DNA of 64,000 nt from Raillietiella orientalis (lineage: Eukaryota). The position numbers and the translations under genes are program-made. The number at the start of each line of letters is the position of its first letter. Position 1 is the first letter of the stretch. The notes beneath the pieces are model-generated. The model saw only the letters and a program-made list of their open reading frames with translations, had not been told where the DNA came from and searched no databases. Where the stretch lies: positions 806,001 through 870,000 of the forward strand of contig JAYWIR010000039.1 of the NCBI GenBank assembly GCA_036172245.1, given 5' to 3'. Below, in pieces: positions 1-64,000 of this stretch.

Positions 1-469
1 GAGCACACACATGTACGAACTAACAGATGAAGCCTTTCTATCATCTCGGCTTTGCTGAGAGCGTGCTTGCGTGCAGACGCGAGATGCTGGTTCAGGTTCT
101 GGAAGAATTCCAGCAAACAACAAAACACTTGTATGACGGCGGCAGCAGCTCGCGAGATTTCTCTACCGCAGGGGATGATTGCAGGGGAAGATTCGTTGCG
201 CTCGTCTGAGTAACTCCGTCGCCTTAATAAGCCCTCAGACTGTTTGCGAACAACGGAAACGAATAAAATTCTCGATCGTCTGAGCCGATAATGAGCTGCG
301 CAGCACTTATTTGGATAAAACATTTGCTTTTGTTTTTGAATCTTTTCATTTTTTTTTTCCTTTTTTTTGCTGATCATTCCTTCCCCTCCCTTTTCCTCCT
401 CCTCCTCCTCTTCGCTCCTTTCCTCCTCTGAAAAAGTCATGAGCTGAAGCATTGAGCGAAAAACAGGTG

Positions 470-780
470 AAAAATATTCCCCGAATGTGCGACGTGCGTG
501 GCCATTCAGATTGAACTACGCAGGCACCACAGATGGAGGAGCCCGTGAAAGCGCAGTGATTCATTAGCGGATCCACCGTGGTGCAGCATCACGGGGGAAG
601 CGCGCACGAGCTCGGAGCTGTGCGCGCACTCTACCCTGACACTTCCAGGTAGGCGCCTGGACGGAGGACAGTAGCGAGAGCTCCGCACGGCGCTGGAAGA
701 ACCGATACATCCGAGGCTGGGAATCGCCCAGGAGGGAAGCTGCGCCGATGGGTCCAGCGGCGAGGGCAGACCCTGACGTG
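470..780 (-). mobile_element. Possible highly decayed LINE zinc-knuckle remnant
   Basis: Frameshifted MLHHGGSANESLRFHG / SSICGACVVQSE...HI resembles the NERL...CxxC...H motif of the other copies. Confidence 0.3.
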
Positions 781-1532
781 GAGGAGAGTCCCCTCCAGCG
801 TCTCTCAGCCAGCCGCCTTGAAGATCGACTGCCATGTTCGGGTCGACTGCCCTGCGCTCCTTCAGTACCAACGGACTTTTCCTTTTTCGGTTCGCTAAGC
901 ATCCAAGAGCCGTTTCCCTGATTGGAGGGAACTCACGACGCTCTTTAGCACCGTCCACTCCCCACCCGAGGATGCGTGGAACTCTTCCAGTTGGAAAGTT
1001 TCCGTCCGATGTTGCCGAGCTCTGCGACAAGATTTTGTGGTGGGTGGCTCTGCTGAGCTGCTTTTCAACTTGAAAGAACCTTCAAAGCTCTCTGCAGCGA
1101 GTGATCTCTATCAAAATATTTTGGCTGTCGTGCAGAATTCGGAAAAAAACAAAATCGCTACATAGAGCAAGAGAACGTGGCAACCCTGCTTCCATCCGAA
1201 CTGGGAATGTCCCTTTCACAAATGAGCTCATTTTCAGCTCTTCCTTTTGCAGGAGCTCCCCACAGTGATTCAGACTGGAACTCTGCTGGAAGAAAGCCTT
1301 CCGAAGAAGCGTGAGGCGTCACGCAGGGCGATACCGAAACCATCAGAAACACCATCAGGGGTCAGGCAGGGGTTGCTGAGATCGGCGTACAGGTTTCTCC
1401 CATCATTTTATCGCGCATAGATTGGCCGTATTGGAAGTCACTGCTTCGGGACGACCTCACTGCACCCTTCCGCACTCCTTGCTTCCATGGAAACACGGAC
1501 GTTCCAGCTCGAAATTCACAGCTGAGCATGGC

Positions 1533-2124
1533 GGGGCGTTTGTTAAAATTCAAAGCAAACTCATACATTGTGGTGGGACACGTGGCCCTGCCACACTCCG
1601 TTTGTCTGCAGGGCCGCCGGGCCGCAGACCGATGAGGTCCGCCTCGGAAGAGGAGGGGAGGGAGAAACAAAATAAAAATAAATGAAAACACTGTGGGGAG
1701 CCAGGAAGGGATCACAGTCCACTGGAGGGATTCCTCTGCATCCTTTCCAGGATGTCGGCTAGGTCGGTTCTAATTGCATCCAGGTGGGGCCGTCTTCCTG
1801 CCATCTGCAGGAAGCAAGGTGCGTACTCGATGGCGTCCCTTTCGCTCGCTCCTGCCTCAACGTCGCTCCAGGCCTCCACAGTCCCGCGGATGCAGCAAAG
1901 AGCCTCTGATGCTGCGGCTGGAGTGCGAAGAGGACTTTTACAAGGTCCCTGGGGTTGCCAAGCGTTGTCCGTATGGTCGTCCCAGCGTGCCTCCACAGGA
2001 GTCGGAGGGCCACAGTCCAGGAGAAGTTGCGGGAGGGACTCTCGTTCCCCGCCCCTGAGACAGTCCGGGCTCATCCTCCCCAGCATCCAGTGCTGTCGGC
2101 GAGAGTAGAAGCGAAGACACCAGC
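1533..2124 (-). mobile_element. 3' fragment of the same LINE group
   Basis: YSRRQHWMLGRMSPDCLRGGERESLPQLLLDCG...ALCCIRGTVEAWSDVEAGASERDA. Its 3' UTR GACAAACGGAGTGTGGCAGGGCCACGTGTCCCACCACAAT matches the 22.3-kb copy. Confidence 0.8.
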
Positions 2125-2154
2125 GCAACTCTCGGAGGGAGTTGCCGCGAAGAG

Positions 2155-2580
2155 ACCCTTCCCAGTTTCTCTGAAGGGCGCTCCCCGAAGGGGGCAGCGC
2201 GCTTCTTACACTCTGGAGAGGCAATCCTGGGGAATGGGGGGAAGGTAACAACTAGCTCCATGGTACGTGATGGAAGGTCACCCCCTGAGGGGAGGGACCG
2301 CTCCATTTTCACAAGAGGACGGGAGCCATGAAGGGACCTGGTACCCTGGAAGGTCCCCGGAGGGTGGAATTCCAATCACGGCCAGTCAGCGAGGGCTTCC
2401 GATTTTCGGCTTCCACCATTGCGGCACCCGAATAGGCCAACCAGCGTCATCTTTTGGTGGGAGGACTCGAAATCCACGGCCCACTCCTCCGTTCTCGGTG
2501 TGGATTTTTTAGGGGGGGATTGGAACCCGCAACGCTTGGTGCCATGAGCGGAAGGCGCTGCCACACCGCCGACAACACGA
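2155..2580 (-). mobile_element. SINE-like element copy D (5' ~430 nt), followed by a LINE 3' fragment
   Basis: B-box variant GGTTCCAATCC near 2517-2527. Plus-strand CTTCCCAGTTTCTCTGAAGGGCGCTCCCCGAAGGGGGCAGCGCGCTTCT matches copy C at ~36013-36062. Confidence 0.8.
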
Positions 2581-5500
2581 GCAGAGCGCCGCAGTCTTTC
2601 GGACGGGCAGCTCCGTGGCTGTAACAACCGAGGACTGCCGTGCCGGGCAGCCCTCGGCCCGTGACGCGAGGAGTCCGCTCAACCTTCGCCGTCTTTGAAC
2701 CGATCAGCTAGAGCGACGAGTTCCGAGAGTCCTTCCTCACTCGCTTCTGGAATACTCCAGAAAATGCGGCACAGAACTGGAACGCCTCCTTTACAGCTCC
2801 CCATAGTCCCCTTACCGCAAAGGGGTTCGCGTCTTCGGGCTTTCTCTCTCTCTGGGGACCGTCTTTCACGTGCGAGGTGCCGAGGAATCCTCTGAACGGG
2901 AGAGTGCAGAGACCGGCTTGTCACCCAAGGAGCCACACGCCCATCGCCGCCGTCCCCGCGCGCGCGAAGAGCGTTGCGACGACCCGAGAGCCGACAGGTG
3001 TCGCGAGAGCAGTCGGGACAGTTCTCGTCCTCCCTCCTCCCACGCGAAGCCGGTGGCAGCGCCGACGCTTTCGTCCTCCTTCCATCTGCGCTCAGAGCGG
3101 GCTGTCACGAATCCGCGTTCATCACCGTGATGGGGGTTCTCCACCCCCACCCCCACCTGTTCGTCTACCCATTTTTCTGGCACCCTTCCTTCCCTCACTT
3201 CCTCCTGGTCACACCTCTTTCGCGTCGTGCCAACGGATCCTTCCTTCCTTTCCTTCCTCAGGTTGCGCTTTATCCATTCCCTTCCAATGGATGACCCGGA
3301 GCAACAGACACCGATGATTTCTCCCTGTGAGCGGAAAGAGGATGAGAGCCGAGGACCCGTGGCAGGTCCTCCCGCTGTGAAGAGTAAGCTGCAAGGACCC
3401 GCTTGCTGCCGCTGAAAAGGTGGCCCCGTGCTGATCGAGGCCATCGGGAGTAGCGGAAGCGCTACAGCTCTGCATTTGACCCGCACGACACCCTCTGCAA
3501 ACCGAGGTACTTCGTGCGACCTCGGCTACACCAAGCCCGTTGGGTAGCCGCCGGATGAGTTTCCTCCTTTCACTCAGGAGACTTCTCGGGCTGCAGAGAG
3601 ATGAGCGGAGAGGATAGCCGCAGGGCACGACTCTTCCTGGTGGAGAGAAACCGCGCTGCTTTCGGACCAACTGCTGCCCGGGAAGGGCGGCATCACTCAA
3701 AGCATGGTCCGAAAAGAACGTGCAGGTTCCAGCCTTGCTGCTATCGGACCTCTCTCCACGTGGCTTTCCCTAGAGAGAGGAAATTTTGAGAGAAGCCGCA
3801 TCCTTTCTTGGACTCTGGACGCCGATCACACTCGGGAGCTTTGCTTCCTCCGACTGCACGCAGGAGCAGATATCCGATGGCTCGTTTGCATCCGCTTCGT
3901 TGCCAGAAAACATGCAGGACTGCTCGTATGACTGTCCTCTTGCTCCTCAGATTGCTCAACAGCCCCGTTGCGATGCAGCCCGTGGGCTGCTTTCCTGTTC
4001 CTCCTTCAGGGGCTTCGTCCTTACCACCACCCTTTCTGAGTTTCGACCACTCAGGGGTGGAAGAAATGGACATGACGACCTCAAGAGTGTCGGCATCCTC
4101 TCCGAGCGTGAGAGTTCCATGTTTCCCACGGCGATGGCCTCACGGAGACATCACTCCCTTTCCTGTTCTGTCCTGTGCTTGGGAAGCTGCGACATCCCTG
4201 TCTACTGGACAACCGGCTTAGGAGATGGAATCGTCGGTGCTTGAATTTCAGGTTCCCTCGACAATATGTCTCTATTGGATGTTTATTCACAGTGTGATTT
4301 TGCGATGCGACTTGGTGGGAGGTGCTCTGCAGTGTCCACAATGACCGATCCTTCCAGCATGCATGCTATGAGGGTTCTCGATGCTGGAAGACACCATCTC
4401 CTTCCTGAGGTGGTCATGCACTTGACACCATCTTCGGAGCATCTTCAGCTCTTTTAGCACCCCTGATCGTTCCTCGGGAAGATCGATCCTGATCGATCGA
4501 TCTCCCGAAGGGCTTCCGTTGAGAGATCCCAACCTATTTCTTCCGCTCTGTGAAGGGAAATGAAACCCTTTCTCCTGGCTCTTCCCGATTTCCCCTTTCG
4601 GTTGGCTGACCTCAGTGTCACAGCCAGCTTTCCGTGAAGACCTCTGCTGCTCTTCCGTTCTTGAGATCGCTGCACGGGAGCAGCGTTGCTCTTGCAGCAG
4701 CGGATTGTGCTTCCAGGGGTTTGTCGGCACAGCGTCTCGAGTTCAAAGCAGCCTGTTGGTCGAAGTCGGCGATGACCTCAGAGATCGTCCCGCCCCTCAG
4801 AGGAACCTTGTAGGTCAGAAGCAACACGGCCAAAGGGGGTGGCCTCTTCACTTCCCAGACTTCTTTTAGACGGATCCGCTGCGTTGCGCGGGATCCACGG
4901 CTCTTTCATGATAACCGGCGTCCTTCCTGGAAACCTCGGCTGGCCGGTGGCGTTGCCGTCATGACGGAAGATGGAGATCAGTCCCGCTTGCCCTTCTGAA
5001 GGAGGGGGTTGGGTTGAACTGCGACGCCCCATCGTGGGAATTCGGAAGGGCGGATTCCTTCCCGACTGCGGCAGCTGCAACCGTCGTTTTCGGACCGCAC
5101 AGAGGGCCGAGGAGTTTCAGATGGGCGCGCATGAGCTCGGATTCGGGTTGACCGGTTTGGAGAGTGCACAACCACGGCTCAGGGCTTTTTTTCTGGGCGC
5201 TTCCAACCCCGCCGCGCTTTTGTCTGCCCTCCTCCGACGGATGTCCACTACTACCTTCGTGACGATCAGCCACCCCGGTATACGGACCGTACGACCCTCC
5301 CGTGAAGCGCGTGCCGGACGACTTCTTCGGACTCGGCAATTCTTCACGCGGCGACCCCTAGCTGCCGCTCGTTTCTCCACTCGGGAGTTGTACCGAAAGG
5401 AAGATGGCCTTCGATGCCACCTAAGTCCGCAGACTAGACTGGTCTGGAGAAGACCTACGCGTTGAGGTCTGCGCACAGCCAGGTGCATCCCGTCGAGTTT

Positions 5501-6709
5501 TCTTCGAGGGGTGCCAAAGAGCGCGCTTTGCAAGTGCGGCTCATGCAACCTCTGTCCGCTTGATGACGATATCTGCAATGAATCCAGGAGTGGCCCAGGT
5601 CTTGCCTTCAGGCCTCTTCGGCTTGACCCCGAGGAGCAAGCGTGCCTGTCTCTTCTGCTGGATACTGTTCTGTGATGATCACGTAACGGATTCCACATCC
5701 GAGGTGCCCTATCCTCATTTTTCTTCTGCAGGCTCTCCTGGTGAACGACCCCGGTTCCTCTTGGATCTCCATGCCTGCCGATGAGGCACCGTGGTGTGCA
5801 TCTATGAGCATGCGATCCGCCCTAATGCCTTTTTCTGACTATGCAGGTGATCTTCGAGCCCGGCGAACGAACTGCTTTCCGCAGGAGCTCATGCTCTTTC
5901 GCTGTCCTTGGACTACCTTGTGCTCCGACCACTCGCAAGTTGCTGGAGTGTTCATAGCTATCTCATGAAACGCCGATTGGGGCATTTTCTCTCTCTCGCT
6001 CCTTTTTTTTTCCTCCCAAATATGGGAAGAGAATCCTCTCGGCACCGACAGCCAAGTGTAGAGAAAGATTGCGCGAAATTGCGGGCGATGGTTCAGGCTG
6101 CTTTTCGCGTTCTGCTTTACAAGGTGGAAGCAGCCACGCTTCTTGGTGTATCGGAACACAGGAGGCGGTGATCCCAGCACCCAGGAACGTGGCCAGCTGA
6201 TGCCTGAGTTTGCGTTCTAATCGTGGATGGAAGGGGAGCGAAAGACGTGTAGCTCAAAGAGTGATTGCGTCATGCCACTCGTTCCCAAGCTGCTATGGAA
6301 ACTCTCGTTTGCTTCGATTTGCTTGAAGGGGGACGCAAAATCCGATGGAGCCAAAAAATAGGATGAAATAAAAAAAAAATGAAGCATCATGAGATTGCAT
6401 TGGTATTCTGAGTTGTTTCTTTATCTTTTTCATCAGATTACAGCCTATGCGTTTGGAATTTTTTATCTGGCATTATTGCTTTTATCTCCTGTCAGAAATG
6501 ATGCTCTGGCTGCTCTTGCAGAGCGTTTTTTTTTTTTGTGTTGTTGCAAGAAACAGATAATTCTTTTTTTCCCCTCGTATTCCTAAGGCAAGGAGTCTCG
6601 GCTGAGAGGGGAGGGGAGGCAAAAAAAAAAAAGGAAAAAAAAAATCCTCGGCGTTTTTGTTTTCCCGCTTCGTTAGAGCGCCGTGAGCAGCGCTTGCGAT
6701 GCCCTGCTG

Positions 6710-6817
6710 CATTGTTGGCCTATGTTCCATTGTCAGACTATGCCCCATTGTTGACCTATGCTTCATTGTTGACTGATGCTACGTTGTTGGACTAGACTGC
6801 ATTGTTGACTGCACCCG
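6710..6817. repeat. 18-bp minisatellite, 6 degenerate units (CATTGTTGACCTATGCTT-like)
   Basis: Units start at 6710, 6728, 6746, 6764, 6782 and 6800 with an exact 18-bp period. Confidence 0.9.
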
Positions 6818-6937
6818 GCAAGGTTACGCCACCGGAGACGCTCGAAATAAAATACGAAAGCTTAAGGTGCTTTCCGCTGCCGTAGGAGGAGCAGCAGCAG
6901 CAGCAGATCTTTATATGGAAATTCCTAAAGAGAGAAG

Positions 6938-7015
6938 CACACACACACACACACACTATACACACACCACGCACACACGGAGAGACACACACGTCCACGT
7001 TCGCGCGCACACACA
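6938..7015. repeat. Interrupted (CA)n microsatellite
   Basis: Directly visible. Confidence 0.9.
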
Positions 7016-9437
7016 TCCTCTAACGGAAGCGATCCCGGGAGCCGCCGCAGAGGCTGGGTGAGAGCACCTATCGAGAGTGGGTGAGCACGAGAAGCTTTTT
7101 GCTCCGGTGAGGAGGAAAGTTGTAAGGATTTAACTGAGCCAAACACATTTTGAGGAGCATCAGCTGGCGTGTTAATGTTTATTTGCTTTACCGAACACAG
7201 GTGTTCATTGTTCACGCATTATACAACTGCTTAGTTCGTATGAAGTAAAAATTCGCTGCTTCGGATAGTTCCCGCTTGTCTTAATCGTAGCGTGTGCACA
7301 CAAAAAAAGAATTCTTGCAGGATTCTCCCGTCGCATCGAACGGTAAGGATTTGGTTTCGTGTATGTGTGTTTTCATGATCATTATTATCATTATTTTTCA
7401 TTTTATGTTATTTTTTTTTTATTTTTATTTCGTTTATTATCATTATCGTTTTTTTTCTCTCTCCCCCCCCCCCTTTTTTTTCTGAGTAGGGTGGGTGCAG
7501 TGAGGGGCGCTTTGCGGACGTTATGCTCTCTTAGCCGAACTCGCGCGTTTTTTTTCGTTCTTTCCCCTTTTCGCTCCTGCCGTGGCTCCGCCCGACCGAA
7601 TTTCGTCGCAGGGTAGGCAGGCACGTGGACCGCGGTGCGTTCCCGGTCATTTGGCATCCGCCTCCCTTTCGAGTGTGCAAGGAAAAAGCACTGCAGACAT
7701 CGCACTTTCCTCCACGGTGAGGAGGACTGGCGACGCGGGTGACGAACGGAGGATGGGAGAAGGGGAATTCCAAAAATTGTCGCCAGTGGGATTCGTCACG
7801 CGCTTCGCGGGAAAGCGACGCACGTGGACGACCTCCCACCTCCCTCCTTTCCTTCCGAGAGGGTGCTTTGAGGGAGAGAAGGGAGACGTGGAGCAAGAGG
7901 TCGGCAGATCTTTGATCTGATCTTCCGCGGGCGCCCTGGACGGGCTTCCTTCATAGGGTCCTCGAGTGGATCCTCGGACCACGGATACAAGCAGCTGCGC
8001 TTGTCGGTCGGCCTCTTGGGATGGCAGGAAGAGCACGTGGTTTTTAGCAGCAGGAGGGAGGCGCGGGGAGGGGGAGTGAAGCGAAGCGAACGCGCCGCAC
8101 GAGCTCTCGCCAACGCCTTCGCGCACGGCGCTCGAGAGGAGCGACGTGCGCAAAGGCTGCAGTCGGAGCTTTGAAGCGAAGCAAGCAGGCGCTGGCGCTG
8201 TTCTTCGGCAGTTTCCCGGCCTGCCTCCGGTGCGAGCGCGCGGTGTGGCTTCTGGGAAGACTAGTCCTGAAAAGATTGTCGCTGCAGTGGAGGCTGCCCA
8301 TTGTCCCTTTCCTCCTCCGACGGATGCTGAGCACTGCCGCCGCTTTTGGGGCGTCTGGGACGTCCGACTTTCCCCTGGCACGCGCGCCGGCACAGGGAAC
8401 CGCGGGACAGAGGGCGGCCTGCTGACTCCATTTTCAGCAGCGAGGTCACTTGGCTGCTGCCCAAGCGGTTCACAAAAAAGATTTGACGTCTGCTCTGACG
8501 TCTTCATCTCCTCCTCCTCCTCCTCCTCTTCTCCTCCCCCCTTCGGAACTGCTGCTCCCACGCCCTGCAAACTGCTGCTGCTTTGAAGGCGGAGGCACGC
8601 GATCTCTGCCGCGCCTTGAGGCGCCGCCAGTCGTGCTCCGTTCGCAGCGTTCCCTCTGGGAAGCTGAGCCGAGGGTTCGCAACCTGGGAGTTCCCGATCA
8701 CGTGTAGGCCAAAGAGAAAGCTGGGGATGCTTGTTGCTCAGGGCTACAGCGTCAGGAGAGGACGGCCGCTACGAAGACCCGCTCTGACCCTACCTGGCCA
8801 CCAGAGCGAGGCGGGAGGGTAAAGAGTTCTCGACCAATGGAAGGCCCCTATGGTACCCTGGGGTACTCTGCGGGCGGTTTTCACGAACTGGGAGGCGGGA
8901 GTCTCGCCGCATCCAATTCTCCCACAGCCTTCGAGTCTCCCAGGATCCTCCATATGTCCTTTTCCCCTTCCCGCTTTGCCCTCCCGGAGAACTCATCCGA
9001 GGAGAATGAGGAGGTCGGCGCCCGGGTTCTGAGGTAACCGTGACGACGGGGGGCAACAGGGTCCGGAGACGTCGTGGGCGTTGTGGGACCAAGAGGGAAA
9101 AGTCTCCTCCGGAGTCCACTCAATCCACTCCGGGATAGCTGAGGTTCGACCGCTACTCGCTAGGGGGTCGGGCGGCGCCACTTTCATTGCCTCTTCGGGC
9201 ATGGGAGGGGAGACTCTACCGGCAGCCGGTGGCAGAGTCTCTCAGCAAAAGACCACTGGGGCGCAACGGCTTGGAGCTGAGGAGAGGGAAGGAAGGTCGC
9301 GCACGTCTTCTTTCTTCCCCCACCCCTGGAACGAAAGGGAGGACCAACGAGTGACCTCGTCCGGCTTTTGGGAGGGCAGGAAGGAGGGGAGAGGGTGAGG
9401 AGGAGAGGAGCACCTGTGCTCCTCCTCCTCCCCGCAG

Positions 9438-10805
9438 CCCATAGGAGGGAACTGCAGCAGCATTCCTCAGAGCTTTCTTCCCTTGCAGAACCCTTGCTGA
9501 TGGATGCCAGCGAGGAACACCAGCACCACCACCATCCTCATCAGCACCACCTTCACCATCACCACCACCACTACCACCAGCAACAACAGACGAGCTCCTT
9601 TCTGAAGCACAAGAGCAAAATCTGGAGGAAGTTCGAGCTCCAGGACGCACGGGAGTCCTTCCCGGATGTCCAGGATGGCAGAAACCCTATCGTGTGCCTC
9701 TCCCGGCTAAAGGAGAACAGCACCAGGCGGTACTGTTGCAGGGAAAAGGACCACGAAGGCCTCCCTCCACAGCCCGAGGTCTCCGAGGCAGCAGCCGCAG
9801 ACGGAGACAAGGTGGAACGCCCGTCCGCCGCTGCTGGAGAACACCAGGAGGAGGAGGAGGAAGAAGAAGAAGAAGAGGAGGACGATGCGGAGGAGGGAGA
9901 GGAAGAGGAGGAAGAGGAGGAAGAAGAGGACGATGGACGGACAGTCAGCGCAGACCGAGGCGGCTGGACCCACAGCGGCTGCCCGGAGGCGGCGGCGGCC
10001 GACAGGAAGCAATCCGAGGGCTGCCTAGGCAGGAAGAGGACCTGGACAGAGCAGCGGCAGGAGGAGGAAGAGGAAGAGGAGGAAGAGGAGGTGACACCGG
10101 CGGAACGCGTCGGCGGGTGCTCCGAGTCCATGTCTCCTGACCTTGGACAGGCAAGGATCAGGATGAAAATCACCCAGAGGTCACGCCGGATGCGGCTCTC
10201 TGGTAGGAAGGACGAGTGGCGGCTGCCTCCTCGCCCCTCCTCGGAAGCGGCGGCCTCGTCCCCTTCCCGGGCAGAGGCCGCTGAAACCCACAGCTGCTGC
10301 TCGGATCAGGACGCCTTCCGGATGACTGCAGGTCCCCCTTTCTACCTGAGTAGCTCCGAGCTCCGCAGCTCCAGGAAGACTAACTACCCCGAGGCTCCCC
10401 TCGATTTCTCCAGAGCGTCGGCCGAGGCGGCATCAGCCGCGTCAGCAGCCGCCGCCGCTGAGGCAGCGATGAAGCCGGACTCCACCGCCTGCGGCACCAC
10501 CACCGAAACAACCTTCCCCGAGTCCAAGTTCCGGGCAGGGAGTCGGGCCAAGAACTACGCGGAGGACTTCGAAGTAAAGCTGGACGACTACGACTACCTC
10601 TTGGGTTCTCCCGGGCCGAGGTCCATGCGCATCTTCAAGGAGAAGAAGAAAAAGCTGCGCAAGAAGTGGACGAGGAAAAAGAAGGCCTCATCAGGGGGCA
10701 CCTCCAGGCATCCTCATTCCAAGAGGGAGCTGAGGTCCGAGGATCCTGTGGTGAGCGCCGCCGCCACCGAGATGTCCACCCAGGCCGTAGTCTCTCCTCC
10801 CAGAG
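9438..10805 (+). CDS. Large low-complexity exon (poly-His/Gln, poly-Glu, poly-Ala, Lys-rich) of a putative MYND-finger nuclear protein
   Basis: Lies in the 501-aa ORF 9368..10873 with GC3-rich codons. Candidate phase-1 acceptors are CCCCGCAG|9438 and CCCTTGCAG|9489, and the first ATG (MDASEEH) is at 9500. It ends at a canonical donor AGAG|GTGAGT (10806, phase 1). The true 5' start is uncertain. Confidence 0.8.
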
Positions 10806-11361
10806 GTGAGTCCGGATCGCTTCTTTCTCTGAGAAAATGGGACGGAGGGAGGCTATTCAGGCTCAAGGGTTGACCGCGTCCTGGGAGGGGGAGTGGTCAC
10901 GAAGGGAAATGAAAGGAAGAGGGAGTCGTGCGAGGCTTTCTTTTCTTCTTCCGCCGGACTTTCTGCACCTCAGGAAGACTCTCAAGAGAGAGCCATCAAC
11001 CTCTTCCGCCGCCTTCTGGGAACAACAGGAAGCGCCGGCTCGCAAAGCTTCGCGTCCTCCTTCCCATGCCCTCCAGGCAGGGCGTCGACCCCCTTCCCGG
11101 AGGAGACCCTCTTCCTCCCTTCTGCACCGAATGATTGACTCAGAAACCCACGACACCCAGTCCAAATGTGGTGTCGCAACATTCTCCCCTTCCTAGAGAC
11201 CATGCAGCTAGCTCTACCAGGAGATCCCGGCATCATCACGTCTCCGGGATGAAGTCACCCAGGGATGGAGTCACTGGCGACTTCCTCCCGCCGTTGCCTC
11301 ATTCACCTTTTGAAAGTGTCCTGGAGGATCCGCGCCAAAGGATCGAAATCATTTCCGATTT

Positions 11362-11568
11362 CTCCCTCTTCTTCCCTTCCTTTTCCTCCTCCCTTGCTCC
11401 TTCCCTTTCCCTCCCTCCCTCCTTCCTTTTCCCTCCCTCCCTCCTTCCTTTTCCCTCCCTGCTCCTCCTCCCTATCCCCCACCCTCCACCCATTCTCCAC
11501 CACCCCTCCTACTCCTCCTCCTTTTCCCTCCCCCTCGTTCTCCTCTTTCCTTCCGACTCCTCTTCCTC
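11362..11568. repeat. ~200-nt polypyrimidine/polypurine (CCT/CCCT) tract in an intron of the MYND gene
   Basis: Almost purine-free on the + strand. Confidence 0.9.
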
Positions 11569-12359
11569 ACGATCATTGAGTGCAGTCGCTACCCCAGTGC
11601 GAACTGGTTGTTCCCTGTGGTTGCTGATCCTTGGCGCGCGCCCTCCTCACTTTCCTCTCCTCCCCCGGGAATCACCTCATGGCTCAATTTCCCCCTCCCC
11701 CGGGCCTTCAACTGCTGAGAATGTAGCTTTAGCTGCCTTCAGTTGCCCCTGGTCTCCACGCGCGTAGCGTAGCATCTTTTTCCTCGAAAGGAAGCAGCTG
11801 TTCCCCATTATCAGCGCATCTCTCTGAGGAGAAAGATGTGCAACTCGCACCCGATCCCACCCGGCATCCGGAAGAAGAGTCTCGGCAGAGGAACTCTCTG
11901 CTTCGAAAGCTCCCTCGTCTTGCCGAAAGGCAACATCTCGTTCTTTTCCTTCTGGGAGATCCAAGGAACGCTCTTGTCTTCTGACTGGCGGAGATCTCAT
12001 GTCCGGAGGTGGTCAGGGTCAAAGGCTTGACTTCTACCGGTCCAAAACTCAAACCCGAGATCGAGGGAGGAGCCTCCGCGCTTAGGCGGCCAGGAATGTG
12101 GTTTGGAAAGGGCTTCTTTGCTAGGGAGGAGTGTAGTGAACTAAAACATCCTTGGGTGCTCCAGAGCTCTTCTTGGCGGACTCGGAGGTGGTCGTGAGCC
12201 CACGATAAAGCGACACTCTAAAAGTTTGCTCCAGCTGCTACGTCCCGACTTTCTTTGTAGAGGAGGGGAGCTCAATAGGGAAAGAGTGACTTAATCTCGC
12301 GTGGGAAAGAGCTTTCCGGGGCACGTCCAGAACTGTGGATTATGTCCGTTGCCTTTCAG

Positions 12360-12549
12360 AGAGCACAGCGGTCAAGCAGTTCGCTGGCGAAGTCAAAGAG
12401 GAATCTCCTTGCGATGTGGACGGGAGTCTCGCTTCACCGTTCAGTCAGATGTATGGTGAAGAGCGCACCCCCTCTTCTCCGAGGAAAGCAGCCCAGTACG
12501 TGGACATGCCCGAGCGCACCTACAAAGAAGAGGACAGCGGCGCCGGCAG
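12360..12549 (+). CDS. Internal exon of the same gene (ESTAVKQFAGEVKEESPCDVD...DSGAGR)
   Basis: Acceptor GCCTTTCAG|, donor CAG|GTGAGC. Phase 1 in (G+AG = Glu) matches the 10805 donor, phase 2 out, open reading frame. Confidence 0.75.
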
Positions 12550-13577
12550 GTGAGCCCCTCTTTCCGGCGGCGATAGCGAGCACGCTGCCGCTCCTCGTGG
12601 ATGCCCTCGCGTGCAAGCAGGATATACCGCGCACGAAATGGTGCCAGGGGACCACACTCTCCCTACCCGAAACGCGCAGCTGTCACGGCAGCCGTTGCCA
12701 CAGCATTGGCGTGCTGGCGCCTTTCCTTTCCCATGACTTTCCGTGCAGCTCTTGCGAAAAATATTCTTCTGCTCAAAGAAGCACGAAGGCGATGCAGAGC
12801 CGACTCACTTTCAGCCTCCGCTTCGCCCAAAATTTCTGTGTCTTCCCTTTTCCTGAATGGAACGAACGCCCTCTACGGTTCAGAGAGGTTTGTTCGGTCC
12901 GAAACGCCATAGCATTTGGCTATCATCTGAACGCCGTAGTGATCCACAACGCCACGCCTGAAGGCGTGCGCCCTCTATAAGCGGGAAGCCATCTTTTCGT
13001 CCTGCGTCCTTTGCGGTCCCTACATCAAAGCGCTGCTGACATCCCCACGAACCTTGGCAGCAGTAGCACCTTGCGAACGGTGTCAGGCGATGACCCCTCA
13101 GAACGCCGATGCTTCCTTCCTCCCGCTCCTCTTTTGTGTCTCTCGACTCCGTCCGAGTTCCCCCTTCTTCGAACTCTCCACCTCGACTCGCCTCACCCAC
13201 TGCTCCTCGGCATCCTCACGGCCAAATGACTTGGTATCCTCGGAATTTGATGACCCACTCGTAATTCCTCGCAGATGGTTTAAGGTGGCCAGGGAATTGG
13301 AGGACGCGTTCCCGCCCGTGGCGCCGTCCCGCCAAGGACTTGAGAAGATGTGCGAAGAAACACGCATGACCAGAGAGCGAACACGTTCCCATTTCTTTTT
13401 CTTTTCCTGATTTAACTGCCTCCTTCGCCCGTGAGCGCCCAGACACACCACACGATCGAAACTCTTGCTCCAGAAAATTCCACCAGGAAGAAGACAAACG
13501 CGTCGCGGAACAGCCGCGGTCGTGTGAAGAACGCTCTCCTCCGGAGAGATTGCAATGATCTTTGTCTTCGAAACCAG

Positions 13578-13792
13578 GAGCAGCGAGGTGGGCCGTCTCC
13601 AGGAAGACTCGCCCCGTAGCGGCAAGACGAGGGTGAAGGCCTCGGACTGTTCCTCGAGCGACGAGACCTCAAAAGCGAGCGCAGCGTCTGAAGCGTTCGA
13701 TAAGCAGAAATCCTTCGACATTTTCAAAAATTTCTCTCGCGACAGCAAGCTCGGCGGCGGAGGAAGAGACAAATCCCATCCGGGAGCAGAAG
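13578..13792 (+). CDS. Internal exon (RSSEVGRLQEDSP...KSHPGAE)
   Basis: Acceptor TTTGTCTTCGAAACCAG|, donor AAG|GTAAGC. Phase 2 in matches the previous exon, phase 1 out, open frame. Confidence 0.7.
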
Positions 13793-14144
13793 GTAAGCGA
13801 GCTGGAGAGGGAGCCGCTGGGAAGCTGCGAGGCAGGTCGACCTCCGGAAGAGGTGGAGCTCGCTCGCTACGCGCTCCTGCGTCCCGCGGGCCGAGCGCGA
13901 TGTCGACTCGGACGGTGGATGCCTCCGAAGGCAACGTGCCTCGCTGCGTCACGGATGGTTCGCGTCCGTCCTCTCCAATAGATCCAGCGCTGCCCTCCCG
14001 CTCGGATCTTTTCCTAACGGTTTCCTCCGAACGAAGGGGGGAAGGAACGCCATGCGCTTCGGCCCGGGGGAATCTCCGTGCCTTCCGAAATACATCAGGA
14101 GCACAGCTGCTTGATGCTGCTGGGATCCGCTTTGCTTCTTCTAG

Positions 14145-14201
14145 GGATCTCGAGACCCTGCTGCGCGGAAGAAGCGACCATTCCCGACTACCCGTACATC
14201 G
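14145..14201 (+). CDS. Short internal exon (GISRPCCAEEATIPDYPYI)
   Basis: Acceptor TTTGCTTCTTCTAG|, phase 1 in. The weak donor G|GTAGCT gives phase 1 out, compatible with the 19101 exon. An alternative donor GTGGGT lies at 14210. Confidence 0.5.
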
Positions 14202-17200
14202 GTAGCTGGGTGGGTGTACATGAGCGTGTCAAAGCAGATTTCGTGCGATTCTTTGCGGAGCTGAATTATCACCATTGCTCCCGGATCGCTCTAACGGGAA
14301 AGGCAGACTCGCTGTCGTGGACCGTCTGGCGATCGCCTACTGGTGGCGCCTTGGCAACGGAGGGCACATGTGCTGATCCGTTTGATTCGGGAGCCGGAAG
14401 CAAGCTTCGCGGGCCCGTCGCAAGTTCGCTCGGGAATGCGTGGGCAAGACTGGCCGAGGAAAGATGCTGGACGGGAAATAAATCCACCCTCACCTTCTCT
14501 CCTTGCGTGAGGGAGCGCTGCGGCGAGTCCGCGAGGGACATGGCGCGGCAGCATGCCCGACAACCCCTCTTCTCCCCTTCGAGGGGCCTTTCCCTTTCGT
14601 TCCCGGAGTGCCTCCGCAAAACTTCGCTTTCTTCTCTCCCATTATTTCTCGAGACATCCCCCCTTCGCGGAGATCGTTTCCATGGACACGGCAAGCAGTC
14701 ATGTCTTGACGGTTATTGGAAAGCGGGGAGCAAAAAAAAATGAAACGTCCAAATTTGCCATTTCCAGGCTCCAAAAGAAGGGAAGAGGAAGACATTTTCG
14801 AGAAAAATGCTGATCGCGCCTAAAAGGCAAATAAGCGCTGATGCTTGGAGCATCTTCCCGTTCTTCATCGCCGAGCTCCGTAGCCAGGATCACGCGTGAA
14901 GAGGCAGATGGGTCTCGCCTCGTGAGCAAGAACGGGCGGCAGAGCCTTCTGCCGCTGCAGGAATATCCTCGTCCCGGCAGAAAATCGGGAAAGGGCGGAA
15001 AGCGAAAGACAAATGCGGGCGCCGGCGAGGCGCGATGGAATGGACCGAGGTCCATCAGGGAGCTGGACCCGGAGATCGAGGCTACTCCGAACCGAGAAGT
15101 TGTTCGGGGAAACCCTCGCGCGTCTTGCAGGAACAAGTATCTCGAGAGAGCGTTCGGGAAGGCGCCGTTGTCGCGTTCCCCGGACCATTCTCGATTCGCC
15201 CGCCGGCACAGGAATCCCGTCCGAGAATCCTCCAGAAGAGAAAAGCTTGGCTTCTCTTACATGCGAGGCGTGGGGCTAGCCATTTCAAAGGAAGGGAAAG
15301 AGAGGAGAAGGAAAAAAAAAGTTGGACGGTAAAGTCCAGGAATGGGAACGCATCTGATTGGCAGGAGATTCCCAAGGGACTCGCAAATCGCCTCAGTTTA
15401 GCGAGAGAGGGAAGTCCAGAAAGGAAAGCGGAACTTCTTGGCAAGTAGGTTTTTACACTGTACGAGCCTGCGCGCATTGCAAAGTGTACGCTGGTACGGT
15501 GAAATTCTTACGGAAGCAGAAGGACGTCTCTGTCCTCGGTCCTCAGACGAAAGGAACCGGCGAAGGATGGCTATACGGAGCTTCTTGCGGGAGGGGGCGT
15601 GAGGACACGTCGGCAGGAAGCAGCTGTGGGCATCGGTTGGGAAGGGGGGCGGAGGGGGCTGCGGATGAAGATGCCGACGTTCCGAATGAACCTCGGTTCT
15701 TGAAAGATCACCTGAGCCACGAGAGAATTTCGGGCGACGAGTGACCGAAGAGAACAGGACTGGCACGCGCCTTTGAGATCACAGCGCCAACTATTCAGAG
15801 AGCGAGAAGGAAAAATCCTCTTCGTGCTGTTCAGGACGCCATCCGGACAAGTGAAAGCCTATGTGTCTGGTTCAAGAAGCAAGGAGCTGCTGTTAGCGGA
15901 TGTTTCGAGCAAAGCAAGGGTCCATCCGACAGAGTGGCTTCCAATTTGATTCTAATGGATTAATGTGTTCCCGGTTAACCTCCAGTAAAGCGCTGATTCG
16001 CGCAAAGCTCAGACAGCACGCAGGGCGATTTGATTCCCCGCACAGAAGCGGAATAGCTGCTGCCGTGGAAACTGATGATACCAAAAACTTGAAAGAGCGA
16101 ATCGATGATCCAACGAGAAAGCCACAGATTGGCTTCCGAAAGCCTCAGCCGGTAGCTCTCAGAGGGGAAATTTTTTCAAGGTCCATCAAGACCATCTTCG
16201 TTGATCTGAATCAAGAAACATATCGCTCGTTCACCCGAATAGGAAAGACCACAGAAAAATACATCCATGGAGCAAAAAATAGGTGGACCGCTTTCGGAGG
16301 CCGAGTTGCCTCGCTGCGGATGGCGGGAAACACGAAAGTTGTTCCGGACTCATGGCACGAGACTGGCTCCAGACATCGGACTGTTGCTGGGATCCGCTGC
16401 CAGTTCTTTCTGCTGATTAAAGTGCTCTTCGTTCCGATCACACAATTCCTGCCGATCGAAACACGGCCCTCTCGAGGCAAAATAAGGGAAGCTCATGAAC
16501 ATCTGGAGGCTGCTGCTTTATTTGAAAATTTATAGCCTTAATGACCGCACATAAAAATGAAGGTGAGGCGGAATTTTCGCCTACGTGACTCTTCTCCAGC
16601 CTTCGGGCTGAATCCTTTACAGGAAGCTTCCAGATACGAAAGAATCGTTCAAAAGTCCTCCTCCTTTCGGAGGGTTGCATTTTTTTGTATTGGTCCGGGG
16701 AAGCAAAAATGAGTACCCTTATTCTGGGAAGGTACATCTGTGAAAAGTCAAGTGCACAAAAAAGAGAAAGTAGCACTGCGTTGAGGTGCATTATGAGTTC
16801 TTCTACAAGAACACTCGGATGGTATCGAGAAAGGAAGTGGAAAATTGATAAGAACTGACTGGCATAGGGCGGGAAGAAGGTTAGGTGTTAGGTGTAAAAT
16901 AAAAAGGAACTCTAGTGCTAAACAAAAAGAAGGAAAGATGGCGATGCAGCGCATTCAGAAGCAGAAGTAGCTGACGATAAAGGCTCGTGAATTGCTCGAA
17001 ACCCTCCTGGAAAGTTTGATAAGTTAATTAGTAGCTCAGTAGATAAATTTGATGGAAACCATCAGACAGCATCAACATCTATAAACTCAGAAATAGTACG
17101 GGACTCATCTATGAAATCAGAGGCTGACAGGCAACTGGGTAGTTCAGAAAGTGAGGCAGATGGAAGCACACAGGGACTATCAAGCAAGCATTCTCTTCCG

Positions 17201-19100
17201 AGGTCTCAAAAGAGGTTGACTGAGGTCCCCCCCAAAAATTGACATTTTCGTGAGCAAGAAAGTGGACGTGAGCACAATGTAATTAGGGTGAACTCTTATC
17301 GTTGTTTCGGATATCCTCTAGCTTTGTTTCGCTGCCGCAGCAGAACAACCATCGGCTAACAGACCGACTCTTCGACAGCCGGATTGTAGTCGAAGGCAGA
17401 AAGTTCACAAGATAGGAAGAACATCTTTGGAGCAATCAAAGAATGGTTAATTAAAAACGAGCTGAAAGCAGAAGCTTGCAGCGAGATAGGCACCATCCTT
17501 GGAGTCTTCGGCTGGCGGAACACTCAAAGCAGACATATGTCAAAATCAGAGTCCATTTCTAAGCGCCACTGGACTGGCTTCATCGGCGCGAATTAAACCA
17601 GCGATGACTTGAACTTTCATCTTTCTGGGTCACGAATTGAAGGATGCCGGAGATGAAATAAAATACGGCAGATCAGCCTGAAAATCTTTCATGTCAGAGT
17701 AACTCGAAAAGAATATGCAGGCACCTTTCTGCGAACAGGAAAAAAAAATTCCCTTGCGAAGCAAGTCAATCATTCAGAGGATTCCATTACCAACGCAGGA
17801 GGCATCCGCACAAGTCATAGGCTGAAAGCAAAACGCCAGGGGAAGCCTTGCGCAGCTCAAAGGAGCCAGGGGTAGGCAAACATCGAATAGGGGAATGAGT
17901 CAGCAACGCAACTGAGCAAACAAGAGATGGTGACTTGGATTTCCGAACGGATGCGACCAGAACGGAGCCTTGAAAAGTTGACTCTGCGGCGACCCTAGCG
18001 GAACCGCCGCAATTAGCGCAGCATCCTCGCAGAAATGGGCGAATGAAAATGAGAAGAGGAGAAGGAAACCGAGGGATAGCGGTGCTGAAATTCCTCGAAG
18101 AGGTGTGACGGGGAACGCAGAAGTGAAGCTCACGGAGCAAGAAACCGCCACAAGAAGAGCGTGATGAAATCTGCAGCTGCGCGCGGGCTTGCCGTATGCA
18201 CGCGCGTCTCTGGAAGGCACAACGGGAAGGAAAGACATCACTGGATGCTGTCGATGCCATATTGAGTAGCCTGATGAAAGCGTTCCACGAACACTCAAGG
18301 AACTAAAAGCTCCATCGGGCGGCAGCAGCAACTGCTGACCTGCTACACATTGGGCAATGCTGGAAAGAGGGGAGACGTGAGGGATATCTCTCACTTGTAT
18401 CCGAAGCACCAAAATCCTCTTGAGGAGATGCTTGAGAATTTTCGTTTGCAGGAAGCCAAATGAGGAATCGACCTTCGATTGAGCTTTCAAGTTGGTGTTT
18501 TCCACAAAACAGGACGCTCTGTGTTCCCCGAATTCTTTGGCCGTGGACGAACTGTCGGAAAGCGCCGTCGATCACCAACAAGCCATCGCTCTCACCCTTG
18601 ATTTTGTTTCTTTGCTCATTGGAAACAAATTTCAAGACCGAATGGTGGCTCGCTGCTTTCCGGATAACAGATGGAAGACGAGGCTTAAAAAATTGCACCC
18701 TGGTGGAAGAGTTCAAGCTGCTGGCGAAACGCAAAGGATGCCAAACCTAACTCCACCGGATGGAAGCCCTCAAGCTGCTCACCCCGTGTCCCTCTCGAAG
18801 AAACAGAACCTCCAGCTCACCGGTCCTGGCCCGGTCGTCGCGCGACGTCCTTTGGGCAAGGAACACACGGCGGCGGTGCTAAAAACGGGGTGGTGCCGAC
18901 TGATGGTTGCGTTTCTCGGCTCCCTGTTGCCAGGCGATTTTTTGCGCGCTCTTGCGCTGCCGAACAAGATGAGGCAGCGGGTGCACGCCGGGGCGAATGC
19001 TTTTTGTGCAGGCGCGGCGCACACCCCGGCGAGCGGTCCGAACGCGCTCTCAGCCGAGCGCAAAGGACAAAATGCTGACTGCCTTTGGTTTGCACGCTAG

Positions 19101-21139
19101 GCACTGCGGAATCCAGAACAGAAGACCAGAAAGCGAGTGTTGTGGACAAAATGCCTGCGACAGCCTCCGGCGCCAGCGACTTCAACCTCATGACCTCGTC
19201 TTACAAATCCCGCAGTCAGGACGCGAGCGAAAACCCCGGCTTCGCGATGCCCAACTACGCCGCAAGGATGATACACCAGCACGACGACTGCTTCTCTGCA
19301 GACGCCATGTGCGACGATGGCTCAGCAGCTATCTCCAGGGACCAAGTCGGTGGCGACGGCAGCTGCGCAAGACCTCGCGGCCAGATGAGCACCAACGACG
19401 CGCCAAAGAAGGAACACCAAAATATGGAGACAAAAATGCATAGGGACCTGATTAACTCCTGGTCAGAGTTCTTCAACCTGGAAAGCAACTCCCTGCTGTC
19501 GCACCTGCACTCTGTGGACCCCGTGAAGAACTTCCCCTCCGTTCTCACCGACAAAATCAAGGCGCACTTCGAAATGCTGGCGAGGAAGAAGATCGAGCAG
19601 ATAGACTCGGAAATCATTCACAAGAAGGCAGAGCTTAGAAAGATCAAATACGAGGCGAGCCTGGAAACGAAAAAGCTCACAGAGATCAATCTGGAGACCA
19701 AGGAGATGCTCAAGATAATCAAGAACAAGCAGACGGAGACCTTGCGCATCCTCGAGAAGCTGGAGAAGGCGAGCTACTCCCTCAAGTGCAGCAGCAGGTT
19801 CTATGGGAACGTGGAGGCCCTTCCCTACCTAAACTCGGGCCAGGCAAACCCTCCGGTGAGCGCTGCCATACCGTTGCCGACCATCGTGCCGCACGCGCCA
19901 GCTCCGAACAGGTTCCGCATGCATCCAGAAGTCAAGGGCGCCGTGGGCAAGAATCCTCTGTTGCCAGCTCAGGACAAAAACCACCACCTCGAGGCCACCG
20001 AGCCGAAATGGAAGAGCATGTCGGGAGCTTTCCAGCCTCCGGAGCAAGAACCAAACACGCAGAACAAGTGCTTTTGCTACAAAGACCTGAGAGTGGGCAG
20101 CAAGCCAAAGATAAATGGTGAAAAGACCCAGAGGAATATCGCCATCCAGCCCCAAGTCAGCCCCATCTTCTACGAGAACATTTCCTCCTGCATCCTTCCC
20201 CCTTCCTCGGCGTCCTTCTCCTTCCACAACCGTGATGCGGTTCCCATGTTGAGCAACGCGGAGACCAGCGCCATCCTGGGCACCAGCTCCCAGTTCGAAA
20301 GCAGCTTCAGGGGGGGCATCTACCTGGCCAACTTCAACAAGAAGGATCAGGCGCACGGTCAGATCCAGAGGGAAGGCTTTCACAACTCTCCCAACCCTTC
20401 GGCTAGCAAGAAAGACTGCGAGCAGCGAACCTGCCCGGAGACCAAGTTCTCCCACGGCGCGCCCTCTCAGGCGCCTCCGAAGGAGGGTTACCACGGCGAT
20501 CAGTGCTTCGGACAAAGCTTGGACATGCGCAACATGCAGCACCGCTACACATACTCTTACCAGTGGCAACCTAGGCAGTACCACTTCCCTTCCAACATGG
20601 GCGCCCCACCCTCGATACCAAGGGTTCTCCCCCACTGCGGAGAGAACAGGTTCCGCAGTCTGCACCCTTCCAGGAGCAGGGTGGTGAATAGGCCCTTCCT
20701 GGTCCCCCAGCTGGTGAACTCGGTGGTTCGTAGCGTCGGAAAGAAGCGAAGCGCGGTGGAGTGCAACCTGCACCCTGGCCACAGCGCCCCTCCTCCCCCT
20801 CCGGGGAAGAGCAGCCAGGCAGCGTTCCCCGTTGGCTTGAAGGAGTCTTACAAGGACGTCGGCAGCGATGCCAACTTGCCCGAGGAGGGTCCCGTGAAGA
20901 ACAGGTTGTTCGAGCTCTTGTACAGCCCGAGCGGCCAGGGCGTACCCTCGGAGCTGCAGAGCAAGTTCGAAGATTCCCAGGTGGACCATAGCTCCGGCCT
21001 GGCCTGCGAGTCCGGCGAGAAGGTCAGCAAGTCCGACGGCCTGAAGTCACTGAACACGGTGTACTGCTTCTGCGGGAAGGTGGCGTCCTTCGTTTGCTCG
21101 GGATGCAGGAACTCCTGGTACTGCGACGAGACCTGCCAG
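19101..21139 (+). CDS. ~2-kb exon with a predicted coiled-coil region and the first part of a MYND zinc finger (CFCGKVASFVCSGCRNSWYCDETCQ)
   Basis: Lies in the 907-aa ORF with strong GC3 codon bias. Acceptor TTTGCACGCTAG| (phase 1), donor CAG|GTGACC at 21140. Linkage to the 9.4-14.2 kb exons is inferred from phase compatibility only. Confidence 0.88.
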
Positions 21140-21197
21140 GTGACCTTCCCCTCTCGCTTCCCTTCGAACTTTCGAATGCTTCTTCTTCTCCTTGCAG

Positions 21198-21260
21198 AAA
21201 ACCCACTGGCCGTACCACTCCTTGGATTGCCGGAGGATGAAGCCCGTGGACACGAAGTGA
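21198..21260 (+). CDS. Terminal exon completing the MYND finger (KTHWPYHSLDCRRMKPVDTK*)
   Basis: Removing the 58-nt GT-AG intron 21140-21197 (TTCTTCTCCTTGCAG acceptor) restores the MYND pattern CxxC...YC...CQ...HW..H...C. AATAAA follows at 21299-21304. Confidence 0.88.
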   Translation, partial: KTHWPYHSLDCRRMKPVDTK

Positions 21261-22186
21261 CGCCAGGCTTCTTTCCCAAAGCAAGAACCAAGTTTCCTAA
21301 TAAATTATTTATTGGAAAAATTCAGGATTCGGTTCTGGTACTTCTGCTTTTTCTCTCTGAATGTTTATCTCTTTCTTTGGAGTCCGTCGTCGCTGCTGCT
21401 GCAGAGGCGTCGTTTGAGACGCGACCCACCCGAAATGCTCCGCGACCTTGGAGCTTAAGGGCCCCAGTCGGAACCTCCTCCAAAACGCTTTTGGAGGCAC
21501 AGAAGCGTCCGTCCTGCTTTCGTTCCCGTTTCTCTACCACCACCACCACGTCAGCTGGGAAGAGCTGGGGTCATCGTCCCCTGCCTCCATCAAGCAGCGT
21601 ATCGCGATCGATCCTTCCGCTCTCCTCTTCCTCCCCCCTCCTCCACCGATGTTGGATAGCAACGTCACCAGCCCCGCAAGAACTGGAACTAGGAAACTCA
21701 GCAGCGGCTGTCGCTATCCGTTCGCCTCATCATCTCCCCCACCTCCCCGCACTCAGGAGAAAACATCCGCGTGCAGCCACAAGTCGGCGTAGCTGTCGCA
21801 GCAAATGAGGCTGGAGTGGAAACGGCAACTCTAATCTTCCTGCTCCTGCTCCGCGGGGGCTCTTTTCTTTTTCGCCTTTTTTTCCATCCCGACCCTCAGT
21901 AAGGCGGGGGAGCCTATTCGCGGTTTCCTGAAACCACGGCATCCTGTGATCTTCCTGAAGCCAGCGCTCTTTGAGGGATCTCTCGATGCGCATGAATTTC
22001 CGGACTCGCGAGGTTCCAGAAAAGGGCAATGGGCTCTGTAGAGTCCCACGCGTCCTTTGCTCCCTCCGAACAGGAATGGACGATCCGTTGGAAGACTCCG
22101 AAAGCGTCCATCGGCATGACATGTTTGTCCGGGATCGACTAAGCTGTGACTAGAGGCTGCCTCTGCGGAAAACTCTTCCGCATCAG

Positions 22187-22251
22187 GAGTCCGTTCCTCT
22201 CACTCTTGGGAAGTAACCCCAAAGAAAATCCTCCACCCTGGTTGTCTCCGA
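22187..22251 (-). mobile_element. SINE body fragment F (probably the continuation of copy E beyond the LINE fragment)
   Basis: AGTCCGTTCCTCTC..CTCTTGGGAAG...CCCTGGTTGTCTCCGA matches copy C at 35818-35882. Confidence 0.7.
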
Positions 22252-22267
22252 TTTCCACCCGGATACG

Positions 22268-22882
22268 CGGGCGTCTATTGAAATTTCAAATTGTGGTAGG
22301 ACGCGTGGTCCTACCACACTTTGTTTGTCCATGGATCTGTCGGGTCGCCAGTGCACGGGCCAGCGGAGCTGACTTCGACAACAGAGGGGTCGGGAGAAAA
22401 CGAAAAGAAAGAGTAAATAAAAATAAATAAAAATCTTTGGGAGGGTTGGAAAGGGACTAATGTCCACTGGAGGGAGCCGGGAGCCCTCTGCATCTTTTTC
22501 AGGATATTAGTCCGGATAGGTCCCAGGAGGGATCATCTGGTCGCTATCTTCAGGAAGTGAACTGCGAGCTGGACTAGCGTCCCTCTCATTTCTTCCTCCG
22601 TCGGCTTCGCTCCAGGCCGCCACGATCCTGCGAATGCAGAAAAGTTCTACTGAGGACGAGGCTGGCTGCAGGGCATCCCGCACGAAGAGAAGCAGTAAAA
22701 CATCCCCGGGAGTGCCAACTGGGATCCCGATGGTCTTTCCAAAACATTCCCATGGAGGCCGGATGGCAACACAGTCCACAAGCAGGTACGAGAGGTATTC
22801 CCTCTCCGTCTCGCATCTGCGGCAGTCCGCACTCGCCCTCCCCAGCGTCCAGCAGTGTCGGCGTGAGTTGCAGGTTGTCTCC
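22268..22882 (-). mobile_element. 3' fragment of the same LINE group
   Basis: CNSRRHCWTLGRASADCRRCETEREYLSYLLVDCVAIRPPW...LFCIRRIVAAWSEADGGRNERDA aligns with the 50.3-kb and 1.5-2.1-kb copies. T-rich UTR and a shared terminal hairpin. Confidence 0.8.
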
Positions 22883-23039
22883 TGAAGGAAACAGGAGCTG
22901 GTTGTCCCTACAAGGGAACCTTGAAGGAGACGTCTTTCTTGTTCCCTCCGGACGTCCCTGCGGAGGGGACGCTTCATTACTTTTTCTCCGGAGGGAACCA
23001 GAAAATGAGCCGCTGCTGGAATTTCTTCTCCCAGGGGGA

Positions 23040-23158
23040 CACTCGAAACCAACGACGCACACTCCGCTCTCGGCATAGATCCTTCCCCTGGGCGGGATTC
23101 GAGCCCGTGACGCTTGGCACCACGCGCGGAGACAGCAACCACAAGGCCGCCAACGCGG
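23040..23158 (-). mobile_element. SINE-like element copy E, head region (a diverged body may extend to ~22890)
   Basis: GTTGGCGGCC...CGCGTGGTGCCAAGCGTCACGGGCTCGAATCCC matches the heads of copies B, C and D. Confidence 0.75.
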
Positions 23159-24907
23159 GCCACCCCTGCAGGCTTGCACCTGCCACCAAGATCACTGCCG
23201 GCTCCAGACAGCAGCTCGCGCCCGAACCCGGACCTTCTGCTCGCTCGTCGGCATCCCCCGAGGAACCTCCTCCGCAACCCGCGCTTGAGTGCCACCCACC
23301 CACCTCCTGCAGAACGGCGCTTCCGGCGGTGGGCACCTCGTCGCCACCAAACCCTTCCTGAATTCCGTGCTTGAGGTGTCTCCTGCTCTCCCTCAGAGAC
23401 CGACGCGGCACCCTTCATGGGGAGCGCTAACCCAAAGTCCGCTTCATCCCAAAGAGCCCGTTCCGACCACCTTCAAGCGGTGGCCGGCAGGTGGCAGCCT
23501 CCGCGCGCCTGCCATTCCGGTGGCTCGGAGGAGGATTTTCGGACTACCCCCTTTACCGGTTGGCATTCCACTCTTTCCTTCTACCTCGACGAGTGCCGGA
23601 TAACCCGCGGTGTTGGCGGTTGCGTCGATGATGACTGGAGACGACTCTCAGTGGTGATGCCTTTGCTGCTGTTGACGATGATCACACTTTAAGAACACGT
23701 TACAGCTCTTAAGGACACTTTGCACATCGTAGTGTTTGCAGACCCACTTTTTTCTGGCTCCCTCCTGGCTTGGTGCAGTTCGTGACGTAACCGAGCGTGG
23801 GATGACTCGGGGAACGACTGCGGTTTCTTTCCAGAGGCAGCATCCAGCCAAGGGAGACTCGTATGGCTATGGGTGCAAGAAAGGAAGCTCTCAGAGGCGC
23901 GTTGTTGAGCGTTCATCACACTGCCTTGCTGCCTTCCTTCGTTCGAACCGGCTCGCTTCTCAGAGGACATGGTCCACTGAGAAGGCACTCTCGAGAGAGT
24001 CGCGAGGCAATCGTCCCGTGTTTCAGAGGACAAACTACAGGAGCAGAGAAGGGCAAAAGCTACCGCGAGCTTTGGTGGAGCTGCTTGTACCTGCCGTCTG
24101 TCCTCTGTCCCAGCTGGGTCGCCCTCTCTTTCCTCCCGTCTTCAGTTGTGCGTGGCATTTCCATGGCAGACACCTCAGACAGTCGCAAAGAGTTCCCACT
24201 CGTCTCTGCTCTCCATCCACCGTGGGGAACCATCTGATTCTTCGAGGGCAAGGTTCCTTGGGATTTTCGCCACGGTTGAGACTTGCCCTGGGAGGAGGAG
24301 GATTATGAGGTCTCGCTGAAGAGTAGGGAACTGTGGATCCCTTTTGCGAACTGCGTCTTGAACTGCTCTGGGGCGGGGGAAGGGGTGATGCAAGGCAATG
24401 AAAATATTGGAGTCATGCAGACTTCCTCAGAGTCATCCGAACACCATATCATGGTGGAACGATGGTGATTCTCCCAGTTTTCTCTTCAGGGGCTCCCAAG
24501 AAGAACTGATGTCGAGACACTTGAAGATCCCTGGTGAACACACGACTCGAAAACGAAAGACAAAAAGAAAAACAAAAACAAAAGATGGAGAGATGAGGTC
24601 AGCTTGGCAAGCTTGTTCCTCGACGTCCCCTGGGAAAGCACAGGAAGAGATTTCTGATCCCACCTCCTGTGCGGATGCTCGATGGCAAAGATTCCACTGG
24701 AATCAGGTTGGTACATCTCGAGTGGCACATTACAGGAAAGAACGCTCGTCGGTGCTCGAAAGTTACTTCCAGGAGGCCAGCGACAGCACACTTTCGCGCC
24801 CCTGGGCTGAAATCTGAAGATCGAGTCCGCCCTTCGCTCCGAGAGACCCGGTCTTACTGCCCCTCATCAGCTGAGGCGCCCCTTGGGTGACCTCATCCCG
24901 GATTGCC

Positions 24908-25600
24908 AGGCCATTTATTTAACATAAAGAAATAAAACTTTTGCAGCTGCAGAAGAACTGACAACCGAACTAGGGAAGAGTGGAGGATGCGGAAGAGGGA
25001 GGGACAGTAAATAAATAAACAAATACGGAGTGGGATGGACAGGTCCCGCTGTACTTAGCTGGACGGGGAGGTTCGAAGGGACTCAGGAAGATAGTGGGCA
25101 GAGTTACGATACTCCGGCGAATGCATTCCCATCCCGTTTCTTCCCTGCCCGACTCAGACATCCTCAGTCCCCTGGAACCTCCTGTCCCAGATGGCGCCAT
25201 CTCACTGCTCCTCCGCCTGCGGGAGATGGCATCGCGAATGCATTCCAGGATTGCTCTGCCGCGCCCCTCCCTTCGTTTCGGTGGTCAGCGTTGCTCGCGA
25301 CGTAGCAGAGGACCGCTAGCGAAGAGGTGGCCGGTAACTCTGGAGAAGCAAAGGTTCATCGAAACGTGTCCAGAGGGCAGCGTTGCAGAAAACCGAAGCG
25401 ACCAGCTGAGACGCTCTGTCTCTCGCGAGGCGGTCTTCCGCAACTGAGGAGCACGTGAGGCTGGGTTGCCCCTATCCCGAGGCGGGCGCTCTCCCCGCCA
25501 AGGTGCGGTGGTGGCGTCCTCGCTTCGGGTGCACCGCCGGCAAGATGGCGGCGGACTGCCGAGAATGCAGGGGAATTTTCACCCGGTCACTCCAGAGCGT
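24908..25600 (-). mobile_element. More degenerate LINE 3' fragment
   Basis: Minus-strand remnants PHVLLSCG and ILECIRDAI occur in the expected order, followed by a TTTATTTACTGTCCCTCCCTCTTCCG UTR-like tract and AAATAAA. Confidence 0.5.
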
Positions 25601-27908
25601 TCATCGTAAAAAGAAGCCATACTTACAGCTGACCTGTCAACAAAACAACAACAACAAAAGAGTCGTTCCTCCGTGGTGGGATCGCGATCCCGCTACGTCA
25701 GCAAGAGCTCCGAAAGCGATTGCTGCTCGCGAGCAGTTTGTCGACAGAGGTCCGCACAGGCAAAACGGAGGAGTGAAGGGTGGCAGGAGTGAACAAGAAA
25801 CACAATAAACAACAAAAGGAGTTGCTTTCACAAGTTTCAGGGAAGGGAAAGAGATCACAGCAACCTCTCTGGCATCCTCAGAATCCTTTCCAGGATGCCA
25901 GCAAGCTCCTCCTTGCGATGCGCGATCAGCTTTGCAGGATGGGGGCTCGTAGAAGCAGAGACAGGATTGTTAATTCATTCTGGGAGGTGGCAGCTTTCCT
26001 AGAACAGAACTCTTCCTCCACGAGCAAAGAAGAAGGGGTGAGGAGGGGAGAAGGGGGCAAGGGATCTCATTTGAAGGGAAAGGAGGGAGGGAAGAAACCC
26101 CCTTCTGAAGTTTTCCTTCTCTTTCTAATGCCTCAGGGACATTTGCACTGGTGGCTGAGACCACAGTGCGGTTCACGCTCAGTGGCTCCGGAAGGGACGT
26201 CATAGCGCTGGGGGAAAGAGAGACGCCAGGAGCCACTGTCCCAGAACCACATGCTCTCAGATGAAGCAGCCGGGGATGTTCACCCACTAAGGGAGGAAAC
26301 TCCGGAGGGGAAATCGGAGATGCCAGGTAACGAGAAAAAGCAAGAAGGAGAAGAGGAACAAGGGGTAGAGAGGGAAAGAAGCAATGGAGAGGTGGAAGAG
26401 AAGGAGGAAGGGAAGAGAAATAGAAGATGGTTTTCCTAGATGCATAGCGCTCTCTCCTTTCTCTGGGTCATGTCGAAAGGCCAGACGACGGCGAGGAGGA
26501 GGAAGAAGAGGGAGGGAATGCTGAAGAATGGTCTCTCTAGAGGAGATACAAGGGTGGTTTTCTCTCAGGGATCCCACTTTTGCCCACCCAACTACGCCTC
26601 CGGACGTTTCCTTTGCTTCCCGTTTTTCCCACGCTCCTTTCCTTCGTCTGGAGGGCAGCCGCGTCGAGAAAAAAAAGGAGGCAAAAGAAAAAAGAGAAAA
26701 AAGAAAAATTCTGGCGGCGCGTCCGCGCACTGCCTCGGCGAAGCCGGGGGGCTCCCTGCACGACTTGTGGGCATGCAGAAAGTGGGGGGACCCGACTGCG
26801 TCGGCGGTTGCGCCGCCGATCCGAGACACCTGACGCGGCCGATGCTCGCGTCAGGTGTCCCTGCCATGAGTCACGGTAGCGACCTTGGCGCTGGCTCCCC
26901 CTCGCCAACGCGCACGCGCACCTAGGGCGCTGTTCATCACCCTTTCATTCCTCTTCCACGGCCGTTTTGGACGGACCTTGCGCCTGCTCCCTCTGCGCAC
27001 GTGGATCTATGCGCGGGAGCTCTCAGCTAGGCGTTGCTGAAGCTGTTTGGGAGATGATTCCTCCCCACCTTCCTCTCATGCAGCGGTTGAGCGCTTTCGG
27101 GACTCAGCTAAGGTTGAGGGACAGCGGATGGACTGGGTCCGGTCTAGATTTCCTCTCGAGAAGGAGTGGGGCAGCTGGTCCACCCGAAGGGTCTACGCCA
27201 CGACGGAACCCGAAGTCGCCCGTCTCTCCAGGGACTGCTGCCTGAGGGTTGGTGCTGCTCTGCACTTGTCCTTCGCCTGTGAGCACCCTGCACGTATGGT
27301 GAGGCTGAGCGTCTAGAGCCTCTGGGAGGTCGCAGTTCTCTCAGAGCAGCTGCCGTGTGTCCTCCTTGGCACTGTAGGCGTCTTTTCCCGGTTCTCTAAC
27401 GCCCGTGGTCAGCGTTGCACAGTCTCCGGAAGAAGCTGGTTCCCTGGGAAACCTAGAGGAGCAAACCTTACGCCAATCCGCCGCTCTCCGGAACGGAAGG
27501 AGCGGAACGGAGCTACCCTCGCGCAGTCCCAGAGTGCGGTCTGGAGCAGCAGCCAGGCAAAGAAATTCCCCCCCTCACACGCACCTCTTCCTCTTGGTCA
27601 CAGGACCTCATTATTCCCTCCCAAGCAGCTGAGGTCTCTCTGCCGTCCTGGAGACTGCCCCCGCGAGCCAGGAAGAGTCTGTGGCGCGGTAGCTGCACTC
27701 AGGACCCTCTTCACAGGAAGAGAAGGAAGAAAAACAAGAACGGACGACCCCGCCTTTCCTTCCGGTCCCTTGAGAGCTGCTTCCTCTTCGGTCTGGGCTT
27801 CATCGCAAGCGGTGGCTGCTCCCGAGGACTCGGTGGGACCCTTGCGGAGAAACTCATGCCTCACCGCAGCCGACAAACAGCTGGACCTCTGCCGATTCCT
27901 TTGGTGCT

Positions 27909-28037
27909 CCAAAGAGGCCCAGACGTTTCCAAGATGTTTCGCAGGAGTCTCAAAGAGGCCTCAAAGATGCTGCAAAGGGAGCGAAAGGTACCTAAAAAGT
28001 GCTTCAGAGATGCTGCAAAGACATCGCAAAGAGACCC
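27909..28037. repeat. Degenerate ~11-bp minisatellite (CAAAGATGCTG-like), about 12 units
   Basis: Units include CAAAGAGGCCT, CAAAGATGCTG, CAAAGGGAGCG, CAGAGATGCTG, CAAAGACATCG and CAAAGAGACC. Confidence 0.75.
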
Positions 28038-31000
28038 GTCTTAAAACGAACCGCAGAGATTTCCATCCCGAAGGAGTGCATCAAAGGTGCTCGAAAGATT
28101 CCAGGATTTTCCCATCCCAGAAAGATTTTTAGCATGGCTGCGAAAGAAAAAAAAGGGGGAGGTGAAGGAAAGAGTGGGAGAACTGTGCTGCGGTGAATAT
28201 CAGTCCTTTAGAAGCCGTCTCTGCAAAAGAGATGGTGGGAGATGCGTGTGTGCAACGTTCCTGAGAGGTTCCTGATCAGGGGATGCTTTTCCAGAGCAGC
28301 GTCCCTCCTCCCTCCCCCTCTCCCGTAGCACATGTGCTGTTCTTCGCTGCCGAATGCTGCCAGCGCGAATCTCCCAGCATGTTCCAGAAGATGTCAGTTC
28401 GCTCGAGATGGGGTGCCCCTTGAAAAGTTTTGCCCGTCCGTCGAGTGTGACACGGGCCCCCTTCCAGCGCCTGGAGTCCATCTGCAGCGGCAGCGCATCC
28501 GGGAGGGCTGGTGACGCTTGAGGACCCTCGCTTTGAACGAACTAGAAAGCCAGGAGCTGGTGCAGATGGTGAGGCGCCTGGAGAAGGCGAGTCCGCCTCC
28601 AGAAAGAGCGCACCCGGAAATGGCAATGCGCCGGGACCTTTCGGCCCTAGCCGCTGCCACCGCCACCAACACCAGAATACAGTTCAAAGCTGGGAAACTG
28701 ACATCCTCCACACGCCTCCAGAAGCTGTGAACAATCTCATCAGCAGACTTTCCTCTCCCTCGTGCTCCCGAGCTCCTGGCGCGCCCCCGATTCGTAAGGG
28801 ACGGTGCCGACGGCGGCACCGGACGCTCCGTAATTTTCTCGGCGCCTCGCAGCGGACTGCGCTCTATCGCTGGCCTCCCAGCGATAGAGCACTCACTCCC
28901 AGCGACCGGAAGAGGGACACGGGGTGCGCTCCTCTCCGGAAGCTTTCTGCTCCCGCCGCAGCCGGCGCTGCGAGCACCCGAGCTTCGTCGTCCAGGGGCA
29001 AGCTTGCGCCGAGCACGCAACGAGGGGGGAGAGGTCTTCGCATAGCCTGCGCGGATCGACGCTCCTCTTCCCCCTCCTCCTCCTCCTCCTCCTCCTCCGG
29101 CGGAAACCACGAGGCGAAAGCTGGCCAAAGGGGCAAACTCCGGGCGCTCCTGACGGCGGCTACGATCCTCACGACAGCGGGACCCGCGCCGCGGCGTCTG
29201 CTTCCCGCGCGCTGCTCCCCGCTTGCAAAGCAGCTGCGTCGTATTTTCCACGGAGTCAGTCTCCCAATGCCTTTCTGATTGTTGAATGGCACCCGAGACG
29301 TTTGACCTGTTTCGCACGTTCCACGGGCTGGCTGCATTTTATTTGCTCGAAGAGGAAAGAGGGAAGCGCGTAGTCGTGCGTCTTTATGTGACCATCTGGA
29401 CCGCTTTCATCGAACTGATTCTCGTCTTGCAAGTGTGGTGGTGGATGCGGGAAGCACGCGAGCTCGGCTCACATGACCTACAGCGCAACAGATGTGTAAT
29501 CGCAGATTATGAGGACGCTGACGGGAACAAACAGGAGAGTGAAGAAAGCACTTGTTCTCCCGGCGGTAATTGAACTGCAGAGTGTCCCTCCGGTTCTTCC
29601 AGCTTTCCGACATCAAGGGAGCGTCGATCCATGTCCGCGCTGGCCGAACCGCGCTCAAGGGGCGTTCGAGGTGATGACGAGAGGCGGCACCGCTGCTGGC
29701 ACCACCTGGGCAAGTGGGACTAGGGGTCTCCCTAGTCCCTCTTTCCCAGGTGGTCTTCAGGAAGACCATCCCGCGCAACCCCGGAGCGATGGACACGCAA
29801 CAGCAGCTCCCCCTTGAAGCTGTTCAGTGCGATCCCCATCCACGAAGCTCACACCACGATGCGGTCCATCCCATCTGGTTCTCATGGAATCGACTCAAAA
29901 ACCCCCGACCGACTTTATATCTCCCGCGCTCTCCATAGCGTTCCGAATCTCCCTGAAAACGAAGCACTTGCGTTTCGCTCTTCATTTCTCGCTCATCATC
30001 AATTCTAAGTTGAAATTGCTCGTTACCCATTACCTCCTCCCTCCTTTCCTCTGCTGCAGAACATCTTTGGAAACACCGATTTTTTTTCCCCCCTCCCTTG
30101 GCGGGAAACACTTTCTCCCGCATGGCGTCCTCCTCCGAGTTGCTTGAGTGTCTGAGCAAACGAAACGATCGGCATCTCCCTGCAGATCGCAGACTTCATT
30201 TCCAAACTCCCTGCTTGTCGCGTTCCTGGACGCGAGAAGCGGGGATCCTCATCTCCTGGCTTCCCGCGCTCGGGCGAGGGACCCGTTCGGTTCAGAAATC
30301 GACTCCAGAAAATCAGGAGGCAAAAAACTCCTCGCGGTCATACGGCACGTGCACGCACTTTGTGTGCTTTTTTTTGTTTGTTTGCTTTCCATTTGTGTCT
30401 TTCGATCCGCGCGGTTTTCCCGATTCTTTCTATCCGTTTCCGCACGCGTGAACAGGGAGAGGCGGGTGCCGACTTCTCCGATGGTCGGAGACCGCAATTT
30501 GCGCAGATTTCGGGTCCACCCCGGCGAGACCAAGTCAGTGAGTGAGTATGCAGCGTATGCATACGGCCTTCTTACGCGCAAATGGGGGGCTTTGGAAACA
30601 GATCCGTTCATTTCTTCCGCTTGCTAATGGTGAGTTGCTCCCTGTGAAGCCAACAGCGCAGTGCTCTCGGAGGTCTCGAGTATTTTCTTAGCTGCCTCTT
30701 TCCCACGGCATCTGGTCATCTGGATGAGGAAAAAATAGGGAAAGCAAAATGCTGTTATGGCCGAAACTTCCCTGTAAAAGAGGAAAACGCTCCTTGCCTC
30801 GCTTCTCATTCTTGTAGTTTTTCCGGGCAGGCCGTTCGACCTCTAAGAAGTCGCCATATCGGTGCCTGCTTGTGGGCGGAAGTGAGCCTGAAAGAAGAGC
30901 CGGACTCCATGGTGATCAGCACCGTGAACACGAGTTGCCGCCAGATCAAATTTATACGTCTTTTCGGCTGTGACGTTGTTTCGAAAGATACGAGACAGAA

Positions 31001-31166
31001 GGGCTGTCAATGAGTGTGTAAATCGGTTCGAGGATGTCTGCTGGGCGCAATGTTTTGTTTCCTTCGGCACCCGTTATCATACCCCGAATAGCATCTTCCT
31101 TAGAAACCAACTACTCTCACTTTGCTCTTCATTTCACGCTCCTCAGCAATGCTAAGTTGGGATGGT

Positions 31167-31277
31167 GCCTATTAATAGAATGCAACAATACCTCGGGCAA
31201 ACATCGGAACCATTTTCCGCATTAGCCTATTAATAGAATGCAACAATACCTCGGGCAAACATCGGAGCCATTTCCCG
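31167..31277. repeat. 58-bp-period direct duplication
   Basis: GCCTATTAATAGAATGCAACAATACCTCGGGCAAACATCGGA occurs at 31167 and 31225. Confidence 0.95.
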
Positions 31278-34200
31278 TAACAATAGAAAACATAATTAGC
31301 AAAGGAAATGGCAATTATCTATATATATAAAAAGCTTGTTCATTTCCCCAAAGGTTCGTGGCATATCATAACTTGAGCACGCATTCGAAGGGAAGAAGAA
31401 AGCGACGGGCAAAGTCTTAAGGCGTCCACCTCGTGTAAACTCAAACACAACAGGTGAGGAAGATCTGCAAGTTCCGTTCCACGACTCATTTTCCGCTATC
31501 TCTGGGTATTGAAAAATAAATGGGGGCGAACTGTTTCCCTCTTGGATCTAACGTACCGCGATGCAAGATCTTCCACAACTTGCAAGATGCAACGCATCTG
31601 CTTTCGTTGCCACGCCTCTGCTTTCGTTTGCAAGCTGAATTGAAACATCGATAGAACGAAATGATGCAAACCATCGACTCGCTGATCACGACCGCTGCTG
31701 TGACAAAGTGCGCCTAAGCACGAGTGCTCGTGTTTTCGAATGTTCTGGAAAGTCATCTCCGCAACCGCTAGAGACTTCCTGAATGAACCAACGCCTTTGG
31801 ATCGTCTCCGCAGATGCGCAAAGTGGCGCCTGTGTTTACTCTCCCCATGTTTCAATGTGTATCCAAACACTGGGGACGAGTTTCCGCGTGGCGGAGATTG
31901 GACACATGGAGGGTAGGTTTTTCGACCTCATCACCTTGCTGAAGACTCTTTTTGAAGGAAGCAACTGATGCTCTGGCATGTGCTCCTGAAGGCTCGTACA
32001 TGACAGGAATTTTTGCACACGACTGACGAAATACATCAATCACGCGACAATTCTGCTCGTTCCTCTTGTTGTGCTCCTCTCGAACATGCTGATCCATCGT
32101 CATCTCGATACGTTCTTTGAGCGTCCTCGACGCCGGGCGTAGGGGAACCCAGAAGACGTGCACGTAGTAGTCAGGTGCCGCATGCTCCGAGCCCGAAGCG
32201 GACCGCAACCACGTTCCTGCTAGCGAGGATCATTCCTCTGTTCCACAGCCAAGCGCGCGGGGCATTGCCACAGCGCGAGCCCCGCTGCTGCCATCAGCGG
32301 CACATTCCTTCGGCGCAGATTCGAGGCTACCGGGGTTGTACGGCACTGGAGGAAGGACGCGGGAGCTCCCGTCGAGACTTGTCCCTGGAAAACACGCTCG
32401 CCAGGAGGAGGCAGCTTCGCGAGACCGAAGCTCCGAACTTCCACTCTCTCCTTCTCTTTTTTCTTTTTTTTCCCCTCCGACGTCACCCACTTTGAGCGCC
32501 ATTGAGGTGAGCCCTGTGAACAACCCGTGTCCTCGAGAACGCAAGTTCGCCCCGACCGGAGTCGGATGCGGTGGAGATGAACACCCTCTCAAGTTTCGCG
32601 CAAGCGACCCGAGACGTGTCACACGCGAAGAGCTTCCGCTGCCACTGAGAGAGAGTATTTACACGCAGCCCGCACCCCTACGCCCAACAGGGGCGCACCA
32701 GGTTCGCACGGGCTCCGGCTTCTATTTCCCGAGTCAAGTCTTCCGCTACTGTAGCAGCTTTCCTCCTCGTCGCAGCCTCTCCTGTTTGCTTTCCCATCTT
32801 CCCCGTGACTTCCTTTTTGCTCTGCATCCTCCCGCATCTAGAAAACTTTATCCTTTTATCCCCTGAGATTCGATTTTTGATTGGCTCTTCGCTGCTGCTG
32901 CGGCTGCAGTTCGAGGCCTTCCACCAAACATGGCGATACACGTAGTGCGCGGGAGGTTCCAAAAGGGCAGTTGGCGCGGGAGGTGATGTAGCAAGGTGGA
33001 GGAGCGGTTAGCAGTGCGTACGGTCGACGTCACGCCGAGCCGGCGACCCGCATTCACCACCTGCACTCGAGCGTACGCAAAAAGAGGTTTATCTCCTGAA
33101 ACCGGTAAACGAGGGTCACCTTACTCGAGCACCCGCGCGTCTCCCAGGAGGCGTCCAGCAGGAAGCGGGCGCGTGCTTGCCCGCAGTCATCGCTTGGAAC
33201 GCGGCGAGCGACCTCAGCGGGAGCCCGCCCCCCCCGGCCGCATCGTGAAACGCTCTCGGGTAGCGCACGAGAAGGGGGGGAGGTGGGGCGGTGACAAATC
33301 CTGCAGGCCACCAGCCTTCAGAGGAAACTTCTTGCTCCTCTCAGCAGGTCGCGTGACGGCCGTCAGGATAGCTGGGAGAACGCAGGGAGGAGGAGGAGGA
33401 GAGAGAATCCCCGAACGTGGTTTTTAGTGTGAGGAAAAAAACGCGTCTCCAGAGAATTCGCCTCCATCCATTGCCAGAGTGCGCCCCGCGATCCAGGGGT
33501 CTCCGTCCATGCCCTCCGGAGCAGCCAACGAAACGCTCGGAAAAAAAAAAAAAGTTTTTTCGGAAAAAGAGTGGAGGAAATATTTGGCAAGCGCATGACG
33601 AAAGTGGAGTCGTGCGTTCTTTCTTTATCCACTGATTCTATGTTACAGGGAGCACCTGCATAGGGAGCACAGCTGCTCCTAATCGCTTTGAGTCATTTCG
33701 AATTACTTCGGTTCATGTCAGGCGTGTGTCTGCCTTCCACCTTAACACTTGCTCCGTTCTCCTGAGTTGAGGCGAGGCAAGGTTCCATGAATCTTCTGGA
33801 TTGCGAAGATCCGTTCCCTGGAGGAGGCGCGCGGGCTCTCGGACGCATTTGGGAGATGTCCCAGCCAACCGGCGGACGGGAGATCGCTCACCTGCCGGAA
33901 CAGGGACTGCTAGGGAGGCGCCACGGTTTTCGTTCAACGACCGGGATGCTGCTTCTTCGATCTCGTTAGCATAATCGAGCAAATATTTGGCGCGTGTGTT
34001 GTGTCGGCACCGTCTGCTCAAAAAAGTTCGCTCGCAGAACGCGCGCGCGCGCGTGGGGTGCCTTCGACTGCGCGCGTTCGTCGTTTCATTCGCTTCCCTT
34101 CGCCGGGTGCCAGGGAACTGCCTCCAAGCGAGGAACTCATCGCTGCGCGCATCAGGACCCGGGGTCTTCTGCAGGCACGCCCCTGGCTGCCGCAGCGCTG

Positions 34201-35632
34201 CCAGGGATGTGCCGAAGAGCGCATCACGGAATACCTTCGATGCTTCTGGTGCGATGCGAACGGTGATTGGATGCGGCAGAATGACCGCAGATGTTTCGTG
34301 GATTTCCTTCTTCTTCTTCATCTCCTGTTTTTTTTTTTTTTTTTTCCCCCTCTCTCGATGTCAAAGCAAATTGAATATTCCCCGGCATGCGGCATCCGCA
34401 TTCAAAAGGCAGCAGCCAGGTTCAACGCGGAGTCCCGCGAAGTCTTTTGTTGCCTCCTCCAAAACCACATCTCTTAGAAAGTCATTTTTTCTTGCTGAGC
34501 AGCAGCCCGGTTGGAAGAAGATGCGCAGTTTTTTTCAGACTGGCGTTTTGGAGGAAAAGTTGGAACCGTCAACTTCTCCTCCTCGCTAAGGGGGGGTCGA
34601 GGGGTATCTCTTTTTCGGGGTTCCGCGAAAGAGAATGATGCTGAGGATTGCGCAGAGCAAAAAGCAAAGGATTCTTTTTGTTTTTTTTTTTCGAGTGCGT
34701 CTCACCACGGTCCCCCCACTCTTAAGAAAACTCTCCAGCGGTCCACCGGCCTTTCGCGCCCACCCCGCTCGCTGGTAGCAGAAATTAAACGTTCGCGCTT
34801 CGAGGATCGTCGCCCGGCAACGCTTGGCATCCGGAAAGTCATGAGGAGCAGCAGGGATGCATTTATAGACTGCTTCTCTTCAAAAGGCACGCTGTTTTTC
34901 ATGCTCCGCAGCACGCATTGCTTCGCCGACAACAAAACGCGCCATCTATATGAGATAAACCAAAATAACGTGCTCATTGCTCTGCAAGAGAACCAGACAT
35001 GCGCCCGATAACAAGAGAGCCAGTTCGTGGCTTCCAGTCGAGTCTTCCGATATGGCTGCAGCCTCCATTTCAAATCCCGCCGTGGGACTTCGCTACAATT
35101 GGAATCTCAAGATGGCTAACGTGTTCTTAAAGAAGCTGCAACCACTTTTAAAGGTTACGGGAGCGAGGAGCAGTATTCCGAGATAACATACACGTGTTTC
35201 CCGTTCGAGGTAGCAAATGATTCAGCTCCGCGAGCAGCAGGTATTCCTCGGGAATGAATCTTCCAAGAACAACCATTGCTCGGGATGTCATAAATTTCCA
35301 TGCGCACGCCTCCCGGAGCTCTACGCATTCTCCGAAGTATTCTCCTTCCCCTTGTGAATGCATACGCGCGTTTTCGGGAGGAAAGATATTATTCACGCCG
35401 TCCTCCAAATGGCAGAGCGTGTGCGTAGAAAGTCCCGCGAAAGGTTGAGCTGCTGCCGTGTCTCTTTGACGCCTTCTTGAAAATCTGGACGGGCGAGTTC
35501 GAGAAAGACAGAATCGAAATGAAAAATGAGAATAAGGAAGAGCAGGGAGGAAGGGCAGTGCTCAGGGGATGACGGGAATCCTTTTGGATTCTTCTGTTTT
35601 TGCTGCTTTCCCCCCGGTTTTGTCTTGCTTGG

Positions 35633-36427
35633 TTTTTTTCCTTTTTACTTTTCTTTGGCTAACCAAATTCTGAAAAAGCGTTCGCCTCCGTGGGGGGAGT
35701 CCACGAAGCACTTTACCGCTGTTCTCGTCACCCAAGGGTGCGTGCTAACTCTCCAAGTTGTAGAAGATTACCTCGAAGTGATCACCCTATGAATCCAGAA
35801 AGAGCTCTGGAGGAAGAAGTCCGTTCCTCTCTTGCTCTTGGGAAGGTACCCTGAAGAGAACCCTCTCCCTGGTTGTCTCCGAAGAGAATCTCTTCCTTAT
35901 TCTCTCCGTATGGACCCCAAAAGGGGCCGCTGTTCATTTTTTCTCTGGAGATAGCCCGTAAGGGAAGCGCTCCTTGTTTTACACCTCTGAAGAGGACCCC
36001 AGAGAAGGGGCGCTTCCCAATTTCTCCGAAAGGTCCGCTCTCCGGAGGGAGCAGCGCGCTTCTCGACGTTCTGGAGAGGCATTAGTCCACCAACTCCATG
36101 GGGCGAGACGGAGGGTCCTTCTTCCCCACTAGGGGAAAAGGGAGCTCAATTTTCACAACCAGAGGCGAACTCGGAAGGGAGCTGGCTCCTTAATTCCTGG
36201 GAGGACTCCGGAATCCCGGCACGTCAGCGGGGACGTTTGGTTTCCGGCTTCCAACCAGTGCCGCACCCGAAGCCAACCGAGGCCAGCCAGCGTCATCCTG
36301 CGGGGAGAAATAGAAACCCACGACAACGCACCCATTTTCTCGGAGTCGACCCTCAACGTGGGGATTCGAACCCTCAATTCTTGGCACAATGCGGCCGGAG
36401 ACCGCTGTCACTCCGCCGCCAACACGG
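35633..36427 (-). mobile_element. tRNA-headed SINE-like element, copy C (longest, ~800 nt)
   Basis: B-box at 36362-36372 on the minus strand, colinear homology to copies A, B and D, and an A-rich tail at about 35633-35656. Confidence 0.85.
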
Positions 36428-39400
36428 ATGACTTTGAGAAAGACACATCCAAGACCAAAGAAATGAAGAGGGAAATAAGAAGTTATATGGAGGAAGAGGA
36501 CTGCTCGATAATCAAAATGGATGCGAGGCATTAGGAAGAGTGCACCGGGGTGTACGTGCTCGTGTGAAGAGCGTGAACTTATTTTCTAGGGGAGCATTTC
36601 AGCGTCCCGATGCCTGACCGAACTAGCCACCGCAAAAGCCAAACCTGCCGAATCATCGGGCACATCTCATGTTAGAAACAGGGCACCGGAAGCAGAAATC
36701 GGGTGCACTCAATGATGCCACGAGCCGTGGCTACCCACCCATCGCCATTTTGCTCCCCCCCCTTCCTTCTTCTGTTCACTGGCACTTTAGGTTCCTCAAG
36801 AAATCACACTTGGGTGGGAGAGGGAAGAGGGAGGATCTCATTACAGAGACTACAGGTTTCCGGGGGCGAGTGGTGACTCCTCACGGCTTGCGGACGCTAT
36901 CCTGGCAGCTTTCTCGTTGGCCCAAAGGATGTCGTCCATCGGAAGAGCTTGAAATTCATCCTTTCGTCCACATGAAGAACCCGCCATTCTCAGGAAGATT
37001 ACCTGGAGTGCATCAGCGTCCTAAAGGATATCGTCACTGACTTCCTGGGGAACTGCAAGATCACCCTGGGTTTTCTGACAACGGCAGCACCGGACTCTGC
37101 GCTCTCCACTGCGAAAGGGAATGCGATGCGGTGATGGCAGCTAGTAACGCCCCCGCGCACGGCTCCTCCAGGGCGCCCCTGGTAATAAAACTCTTGCGTG
37201 CAGGCGAAAAAAGAAAGAAAGAAAAAGAAGCCATACTCCGAGGCAACAGCTGCACAAGGAAATCCCTTTCCTCCTGCACAAAAAGCCAGCGTCTAAGACG
37301 AGAAAATTTGTCTCTCGAGATGGAGTCTTCTGCCGTTTCCAAAGCGGTGCCGAAAGGTGACACGAAGACTTCTGAAGCCTCTTTGAAAATGGTGGAGAGC
37401 ACCACTCACCGTCACGGATCAAAGCATCCTCTCAGAAGAGATGTCATGCTTTTTTTTCTTGTTTTTTTTGTTTTTTAGCATTTTCAAGGATGGTTGGAAC
37501 CTGCATCCTCTGCCGCTTGCTGCTGCTGAAGAATCTTAGAGCCGAACTTTTCCCACGATAAAGATGTGGCATCGCTCTAGCGCTCCTTCCGGATCATCTT
37601 GCACCCTGAATGGAGGAGGGCGCCCACGCGAAATTTTCATTTCTCGCTTGCGTACGCGATGCTTCCCTTCAGGCATTGTCCTGTGACCACTAGGAAGAAA
37701 AGCATTGAGCAATGGCAACATGCCGTCGAACAAGCAACATGCGCGAGCAACTTCCTACTCCTGGACCCACAGGATTTTAAAGTGCTAGCCGCGGACGTCT
37801 GGTTTGGTTTGGAGCCTCAGCTCCCTTGACAAATCTGCCCTCTGTTCATCCGTTAGGATGAACTTCCCGATCCTGCAGCGTGTACCCCGTCTCAAGCAAG
37901 TCCCTACTGGAAGCCCACCTCAACTTGACTTTCCCTCGTGCTGGGATGGGGGACTTCGAAAAGGAGAAGAACGGCTGCGGTAATTCATTTGCAGCCAAAA
38001 GACAGTGACTTCAGTCCGCGCTCAAGCATCCCGTGGTGTCGCAGATCCTGCATGCAATCAGAAAAATCTTCAGGATTCACAGGGAGGTCCCTGGAGTCGC
38101 GTCCAACCTGCCCAGGAGCGTTCCCCTCAGGGTCTTCAAGTTTTACAGGAACATCTCCTCCGTCTTCAGGTTGCATCAGAATGGCCACAAGTAGGGAGGA
38201 TCCCGGCTCAAGAAGTAGGCAGCTCTCAAGACCGACTGGACGCATCAGAGCCGTTCACACTGGCCGATCGCCGCGACACCTCCGTTCCTTCCTGGAGACA
38301 CCATCCGCCTCGTCCTCCTCTTCCCTCTCCTCTTCCTCCTCCTGCTGAGAACAATAACACCGTCCCCTCAGGGCCTGCCCCTCCGGTGCTCAGCCAAAAT
38401 AGCACACCTGCTCTTCCCTTCTTAGCGACGCGGCGCGTGTTCACGAACGCTGCTTAGGATGCACTGCAAGTGGACCACAATGATGATCTTATTTGGTGAT
38501 GATTGGGGACTTTTGCACGCATGCTGCAGTTCCGATTGCATTAGGAAAAGTCACCGCTGTCCTCCTCGTATTCTACATGAAGACATTTAAACAAACCTGC
38601 TGGAACTTTGGTCAAGGCTTCTTAGAAACTTTCCAGCGACAAAAATGAGCCCTCCGAAAGTCATTCGAACTCATTGGCGACGTTGACTCCTCGCAACGTT
38701 CTGACCATTGCCGAAGAAACACTCTTTCTGACGTCTGTCCGCAACGACCTTCGCTTCAGCCTAAGATCCCTTTCTTCCCATGCGTTCCCACGAGAGGGTA
38801 GCTTTGGTATGGTTTCTGGAGTGAGCGGAAAGTAGGTTCCGTTGCTGGCTTTCCCGGAGGCGACCATCGATATCTATCGGAAAGATGGCCAGCTTTCGAA
38901 TCTGCCCATCGATGTCTTGCTGGAACTGCTTTGGTGATTGATTCCTGCGAGCACAGGAATGTGTCCCTCGTGAAGAACACACCCCTGCAGCTCTCGCTCT
39001 TCCTTATGCTTTCTGAATTTTCTTTTTCTAGATGGGAGTGAGCAAACCGAGTAAATATGTTCTTCACTCGTTCTTTCCCTGATGCCCCTTTCGGTTGCCA
39101 GGTTTCATTAGCATTTCCTCCTCCATTGCTGAGTATTCGGTCTTCTGGCCATCCCGAATTGGTATTTTTCTTTCCTTCTTTTTTTTTCTCCATGTTTGCA
39201 AGTTTTTCCCCACGAAGAAAGCAATCATTGTAAGAAGAGAGAGGTAAAGAATGAGAAGGTTGGCTGGGATGTTGGAGTAGCTTTAAAGGATCGCTCGCAA
39301 CTCCAGAAGAAAAAGGCGAAAGTATTTCCACGGAAACCCAGAGACAGGCGCAGCCGCGCTGATTCCTCGAGTAATAACACACACATCGCCGAAGGGATAC

Positions 39401-42400
39401 CTTCGTCATCGATGCCGTTTATCGCCACGATCCCACATGATCAGCAACATTGGCAGGACCTATCCTTTCGCAGATGAAGAGAGCTTTCTGGAGCCTTCAG
39501 ATAAATGAGAGTGAACTTGGAGAAAGGGTGTAGTGACGTCACTGATAACGTCAATGATAGCTCCTGCGTATATGCGCGGGGGACCACATGACCTGCCGTC
39601 TGTTCCCATGCAATACGCGAAGCGTAAAAAACCCTCTGAGCAGAATGGTTGGAGCGCTCTCACAAAATTATCTGTGAAATGATGAAGTGATGTGCTGAAG
39701 CTGTCCGCACACCATGCGGGCGGAATGCCCGGAGCTGCTGCATGTGCAGACTTGAATTCCGTGAGGCTGATCCCTTCCACAGGGTTTGCGTTTTCGTACG
39801 GATCGAACCCAAAACTTCACTTCTGTGAGCTGCTCTTCATGATTGTTCCAGTAACTCGAAACTGTGGCGTGCCACTGAAATGCCGTGGCCAGTTTCCGAC
39901 CTGAACCGTCACCACGCACGCCAGCTGTGCAAAAATGCGGACTCAACCTCCAGAAGTTGCTGTTGCTCCGCTGCCAGCAGCTCTCCGGAGCCTTCCATGA
40001 AATCCCTGCCGTTTCTTGTACAGCGAGCCACGCAGAGATTCTTTAATCTGGTACTACACCCGGAACCCAAGAACCGAAAAGCAGAAGTGGCCTTGACGAA
40101 GCAAGAAACACCCAACAGCCTTCGAAACTAATATCCGAAGGATGTCATCCATCTACGAATCGGTGCGTGCTGGACGCATATAACAGCTTAATCTAACCTA
40201 GCCCCTTCCTTCCCCCACCGTGGGGAAGAGCACTTTTGATGGCTGTACTTCCTGTGCGATTGTGTAGAAAAAGGGATCCCACGGAGGATCGGACTGATGA
40301 GGAAACATTAAGAGGCAGGGGAATAGAGTAACCGCTAGAAATGAACAAAGACGAATGTCAGCTACGTTTCACTCAGGATGTCCACACAGTGCGGACGAAG
40401 TACTCTGACGAAGAACTCGATCGTCAGACTTGTGGATAAAAAGGTGTTTTACGTGCGCAAGGAATACACAAGTGTACGCTATGTGAGGCTTCACGTGCGT
40501 AGTTGCATCCGTGCACGTTTGTGTCTTGTACATGTACGTCACTCCCTCGGCCGGAGAAGGTCGATGTGTCTCATGGACATTTCTCACCTTCTCAGAGATG
40601 GATAAAATGCACCTCCGGTTCCGGCCGATGGAAATTCGTAAGGATGCATTGCGAACTCGAGCTGCGGAGGTTTTCGACCAGCTCGAGTTCTTTCGTCGCA
40701 GGGTGAAGAATCAAATCAAGACGCACGGTGGAGTAGCGCTGAAGAGTAGCTGACCACTCGACGAAGGCAGCTTTCTCCCTCCGAAGAGTAATGGACTTTC
40801 GTTCGCAGTAGCGAACAAACGAGAGTCTACGGGATTCTCACCAAAGCTCTTTAACGATTTCGGTGGTGCTCCGCGCGTTTACCAGCAAGCACCAAGTCAC
40901 GGCGAATTCTTTTTCCAAAAAACTCAGACTTGACCTGTCCAAATCAGGGGGTTCTGTATTCTCGATGAGCCTCTTGTGATGACGAAAACGGGTGACGAAA
41001 AAGGAAAGGCTTCCTCCACAAGCCGAGGCTGTGCTTGCCTATTACGTGGGCTCACTTTCAGCATGAGAATCCTGGAAACTGAGCTCAGATGTTGCTAGTA
41101 ATCCCAGTGCGGTTTGGACAGAGAATTGGTGATTCGACAGAGTTTGTAAAAGGAAAGAAGAAAAAAAAAAGTCCAGAACACTCCTTACCGGCAAAAGTTG
41201 ACGATGGAGGAGAGCAAGGAACTCCTTGCAGCAATCGGCACGTCATGAGCTCGAGAGAGTCCAGGACTTGCCTCCCAGCTGAAGACTTGGACTTCAAGAA
41301 ACACAGGTACAGTGTCGAAATAAGCCGCATGGCTAGCAGTGAGGAAAAATGTCCGGGAATGGCTTGAATTTGGCAATTTGATGAACAACACGGATTGAGG
41401 AAAGAAACAAAAAAAAAACGCCCGAGGCGATGTGCAAAGAGCCCCACGCCCGACGTGGTTATGGATTTCGTGCTTTCGTGGTCGAAAGAAAAGATGGCCG
41501 CCCTTCTTCCTTCGTGCTACCTAGAGTTTTCCTAGTCGTCGCTTTGTTTGCCTTGCCAAAGGTCGTAAGCTGCCAAATGTTTTAGAACTCAGTGCCGTTC
41601 CACCAGAGGAGAGCATCCACAAAATGCCCCCCAGGAAGGAAAAATATTTCCAAGAAAGTATCTATCGGGGAGTTTTACGACCAAACATTCCCCATGTTCA
41701 ACCTCCATCGAGCAGAACACCACTTTTATGTGTGCTGGCTCTTTGCCAGGCTCCGAAACTGCTCCCCTCATCTAGTGGTCAAAACTAGAACTTCCTCAAC
41801 GTCTCGGGGAAACTTTTACGACGCTCAAACTTCCCAATTCATCAGATCGCTCATAGCGGTCCACATTGCTCATACCAGTCAGTCTTTTGAGCCTCTAGTT
41901 GGAATACTCTTCTACTTCAAATCCTCTAGGGTTGGTACTTGCCTTGATGTACTGAGCGATCCCAGTGCATCAAGGAACGTCGGTGTACCCCACTGAAAAG
42001 ATGGAGCTGTTTTTTTTTTTTTTTTTCCGGGAAAGAAAAAAAAAATCAACAGATGAATTCCAGTAGAGTCCATTGAAAGGGATGATGAACAGGAAAATCT
42101 ATAGTAGGGTGGCATCCATTAGCAGGTTTTGTAACCTGTTCTGTGCAGCTCGCTTGGAGCGGTCGTAACCGCAGATGGCATCTTTCTAGAAAAGCCAAAC
42201 AAGACAAACAAACACAGCGCTGGTGTGAAGGCGAAAAGAAGCGGCAGAAACTTCAGTCCGGCGCAGAAGGTGTGTCTTCTTCCTTCCTCTTCCAGCTTGC
42301 ACTGCAGGTGGAGTCCGTTCGCTCCATTGGTGCTCTTCCGCAGTCTTCTTTGGGTTGTCGTTCGACGAGCTGATGCTCGGCATCCAGGAAGTCTCCTACC

Positions 42401-45400
42401 CTGCTTCGCCGCCTGGAAGAGTGGTTGGTGCTAGCTTGGGGGATGTGAGCGAACGGGGCAGCAAAGGTGGCCTCGTAAGAATCCACAAGGGATGTGCAAA
42501 AAAGAATCATGGATGCATTTACCCAACTGCTCCAGCGGGACGCGACGTGAATAGTGCGCGCACAACTTCCAGGAGTCGAGCCACGGCCTTGGTGACGATC
42601 CGCGAGAATTCTTCATGAACCCAAGAAGGGTTCGTAAGCGCTGCCGATGCACAGAGCGAGAAATCGAGGATAACCTCCTGGCGCCTGCTTCAACGGCACA
42701 ACTCTCCATCATTCACATCGGCATGTGGTGATCCCTGGACAAAGGGACTGACGAGGAAACGGACAGTCGTAGGACTGGAAGTGAGTTCGCCTCCTCGAGA
42801 GGCAGCGAAGGAATTCAAAGAGTGGACGCGGAAGCTGGAAATGATCAGTAGGAGCACGAAACTGTGGCAGAGCCTTGAAATGTTTCCAGATCAGATAGAC
42901 AAGCAATCAGGAAGGAGAGGATCCCGGTCGGAGAAAGTGTGAGTCGTGCTCAAGAATTGCAAGCAGCGAGGAGGATGCCTACAGAAGCAAAGTCGTTCCT
43001 CGAGCCCCTCCTTTCTGGAGCTGGAAATCGATGCGCATCTCTAATCACGCTACTATCCGGTCCTCTTTTGATCCCCGTCAGCTGCAAACTCGGAAAGATT
43101 AGGATGTGGACCCTGATCTTCTTCCCGGATCAGGAAGGAATCTGTGAATCGTCTCTCTTCTTGAGAACGGTCCTCAGCCGTGCGGTCCTGTTACCCCGCA
43201 CCTGCGTGCTTCTTCTGTGCGCATCTAGAGGACAGACATTAGATGTGCACAGAAGGACAACTCTCTGCTTCCATGGAACGCCGAAACCTCTCTATTGGAC
43301 GCTGAGGATCTCCAATGCCACCTGCGAATTCCCCAGGGAGGTCTCCCGTCGGAAATTTCAAGGAAAGTTCGTCCTCTTTGAAGCTGCCTTTCACCGCACG
43401 CACAAGTCACCATCTTGCCCTGAAAGATAGCGAGTGAGCGGCTCTTTATCAGAGCTATCCGCTCCTCGCCCCACACCTGGAGGATGTCAGTCCCACCTGG
43501 AGTGCTTTCCTATTCGTTTCCGGAAATGCATCAAGATAAAGGAATGCAGACACCTTCGTTGACGACTGATTGGAGGTTGTCTCGTTAGACCTGGTTTGGC
43601 GGTTCGCTGAGACTGCAATCCGTGTCTTCTGCGTAACCCCGGATTCCTCACGTTCGCAGGTGCCTCGTCTTTTTATCAGGTTCGTCGTGCACCCACTAGC
43701 GCGTGCATTTCCGCATCCTGGAATCTCATCCTTCCGTTACTCAGTTAAACTCTCCCAGTTCTCTCTTTCATGAGTCTGCGTGATCAGACAATCCAAGGAT
43801 CATCCCAAAACGCAGCGAAAGGCGCTTTCCACGGTGATTCAAGAAAAGCAAGTGAAGCTGCCACTTGTTCCCACATCAGCGTGGAACAGTTCTGGCCATC
43901 ATCAAGTTCTTTCAGAAGAACGCGATCGTCACTTTGGAGACATTCGTTCCCAGAAACACCCGGTGGAGTTTCTGCGAATCTACCGAACGTTCCTAGCCTC
44001 TAGGATTTCGCGTGCAACAAATGAATCTACTTCTCTATCCAAGAGAACTCTTCCATTCACTGTCAGCAGACCGACTTGCTGACATTTTCCGTTTCTCGCC
44101 AGCGGTGAAGAAGACTTCAAAACGACTTCAGCATATTTGAAGTCCACCTCCTGTCTTTCTTTCTTTCTTTTTTGCTCCTTGTATCTGAAGCCAGGAGATG
44201 CGTCTGTGTCGCATTCGGTTCTGCGCAGCTTTCACGGGAGGAGAGAGGTTCCCACCTTTTCCACTCTGAGTGCTCTGAAGGGAGCAGTCCTTCCCTGGAC
44301 TGCGTTTCCACCGCGACTTTCTTGAGAATTGCGCGGAATCTCTCACCTCTTCGGGACTCCTTCGACGCGATTCCGAGCAATCGCATCCAAGCTCGACGTG
44401 CCAGCGGCGTTCGGAATCCGCACTTCTCCGGGTGAGGGGTGAACCAAAAAGTTGCTTTGCGGTTGGCCCAGTTGACGAGGCTGCATCGGAGGGGCAGCCG
44501 ACGGCTGTTGCCCGCTCGTAGTGGCACGGTCCGTTTTCCGCTTTCGTTCCTGCCCAGCGCAACGGGAAAGTGGTCTCCTGAAAGATCAGTCACGGAGCCC
44601 GAGAGACCGGAACTCTCTGGGATCCGCAGGACTCGAAAAGGCACGAAATTTTGCAAGCGAAATCACCGAAGTGATGGCCAATCACCGCGCGCCCCACCAC
44701 GAACACGAAAGCATTCGTGGCGTCGGGAACCTTTGGCTTTTGGTGCTCTCCCCGATGTGTATGCTTGTTTTTAAAATGACTCAGATGAGTGCACAAGTAG
44801 CTGCATCTCATAAACACTTGAGATGCGCGATCGGCAGCATCTTGGGAGAGAATTATCGAATTACGAAAGAAGTTCATTACGCTTCTGGCACCTGTTCAGG
44901 AAAACACTGTGTTTGAAAAACAAAATCGCTTCTGGTGGCGATGACGATGATGGTGATGCTGCTAACAAATGCGTTGACCATCCTCGGTCTGCAGCGACGT
45001 CCGTGAGCCACGATTAGAAAGAGCCTGTTTCTCCCCCTGAGAAGGAACGCATTGTGGCTTCTCTTCGCACGAGCAAAAAAGACAGCGCAGCTCGAAAAGT
45101 TCCGAAAGCACCAAAACTGTCGACACTGCCTGCCGTAAAGAGTTGCAGCCCTTTCTGAATGTTCGTTTAAAGAGCAACAACAGCAAATAATAATTCCCAT
45201 ATCGACACGAACCTGTCCCTTAAATGCGCTGCATCCAGAATCCGTCAAATCCTTATGCCTTGCATTCTTTGGAGAGGTCCTTCGTTCCGGGTCCTTCGGC
45301 AAGCATTTGCAATTTATCTCTTCAAAGTCGAGAATCCCCTCCAAGACGATCTCCCACACCTAGGCGACTTTCAAGCCGCTCTTGTAGTTTCCAGCTTAGC

Positions 45401-47571
45401 TTGCGGAAGATTTGTTCCGTATCGTAAAGCTTCGTGGTTCTCAGGAAACGCAGGGAGCAATCTTTCTTCGATGCAGGCCGACCCAAGTGAACAACTAGAC
45501 GAACAGGTGGGTGTTTTCACCTGCGAGTCCCTCGAGACAGCTGTAAGAGATGTGGAAGATGAGGGCAAAGATGTCCGCTTAATTCGTCCGACCGAAAGTT
45601 CACCAACGAACGAAATTCTTTGACTCGAATCCAAGTCGCAGCAGAGCGAGGGCGTCCCTGCGACTGCTGGAATCTCACCCCCTGCCCAGAAGATTCCTTC
45701 GCCGCTCGCCCTCTTCGGCGGCGAACAGGAGTTTGCACACGGAACGTGGCTGTGGATGCCGGCAAGTTCACGGTGCCGGAAATTCTGCCTGGAAACCATC
45801 GGATGGCCATCTGGTATGGCTCGAGACCAAGCAGAGAGGCCACCATGCGGCTGGTGTCGCTTCTGAGGCGATCTTTCGCGGTGCATAAAAAACCTGCACT
45901 GCCGCAGATGAAAGCTGTGCTCTGCTTTGAAATTCATCTCACCCAATTCTGAGTTTACTACATAAAGATCGAACTTCCACGAAAGATAATGCTGTCAAGA
46001 GTCCGCAAGATGAAATCTGAAAGAGTAAACCTTTGAGCTTTTTCAGCATCATCAGCATTTAATCATAGGTGAATGTGAGCAACAAGACCACCTCCCAGTT
46101 ACCGGAGCTGTTCTTTAATAGCTCAAAATGCAAATTCGTAACATTCCAGCATGAACCAATCTATAACAGCCTTGCAGATTTATTGCGGCGTTTCGTGAAT
46201 AGAGTGACGGCATTGCATCTTGTGTGCAAGGACATAATTCCTTCATCTCATCGGCAATCAGTAAATGAAGCTCTAAAATGCCTTTGTTTTCAACCAAATC
46301 GGCTTCTTCACCCACGCACTTGGAAGGAAGCAAACGTGTTAACAGCCACATAGACAGAAAGCAGGGCTACCAAAGCTTTCCTTCACACATCAGTATGTAC
46401 CGCCGCTGATTCATCAGTTGCCTCATTAGCACCTTAAGGGAACTTGATTTATAATTTTAATGAACAGCTATAAGAATTTTATGTATTTGTGCTTTTTGTT
46501 TCAACGTGCGATAATCTCCGTTCCCATCATGCATTTCAACATGTCGATTCTTCGGAGCATTTCAATTTTATCTTTGAGGAATAAATGAAGAAAGCGGATG
46601 CTCCTCAACTTCGTAACGCAGGGAAGCATACAGATACTTTCCTGATTTGATTTCAAGAAAATAGCCTCTTCCTTCACAACCCTTTTCCCCTTAGACCATC
46701 CTGCGCCCTCGTGAAAATGCTTGAAGATTGCCTCACATTTGCTGCTCGAAAGCTTTTGTAAACCCGAGTCGTTATACATTTCGGCCTCATTCACTTTCCT
46801 TAACATTTGCTTTGTTTTCTTGTGGCCCGCCTTCAACCACTTTCTGCCACGGATGTGGATTTCGCGCGCCGTGGGCTCCGTTCCCGTCTGTTTCTCGTGT
46901 GCTTCGAGTAGCGCTCAAAAAAACCCCTTCGTAGCACCGTGTCGACGTTTGTGGGGAGGACTTAATGATTCCCTTAACATGAGACTGCGTGCGAAAATTT
47001 TCCCTGACGCACGCGGCATCCAGCTCGGTTCCTGTTCCATTACCGTGCTCATTTGCTTCCTCCAAACTCGACGACTATTCTTTCCCGGTGCAGGGAACAA
47101 AGAGACACTCAGACGCGTTCCTCGGTTCTCCCGTCTCCAACTGCAGGAAGGATTTCGAACGGTACCGCTCATCAGACCTCTGGATTCAGTCAGAACTCCT
47201 TCGGGAGTTTGGCTTGCGCTGATCGCGAGAACGTACCAAGTCCTTCATCTCGAAACCGGGACCCGAAATCCCAAACGAGGTCGAACTTCGTCTTCCCTGA
47301 TTCTCCCACTTGCGTCCCGTCTCCGTTCCTGTTTCTTGCCCGGAGCTTCGTTCCTTTCACTCTGTGGGGAGAGCGCTGGCATGCCGATTCATTCCATTGC
47401 GTCATCAATTAAGCGTGTTGTCTCGCTCTCCAGTGCTTCGTTGACCCTGCTGCACGTGGAATCGCGCCTCATCGGGCAAGCGCTGCTCGCTGTCATCCAA
47501 ACATCTTGTAGACATCTTGCATTCGATTGCTCAGTGCCTGAACATTCCATCCCTTTTACTTCAGTTCCCAT

Positions 47572-48290
47572 CCCTCCCGCGCGTGGTACCAGGAGTCACG
47601 GTTTCGAATGGCCAATGTGGAGGATCGACGCGAGGACGATGGGGGCGTCGTGGGTTTCGATTCCCTCCTCCACCCGCCTCCCCGGCAGGATGGCTTCGGG
47701 TGCTGCAAGCTGATGCCCCCGTTGACGTGCCGGGAATGGAAGTTCGCCCTCCTGTTGAGTCCTTCCAGGAATCAAGGAGACGGTACTTTACGGGGTTCCC
47801 CTCCGGTTGTGACAATGGAGACTTCCCCTTCCTCGAGGAAGAGTCCTCCATCGCATAGAAAGGTGCTGGTGGACTCGTACCTCCCAGAGCGTCAAGAAGC
47901 GCGCTGCTCCCTTCGGAAAGCGGGCCCTTCAGAGAAATCGGGAAGCGTCCCTCCGGGATTGTCTTCAGAGGGGTAACAAGGAGCGGTTCCCTTGCGGATT
48001 CTCTCCGGAGAAGAAAGGGGGAGTGAAGCTATCCGAGAGTTCCTCCGGTGAGAATAAGGAAGAGTTCCTTATTCTCACCTTCGGGAGTTCCCTACCCAGA
48101 GTAAGAGGAGCACAATCCTGCCTTCGGAGCCTTCCTGGATTCATAGGGGTGGTCCCTTCGGGTTGCTCCCTAACTCTTGAGGAGTCACACGTATCCTCGG
48201 ATGGAGTGGACAGAGTTAAAGAACTTCGTGGACCCCCTCTAAGGAGGCGGACTTTGAGAACCAAAAAAGGGTAAAAGAAAAAAAAGGAAA
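47572..48290 (+). mobile_element. tRNA-headed SINE-like element, copy A (slightly 5'-truncated)
   Basis: CGCGTGGTACCA head with a degenerate B-box (GGTTTCGAAT), colinear body and A-rich tail at 48263-48290. Confidence 0.85.
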
Positions 48291-49449
48291 GATTAGCTGG
48301 AACACAGCTGGCCGTGCCCCACAAAGTGTAGTCGCTCCCAAGTGCACACTTCATTCAAGAGTCACAAATAGGCAGGTTCCCTCATGCAAAAAAATTAATA
48401 ATTAAAAAAAGAATGCTGCCTTTTTTTTCTAAAAAAAAAAGGAAAAAGGAAACTCTTCTAGTTCCATACCTCTAATTGTTTTCCATTGCCCAAAGCAAAC
48501 CAACTCCAACTTTCTAATTGTCCCTAACATCTTTCTCTTTTCATTTCCTTGTCAGCTTCCAGGAGTGGTTCATTTTCTATCATTATTTTTTTTAGGTAAG
48601 ATTTCTTGTTCCATGTTCCGGTATCCACGGAATCCCTGTGGAACAAGACATGCACTCAAACAAGAGAACTGGTCTCCAACAGCGAGGTTCTCAGGTATTC
48701 CCTTGGGTGATTGGCGGCGACTCTGGTATTCGCTGAGGCTACACTTTGACCTTAGCTGAAAGGCCGAGAAGGGGTGATCCTCTTTGAGGAGAAGGTGTGA
48801 GGCAGACTATTCTCGCGCTGTTCAGGTCTCGTTGCGGCGTCATCAACAAGCACTACTTGCCCTCCCTTCCGGAAATACCACTCCAGTTCTTTCGGCTCAA
48901 TCTGCTTTGCAAGGCTTCGCTTCTGCTTAGCTGAGTTTGCAGACTTGTCGTTCGCAGAACGGTTCTCTTGAGCGAACAAGCGCCATTGCCATCCTCGCTC
49001 TTTTAGGCTTTCTTTCAGTTCCTGAGCTGCGACCAACATTTCACGAGGAAATCACGTGTGAATAAACACATTGCTGATTCGTCTTCCTCGGAGATCATGC
49101 CGCATTGGACTCGATAACTGGACCTAGGAATGTGGCTTTTTTTTTTTTCTGACAACTGAGAAAGACCCTTAGGTTCCCTTTGAGGAAACATCTTCTGCAG
49201 TCCTCAGTGTTGGTGCTTCATCGAGACGGAACGCCTGTTTTTCAAGGCGGTGAAGTACAAAGCGAATTTTCTCTGAAGAACAACCGACAGCAATGATCTT
49301 CCCTTTGAAAAACGTTCGTGGAAGCAACTGGCGTCCTGCTAATTGAAAGTTCCCCTCTGGAACTCGGCGCATTTATTGCAGCTTTGTGCGCAATTCCTGC
49401 ATCTCTGAGACACGGTCCATTCCTACCCGGGAAGCGCACTCGGCACCTG

Positions 49450-51066
49450 CCAAATAACGCGTGTTGGTAGAGCACCTTTGTGGCCCCCCTCCTCCGCCTC
49501 CTATTTTTTTGCTTGCCCTTCCCTTCCCCCCACTTCCCTAATCGGCCAAGCTCCGGGCGCAAAGCCTGTTGGGGAACGCTCTCTGGGGACCTGCGAGGTC
49601 CAGGATCCGACTCAAGGACTTGGCTGGACCGCGTCGGGATGCCGGCTTAGGCATCCCGACGCTCTACAGGATCGGGCGGCAAGTGCTGCTCCGAACTCTG
49701 GCACTCCGCGCCAAGCTGTGGACTTCCCCGTTGTGCGCGCCTGCCTGCGTCATCCTGCGGAGATGTGCCGGCAGCGGATGTCTGCTCTCGCTGCTGCCGG
49801 ACACCCACTACAGGGTATGGGGATTCGACTTTTTCTTCAGACAACGCGCCTCCCTAGTGGAAGCCCGGCCGTGGATCTCCTGCCGCCCAATAAACTACAA
49901 TGCTTGGCTGCAGGAGACTGCTGAGTCCTGGCCTGCATTCCAGGGAATGCGCTCTCAAGATGTTTAACCCCTGCGGCATCTGCTATCAGGACCACTGGAA
50001 GTGGTGATCAAGGACGCAGGTAAGTGGACGGCCCTGGCCGCCACACCCGTTGACGCACGCTCTGCCTGCCCTCGGGGCAAGAGATGACAGTACCCTACCG
50101 GCGAGTTTTTTTGCTCCATCGCGGGAAAAACAAAACTCCTTGGTGGCTGGAAGACTCGCGAGTTGGCGGATGCTGCGATTCCTCGTGTTGCAGAGACAGG
50201 ACTCGTTCAGTGGAGCGAATTTATGAGTGTCCTCTGAAGAACCTGTGGTCCCTCCTCATTGCATGAACATTTCAGTGTTCCCGCTCTCGTAGAAACAGGA
50301 AGTGCTGCTCTTCCTCTACTGGAGTTTTTCAGTGCAACGAGCGGCTCCACCGAGTTTCCACAAGGGTTGCATCCCCGAACTGTGCCAGGTGCGTGTCGGC
50401 GGAGTCCACCGAACCTGCTTTTGGACTGCGGTGCCCTCCAGGAACTGTGGCAGTGGCTGAAAGCAACGCTCCTACACCAGGAGGACACCTCCCGAGATGT
50501 GCCGCGACGGTTCTTCGCGTCGAGAGGACTCTCGATAGGCGCGGTGATTGCAACCATGGGTTGCATCCGTGCCATCGCCACAGCCCGACAGGAGCCCGAG
50601 ACGACCACGTAGAGAAGGTTGGTCACCAGGATGGCAGCAGCCGACATCAGGACATCTGCAAGGTGGTCTACCTGGAACAAGTAGTAAAGGAGGAGATCGC
50701 CGCTATCCAGAGCTGGTTGGTGGACAGTTAGGACCGGCGGATTCCTGTGACACTTGTCTCCTGCCTTTCTTTTTTTCTTCCTTTCATTCCCTATCTCCAT
50801 TGGCTCCGTAACTTCCCATGTTTTCTTTTTTGTTATTTTCATGTTGATGCATACGGAGCGAACTCAGAGATCCCTGCCCCATCCCAAACAATTTATTTTA
50901 TTTTTTTTTGCTGTCCCCTTGTCCCTCTCCCATTCCGGACATTCCGCTATATCGGCCCGCCTGTCTGTGGACCCTCCCCTTGAATCTTTGTTGTCTTTGG
51001 CTGGAAGATGCGTTCCCAAATGGTTTATTCTGTTTTTTTTTTTTTTTTTCATAAAATAAGCGCCCC
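49450..51066 (+). mobile_element. Decayed, 5'-truncated L1/Tx1-type non-LTR retrotransposon (post-RT region, zinc knuckle, 3' UTR)
   Basis: NALWGPARSRIRLKDLAGPRRDAGLGIPTL resembles the FLW...L..P...GGLG.P motif. GVFQCNERLHRVSTRVASPNCARCVSAESTE/LLLDCGALQELWQWL is a frameshifted zf-RVT-like CCHC region. Stops and frameshifts are present, with a T-rich 3' UTR. Confidence 0.8.
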
Positions 51067-52400
51067 AGTGTCACCGCATGAGAAAAAAATAACGCGTGTT
51101 GGAAAGAACACGGCGTTCGCACAGGTTTGTCTCCAAGCAAGGAGCCCGAATGTAGGGAGCGTGTGCTGTTAGACGTGCGGGTGCAGTGTCGATGTCAACT
51201 GAAACAGAGAACCTGAGGAAAAGGTACAGAGCGCGCACTCCCTTAAAAGATCATCGGCAGACGGCAGCAACGCAAACTCGAGAAAGCCCCAACTTGGCCT
51301 ATCAAGAGTGATGTCATCGCAGCGTCTGTACAATCGCAAGAGCAGTTTCCTGTGGTGCTCGGATCCGAAGGCTTGGAATGAGCGTAAAGCACAGAGGAGA
51401 GTCAGCCGGTCCTCGTCCCGAGAGGGATAGCAGATGTTTCCCTTTTTAAGTGCACTGAATTTCGCACGCAACGTGGTCCGCGTGATCTTTCCACGCGTGG
51501 ATCCTGCGTTATCAAAGGATCGCAGCTCAACAGCAGCTGATGCCGACTTACTGACGCCGTCAGTCATTCGTTTCTCGTCATAGCAGAGCAACATTCTTGC
51601 AGCATTCCAGCTGCGTTCGCTCCGCGGAAAAGTCGCCACGTTAACCTCTTCCAGGCCATGTTTCTAAAAGCTACGTGGGGCAAAAAGAGGGCGCTGGGCT
51701 GCTGCTGCTGTGAGCTGGAAGAATTCCATCCACCTTTCCGACAAAGATGACATGACTCTAGGTGGTGCATCGATTCTCTCGACTTTCTTGCCCCGGAAAA
51801 GGCGACAAGTCTGCTTCTCATCGATTCATGTAAATACAAATATTTGTGTGTGTGTGTGTGGTGGTTTTTTAGAGTCTCGAGGGATGGAGAGGATATGAAG
51901 GCCCACCCAAACAGTGCACATCAAGGATGATGGTTGCAACAACTAGCATTCAGATTTCAAACCTAACCAGATACTTCTGGTTTTCAAATACGTCGCCTTG
52001 CTAGCATGGCGGAGGTCGAGAATGCAGCTGCTGAATAAGCAGCCAACCGTTCCTTCTTAAGAAGGTTGGTCCCAAGGTCCTGAGCAAGGGGAAAGTTAAG
52101 GCTCTCTAGATAGTAACCAGGGACAGCACGACAAGCCCGATGGATCAACAGAATTAGGGGGAAATAATGACTGAACGGAAGTTAGAAGGCAGTTCAGTTA
52201 AGAGCGCGAGGATAATCAAGATTTTTAGATTTGTGCAACCGACATTTGAAAAACAAAAACAGCGGATACTCTGCATGGAAAATCTCGAACCAACTTTTCG
52301 TGAATCAGGTCGCGAGAACAAGTCGTCTCCTTGAACTCCTTTATTGCATTCTAAAGCTAAAGTCTACATGCGGTTCTTCCTCGAGGTCGAGCTCGCAGGA

Positions 52401-52576
52401 TTAAATGATGCGATGTTTGAAAGGTAAGTCAGAGTGCTGTGACTGTAAGGCACTCATAACATCTGCGAAGGTGATGACTGGAACCTGAGAGAGAAGATAA
52501 ATCCTTGCTTTAGGCGAGGACACCTCTTCTTTTGGAACGGAAGTGATCTGGTTCCCGTTGTTGAAGGAGTACTTCC
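52401..52576 (-). CDS. Terminal exon 3 of the FAS1 domain protein (total CDS 597 nt, 198 aa)
   Basis: Acceptor TTTTTTTCGTTTCAG|, phase 1. GKYSFNNG...ARIYLLSQV sits at the H2 position. TAA stop at 52401-52403 and minus-strand AATAAA at 52340-52345. Confidence 0.8.
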
Positions 52577-53476
52577 CTGAAACGAAAAAAAACCAGTTCC
52601 ACGGGAGGATTTCGCGGGAGGAATGGGTGCATCTGCTTCGGTGGGGAAGGAGGGAGAGGCAAAAAGGGAACAGATCCGAAGCCAAGAAAGCGTCTCCTCC
52701 GCGGGACAATCATGCCGAATTCCCCGGGTATTCTTGGAGAACGCAGTCTGCCCTCGGCGTGCCGTCTCGCGAGACGGCACGCCCAAGGGGCGAAGTGGGT
52801 GGGTCGGCCGGGGCAGCAAGACTTTGGAGAACTCTCGCCGCTTCTTCTTCTTCTGCTGCTGCTGCTAGGCGGGGCTGCAGCAAGTCCGCAGAGCGCACGT
52901 CTCCCATCTGCAGCCGTCTCAGCGGCCGACGCAGCTTCCGCGTTCGCAAAACTCCCCGCGGAGAGGCAGCTGTGCGCATGGGCTCCGGATGCCACGCGCT
53001 CCTTTCCCCCCGGCAGCATCCGCGGAAAAGGACCGGAGCTGAGAGACCCCCGCGAGTAGTCGCGGGCGAGCCGACGGCGCGAGGCGGTTCTAGCATCCAC
53101 GTGTGCCCGAAGGAAGGAGGAGTGAGGCTGCACGCCTCCGCAAATGCCGGCCATTCCGTGGAGCCCAGGGTCGACGGAGTGCTGCATGACCTTCGGGCTG
53201 CCTGATGGTCACGTTGCCGCGATCTTCGACCATGGAGACACGGGTTATGCCCGTCCCTTTCATACTCTACGCTCATCTATGCGCACGCAGATGGCATAAC
53301 GGCTTTCTATTTACTTCTGGTGACCACCGTTCTCCTCGTTCGGTGATGGTCAGAAAGCCCGCGTCTCGCAGGAACCCGTGGAAAATCGCCAAGAGTCAAT
53401 TTCGCGTATTTGGAGACTCGGCCTGCCTTTCGAAAAAAGGGTCCAAGACAGAGGGGGGAAGACCGAAGTTGCTCAC

Positions 53477-53695
53477 CATCGTTCAAATGAACGATCAAAT
53501 GGCTGTTCCCCAGGGTTGTGACGGTATCTCCGTCCTTTAGCTGTGAGATCTCCACAATTCCTTGCACGATGAGATTTGACAGCAACTTGTATCTTAGAGC
53601 CTCATCTGTGATGAACACATCTCCAGCGTCCGCAGGTAGAAGAAACACGAATGCACTCGCGACCGGTAGAAAGAAGGTGTATTCTTCTTCTGGAT
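53477..53695 (-). CDS. Exon 2 of the FAS1 domain protein
   Basis: Acceptor TATTTATTTATCAG|, donor GATG|GTGAGC. YTFFLPVASAF resembles the FAS1 H1 motif (YTVFAPTxxAF), and KLLSNLIVQG...LKDGDTVTTLGNSHLIV resembles the FAS1 core. Confidence 0.85.
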
Positions 53696-54392
53696 CTGAT
53701 AAATAAATACAAAGGTATGTAGCTTGCAAATGACAGAGCCGTTCGCACATGCTTTCTTCAGAGAGCTTCTCGCTTCATCAATTCGTCTACGTACGCAAAG
53801 GGAAGACAAGAACGTGTCCGTTGACTGAAGTGATGTCTGTCTGATGGAGAAAAGCGTAAAGTGGTTTGAAGAGATGAGGGAGGATTTCTCCAAATTGTAT
53901 GCAGTGGAGTGCGTGGATGCTGATTTCGATACTCATGTTAGCCTCCATTTTGTTCGTTTGTTTGTTTTTCGGTTTGGCAGTGTTATGGTATGCAACGTCG
54001 AAACAACCGCGTACCAGACACACACCCAGAAGGTGCTGCTGTGCAAGAATACTGAGTACAGCCGAGAGTCATGAGACCACTTCTGCTCCTGCCAAGCCGC
54101 GACTTTCTCGAAGAGAAAAACCCCCCGAGCCTAGCAACCTTGCGGTGTCTCACGGAAGGCAACTCTGTCCCTGCGACAGAGCTGCGTCCAAAGCTTCTCA
54201 TCCCACCAACACGAAGTCCCTGTGCGGAATGGGCGCACAGGAAACGATCGTGTCGTGTGCACCCATGCCTGTTGGCTGCTGGACCTTACACAACTGGGAA
54301 GTTCCTTGAATTGAATATCTGTGGTACTGTTTTTTCGGGGGACATGTCGACTTTTGAAAAACAGAAGCAACATCTTAGCGTAAGAGAACTAC

Positions 54393-54594
54393 CCAGGACT
54401 TCCGTTAGGTTTCCATGGTCGAAATAATACTGTAGGCCGTATTGACGAAAATCTGATTCCCTTGTTTTCATGTAATCTTTTACGGCCTGTAATGCTGTAG
54501 TAGACACTGAAGGAGACTGCTCAGCCAGTGACATCAGCATCGGTAGACAGAGAAACACAGCGATGCTGGTGGTAATCCCTTTGTCCGGCTTCAT
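54393..54594 (-). CDS. Exon 1 of a secreted fasciclin (FAS1) domain protein, with a signal-peptide-like N-terminus
   Basis: MKPDKGITTSIAVFLCLPMLMSLA has a hydrophobic leader. The donor CTGG|GTAGTT (phase 1) joins in frame to exon 2 (LTEVL-D-PEEEY). Confidence 0.75.
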
Positions 54595-57500
54595 TTCTTC
54601 AATTGATTACTGAAAGACAAGACATTGTAGAAAGTGTGAGTGTTGCATCATTAGATATCGGCATTGCATGCGCGAATTCGCTGGCATTTTCGAGAACTTT
54701 TTGGAAGTTTGCGAATGCTACTGCTCTGGATATCGCACGCGCAGGAAGGTAAATCTTCGTCATAATAGTCGCGTGAAGCATCTTTGTGAAAATTCATCCG
54801 CACGACGCCTGTGGATCGTCTCATCAGAGGGCTTCCTACTGACCGCTGCGCGTTTCGACGCAACGAAGGGATTTCCGCCCTCTCCTACTAAAAGAGCGAG
54901 AAAGGCAACAAGCAGTTCAGTAGGACTGCTTGTTGGGAATGAGGGAAACGGATGCGCATCTCAGGTTGGCATCTCGCTCCTCTCTGTCAGCACCCCACGG
55001 AAGGAGTTGGCCAAAGACGGAAAGAGGGACGCAGAGGTCCATTCCACAAAAAAACGCATGAGTTTCTTTCCCTGTACGCGGTGCCGCTCCCAGAAACATC
55101 CCGCTCAGCCTGCGGCAGCGCTCGTGAACCAAAAACGGGCATTTTGCTGATCCTCAAGCGGCGCCACTCGGACTCTTTCGCTACGCTCACCACGGACACC
55201 CACCGCGACAAAGGGGAGGTCCGCGTCGTTTCCCGGGAGTGGAGCAGGCACAAAGCGAGCAACGAGCGCATTTTTCTGGAAGACTCCACCCAATCGCTGA
55301 TTGAGGGTTTCGTCAACACGTGCTGCTTCTCCATGTGGCTGACACTGCTTGCAGGATAAGCAAGAGCTCAATATTGCAATGGGGAAACTTTATTAAAAAA
55401 ACAAACAAACAAACGGGCAAGAGGTAAACACCGGAGGAAGCAGACTGAATGTGAAGGTCGGAGAGACGAGCGGCAGAGTCCTCGGTGGTCGAGACGGTTA
55501 GCTTTCGGGTGCCAAGGCCGGCCGCAAAGATGCGAGGCGCGCGCTGCCACAGCTGGACCGCACGCCTAAGGGAAGCAGGATTCCCGTTTTCAAAAACTCT
55601 TCCCCGGAACGGGACGAATGGATCTCGTCCGCCAGCACCGCGATGCGGAGTGGCACCGCTGGTTGCAGGAGGCAGGAAAGAAACGCGCGAGCCTGGGAGC
55701 GAAAATGGGATCGGCGTACTGGCGCCACTCTGTTCACCACTGCTTCCACTTCATGAGTCACCGGCATTGCTGCTCCGTCGCGACCCCCTTCGGGTTGAGT
55801 CTGCGCAGCGAAAACGTGCTCCCTGCGGGAGCTCTCGACAGACGGAAGCTGCGTTCCTTGGAGCCCTGCAGGGTTTCGCTTCTGATCAGACTGAGTGAGC
55901 TCTCCCGAAGCGCCCGTGTTTTTCGTTGCTGGTTCGGGAAGCAAAGCCTTCCGGAGGACCTGCCGGTTACCAGCAATCCCACTCCCGATCCCCTGAAAGT
56001 CCAAGCAGAGTGCTCCCTATTGCCGATGACTCCTGATGGGCGAGGAATGCCTTGCATCTCCCTAATTCGCTTGCACGGTTATTTATGGGTCCGCGGCTCG
56101 GAGCGGATGGTCGGATGCCTTCTCCACCCCCAATTTCTGGCCTCTTCTGGCCTCGCTAATTTCCAAGACGTGCGCCCACTCCCTTTTCTCATTCGCGAAA
56201 GTTCCTGCTCCTGTAAAGCCGCACATCCCGTGGTGTTCTACGCATCAGAGAATGGGAAATTCACCATGGGGGACTGACTCTCTTTGTTCGCCGTTCTTGT
56301 GGTCCCCGGTAGGAGGAGCTGCTGAGACCCTGGGACTATCTTTGAACCTCTACACTTGCAGCCTCGCATCAAGTGCTAGAGCGTTCGGGACGCGCTTCCC
56401 CTCGAGTGAGGAGGAGTCCTCGGAAAAAACATCCTGCGTCAACGAATCTCCCCGAAACAACGTACGGCGAACCGCCACGGAAGGTGCTCTCAAAAGCGGG
56501 AGTCGCAACACCGCAGCAAAGAGGCGGCTGGATCACGGAGATCCGATCCGCAAGCGTTAGGCGACGTATTGCATGGTTACCAGTCATCACGAAAACCCCG
56601 TGCGCGAGCGCAGGCATGGAACTTGGAGAAACGCTTCGCGCGCCGTTGTCCCCAAACGGCGTCCGCTTCTGCTAAGCCCCCTGCTTCCCCGTCCGCCTTT
56701 TTGGGGACTGCCTCGAAGGCTACAAAAGCGAGAGCTGGCGCGCGCCAGGAATACCATCTAGGAACCCCCTCTCCTCTTTCTCCAAAACCCTGCTTTTTCC
56801 ATCAAGGGTTTCCGAAGCATTGCTCTGCTTTTGAAGTTCTTAGCGAAAGGAAGTCGCAAAAAAATCTCTCGAGAGGGCCCATTGGTCTTAGCTCTTTCCA
56901 GCTGCTCCTCTTGCATCCGCCTCTCGTGAGAGCGAAGGATGTGCTAAATATAGAGGAACAGCTTCCTTGTTTCGAAACAAAGGCCACTTGCAAATGGAAC
57001 CGGAAGTGTGAGATTTCTAGGTGGACCGCGCTGCCGCAGATCAATGATGGAAGCGCGATTCGCGGAGGAGGTTCGTCCGCTGCAGTCCATTTCAGGCCTC
57101 AGGTCAGATCGCCTGCAGCCCAGCAGATGATTCGAACTCCATAGGCATGAGAATGAGTCACACAGTGTTTGGTGATAGCGCACCCCTGACGCCGAACAGT
57201 ACTGCGCGGGAAACACCCTTCAGCGTGAATCATGCGTCATCGAGAAAGGGTAGATGGGGAGAGGGATCCGTGCAGGCGAAACGGATGGATGAGATGGAGA
57301 TGACGACGAAAGTCTCTCTGCGTATTAGCAGCAGCCTTGAGAGCGAAAGATCGAAAGCATTCCGTCAGGTAGGGCGGCGTTGCTCCGAGACCATGCCGAG
57401 GCAAGCAAGGCAAAAGCAGGGGAGGGAGGGAGGGAGGCCACGCCGCGGGAATCTCCGACGGAAAGGGCGAGCTGTAGTCGAAGACGAAAAGCCACCTAAA

Positions 57501-60310
57501 ACCGGACATCGGGGGGAGGATGGCATGTATGCGCCCCGAAAGCGCCTTTCCATCGTTTCGCTAACAGCAGAGGGATCGGAAGCGCGTCGCCCACGAGATG
57601 GTTGTCAGGCCTGCCCGGGCAGCGTTGTCGGCGTGTAAGAAACGGAGGAGCCATGTCTGGGGGGAATACCGGGAGTCCTTAGAAGGAATCGAAGTCTGTA
57701 ATGCATCGGGGCTGGCGCAATGGGAAGGGATGCGTGTAATTGGCGCGATTGCGTGCATTTCTCCACACCCCTAATGCGCCGCTAGTCGAAACTTTCGTTT
57801 CCGGCTGCGGCACAGAGGATTTCCTCTGTTTCCTTCCCTTTTCGCGCCATCTCCCGGCTGGCAACAAAGAAGGGAAGGGCGCACTACCCTTGCGGGAAGC
57901 CTTCGGAACTGCGTCATCGACGATAATGGTCACTGGCCGCAACGTCAAAGCTTCGGAAACTTGAGGGTGAAATGCAAAAGTTGCTGCCGACAGAACACAG
58001 GGTGAAACTTCGGCAAAGATCGGAATGGCCGCCGGTGTTTCGAGGAAGCGATCCTACCACGCGGGGGAGGGAGGGCGACAGTGCGAACAGGAAGCGAGGG
58101 AAGGCAGCAGAGTGCATCCTTGGAGTGCTCGAGGGATCGGATGAGAATTGGGATCCACGGCTTCCCACGGCCGCGATCTCAGCGTTCGGCAGACCACCAC
58201 CGACTCGCGCCCGCCTTGCTCCTGGGAAAGAGCGGAAGGTTCCCTGCATGAGCCCCTGGAGGGACGGGGAACGATGGCGCGTTCTCAAGTCACGACGGCA
58301 CGGAAGTGCATGCCTCCGTCAGTCTCCGATCGCTGGCTATTCCTTCCGGTAGGGAGCCAGCCTCGGTTACAGTACAGCAAGAGTTGGAGGCCCTCCGTTT
58401 TGCCCGCCCCGTCCGTCATCCGAGAGCCTCCTTAAAGCAAACGAAACGATGAAACTTTCCGGGTTTGGTGTGGCTGGCTGTTCTCCCCGAAGAAGGGAGG
58501 CATCCGATATGCTTATCGTGGATGCACAGTTTCTCAGAGCGCAGAAGGAATAGGTCGCCTGCAATGAAAAGGAAAGGTCCTTTGGAAGAAGTGGAAAAAA
58601 AACGGAAACGCTTGATGCATCCACATCGATCAAAAGTGAAAGTTTCGTATCCATTAGTTCAGAAGTCCCAACCGCTTGAGTGAAGAACGATGTGCAGACA
58701 ATCAGGAAGATGACTGCTCGAGATTAAATTAATAACCGAGTCCATCTAGCATCTCTTTGGGAATTCCTGACGAGCAGCCTCGAAGCAAGCCGTGTGTTCA
58801 CTGTTGATGACGTGTGTTCGGTGCTGTGTTGCGGGGACTACGATCTAATCAAGATTTTCAACTTTAAACCGAACATACACTCCCTACATATGGCCTGCCC
58901 CATCGCTTCGCATGAGCAAGAGGGGCACGACCATTCAGTCAACCTTGTGAAGGAGAGAATGCGAAGGAAAAGAATGGTGGCTGCTGACCCCCAGCCAGAG
59001 AATCCCGGGAGACAATCCTAAACGCTGCTCCTGGATCTGGCAATCCAGAACGCGGGTGCAGAGTTCACCACACCCAACGCTCCTCCTTTGCCTGCCCATC
59101 ACGAGGACTCAGCGTGACCATTGCACCGAGCAGGAGCAGTTCCTTCTCTTCGCCGACGGTGGAGCGCCGACTTCAGCGAGGGCGGTTAGCGGTGGGATCA
59201 CTGTGACCCGAAGAAGGCCGGGATCTCCAGATTCTCGGGCAAAGACAGAAAGAATTTTCTTCTCCACCGTGCTGCTCTTCAAGCAGGGATGGTGGGACGG
59301 TGAGAGGAAGTGGGTGCGTTCCAGCGACGCATCCTCGGTTGCGGACAACTAGGACGAGCGCTACTTCCAGAGAGCTTCCCATTGGATGACAGGATGGCGG
59401 AAATGGTGGACAGTTCCTCCCCCAAACATGAATTGCAGCGTAACGAATTCGAATACCAATCTCCACGAGCTAAGAAAAAGCTTCTACGAGGGAGGGTGGT
59501 TGCTGCCCGTTCAGACCACGCGAGCAGCCACCGATGACTTCCGCGATTCAGTTCCGCGATTATTTCAGTTTTTTTCCGGGAAGCCACAGCGTGTTTTTGA
59601 CGGCAGTTTCAGCGTGACCGCCTGATGTCATTGCTTTATCTGGGGAGGAGCATCTCTGAGATCTCGCACTCGCGTGATTCGATCGCACTTGCGTTCCACG
59701 ATGAAGAGATGACGCCGCTAGCGGGCTGCAACCGGCGAATTTTCTTTGGGAGTTGAAGGGGGTTCGAAGAAGCCCGTCGGCATATCGCTCGAGCACCTCT
59801 CTGCCTCGTAATGAGCTCAGGCGGCGATCCGCTCTGCAAGCGACAAGAAGCCAGCGCTCAGGTCAGTCCAGGGCAACTGTAAAAGAGTCACTCCACGTGC
59901 CCCTTCTTCCGCCAATCAATTCATCGTGCACGCTCGATTTCAAGACGATCGAATCACACGCTGCGTCCCTCTTCGTGCGGGGATGGCCAGCAGCCCAACT
60001 GAGCCATTCCCGGTAGGATCCTCCCGAAGCGCGAATAGTGCTTTTTTATCTTTCTAACTATGTCTTCTTCGATCCCGTCCTTCTGGATTCCCGATCGATC
60101 GCAAGCAGGAAGCCCTTCCTTCCGCTCCCTCCGAATTTCTGTGCGCAGCGGAAGACGCGGCTCGCGTCCGACAACGCGTAGGCGAAAGGGTGTGCCCGAA
60201 CGCGCGCGCCACGGCATGGCAACTCCTCCGTTTTCCACCGGAGGCACACACGTGACATGGGGCATCGCTTCCCTACTTCCCCGCCGTTCCTCAGCGGCTG
60301 TAGGTTCGTT

Positions 60311-60932
60311 CGGTTGGCAGCCGTGTAGCTGCGGCCTCCGCCCGCGTGGTACCAAGCGTTATGGGTTCGAATCCCCACGTGGAGGATCGGGAAATGGGTG
60401 CGTCGAGGGTTTCGAGATCCTCTATCCCGCAGGATGACGCTGGCTGGCTTGGTGGGAGCCGGATGCCCCGTTGAGTGGGCGGGATCTCCTCCGGAGTCCT
60501 TCCAGGAATCGAGGAGCGCCGGTTCTTTACGGGGTTCTCCTCTGGTTGTGCAAATGGATCCGCCCCTTTCCTGAAGGAGGGGGCGGATCCATTCAAGGAG
60601 CGGCGAGCACCATGGAGCGGGTGGATTGGAACGGCCCTTCAGGAAAAATTAGGGAGCGTCTTCGGGGTCCTTTTCAGACGAGTACCAACAAGGAGCGAAT
60701 TCTTTCCGGAGAAAATGAGGAAGAGGGTGGTTCCCTCCCTGGAGTAAGAGAGGAACGGAATCCTTCCTCCGGAGCCCTTCCCGGATTCATAGGTCGGTCC
60801 CCTCCCGTGGCACCCCCTAACTTGAAGAGTTCACACGCATCATCGGGTGGCGGGGACGGTGGCAGGGAGTTCTGCGGGTCTCCGGCCGAACGGTTCCTCG
60901 AGCGCTCAGCGAACCAGAAGGAAAAAAGAAAA
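60311..60932 (+). mobile_element. tRNA-headed SINE-like element, copy B
   Basis: Perfect Pol III B-box GGTTCGAATCC at 60364-60374. The body is colinear with the copies at 35.6-36.4 and 47.6-48.3 kb (e.g. CAGGATGACGCTGGCTGG, GAGTCCT(T/C)CCAGGAAT, GGATTCATAGG). A-rich tail. Confidence 0.85.
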
Positions 60933-60951
60933 CTGTCAGCGACGTCTGAAA

Positions 60952-61854
60952 TCTGCTGACTGCCGAGTCCTCGCTTGGGAGCCGCCGCCGCGCACATTCC
61001 TCCGTCGAGCGGATGGCGCACCAGGTTGTACACGTACTGCTGCGCTCGTGGCACACGTGTGCGCGCGTTCCGGCACGAGTGGAGGGGAGGGAGTGGGACT
61101 TTTCAGGTGGGCGGGTATCCATACGTGCTTGCGTCCACATCCTGCCCACGCGCGCGCGGGATGTGGAAGAGCCTCGAGCGAGCGTGCGTGATTCCACATC
61201 GCGCGCGCCCGGGAAACCTGCGTGCAGCACCAGAGGATCGTATGGAGCGAACGCGGGAATCCTCGCGTGGAACCATACCTCAGGAACCGGAAGCCGATCT
61301 GCTCCTTACCGCTGCTCTTCCAGAGACGTTTACTGTACCCTACAACATCCACAGAATATGCTGGGCGTTCGCAATGGTCCTGGGTCGGGCGTCCTAAGTC
61401 TGCTGACTGCCGAGTCCTCGCGTGGGAGCCGCCGCCGCGCGCATTCCTCTGTCGAGCGGATGGCGCACCAGGTTTTACACGTACTGCTGCGCTCGTGGCA
61501 CACGTGTGCGCGCGTTCCGGCACGAGTGCAAGGAGGGGGGGGGGCATTTTTCAGGTGGGCAGGTATCCATACGTGTTTGCGTCCACATCCTGAACACATG
61601 CGCGTGTCCTCTGCCCACGCGCGCACGGGACGTGGAAGAGCCTCGAGCGAGCGTGCGTGATTCCACGTCGCGCGCGCCCGGGAAACCTGCGTGCAGCACC
61701 AGAGGACCGTATGGAGCGAACGCGGGAATCCTCGAGTGGAACCCTACCTCAGGAACCGGAAGCCGATCTGTTCCTTACCGCTGCTATTCCAGCGACGTTT
61801 ACTGTACCCTACAACATCCACAGAATATGCTGGGCGTTCGCAATGGTCCTGGGT
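60952..61854. repeat. Tandem duplication of ~450 bp (60952-61385 and 61399-61854)
   Basis: Near-identical copies. Copy 2 carries a 21-nt insertion. The duplication starts just after the tail of SINE copy B. Confidence 0.95.
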
Positions 61855-64000
61855 AGGCGCATGTCGAAATTCCCATCCAGAGACACGAACCGGGGAGGGA
61901 AGGGGAGGGAGGGGGAAAGAAAACGCAGCAAGCGGTTTCGTGGAGCCAGGAGTGACTCCTGCACCGCCCGTTCCGTTTGTTTACCTTTCGTCGCGGGGGG
62001 CACGAGCATCCGCAGAGGAAAGACACGCGGGACCGCGATTATCTGCCCAGGTCAGAGGTTCGTCGTGAGACGGGCCCCGGAGATGCTTCAGCGGCGTAAG
62101 GGGTGGGAGAAATTGGGTGAGCGGTGGCTCCCGCACGTCCTGTGGGAAACCGCGCCGGAAGTGTCCCAGCCGCTACCGAGTGGACCGAAGGCGACTGCCG
62201 ATTTCCGGGCGCGCCCTTGGCTTCTTGGGAGGAGCCCGAAGAGGAACCAGGAAGCGGAAGGGGCGACAATCGAAAGCTCTGGCGCGCTTCCTGTTAACAT
62301 CCGGGTAGGTCGGTGCGCGCCGCTTCCGTTCTGGCAAGAGCTCCTGAAAGCTTCCGAGGAAGACGTTCGCCTCTCCCTCCGCAGCGTGTGCTCCGGATAA
62401 AAAACTGGTGCGTTGGCACTTGAAGGCGCTGGCGAAGCAAGGCGCTGGTGGGAGGCTCACCTTCAGGAAGGCTTGAACGATCGGGCGGAGCCATCATGGG
62501 GACACTAAACGAAAAGGACAAGCGCAAGTACTAGCATGAGAATAGGCGTAGGATGGCGGTGGTCGGGCGGTGCAGCCACCACCCTTCCGAGGGAGGAAAC
62601 CTCGTTTCGACGTGGAGCGGGTGATCGCACAAACTCGGAGATTTCTTTGTTCTCCTCTTGGCGTCCCAGTAGATCCATCTGCGACGACGTGCGCGGTGGC
62701 TTCGCTCACGGAAGCAGCCTGTTCGTCGCGTCAGCCGCATCTTCTCGGGAGCAGGCCCCCAAATGCGAACCGCTTGAAACTGGACCACCCCGTCGTTTCC
62801 AAAATCTCTGCCTGGCAACACGCTTCGAGGACCCTTTCCTCCCCCTCCGTTGCCACGGCCCTTCGCTTTGTTTGCGTTCGCAATCTCCAAGTTCCACCAT
62901 CAATCTTTTCGCTCTTCTTCCCCATCGCCGTAAAATCTGCGCTGCCGGTGGGATTTGCCCTCAAGTGCCTGTCCCTAAAGAGAAGCAAATTTCCCCGGAA
63001 GATTCGGGATTCCTTAAAAGGTCGCAAGCGTTCTCTTCAGTGAAGGACCGGCCCGCCAAAGAATGAGAAGGGGCTTTGTGATGTGGTGAGGGAGCTCACT
63101 GAGATGTCACCGAGCCCTCAGCCTTCTGGTGGGCTCTGGGGCTTGTCGTCTCTGGATCAAGCCAGTGTGCCCAGGTCCCGGCATCTTGGACCTCATCTAG
63201 AAACTCTAACATGTGGGTCTGTGCTCGATCGTGCGAAGGATGACCTAGCTGGCACCCCAATAGGCGTCCAGACCTCGTTGGATGGTGTCGCCATGCCGTC
63301 ACCTAGCCGAGAGAGTTCGCGTGCGCTCTCGAAACTTCCAGCTCTTTCGAAAACTCTAAGGTCCGGATAACCGGCTCCTTGAAGAACTGACGCCTGGTTT
63401 CGAGAAACCCAAAGGGATAGCTCGTGGTTACTCTGTCCCGAAGACAGTGGCCTCTAATCGACCCGTTCCTTCCAGAGCAGAGGCGAACCCGCGAGCGTTC
63501 CGAGGTCGCAGAAGGTCGGCAGCAGGAGAGGACGCCTCCCGACCCTACGGCGAATCAACAGCAGCAGCGTGAAAGCGGTCAGGACGACGGCAGGGAGGCC
63601 GGTGGGCGCGGATGCGGAGCGATGGCACTTCGCTGTTAGGGGCGCACCCTCGTCGGCGCGGGCGATGATCGCAGGGCGCCTCCCCTCATCGCTGATGAAC
63701 GGCGGACTCTTTAGGAGAGGAGAAGATCGCTGAGCGCCGGACGGGGCGCGAAGGCAGGGAAGGCTCCTGATGGACTGCTCCGGGGAGATCCACTGGGGCT
63801 TGGAAGTGCGGCAGGGGCGCTGAAGGAGTGCCAGCGAGGCCACAGCCACGAGTGGACGATGAGGACCGGGAGATGCCGAAGGCGGTCGAAAATTTTCTGA
63901 TCGCTCGCTCAAACCCCCTGGCACCTCATTCATGGGTTCACGCTGGAATAGTCTTTCACAGCCTTCTGGAACGCTGGCAGTGTGTCCCCCCATGGGCAGC

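Follow-up and report, generated by a model that had tools for sequence, protein, structure and literature searches.

Diverged copies of a repeat family are scattered over a 64-kb window, i.e. the whole stretch of DNA that was analysed, and a sequence-only reading had claimed that they conserve RNA structure by compensatory changes. The locus raises the question of whether hairpins that recur at the same sites in diverged copies are a record of selection on RNA, or whether mutation at the DNA level can produce the same picture. Our analyses indicate that the conservation of RNA structure by compensatory change is not established, and that most of the observed pattern can be attributed to neutral decay and double transitions together with palindrome correction at the DNA level. 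The reading that we prefer, and for which we consider the balance to be even, is that the copies A, B, C, D, and E and a tail fragment are dead copies of one long (about 640–815 nt) non-autonomous SINE-type retroposon family, the body of which was hairpin-rich from the start and has decayed neutrally, while stems in single copies were re-perfected by DNA-level template switching.

To define the family, a profile was built from A, B, and C and run with nhmmer on the 64-kb window, and a second profile was built with four copies. The proposed repeat family proved to be real: the profile search recovered A, B, C, and D, and additionally copy E and the tail fragment (Table 1). Besides the three long copies A, B, and C, the window thus contains D, which is a 5′ half, E, which is rearranged, and a fragment that consists of the tail only; the copies are distributed over both strands. 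The pairwise identities among the copies are 64–71% and star-like. Between copy D and the tail fragment lie about 1.15 kb of unrelated sequence; the fragment is either a strongly 5′-truncated copy or the 3′ end of D in a displaced position.

Table 1 Positions of the family copies, their tails and heads, and selected hairpins in the 64-kb window
Feature	Position	Strand	Details
Copy B, near full length	60298..60940	+	nhmmer 60291-60940, E 7.6e-183; 5′ limit from relaxed ARAGORN call
Copy A, without first part of head (5′-truncated)	47542..48299	+	nhmmer E 4.6e-229
Copy C, longest	35641..36455	-	nhmmer E 4.9e-245; B-box 36362-36372, H1 36107-36151
Copy D, 5′ half only	2147..2600	-	nhmmer 2580-2147, E 2.9e-57; 2600-2147 with four-copy profile; H1 2269-2307
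Copy E, rearranged	22184..23171	-	Head 23171-23034, body pieces 23019-22913 and 22250-22184; nhmmer E 5.2e-15, 5e-08, 1.1e-05 (three pieces, 23157-22184)
Tail-only fragment ending GCGAACCGAAAAAGGAAAAG	879..998	-	nhmmer E 2.2e-15
A-rich 3′ tails	A 48263-48291(+); B 60916-60933(+); C about 35641-35660(-); fragment 879-900(-)		Read from sequence
tRNA-like head of B, 88-nt sub-threshold cloverleaf with long variable arm	60298..60385	+	ARAGORN -ps90, one of 3 calls in whole window
B-box / T-loop motif GGTTCGAATCC in B	60364..60374	+	Exact match to GGTTCGANNCC
Second T-loop-like motif GGGTTTCGAG	60407..60416	+	3′ arm of hairpin, 5′ arm GAGGATC
H1 in B, perfect 14-bp inverted repeat, 18 bp counting G.U	60553..60593	+	z -6.47 sense, -6.71 antisense
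H1 in A	47814..47852	+	z -2.48
H3 stem TCCGG...CCGGA, directly before TTCATAGG	60768..60785	+	One pair varies among copies: G-C / G.U / A-U
Perfect 15-bp inverted repeat in A, 3-nt loop	48047..48079	+	z -5.27; C at same site: 10-bp stem, 9-nt loop

The flanks of the family copies are unrelated to one another, truncated and rearranged copies occur, and A, B, C, and the tail fragment have in common an A-rich 3′ tail of the form AAAAGGAAAA. Because a sharp 5′ end, a B-box, and an A-rich 3′ tail are common to the copies, we interpret them as remnants of a long SINE-like retroposon. No Pfam family was found in the ORFs that overlap the copies, and the 194 ORFs of at least 118 aa across the window yielded no reverse transcriptase; the only matches, both outside the copies, were a weak one to zf-MYND and one to Fasciclin. 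Protein searches returned no matches for a 907-aa ORF (near and longer lengths) or for the Fasciclin ORF (longer lengths). The dispersed copies, the lack of Pfam domains in them, and the common tails thus support the claim that the family is non-coding, interspersed, and retroposon-like and has an A-rich tail. Direct repeats of at least 8 nt flanking A, B, C, or D were not found, and 7-mers were no more frequent than chance predicts (about 0.9 per copy); target-site duplications could have been lost through old age.

It had also been stated that no named family can be assigned, and the comparison with Rfam 15 agrees with this, as it gave no match at the gathering score and three unrelated weak matches at E<=1. 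With Rfam as the collection of curated families that was compared, the family is unclassified. A 26-mer from the head had no locus in metagenome contigs, a gapped pattern that matches all three long copies in the window had none in metagenome contigs or genome contigs, and a literature look-up with short pieces of the element yielded nothing but unrelated lists of Pseudomonas primers. As for the mode of spread, an internal promoter of the Pol III type, located in a degenerate tRNA-like head, would have driven transcription of a source copy, and a LINE enzyme would have used the A-rich 3′ end of the RNA to reverse-transcribe it into new sites.

The presence of a Pol III B-box in the family could be verified. 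The only two exact matches to GGTTCGANNCC in the window are located in the heads of B and C; of the other three heads, D and E have one mismatch and A is interrupted by an insertion. The second B-box-like motif, GGGTTTCGA, was likewise located, about 44 nt past the first. An A-box was searched for as TRGCNNAGTGG about 30–60 nt upstream of the B-box, and none of the 14 window matches with at most one mismatch falls in a head; by eye, the heads have a looser D-loop resemblance (GTTCGGTTGG/GTGTTGGCGG).

Support for the proposal that the head is derived from a tRNA stayed below threshold. Relaxed ARAGORN searches yielded sub-threshold cloverleaves in B (-ps90) and E (-ps80) with the same 88-nt geometry, the same register, and the anticodons GCG/GCU, as well as a 92-nt cloverleaf in the consensus of the heads; the call for E (23084-23171, minus strand) was obtained at a setting with a noise of 60 calls per window. 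On the other side, none of the five heads nor their consensus was called a tRNA by ARAGORN at default settings, and the Rfam tRNA model did not match even at E<=10 (181 nt). Judged from these similarities, a tRNA origin of the head is weakly suggested. The avoidance of T runs was considered as a signature of Pol III transcription and was rejected, as the copies carry 0–3 runs of at least four T, which is about the chance level. Internal T4–T5 runs are present once in B and three times in C, and would impede Pol III in producing a transcript of 700 nt.

The hairpins that gave rise to the claim of structural conservation were all found. H1, which follows TTGTG, had been placed at 47815-47851 in A and at 60553-60593 in B, and it is present there and also in C and D. 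The arms of H3 that precede TTCATAGG are TTCGG/CTGGA in A, TCCGG/CCGGA in B, and TCCAG/CTGGA in C, exactly as had been quoted. The UNCG loop reads C(UUCG)G in D as in A (47911-47916), and in C it reads C(UCCG)G. In all four copies H1 is more stable than 200 dinucleotide shuffles (z of -2.48, -6.47, -2.76, and -2.80). The density of YTYCGG on the sense strand is 4.6–12.7 per kb in the copies versus 1.9 per kb in the remaining window, and profiles of one part of the element match other parts of the same copies, i.e. there is internal similarity. A body of tandem repeats was rejected, since TRF finds none and the internal similarity is only degenerate and dispersed. The body of the element may thus have been hairpin-rich from the outset and may have been made of degenerate internal repeats with YUYCGG motifs.

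Do the copies fold better than expected as a whole? A folding energy no better than that of shuffled sequences had been named beforehand as the outcome that speaks against a structured element, and this outcome was obtained. Folding of the whole element gave z values of -0.13 for B, -0.96 for A, and -1.01 for C against dinucleotide shuffles, and only single hairpins exceeded the shuffles. Local folding with a span of at most 40 nt gave z values of -0.8, -0.67, and -1.72 for the sense strand and about -2 for the antisense strand. A lack of significant covariation had been named in the same way, and for the element as a whole none was detected with the three to four sequences from this window: the consensus fold is at shuffle level (column shuffle, z of -1.60 for sense and -1.42 for antisense), and the covariation term of RNAalifold is unfavourable (+6.49).

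To estimate how often compensatory changes arise by chance, transition rates were used. The rate of 0.15–0.17 per C/G site leads to about 0.026 double transitions per pair per copy pair, and thus to 3–4 expected chance double transitions per comparison over 110–150 predicted pairs. The difference between TCCGG and TCCAG, which the sequence-only reading regarded as a true swap, is a double transition and does not exceed what chance predicts; the U-A/C-G swap at the UNCG site is likewise a double transition. A double transition always converts one Watson-Crick pair into another. CpG hypermutability was considered as the cause of the TCCGG/TCCAG swap and rejected, as transitions amount to 0.150 at CpG versus 0.167 elsewhere.

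We then calculated the fractions of pairs that are kept between copies. For the sense strand, 1009 of 1364 pairs are kept versus 969.5 under a null model of independent substitution, and for the antisense strand 899 of 1230 versus 860.8, so that the excess is about 4% on either strand; the summed excess is about three standard deviations per strand, a value inflated by non-independent comparisons. For helices of at least 6 bp, retention is no better than the null (z of -0.34, with a MAFFT alignment that misplaces the 3′ arm of H1). Because of this misplacement, the pairwise tests were redone with arm-wise and domain-wise realignment. Only three of 132 comparisons of hairpin domains reach P<=0.02, which is about chance, and the usage of G.U pairs reveals no preference for the sense strand beyond the prediction from base composition.

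These values bear on the explanation that several source genes produced RNAs that were held to a multi-hairpin fold, either for the stability of a Pol III transcript or for recognition by a LINE enzyme, and that compensatory substitutions became fixed in the source lineages. The excess of kept pairs would be in accord with it, as would the presence of H1 as a hairpin in all four copies despite 30% divergence. The best case is H1 in the register of A, in which, out of 14 pairs, five carry changes in both arms versus 1.9 in shuffles (reached in 9 of 500), and the paired fraction is 83.9% versus 76.2% (reached in 5 of 500), with lower values for slid controls. The parts of PMC3747384 and PMC4824008 that treat the 3′ tails of SINEs and LINEs describe stem-loops with compensatory changes, which lends this explanation a precedent. 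Against it, H1 is at shuffle level in the register of B (88 of 500), its covariation varies with register and gap placement, and of 12 ordered sense comparisons only two, both involving B, have P<0.02. Furthermore, neither the whole-element energies nor the consensus folds stand out from shuffles, the antisense signal equals the sense signal, pairing in the stem-loop closest to the 3′ tail is disrupted in B, in C, and in the tail fragment, and perfect palindromes are found outside the family as well. The paired arm changes are too few and too strand-symmetric to demonstrate selection on RNA structure, so that the claim of source lineages selected on RNA structure is unsupported, and we regard this explanation as unlikely.

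Neutral decay makes simpler predictions. Acting alone, it would leave each copy with a weaker hairpin at the corresponding site, together with a few chance double transitions that look compensatory. When substitutions were simulated in the H1 of B at 15–35%, the mean MFE ranged from -19.7 to -11.0 kcal/mol. The observed values for A (-14.8), C (-18.4), and D (-20.9) are inside the simulated distributions, with 2.4–80% of the simulations being at least as stable. After insertion, the ancestral hairpins of the copies would thus mostly have been decaying neutrally.

Could decay be the whole explanation, i.e. a single insertion burst from one hairpin-rich source, with inherited structure and with an apparent compensation that results from chance and the choice of alignment? 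The star-like identities, the simulation of H1, the expected rate of double transitions, and the dependence of the H1 covariation on register and gap placement are all compatible with this. Perfect repeats are the main difficulty: if the copies are about 16% from the source, a perfect repeat of 28–30 nt survives with a probability of about 0.005–0.008, and A and B each carry such a repeat, at different sites. The complementary 6-nt insertion in the stem of A and the excess of kept pairs, inflated as it is, also speak against decay as the sole process, which we consider to be quite improbable.

We therefore prefer decay in combination with template switching, for which perfect inverted repeats were counted in the whole window. 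Seven repeats with arms of at least 12 nt and loops of 3–15 nt were found versus 0.0 in 10 dinucleotide shuffles, and 10 versus 0.6 for arms of at least 11 nt. Five of the seven (arms of 12–13 nt) are in unique DNA outside the family. The other two are in the family, which occupies 6% of the window, a point against this reading, since something about the family itself must then matter. The coordinated arm changes centre on single copies with a perfect stem, i.e. B at H1, where the homologues in A, C, and D are imperfect, and A at 48047-48079. Compared with C (35877-35909), the latter site has an additional TTCCTT, a 6-nt insertion fully complementary to the adjacent AAGGAA, and a T-A/A-T swap.

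According to Ripley's quasi-palindrome model, template-switch mutations reportedly create or repair hairpin stems. The sections of PMC8794818 on such mutations describe both perfect stems and multibase compensatory changes as their products. The perfect stems in B (60553-60593), A (48047-48079), and D (about 2320-2350) may have been corrected at the DNA level in this way. Template switching between the arms of a quasi-palindrome during replication would be the route, with one event changing several bases or inserting a complementary stretch, and it appears to be active across the whole window, beyond the family. DNA-level perfecting of palindromes, acting on neutrally decaying ancestral hairpins, fits the paired changes at least as well as selection does. 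With four copies, template switching and selection on source genes are indistinguishable, because ancestral states cannot be polarised with two to four homologous copies per site.

A wider version of this proposal, which we put forward tentatively, is that a palindrome-perfecting process is unusually active in this genome and repeatedly restores perfect stems, in unique DNA as well as, by preference, in the decaying hairpins of the family, which would then be a record of single mutations that mimic compensatory RNA evolution without selection. It is very improbable that the copies are not SINEs at all and represent either structured ncRNA genes whose position is maintained by their function or parts of a longer element, e.g. 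the untranslated ends of a LINE: the missing target-site duplications, a length above the usual SINE range, and the 1.15 kb between D and the tail fragment would fit, and the unrelated flanks, the occurrence on both strands, the truncated and rearranged copies, the lack of Rfam matches, the folds at shuffle level, and the absence of reverse transcriptase or other Pfam domains over the copies argue against it.

As a SINE family, the element is ordinary except for its length and its modular, hairpin-rich body. It resembles tRNA-related SINEs in being interspersed and non-coding, in its sharp 5′ end, the exact B-box GGTTCGAATCC, the A-rich tail, the 5′-truncated copies, and the occurrence on both strands. 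In contrast to them, it is 640–815 nt long, i.e. longer than most, has no canonical A-box, has a sub-threshold cloverleaf, and has no detectable target-site duplications. In the 7SL-derived Alu/B1 SINEs, compensatory changes preserve the fold from one subfamily to another. The idea of SINE source genes under selection for RNA shape is common to both cases, whereas the origin of the head differs, and the fold and a protein partner are known for Alu while no fold passes a test here.

The 3′ stem-loops of stringent-type SINE/LINE pairs, as far as they are portrayed in parts of PMC3747384 and PMC4824008, are similar in that hairpins are at the same place and the bases of the stems differ and yet pair. 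They are located in the last 50–80 nt and are shared with the LINE, whereas the best case of this family, H1, is mid-body and the stem nearest the tail is not retained. A caution follows for the general argument: hairpins at the same site in diverged copies, even with paired changes in the stems, are insufficient proof of selection on RNA.

The template-switch work, in the portions of PMC8794818 that concern us, is based on reconstructed ancestors, whereas we infer the mechanism here, and the direction of change is unpolarised with four copies. If the palindrome excess holds genome-wide, the organism would be well suited for measuring template-switch mutation against dated repeat copies. The likeness to the mutations of PMC8794818, as described in those portions, comprises perfect stems in single copies, clustered changes together with a complementary insertion, an excess of palindromes in unrelated DNA, and the equality of the two strands.

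The repeat family proposed in the sequence-only reading was recovered by BLASTN and nhmmer within the window. Three long copies (A, B, and C), a 5′ half (D), a rearranged fifth copy (E), and a tail-only fragment lie on both strands, in unrelated flanking sequences. Pairwise identities between copies are 0.64–0.71, and the element is 640–815 nt long, which is unusual for a SINE-like retroposon. Alignments revealed a sharp 5′ end common to B, C, D, and E, and A, B, C, and the tail-only fragment close with A-rich tails that resemble one another (AAAAGGAAAA). In copy D the match ceases near model position 448; unrelated sequence fills the next ~1.15 kb, up to the tail fragment, an arrangement that could represent an insertion into D or two independent truncated copies.

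Copies B and C carry the B-box GGTTCGANNCC without mismatch, the sole two exact matches in the window, and D and E carry it with one mismatch each. None of the 14 window matches to the A-box (≤1 mismatch) falls in any family head. Internal runs of four to five T occur once in B, three times in C, and not in A or D, and no target-site duplications of at least 8 nt were found at the copies. The head had been read as tRNA-derived. ARAGORN with default settings found no tRNA in the window, an Rfam search returned nothing at the gathering score, and even at E≤10 the Rfam tRNA family matched neither of the heads searched, those of B and C (181 nt). Under relaxed settings, ARAGORN folded the head of B into a cloverleaf of 88 nt whose variable arm is long (-ps90; anticodon GCG; one of three calls window-wide). 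E gave this 88-nt geometry at the corresponding position (-ps80, a setting with a noise of 60 calls per window; anticodon GCU), and the consensus of the heads gave a 92-nt version (anticodon GCG). Because the cloverleaves appear only at relaxed thresholds, a tRNA origin is no more than plausible.

The motif YTYCGG is enriched on the sense strand of the copies (4.6–12.7 per kb versus 1.9 per kb in the remaining window), and profiles from one part of the element weakly match other parts of the same copies, showing that the body is made of a hairpin-like module repeated in degenerate form. A tandem-array layout of the body was ruled out by a tandem-repeat check. The 5′ end, B-box, tail, and body together form a SINE-like retroposon architecture, and this is a real, long SINE-like retroposon family, unclassified in comparison with the curated families of Rfam.

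Features located in the window
Feature	Positions	Strand	Remarks
Copy A	47542-48299	+	BLASTN/nhmmer; first part of head missing
Copy B	60291-60940	+	BLASTN/nhmmer
Copy C	36455-35641	-	BLASTN/nhmmer
Copy D	2600-2147	-	BLASTN/nhmmer; 5′ half only
Copy E	23171-22184	-	BLASTN/nhmmer; rearranged
Tail-only fragment	998-879	-	BLASTN/nhmmer
Perfect inverted repeat in B	60553-60593		14 nt arms
Perfect inverted repeat in A	48047-48079		15 nt arms, 3-nt loop
Perfect inverted repeat outside family	26825-26859		one of five with arms ≥12 nt
Perfect inverted repeat outside family	28861-28890		one of five with arms ≥12 nt
Perfect inverted repeat outside family	40653-40690		one of five with arms ≥12 nt
Perfect inverted repeat outside family	49631-49662		one of five with arms ≥12 nt
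Perfect inverted repeat outside family	52756-52783		one of five with arms ≥12 nt
Further perfect inverted repeats outside family	22292-22318, 25869-25901, 54906-54935
Sixth outside-family site	29716-29739		within longer 10+10-bp quasi-palindrome
zf-MYND ORF	19085-21808	+	907 aa; E 4.5e-4, below Pfam cut-off
Fasciclin ORF	53310-53774	-	E 6.3e-06, above Pfam cut-off
Tandem repeat	31167-31277		58-nt unit, 1.9 copies, 96% matches
Tandem repeat	11375-11568		polypyrimidine units of 22-23 nt
Tandem repeat	9518-9930		(CAC)n and (AGG)n runs within ORF 9281-10873

Every hairpin quoted in the sequence-only reading was found in its place, and in each of the four copies with the site hairpin H1, which follows TTGTG, beats 200 dinucleotide shuffles (sense z −2.48 in A, −6.47 in B, −2.76 in C, and −2.80 in D). 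The antisense values give the same picture (−2.35, −6.71, −2.22, and −2.31, respectively). The recurrence of a hairpin at one site across diverged copies is thus confirmed. Random substitution of the H1 of B at 15–35% left mean energies of −19.7 to −11.0 kcal/mol, which bracket A, C, and D, so that the persistence of H1 requires no selection.

For the element as a whole, no test supports a conserved fold. The whole-element MFE of the sense strands is at shuffle level (z −0.13 for B, −0.96 for A, and −1.01 for C), and the antisense strand of B scores −2.40. With pair spans limited to 40, the z values are −0.80, −0.67, and −1.72 for sense and about −2 for antisense, and those of four control stretches range from −2.22 to +0.19. 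RNAalifold predicted 168 pairs for A, B, and C, including 16 that show a double change with pairing retained; the covariation term is unfavourable (+6.49), and the consensus energy has z values of −1.60 (sense) and −1.42 (antisense) versus 100 column shuffles. Thus, across the whole element, neither the folding nor, in three copies, the covariation is significant, outcomes that the sequence-only reading itself counted against its claim, and RNA structure conserved by compensatory changes, the central claim of the earlier reading, is not established.

Pair retention was estimated by folding one copy locally and counting its pairs that are still standard in another; for the null, the residues of that other copy were reshuffled among positions at which the folded copy has an identical base. 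With a MAFFT alignment, the small excess for helices of at least 4 bp (z 2.0 sense, 3.1 antisense) disappears for longer helices (≥6 bp, −0.34 and 0.15; ≥8 bp, −1.15 and 0.93). Because MAFFT misplaces the 3′ arm of H1, each hairpin domain was realigned separately. Then 1009 of 1364 pair cells are kept in sense (969.5 expected) and 899 of 1230 in antisense (860.8 expected), in both cases about 3 sd, values that are inflated because the ordered comparisons are non-independent. P≤0.02 was reached in 3 of 132 domain comparisons for sense and in 3 of 138 for antisense, about as many as chance would give. Sense folds contain 102 G.U pairs and antisense folds 70, which does not differ significantly from the ratio of 1.18 predicted by base composition alone. 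The two arms thus tend weakly to remain complementary and, as the small excess is equal on both strands, nothing links this tendency to one of them.

When H1 was aligned arm by arm, two of the 12 ordered comparisons in sense gave P<0.02 (A to B, 0.0046; D to B, 0.013). Both include B, whose stem is perfect; A, C, and D compared with one another gave no signal. The outcome of pair counting over the four segments of H1 varies with the register: 77.3% of cells are paired in that of B (74.9% in shuffles, of which 88 of 500 reach the observed value), and 83.9% in that of A (76.2%; 5 of 500), where five pairs changed on both sides versus 1.9 in shuffles (9 of 500) and slid controls are lower. The A-register signal, though suggestive, was picked post hoc and varies with the alignment. 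The swap of TCCGG/CCGGA versus TCCAG/CTGGA, with A as a G.U intermediate, and the U-A versus C-G swap beside the UNCG loop are both real, and both are double transitions. A double transition always converts one Watson-Crick pair into another, and with 0.15–0.17 transitions per C/G site between copies, about 0.026 are expected per pair and comparison, i.e. 3–4 among 110–150 usable predicted pairs. Mirrored CpGs were dropped as a cause of the TCCGG/TCCAG swap, since CpG is not hypermutable among the copies.

Chance leaves two things unexplained, a slight surplus of arm complementarity that is symmetric between the strands, and a few perfect stems. A and B have a long perfect inverted repeat each, and the two sites differ. 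Were every copy about 16% diverged from a shared source, 28–30 bases would stay untouched with a probability of <0.01. Compared with the homologous 10-bp stem of C, that of A has an extra 6-nt TTCCTT, the exact complement of the adjoining AAGGAA, and a T-A/A-T swap. At a position where the stem shared by A, B, and C is imperfect, D alone has a perfect stem, of 7 bp. Across the window, seven perfect inverted repeats have arms of at least 12 nt (loops 3–15 nt) versus 0.0 in 10 dinucleotide shuffles, and 10 have arms of at least 11 nt versus 0.6. Of these seven, five are in unique DNA that does not belong to the family; the outside repeats are unique and GC-rich, with arms of 10–13 nt and loops of 4–14 nt, possibly reflecting template switching or functional hairpins.

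Selection of source genes on RNA structure is a live rival. It fits the presence of two of the seven long repeats in a family that covers 6% of the window, as would hot spots at quasi-palindromes that were already there. DNA-level palindrome correction would most readily account for both excess complementarity and perfect stems: template switching during replication, from one arm of a quasi-palindrome to the other, would generate perfect stems in single copies, and PMC8794818 describes perfect stems and multibase "compensatory" changes arising in one such event. From the single-copy perfect stems, the complementary insertion, the strand equality, and the same signature in unrelated DNA we infer template switching, rather than observe it, because two to four copies per site cannot polarise the changes. 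The window-wide excess of perfect short palindromes is a more unusual lead than the hairpin family.

The window has a eukaryotic look, with a GC content of 54.7%, a near-normal CpG observed/expected ratio (0.91), and a strong TpA depletion (0.42), a dinucleotide profile that could be of use in placing the organism. Long ORFs are scarce, and Pfam matched only zf-MYND (weakly) and Fasciclin among 194 ORFs of at least 118 aa. Over ~680 residues the zf-MYND ORF resembles a real exon, and it stops within the partial motif, as if an intron or frameshift follows; protein searches revealed no relatives. The Fasciclin ORF is probably one exon of a spliced gene, and no homologue was found among longer proteins. 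Outside the SINE-like family, a 58-nt stretch directly 3′ of B (60943–61000) recurs about 450 nt on (61390–61447) with 91% identity.

A literature search with short element strings gave nothing relevant, which carries little weight because consensus sequences usually sit in figures or supplements. The closest known kind is the tRNA-related SINE, which the family resembles in its dispersed and truncated copies, B-box, A-rich tail, and absence of coding capacity, and from which it differs in that neither an A-box nor target-site duplications were found; its cloverleaf is a candidate feature drawn only at relaxed thresholds. The overall interest of the family is modest. PMC3747384 and PMC4824008 describe stem-loops with compensatory changes in 3′ tails both of SINEs and of the LINEs that partner them, so that conserved RNA structure, even if that reading is right, would extend an already described phenomenon to one more family.
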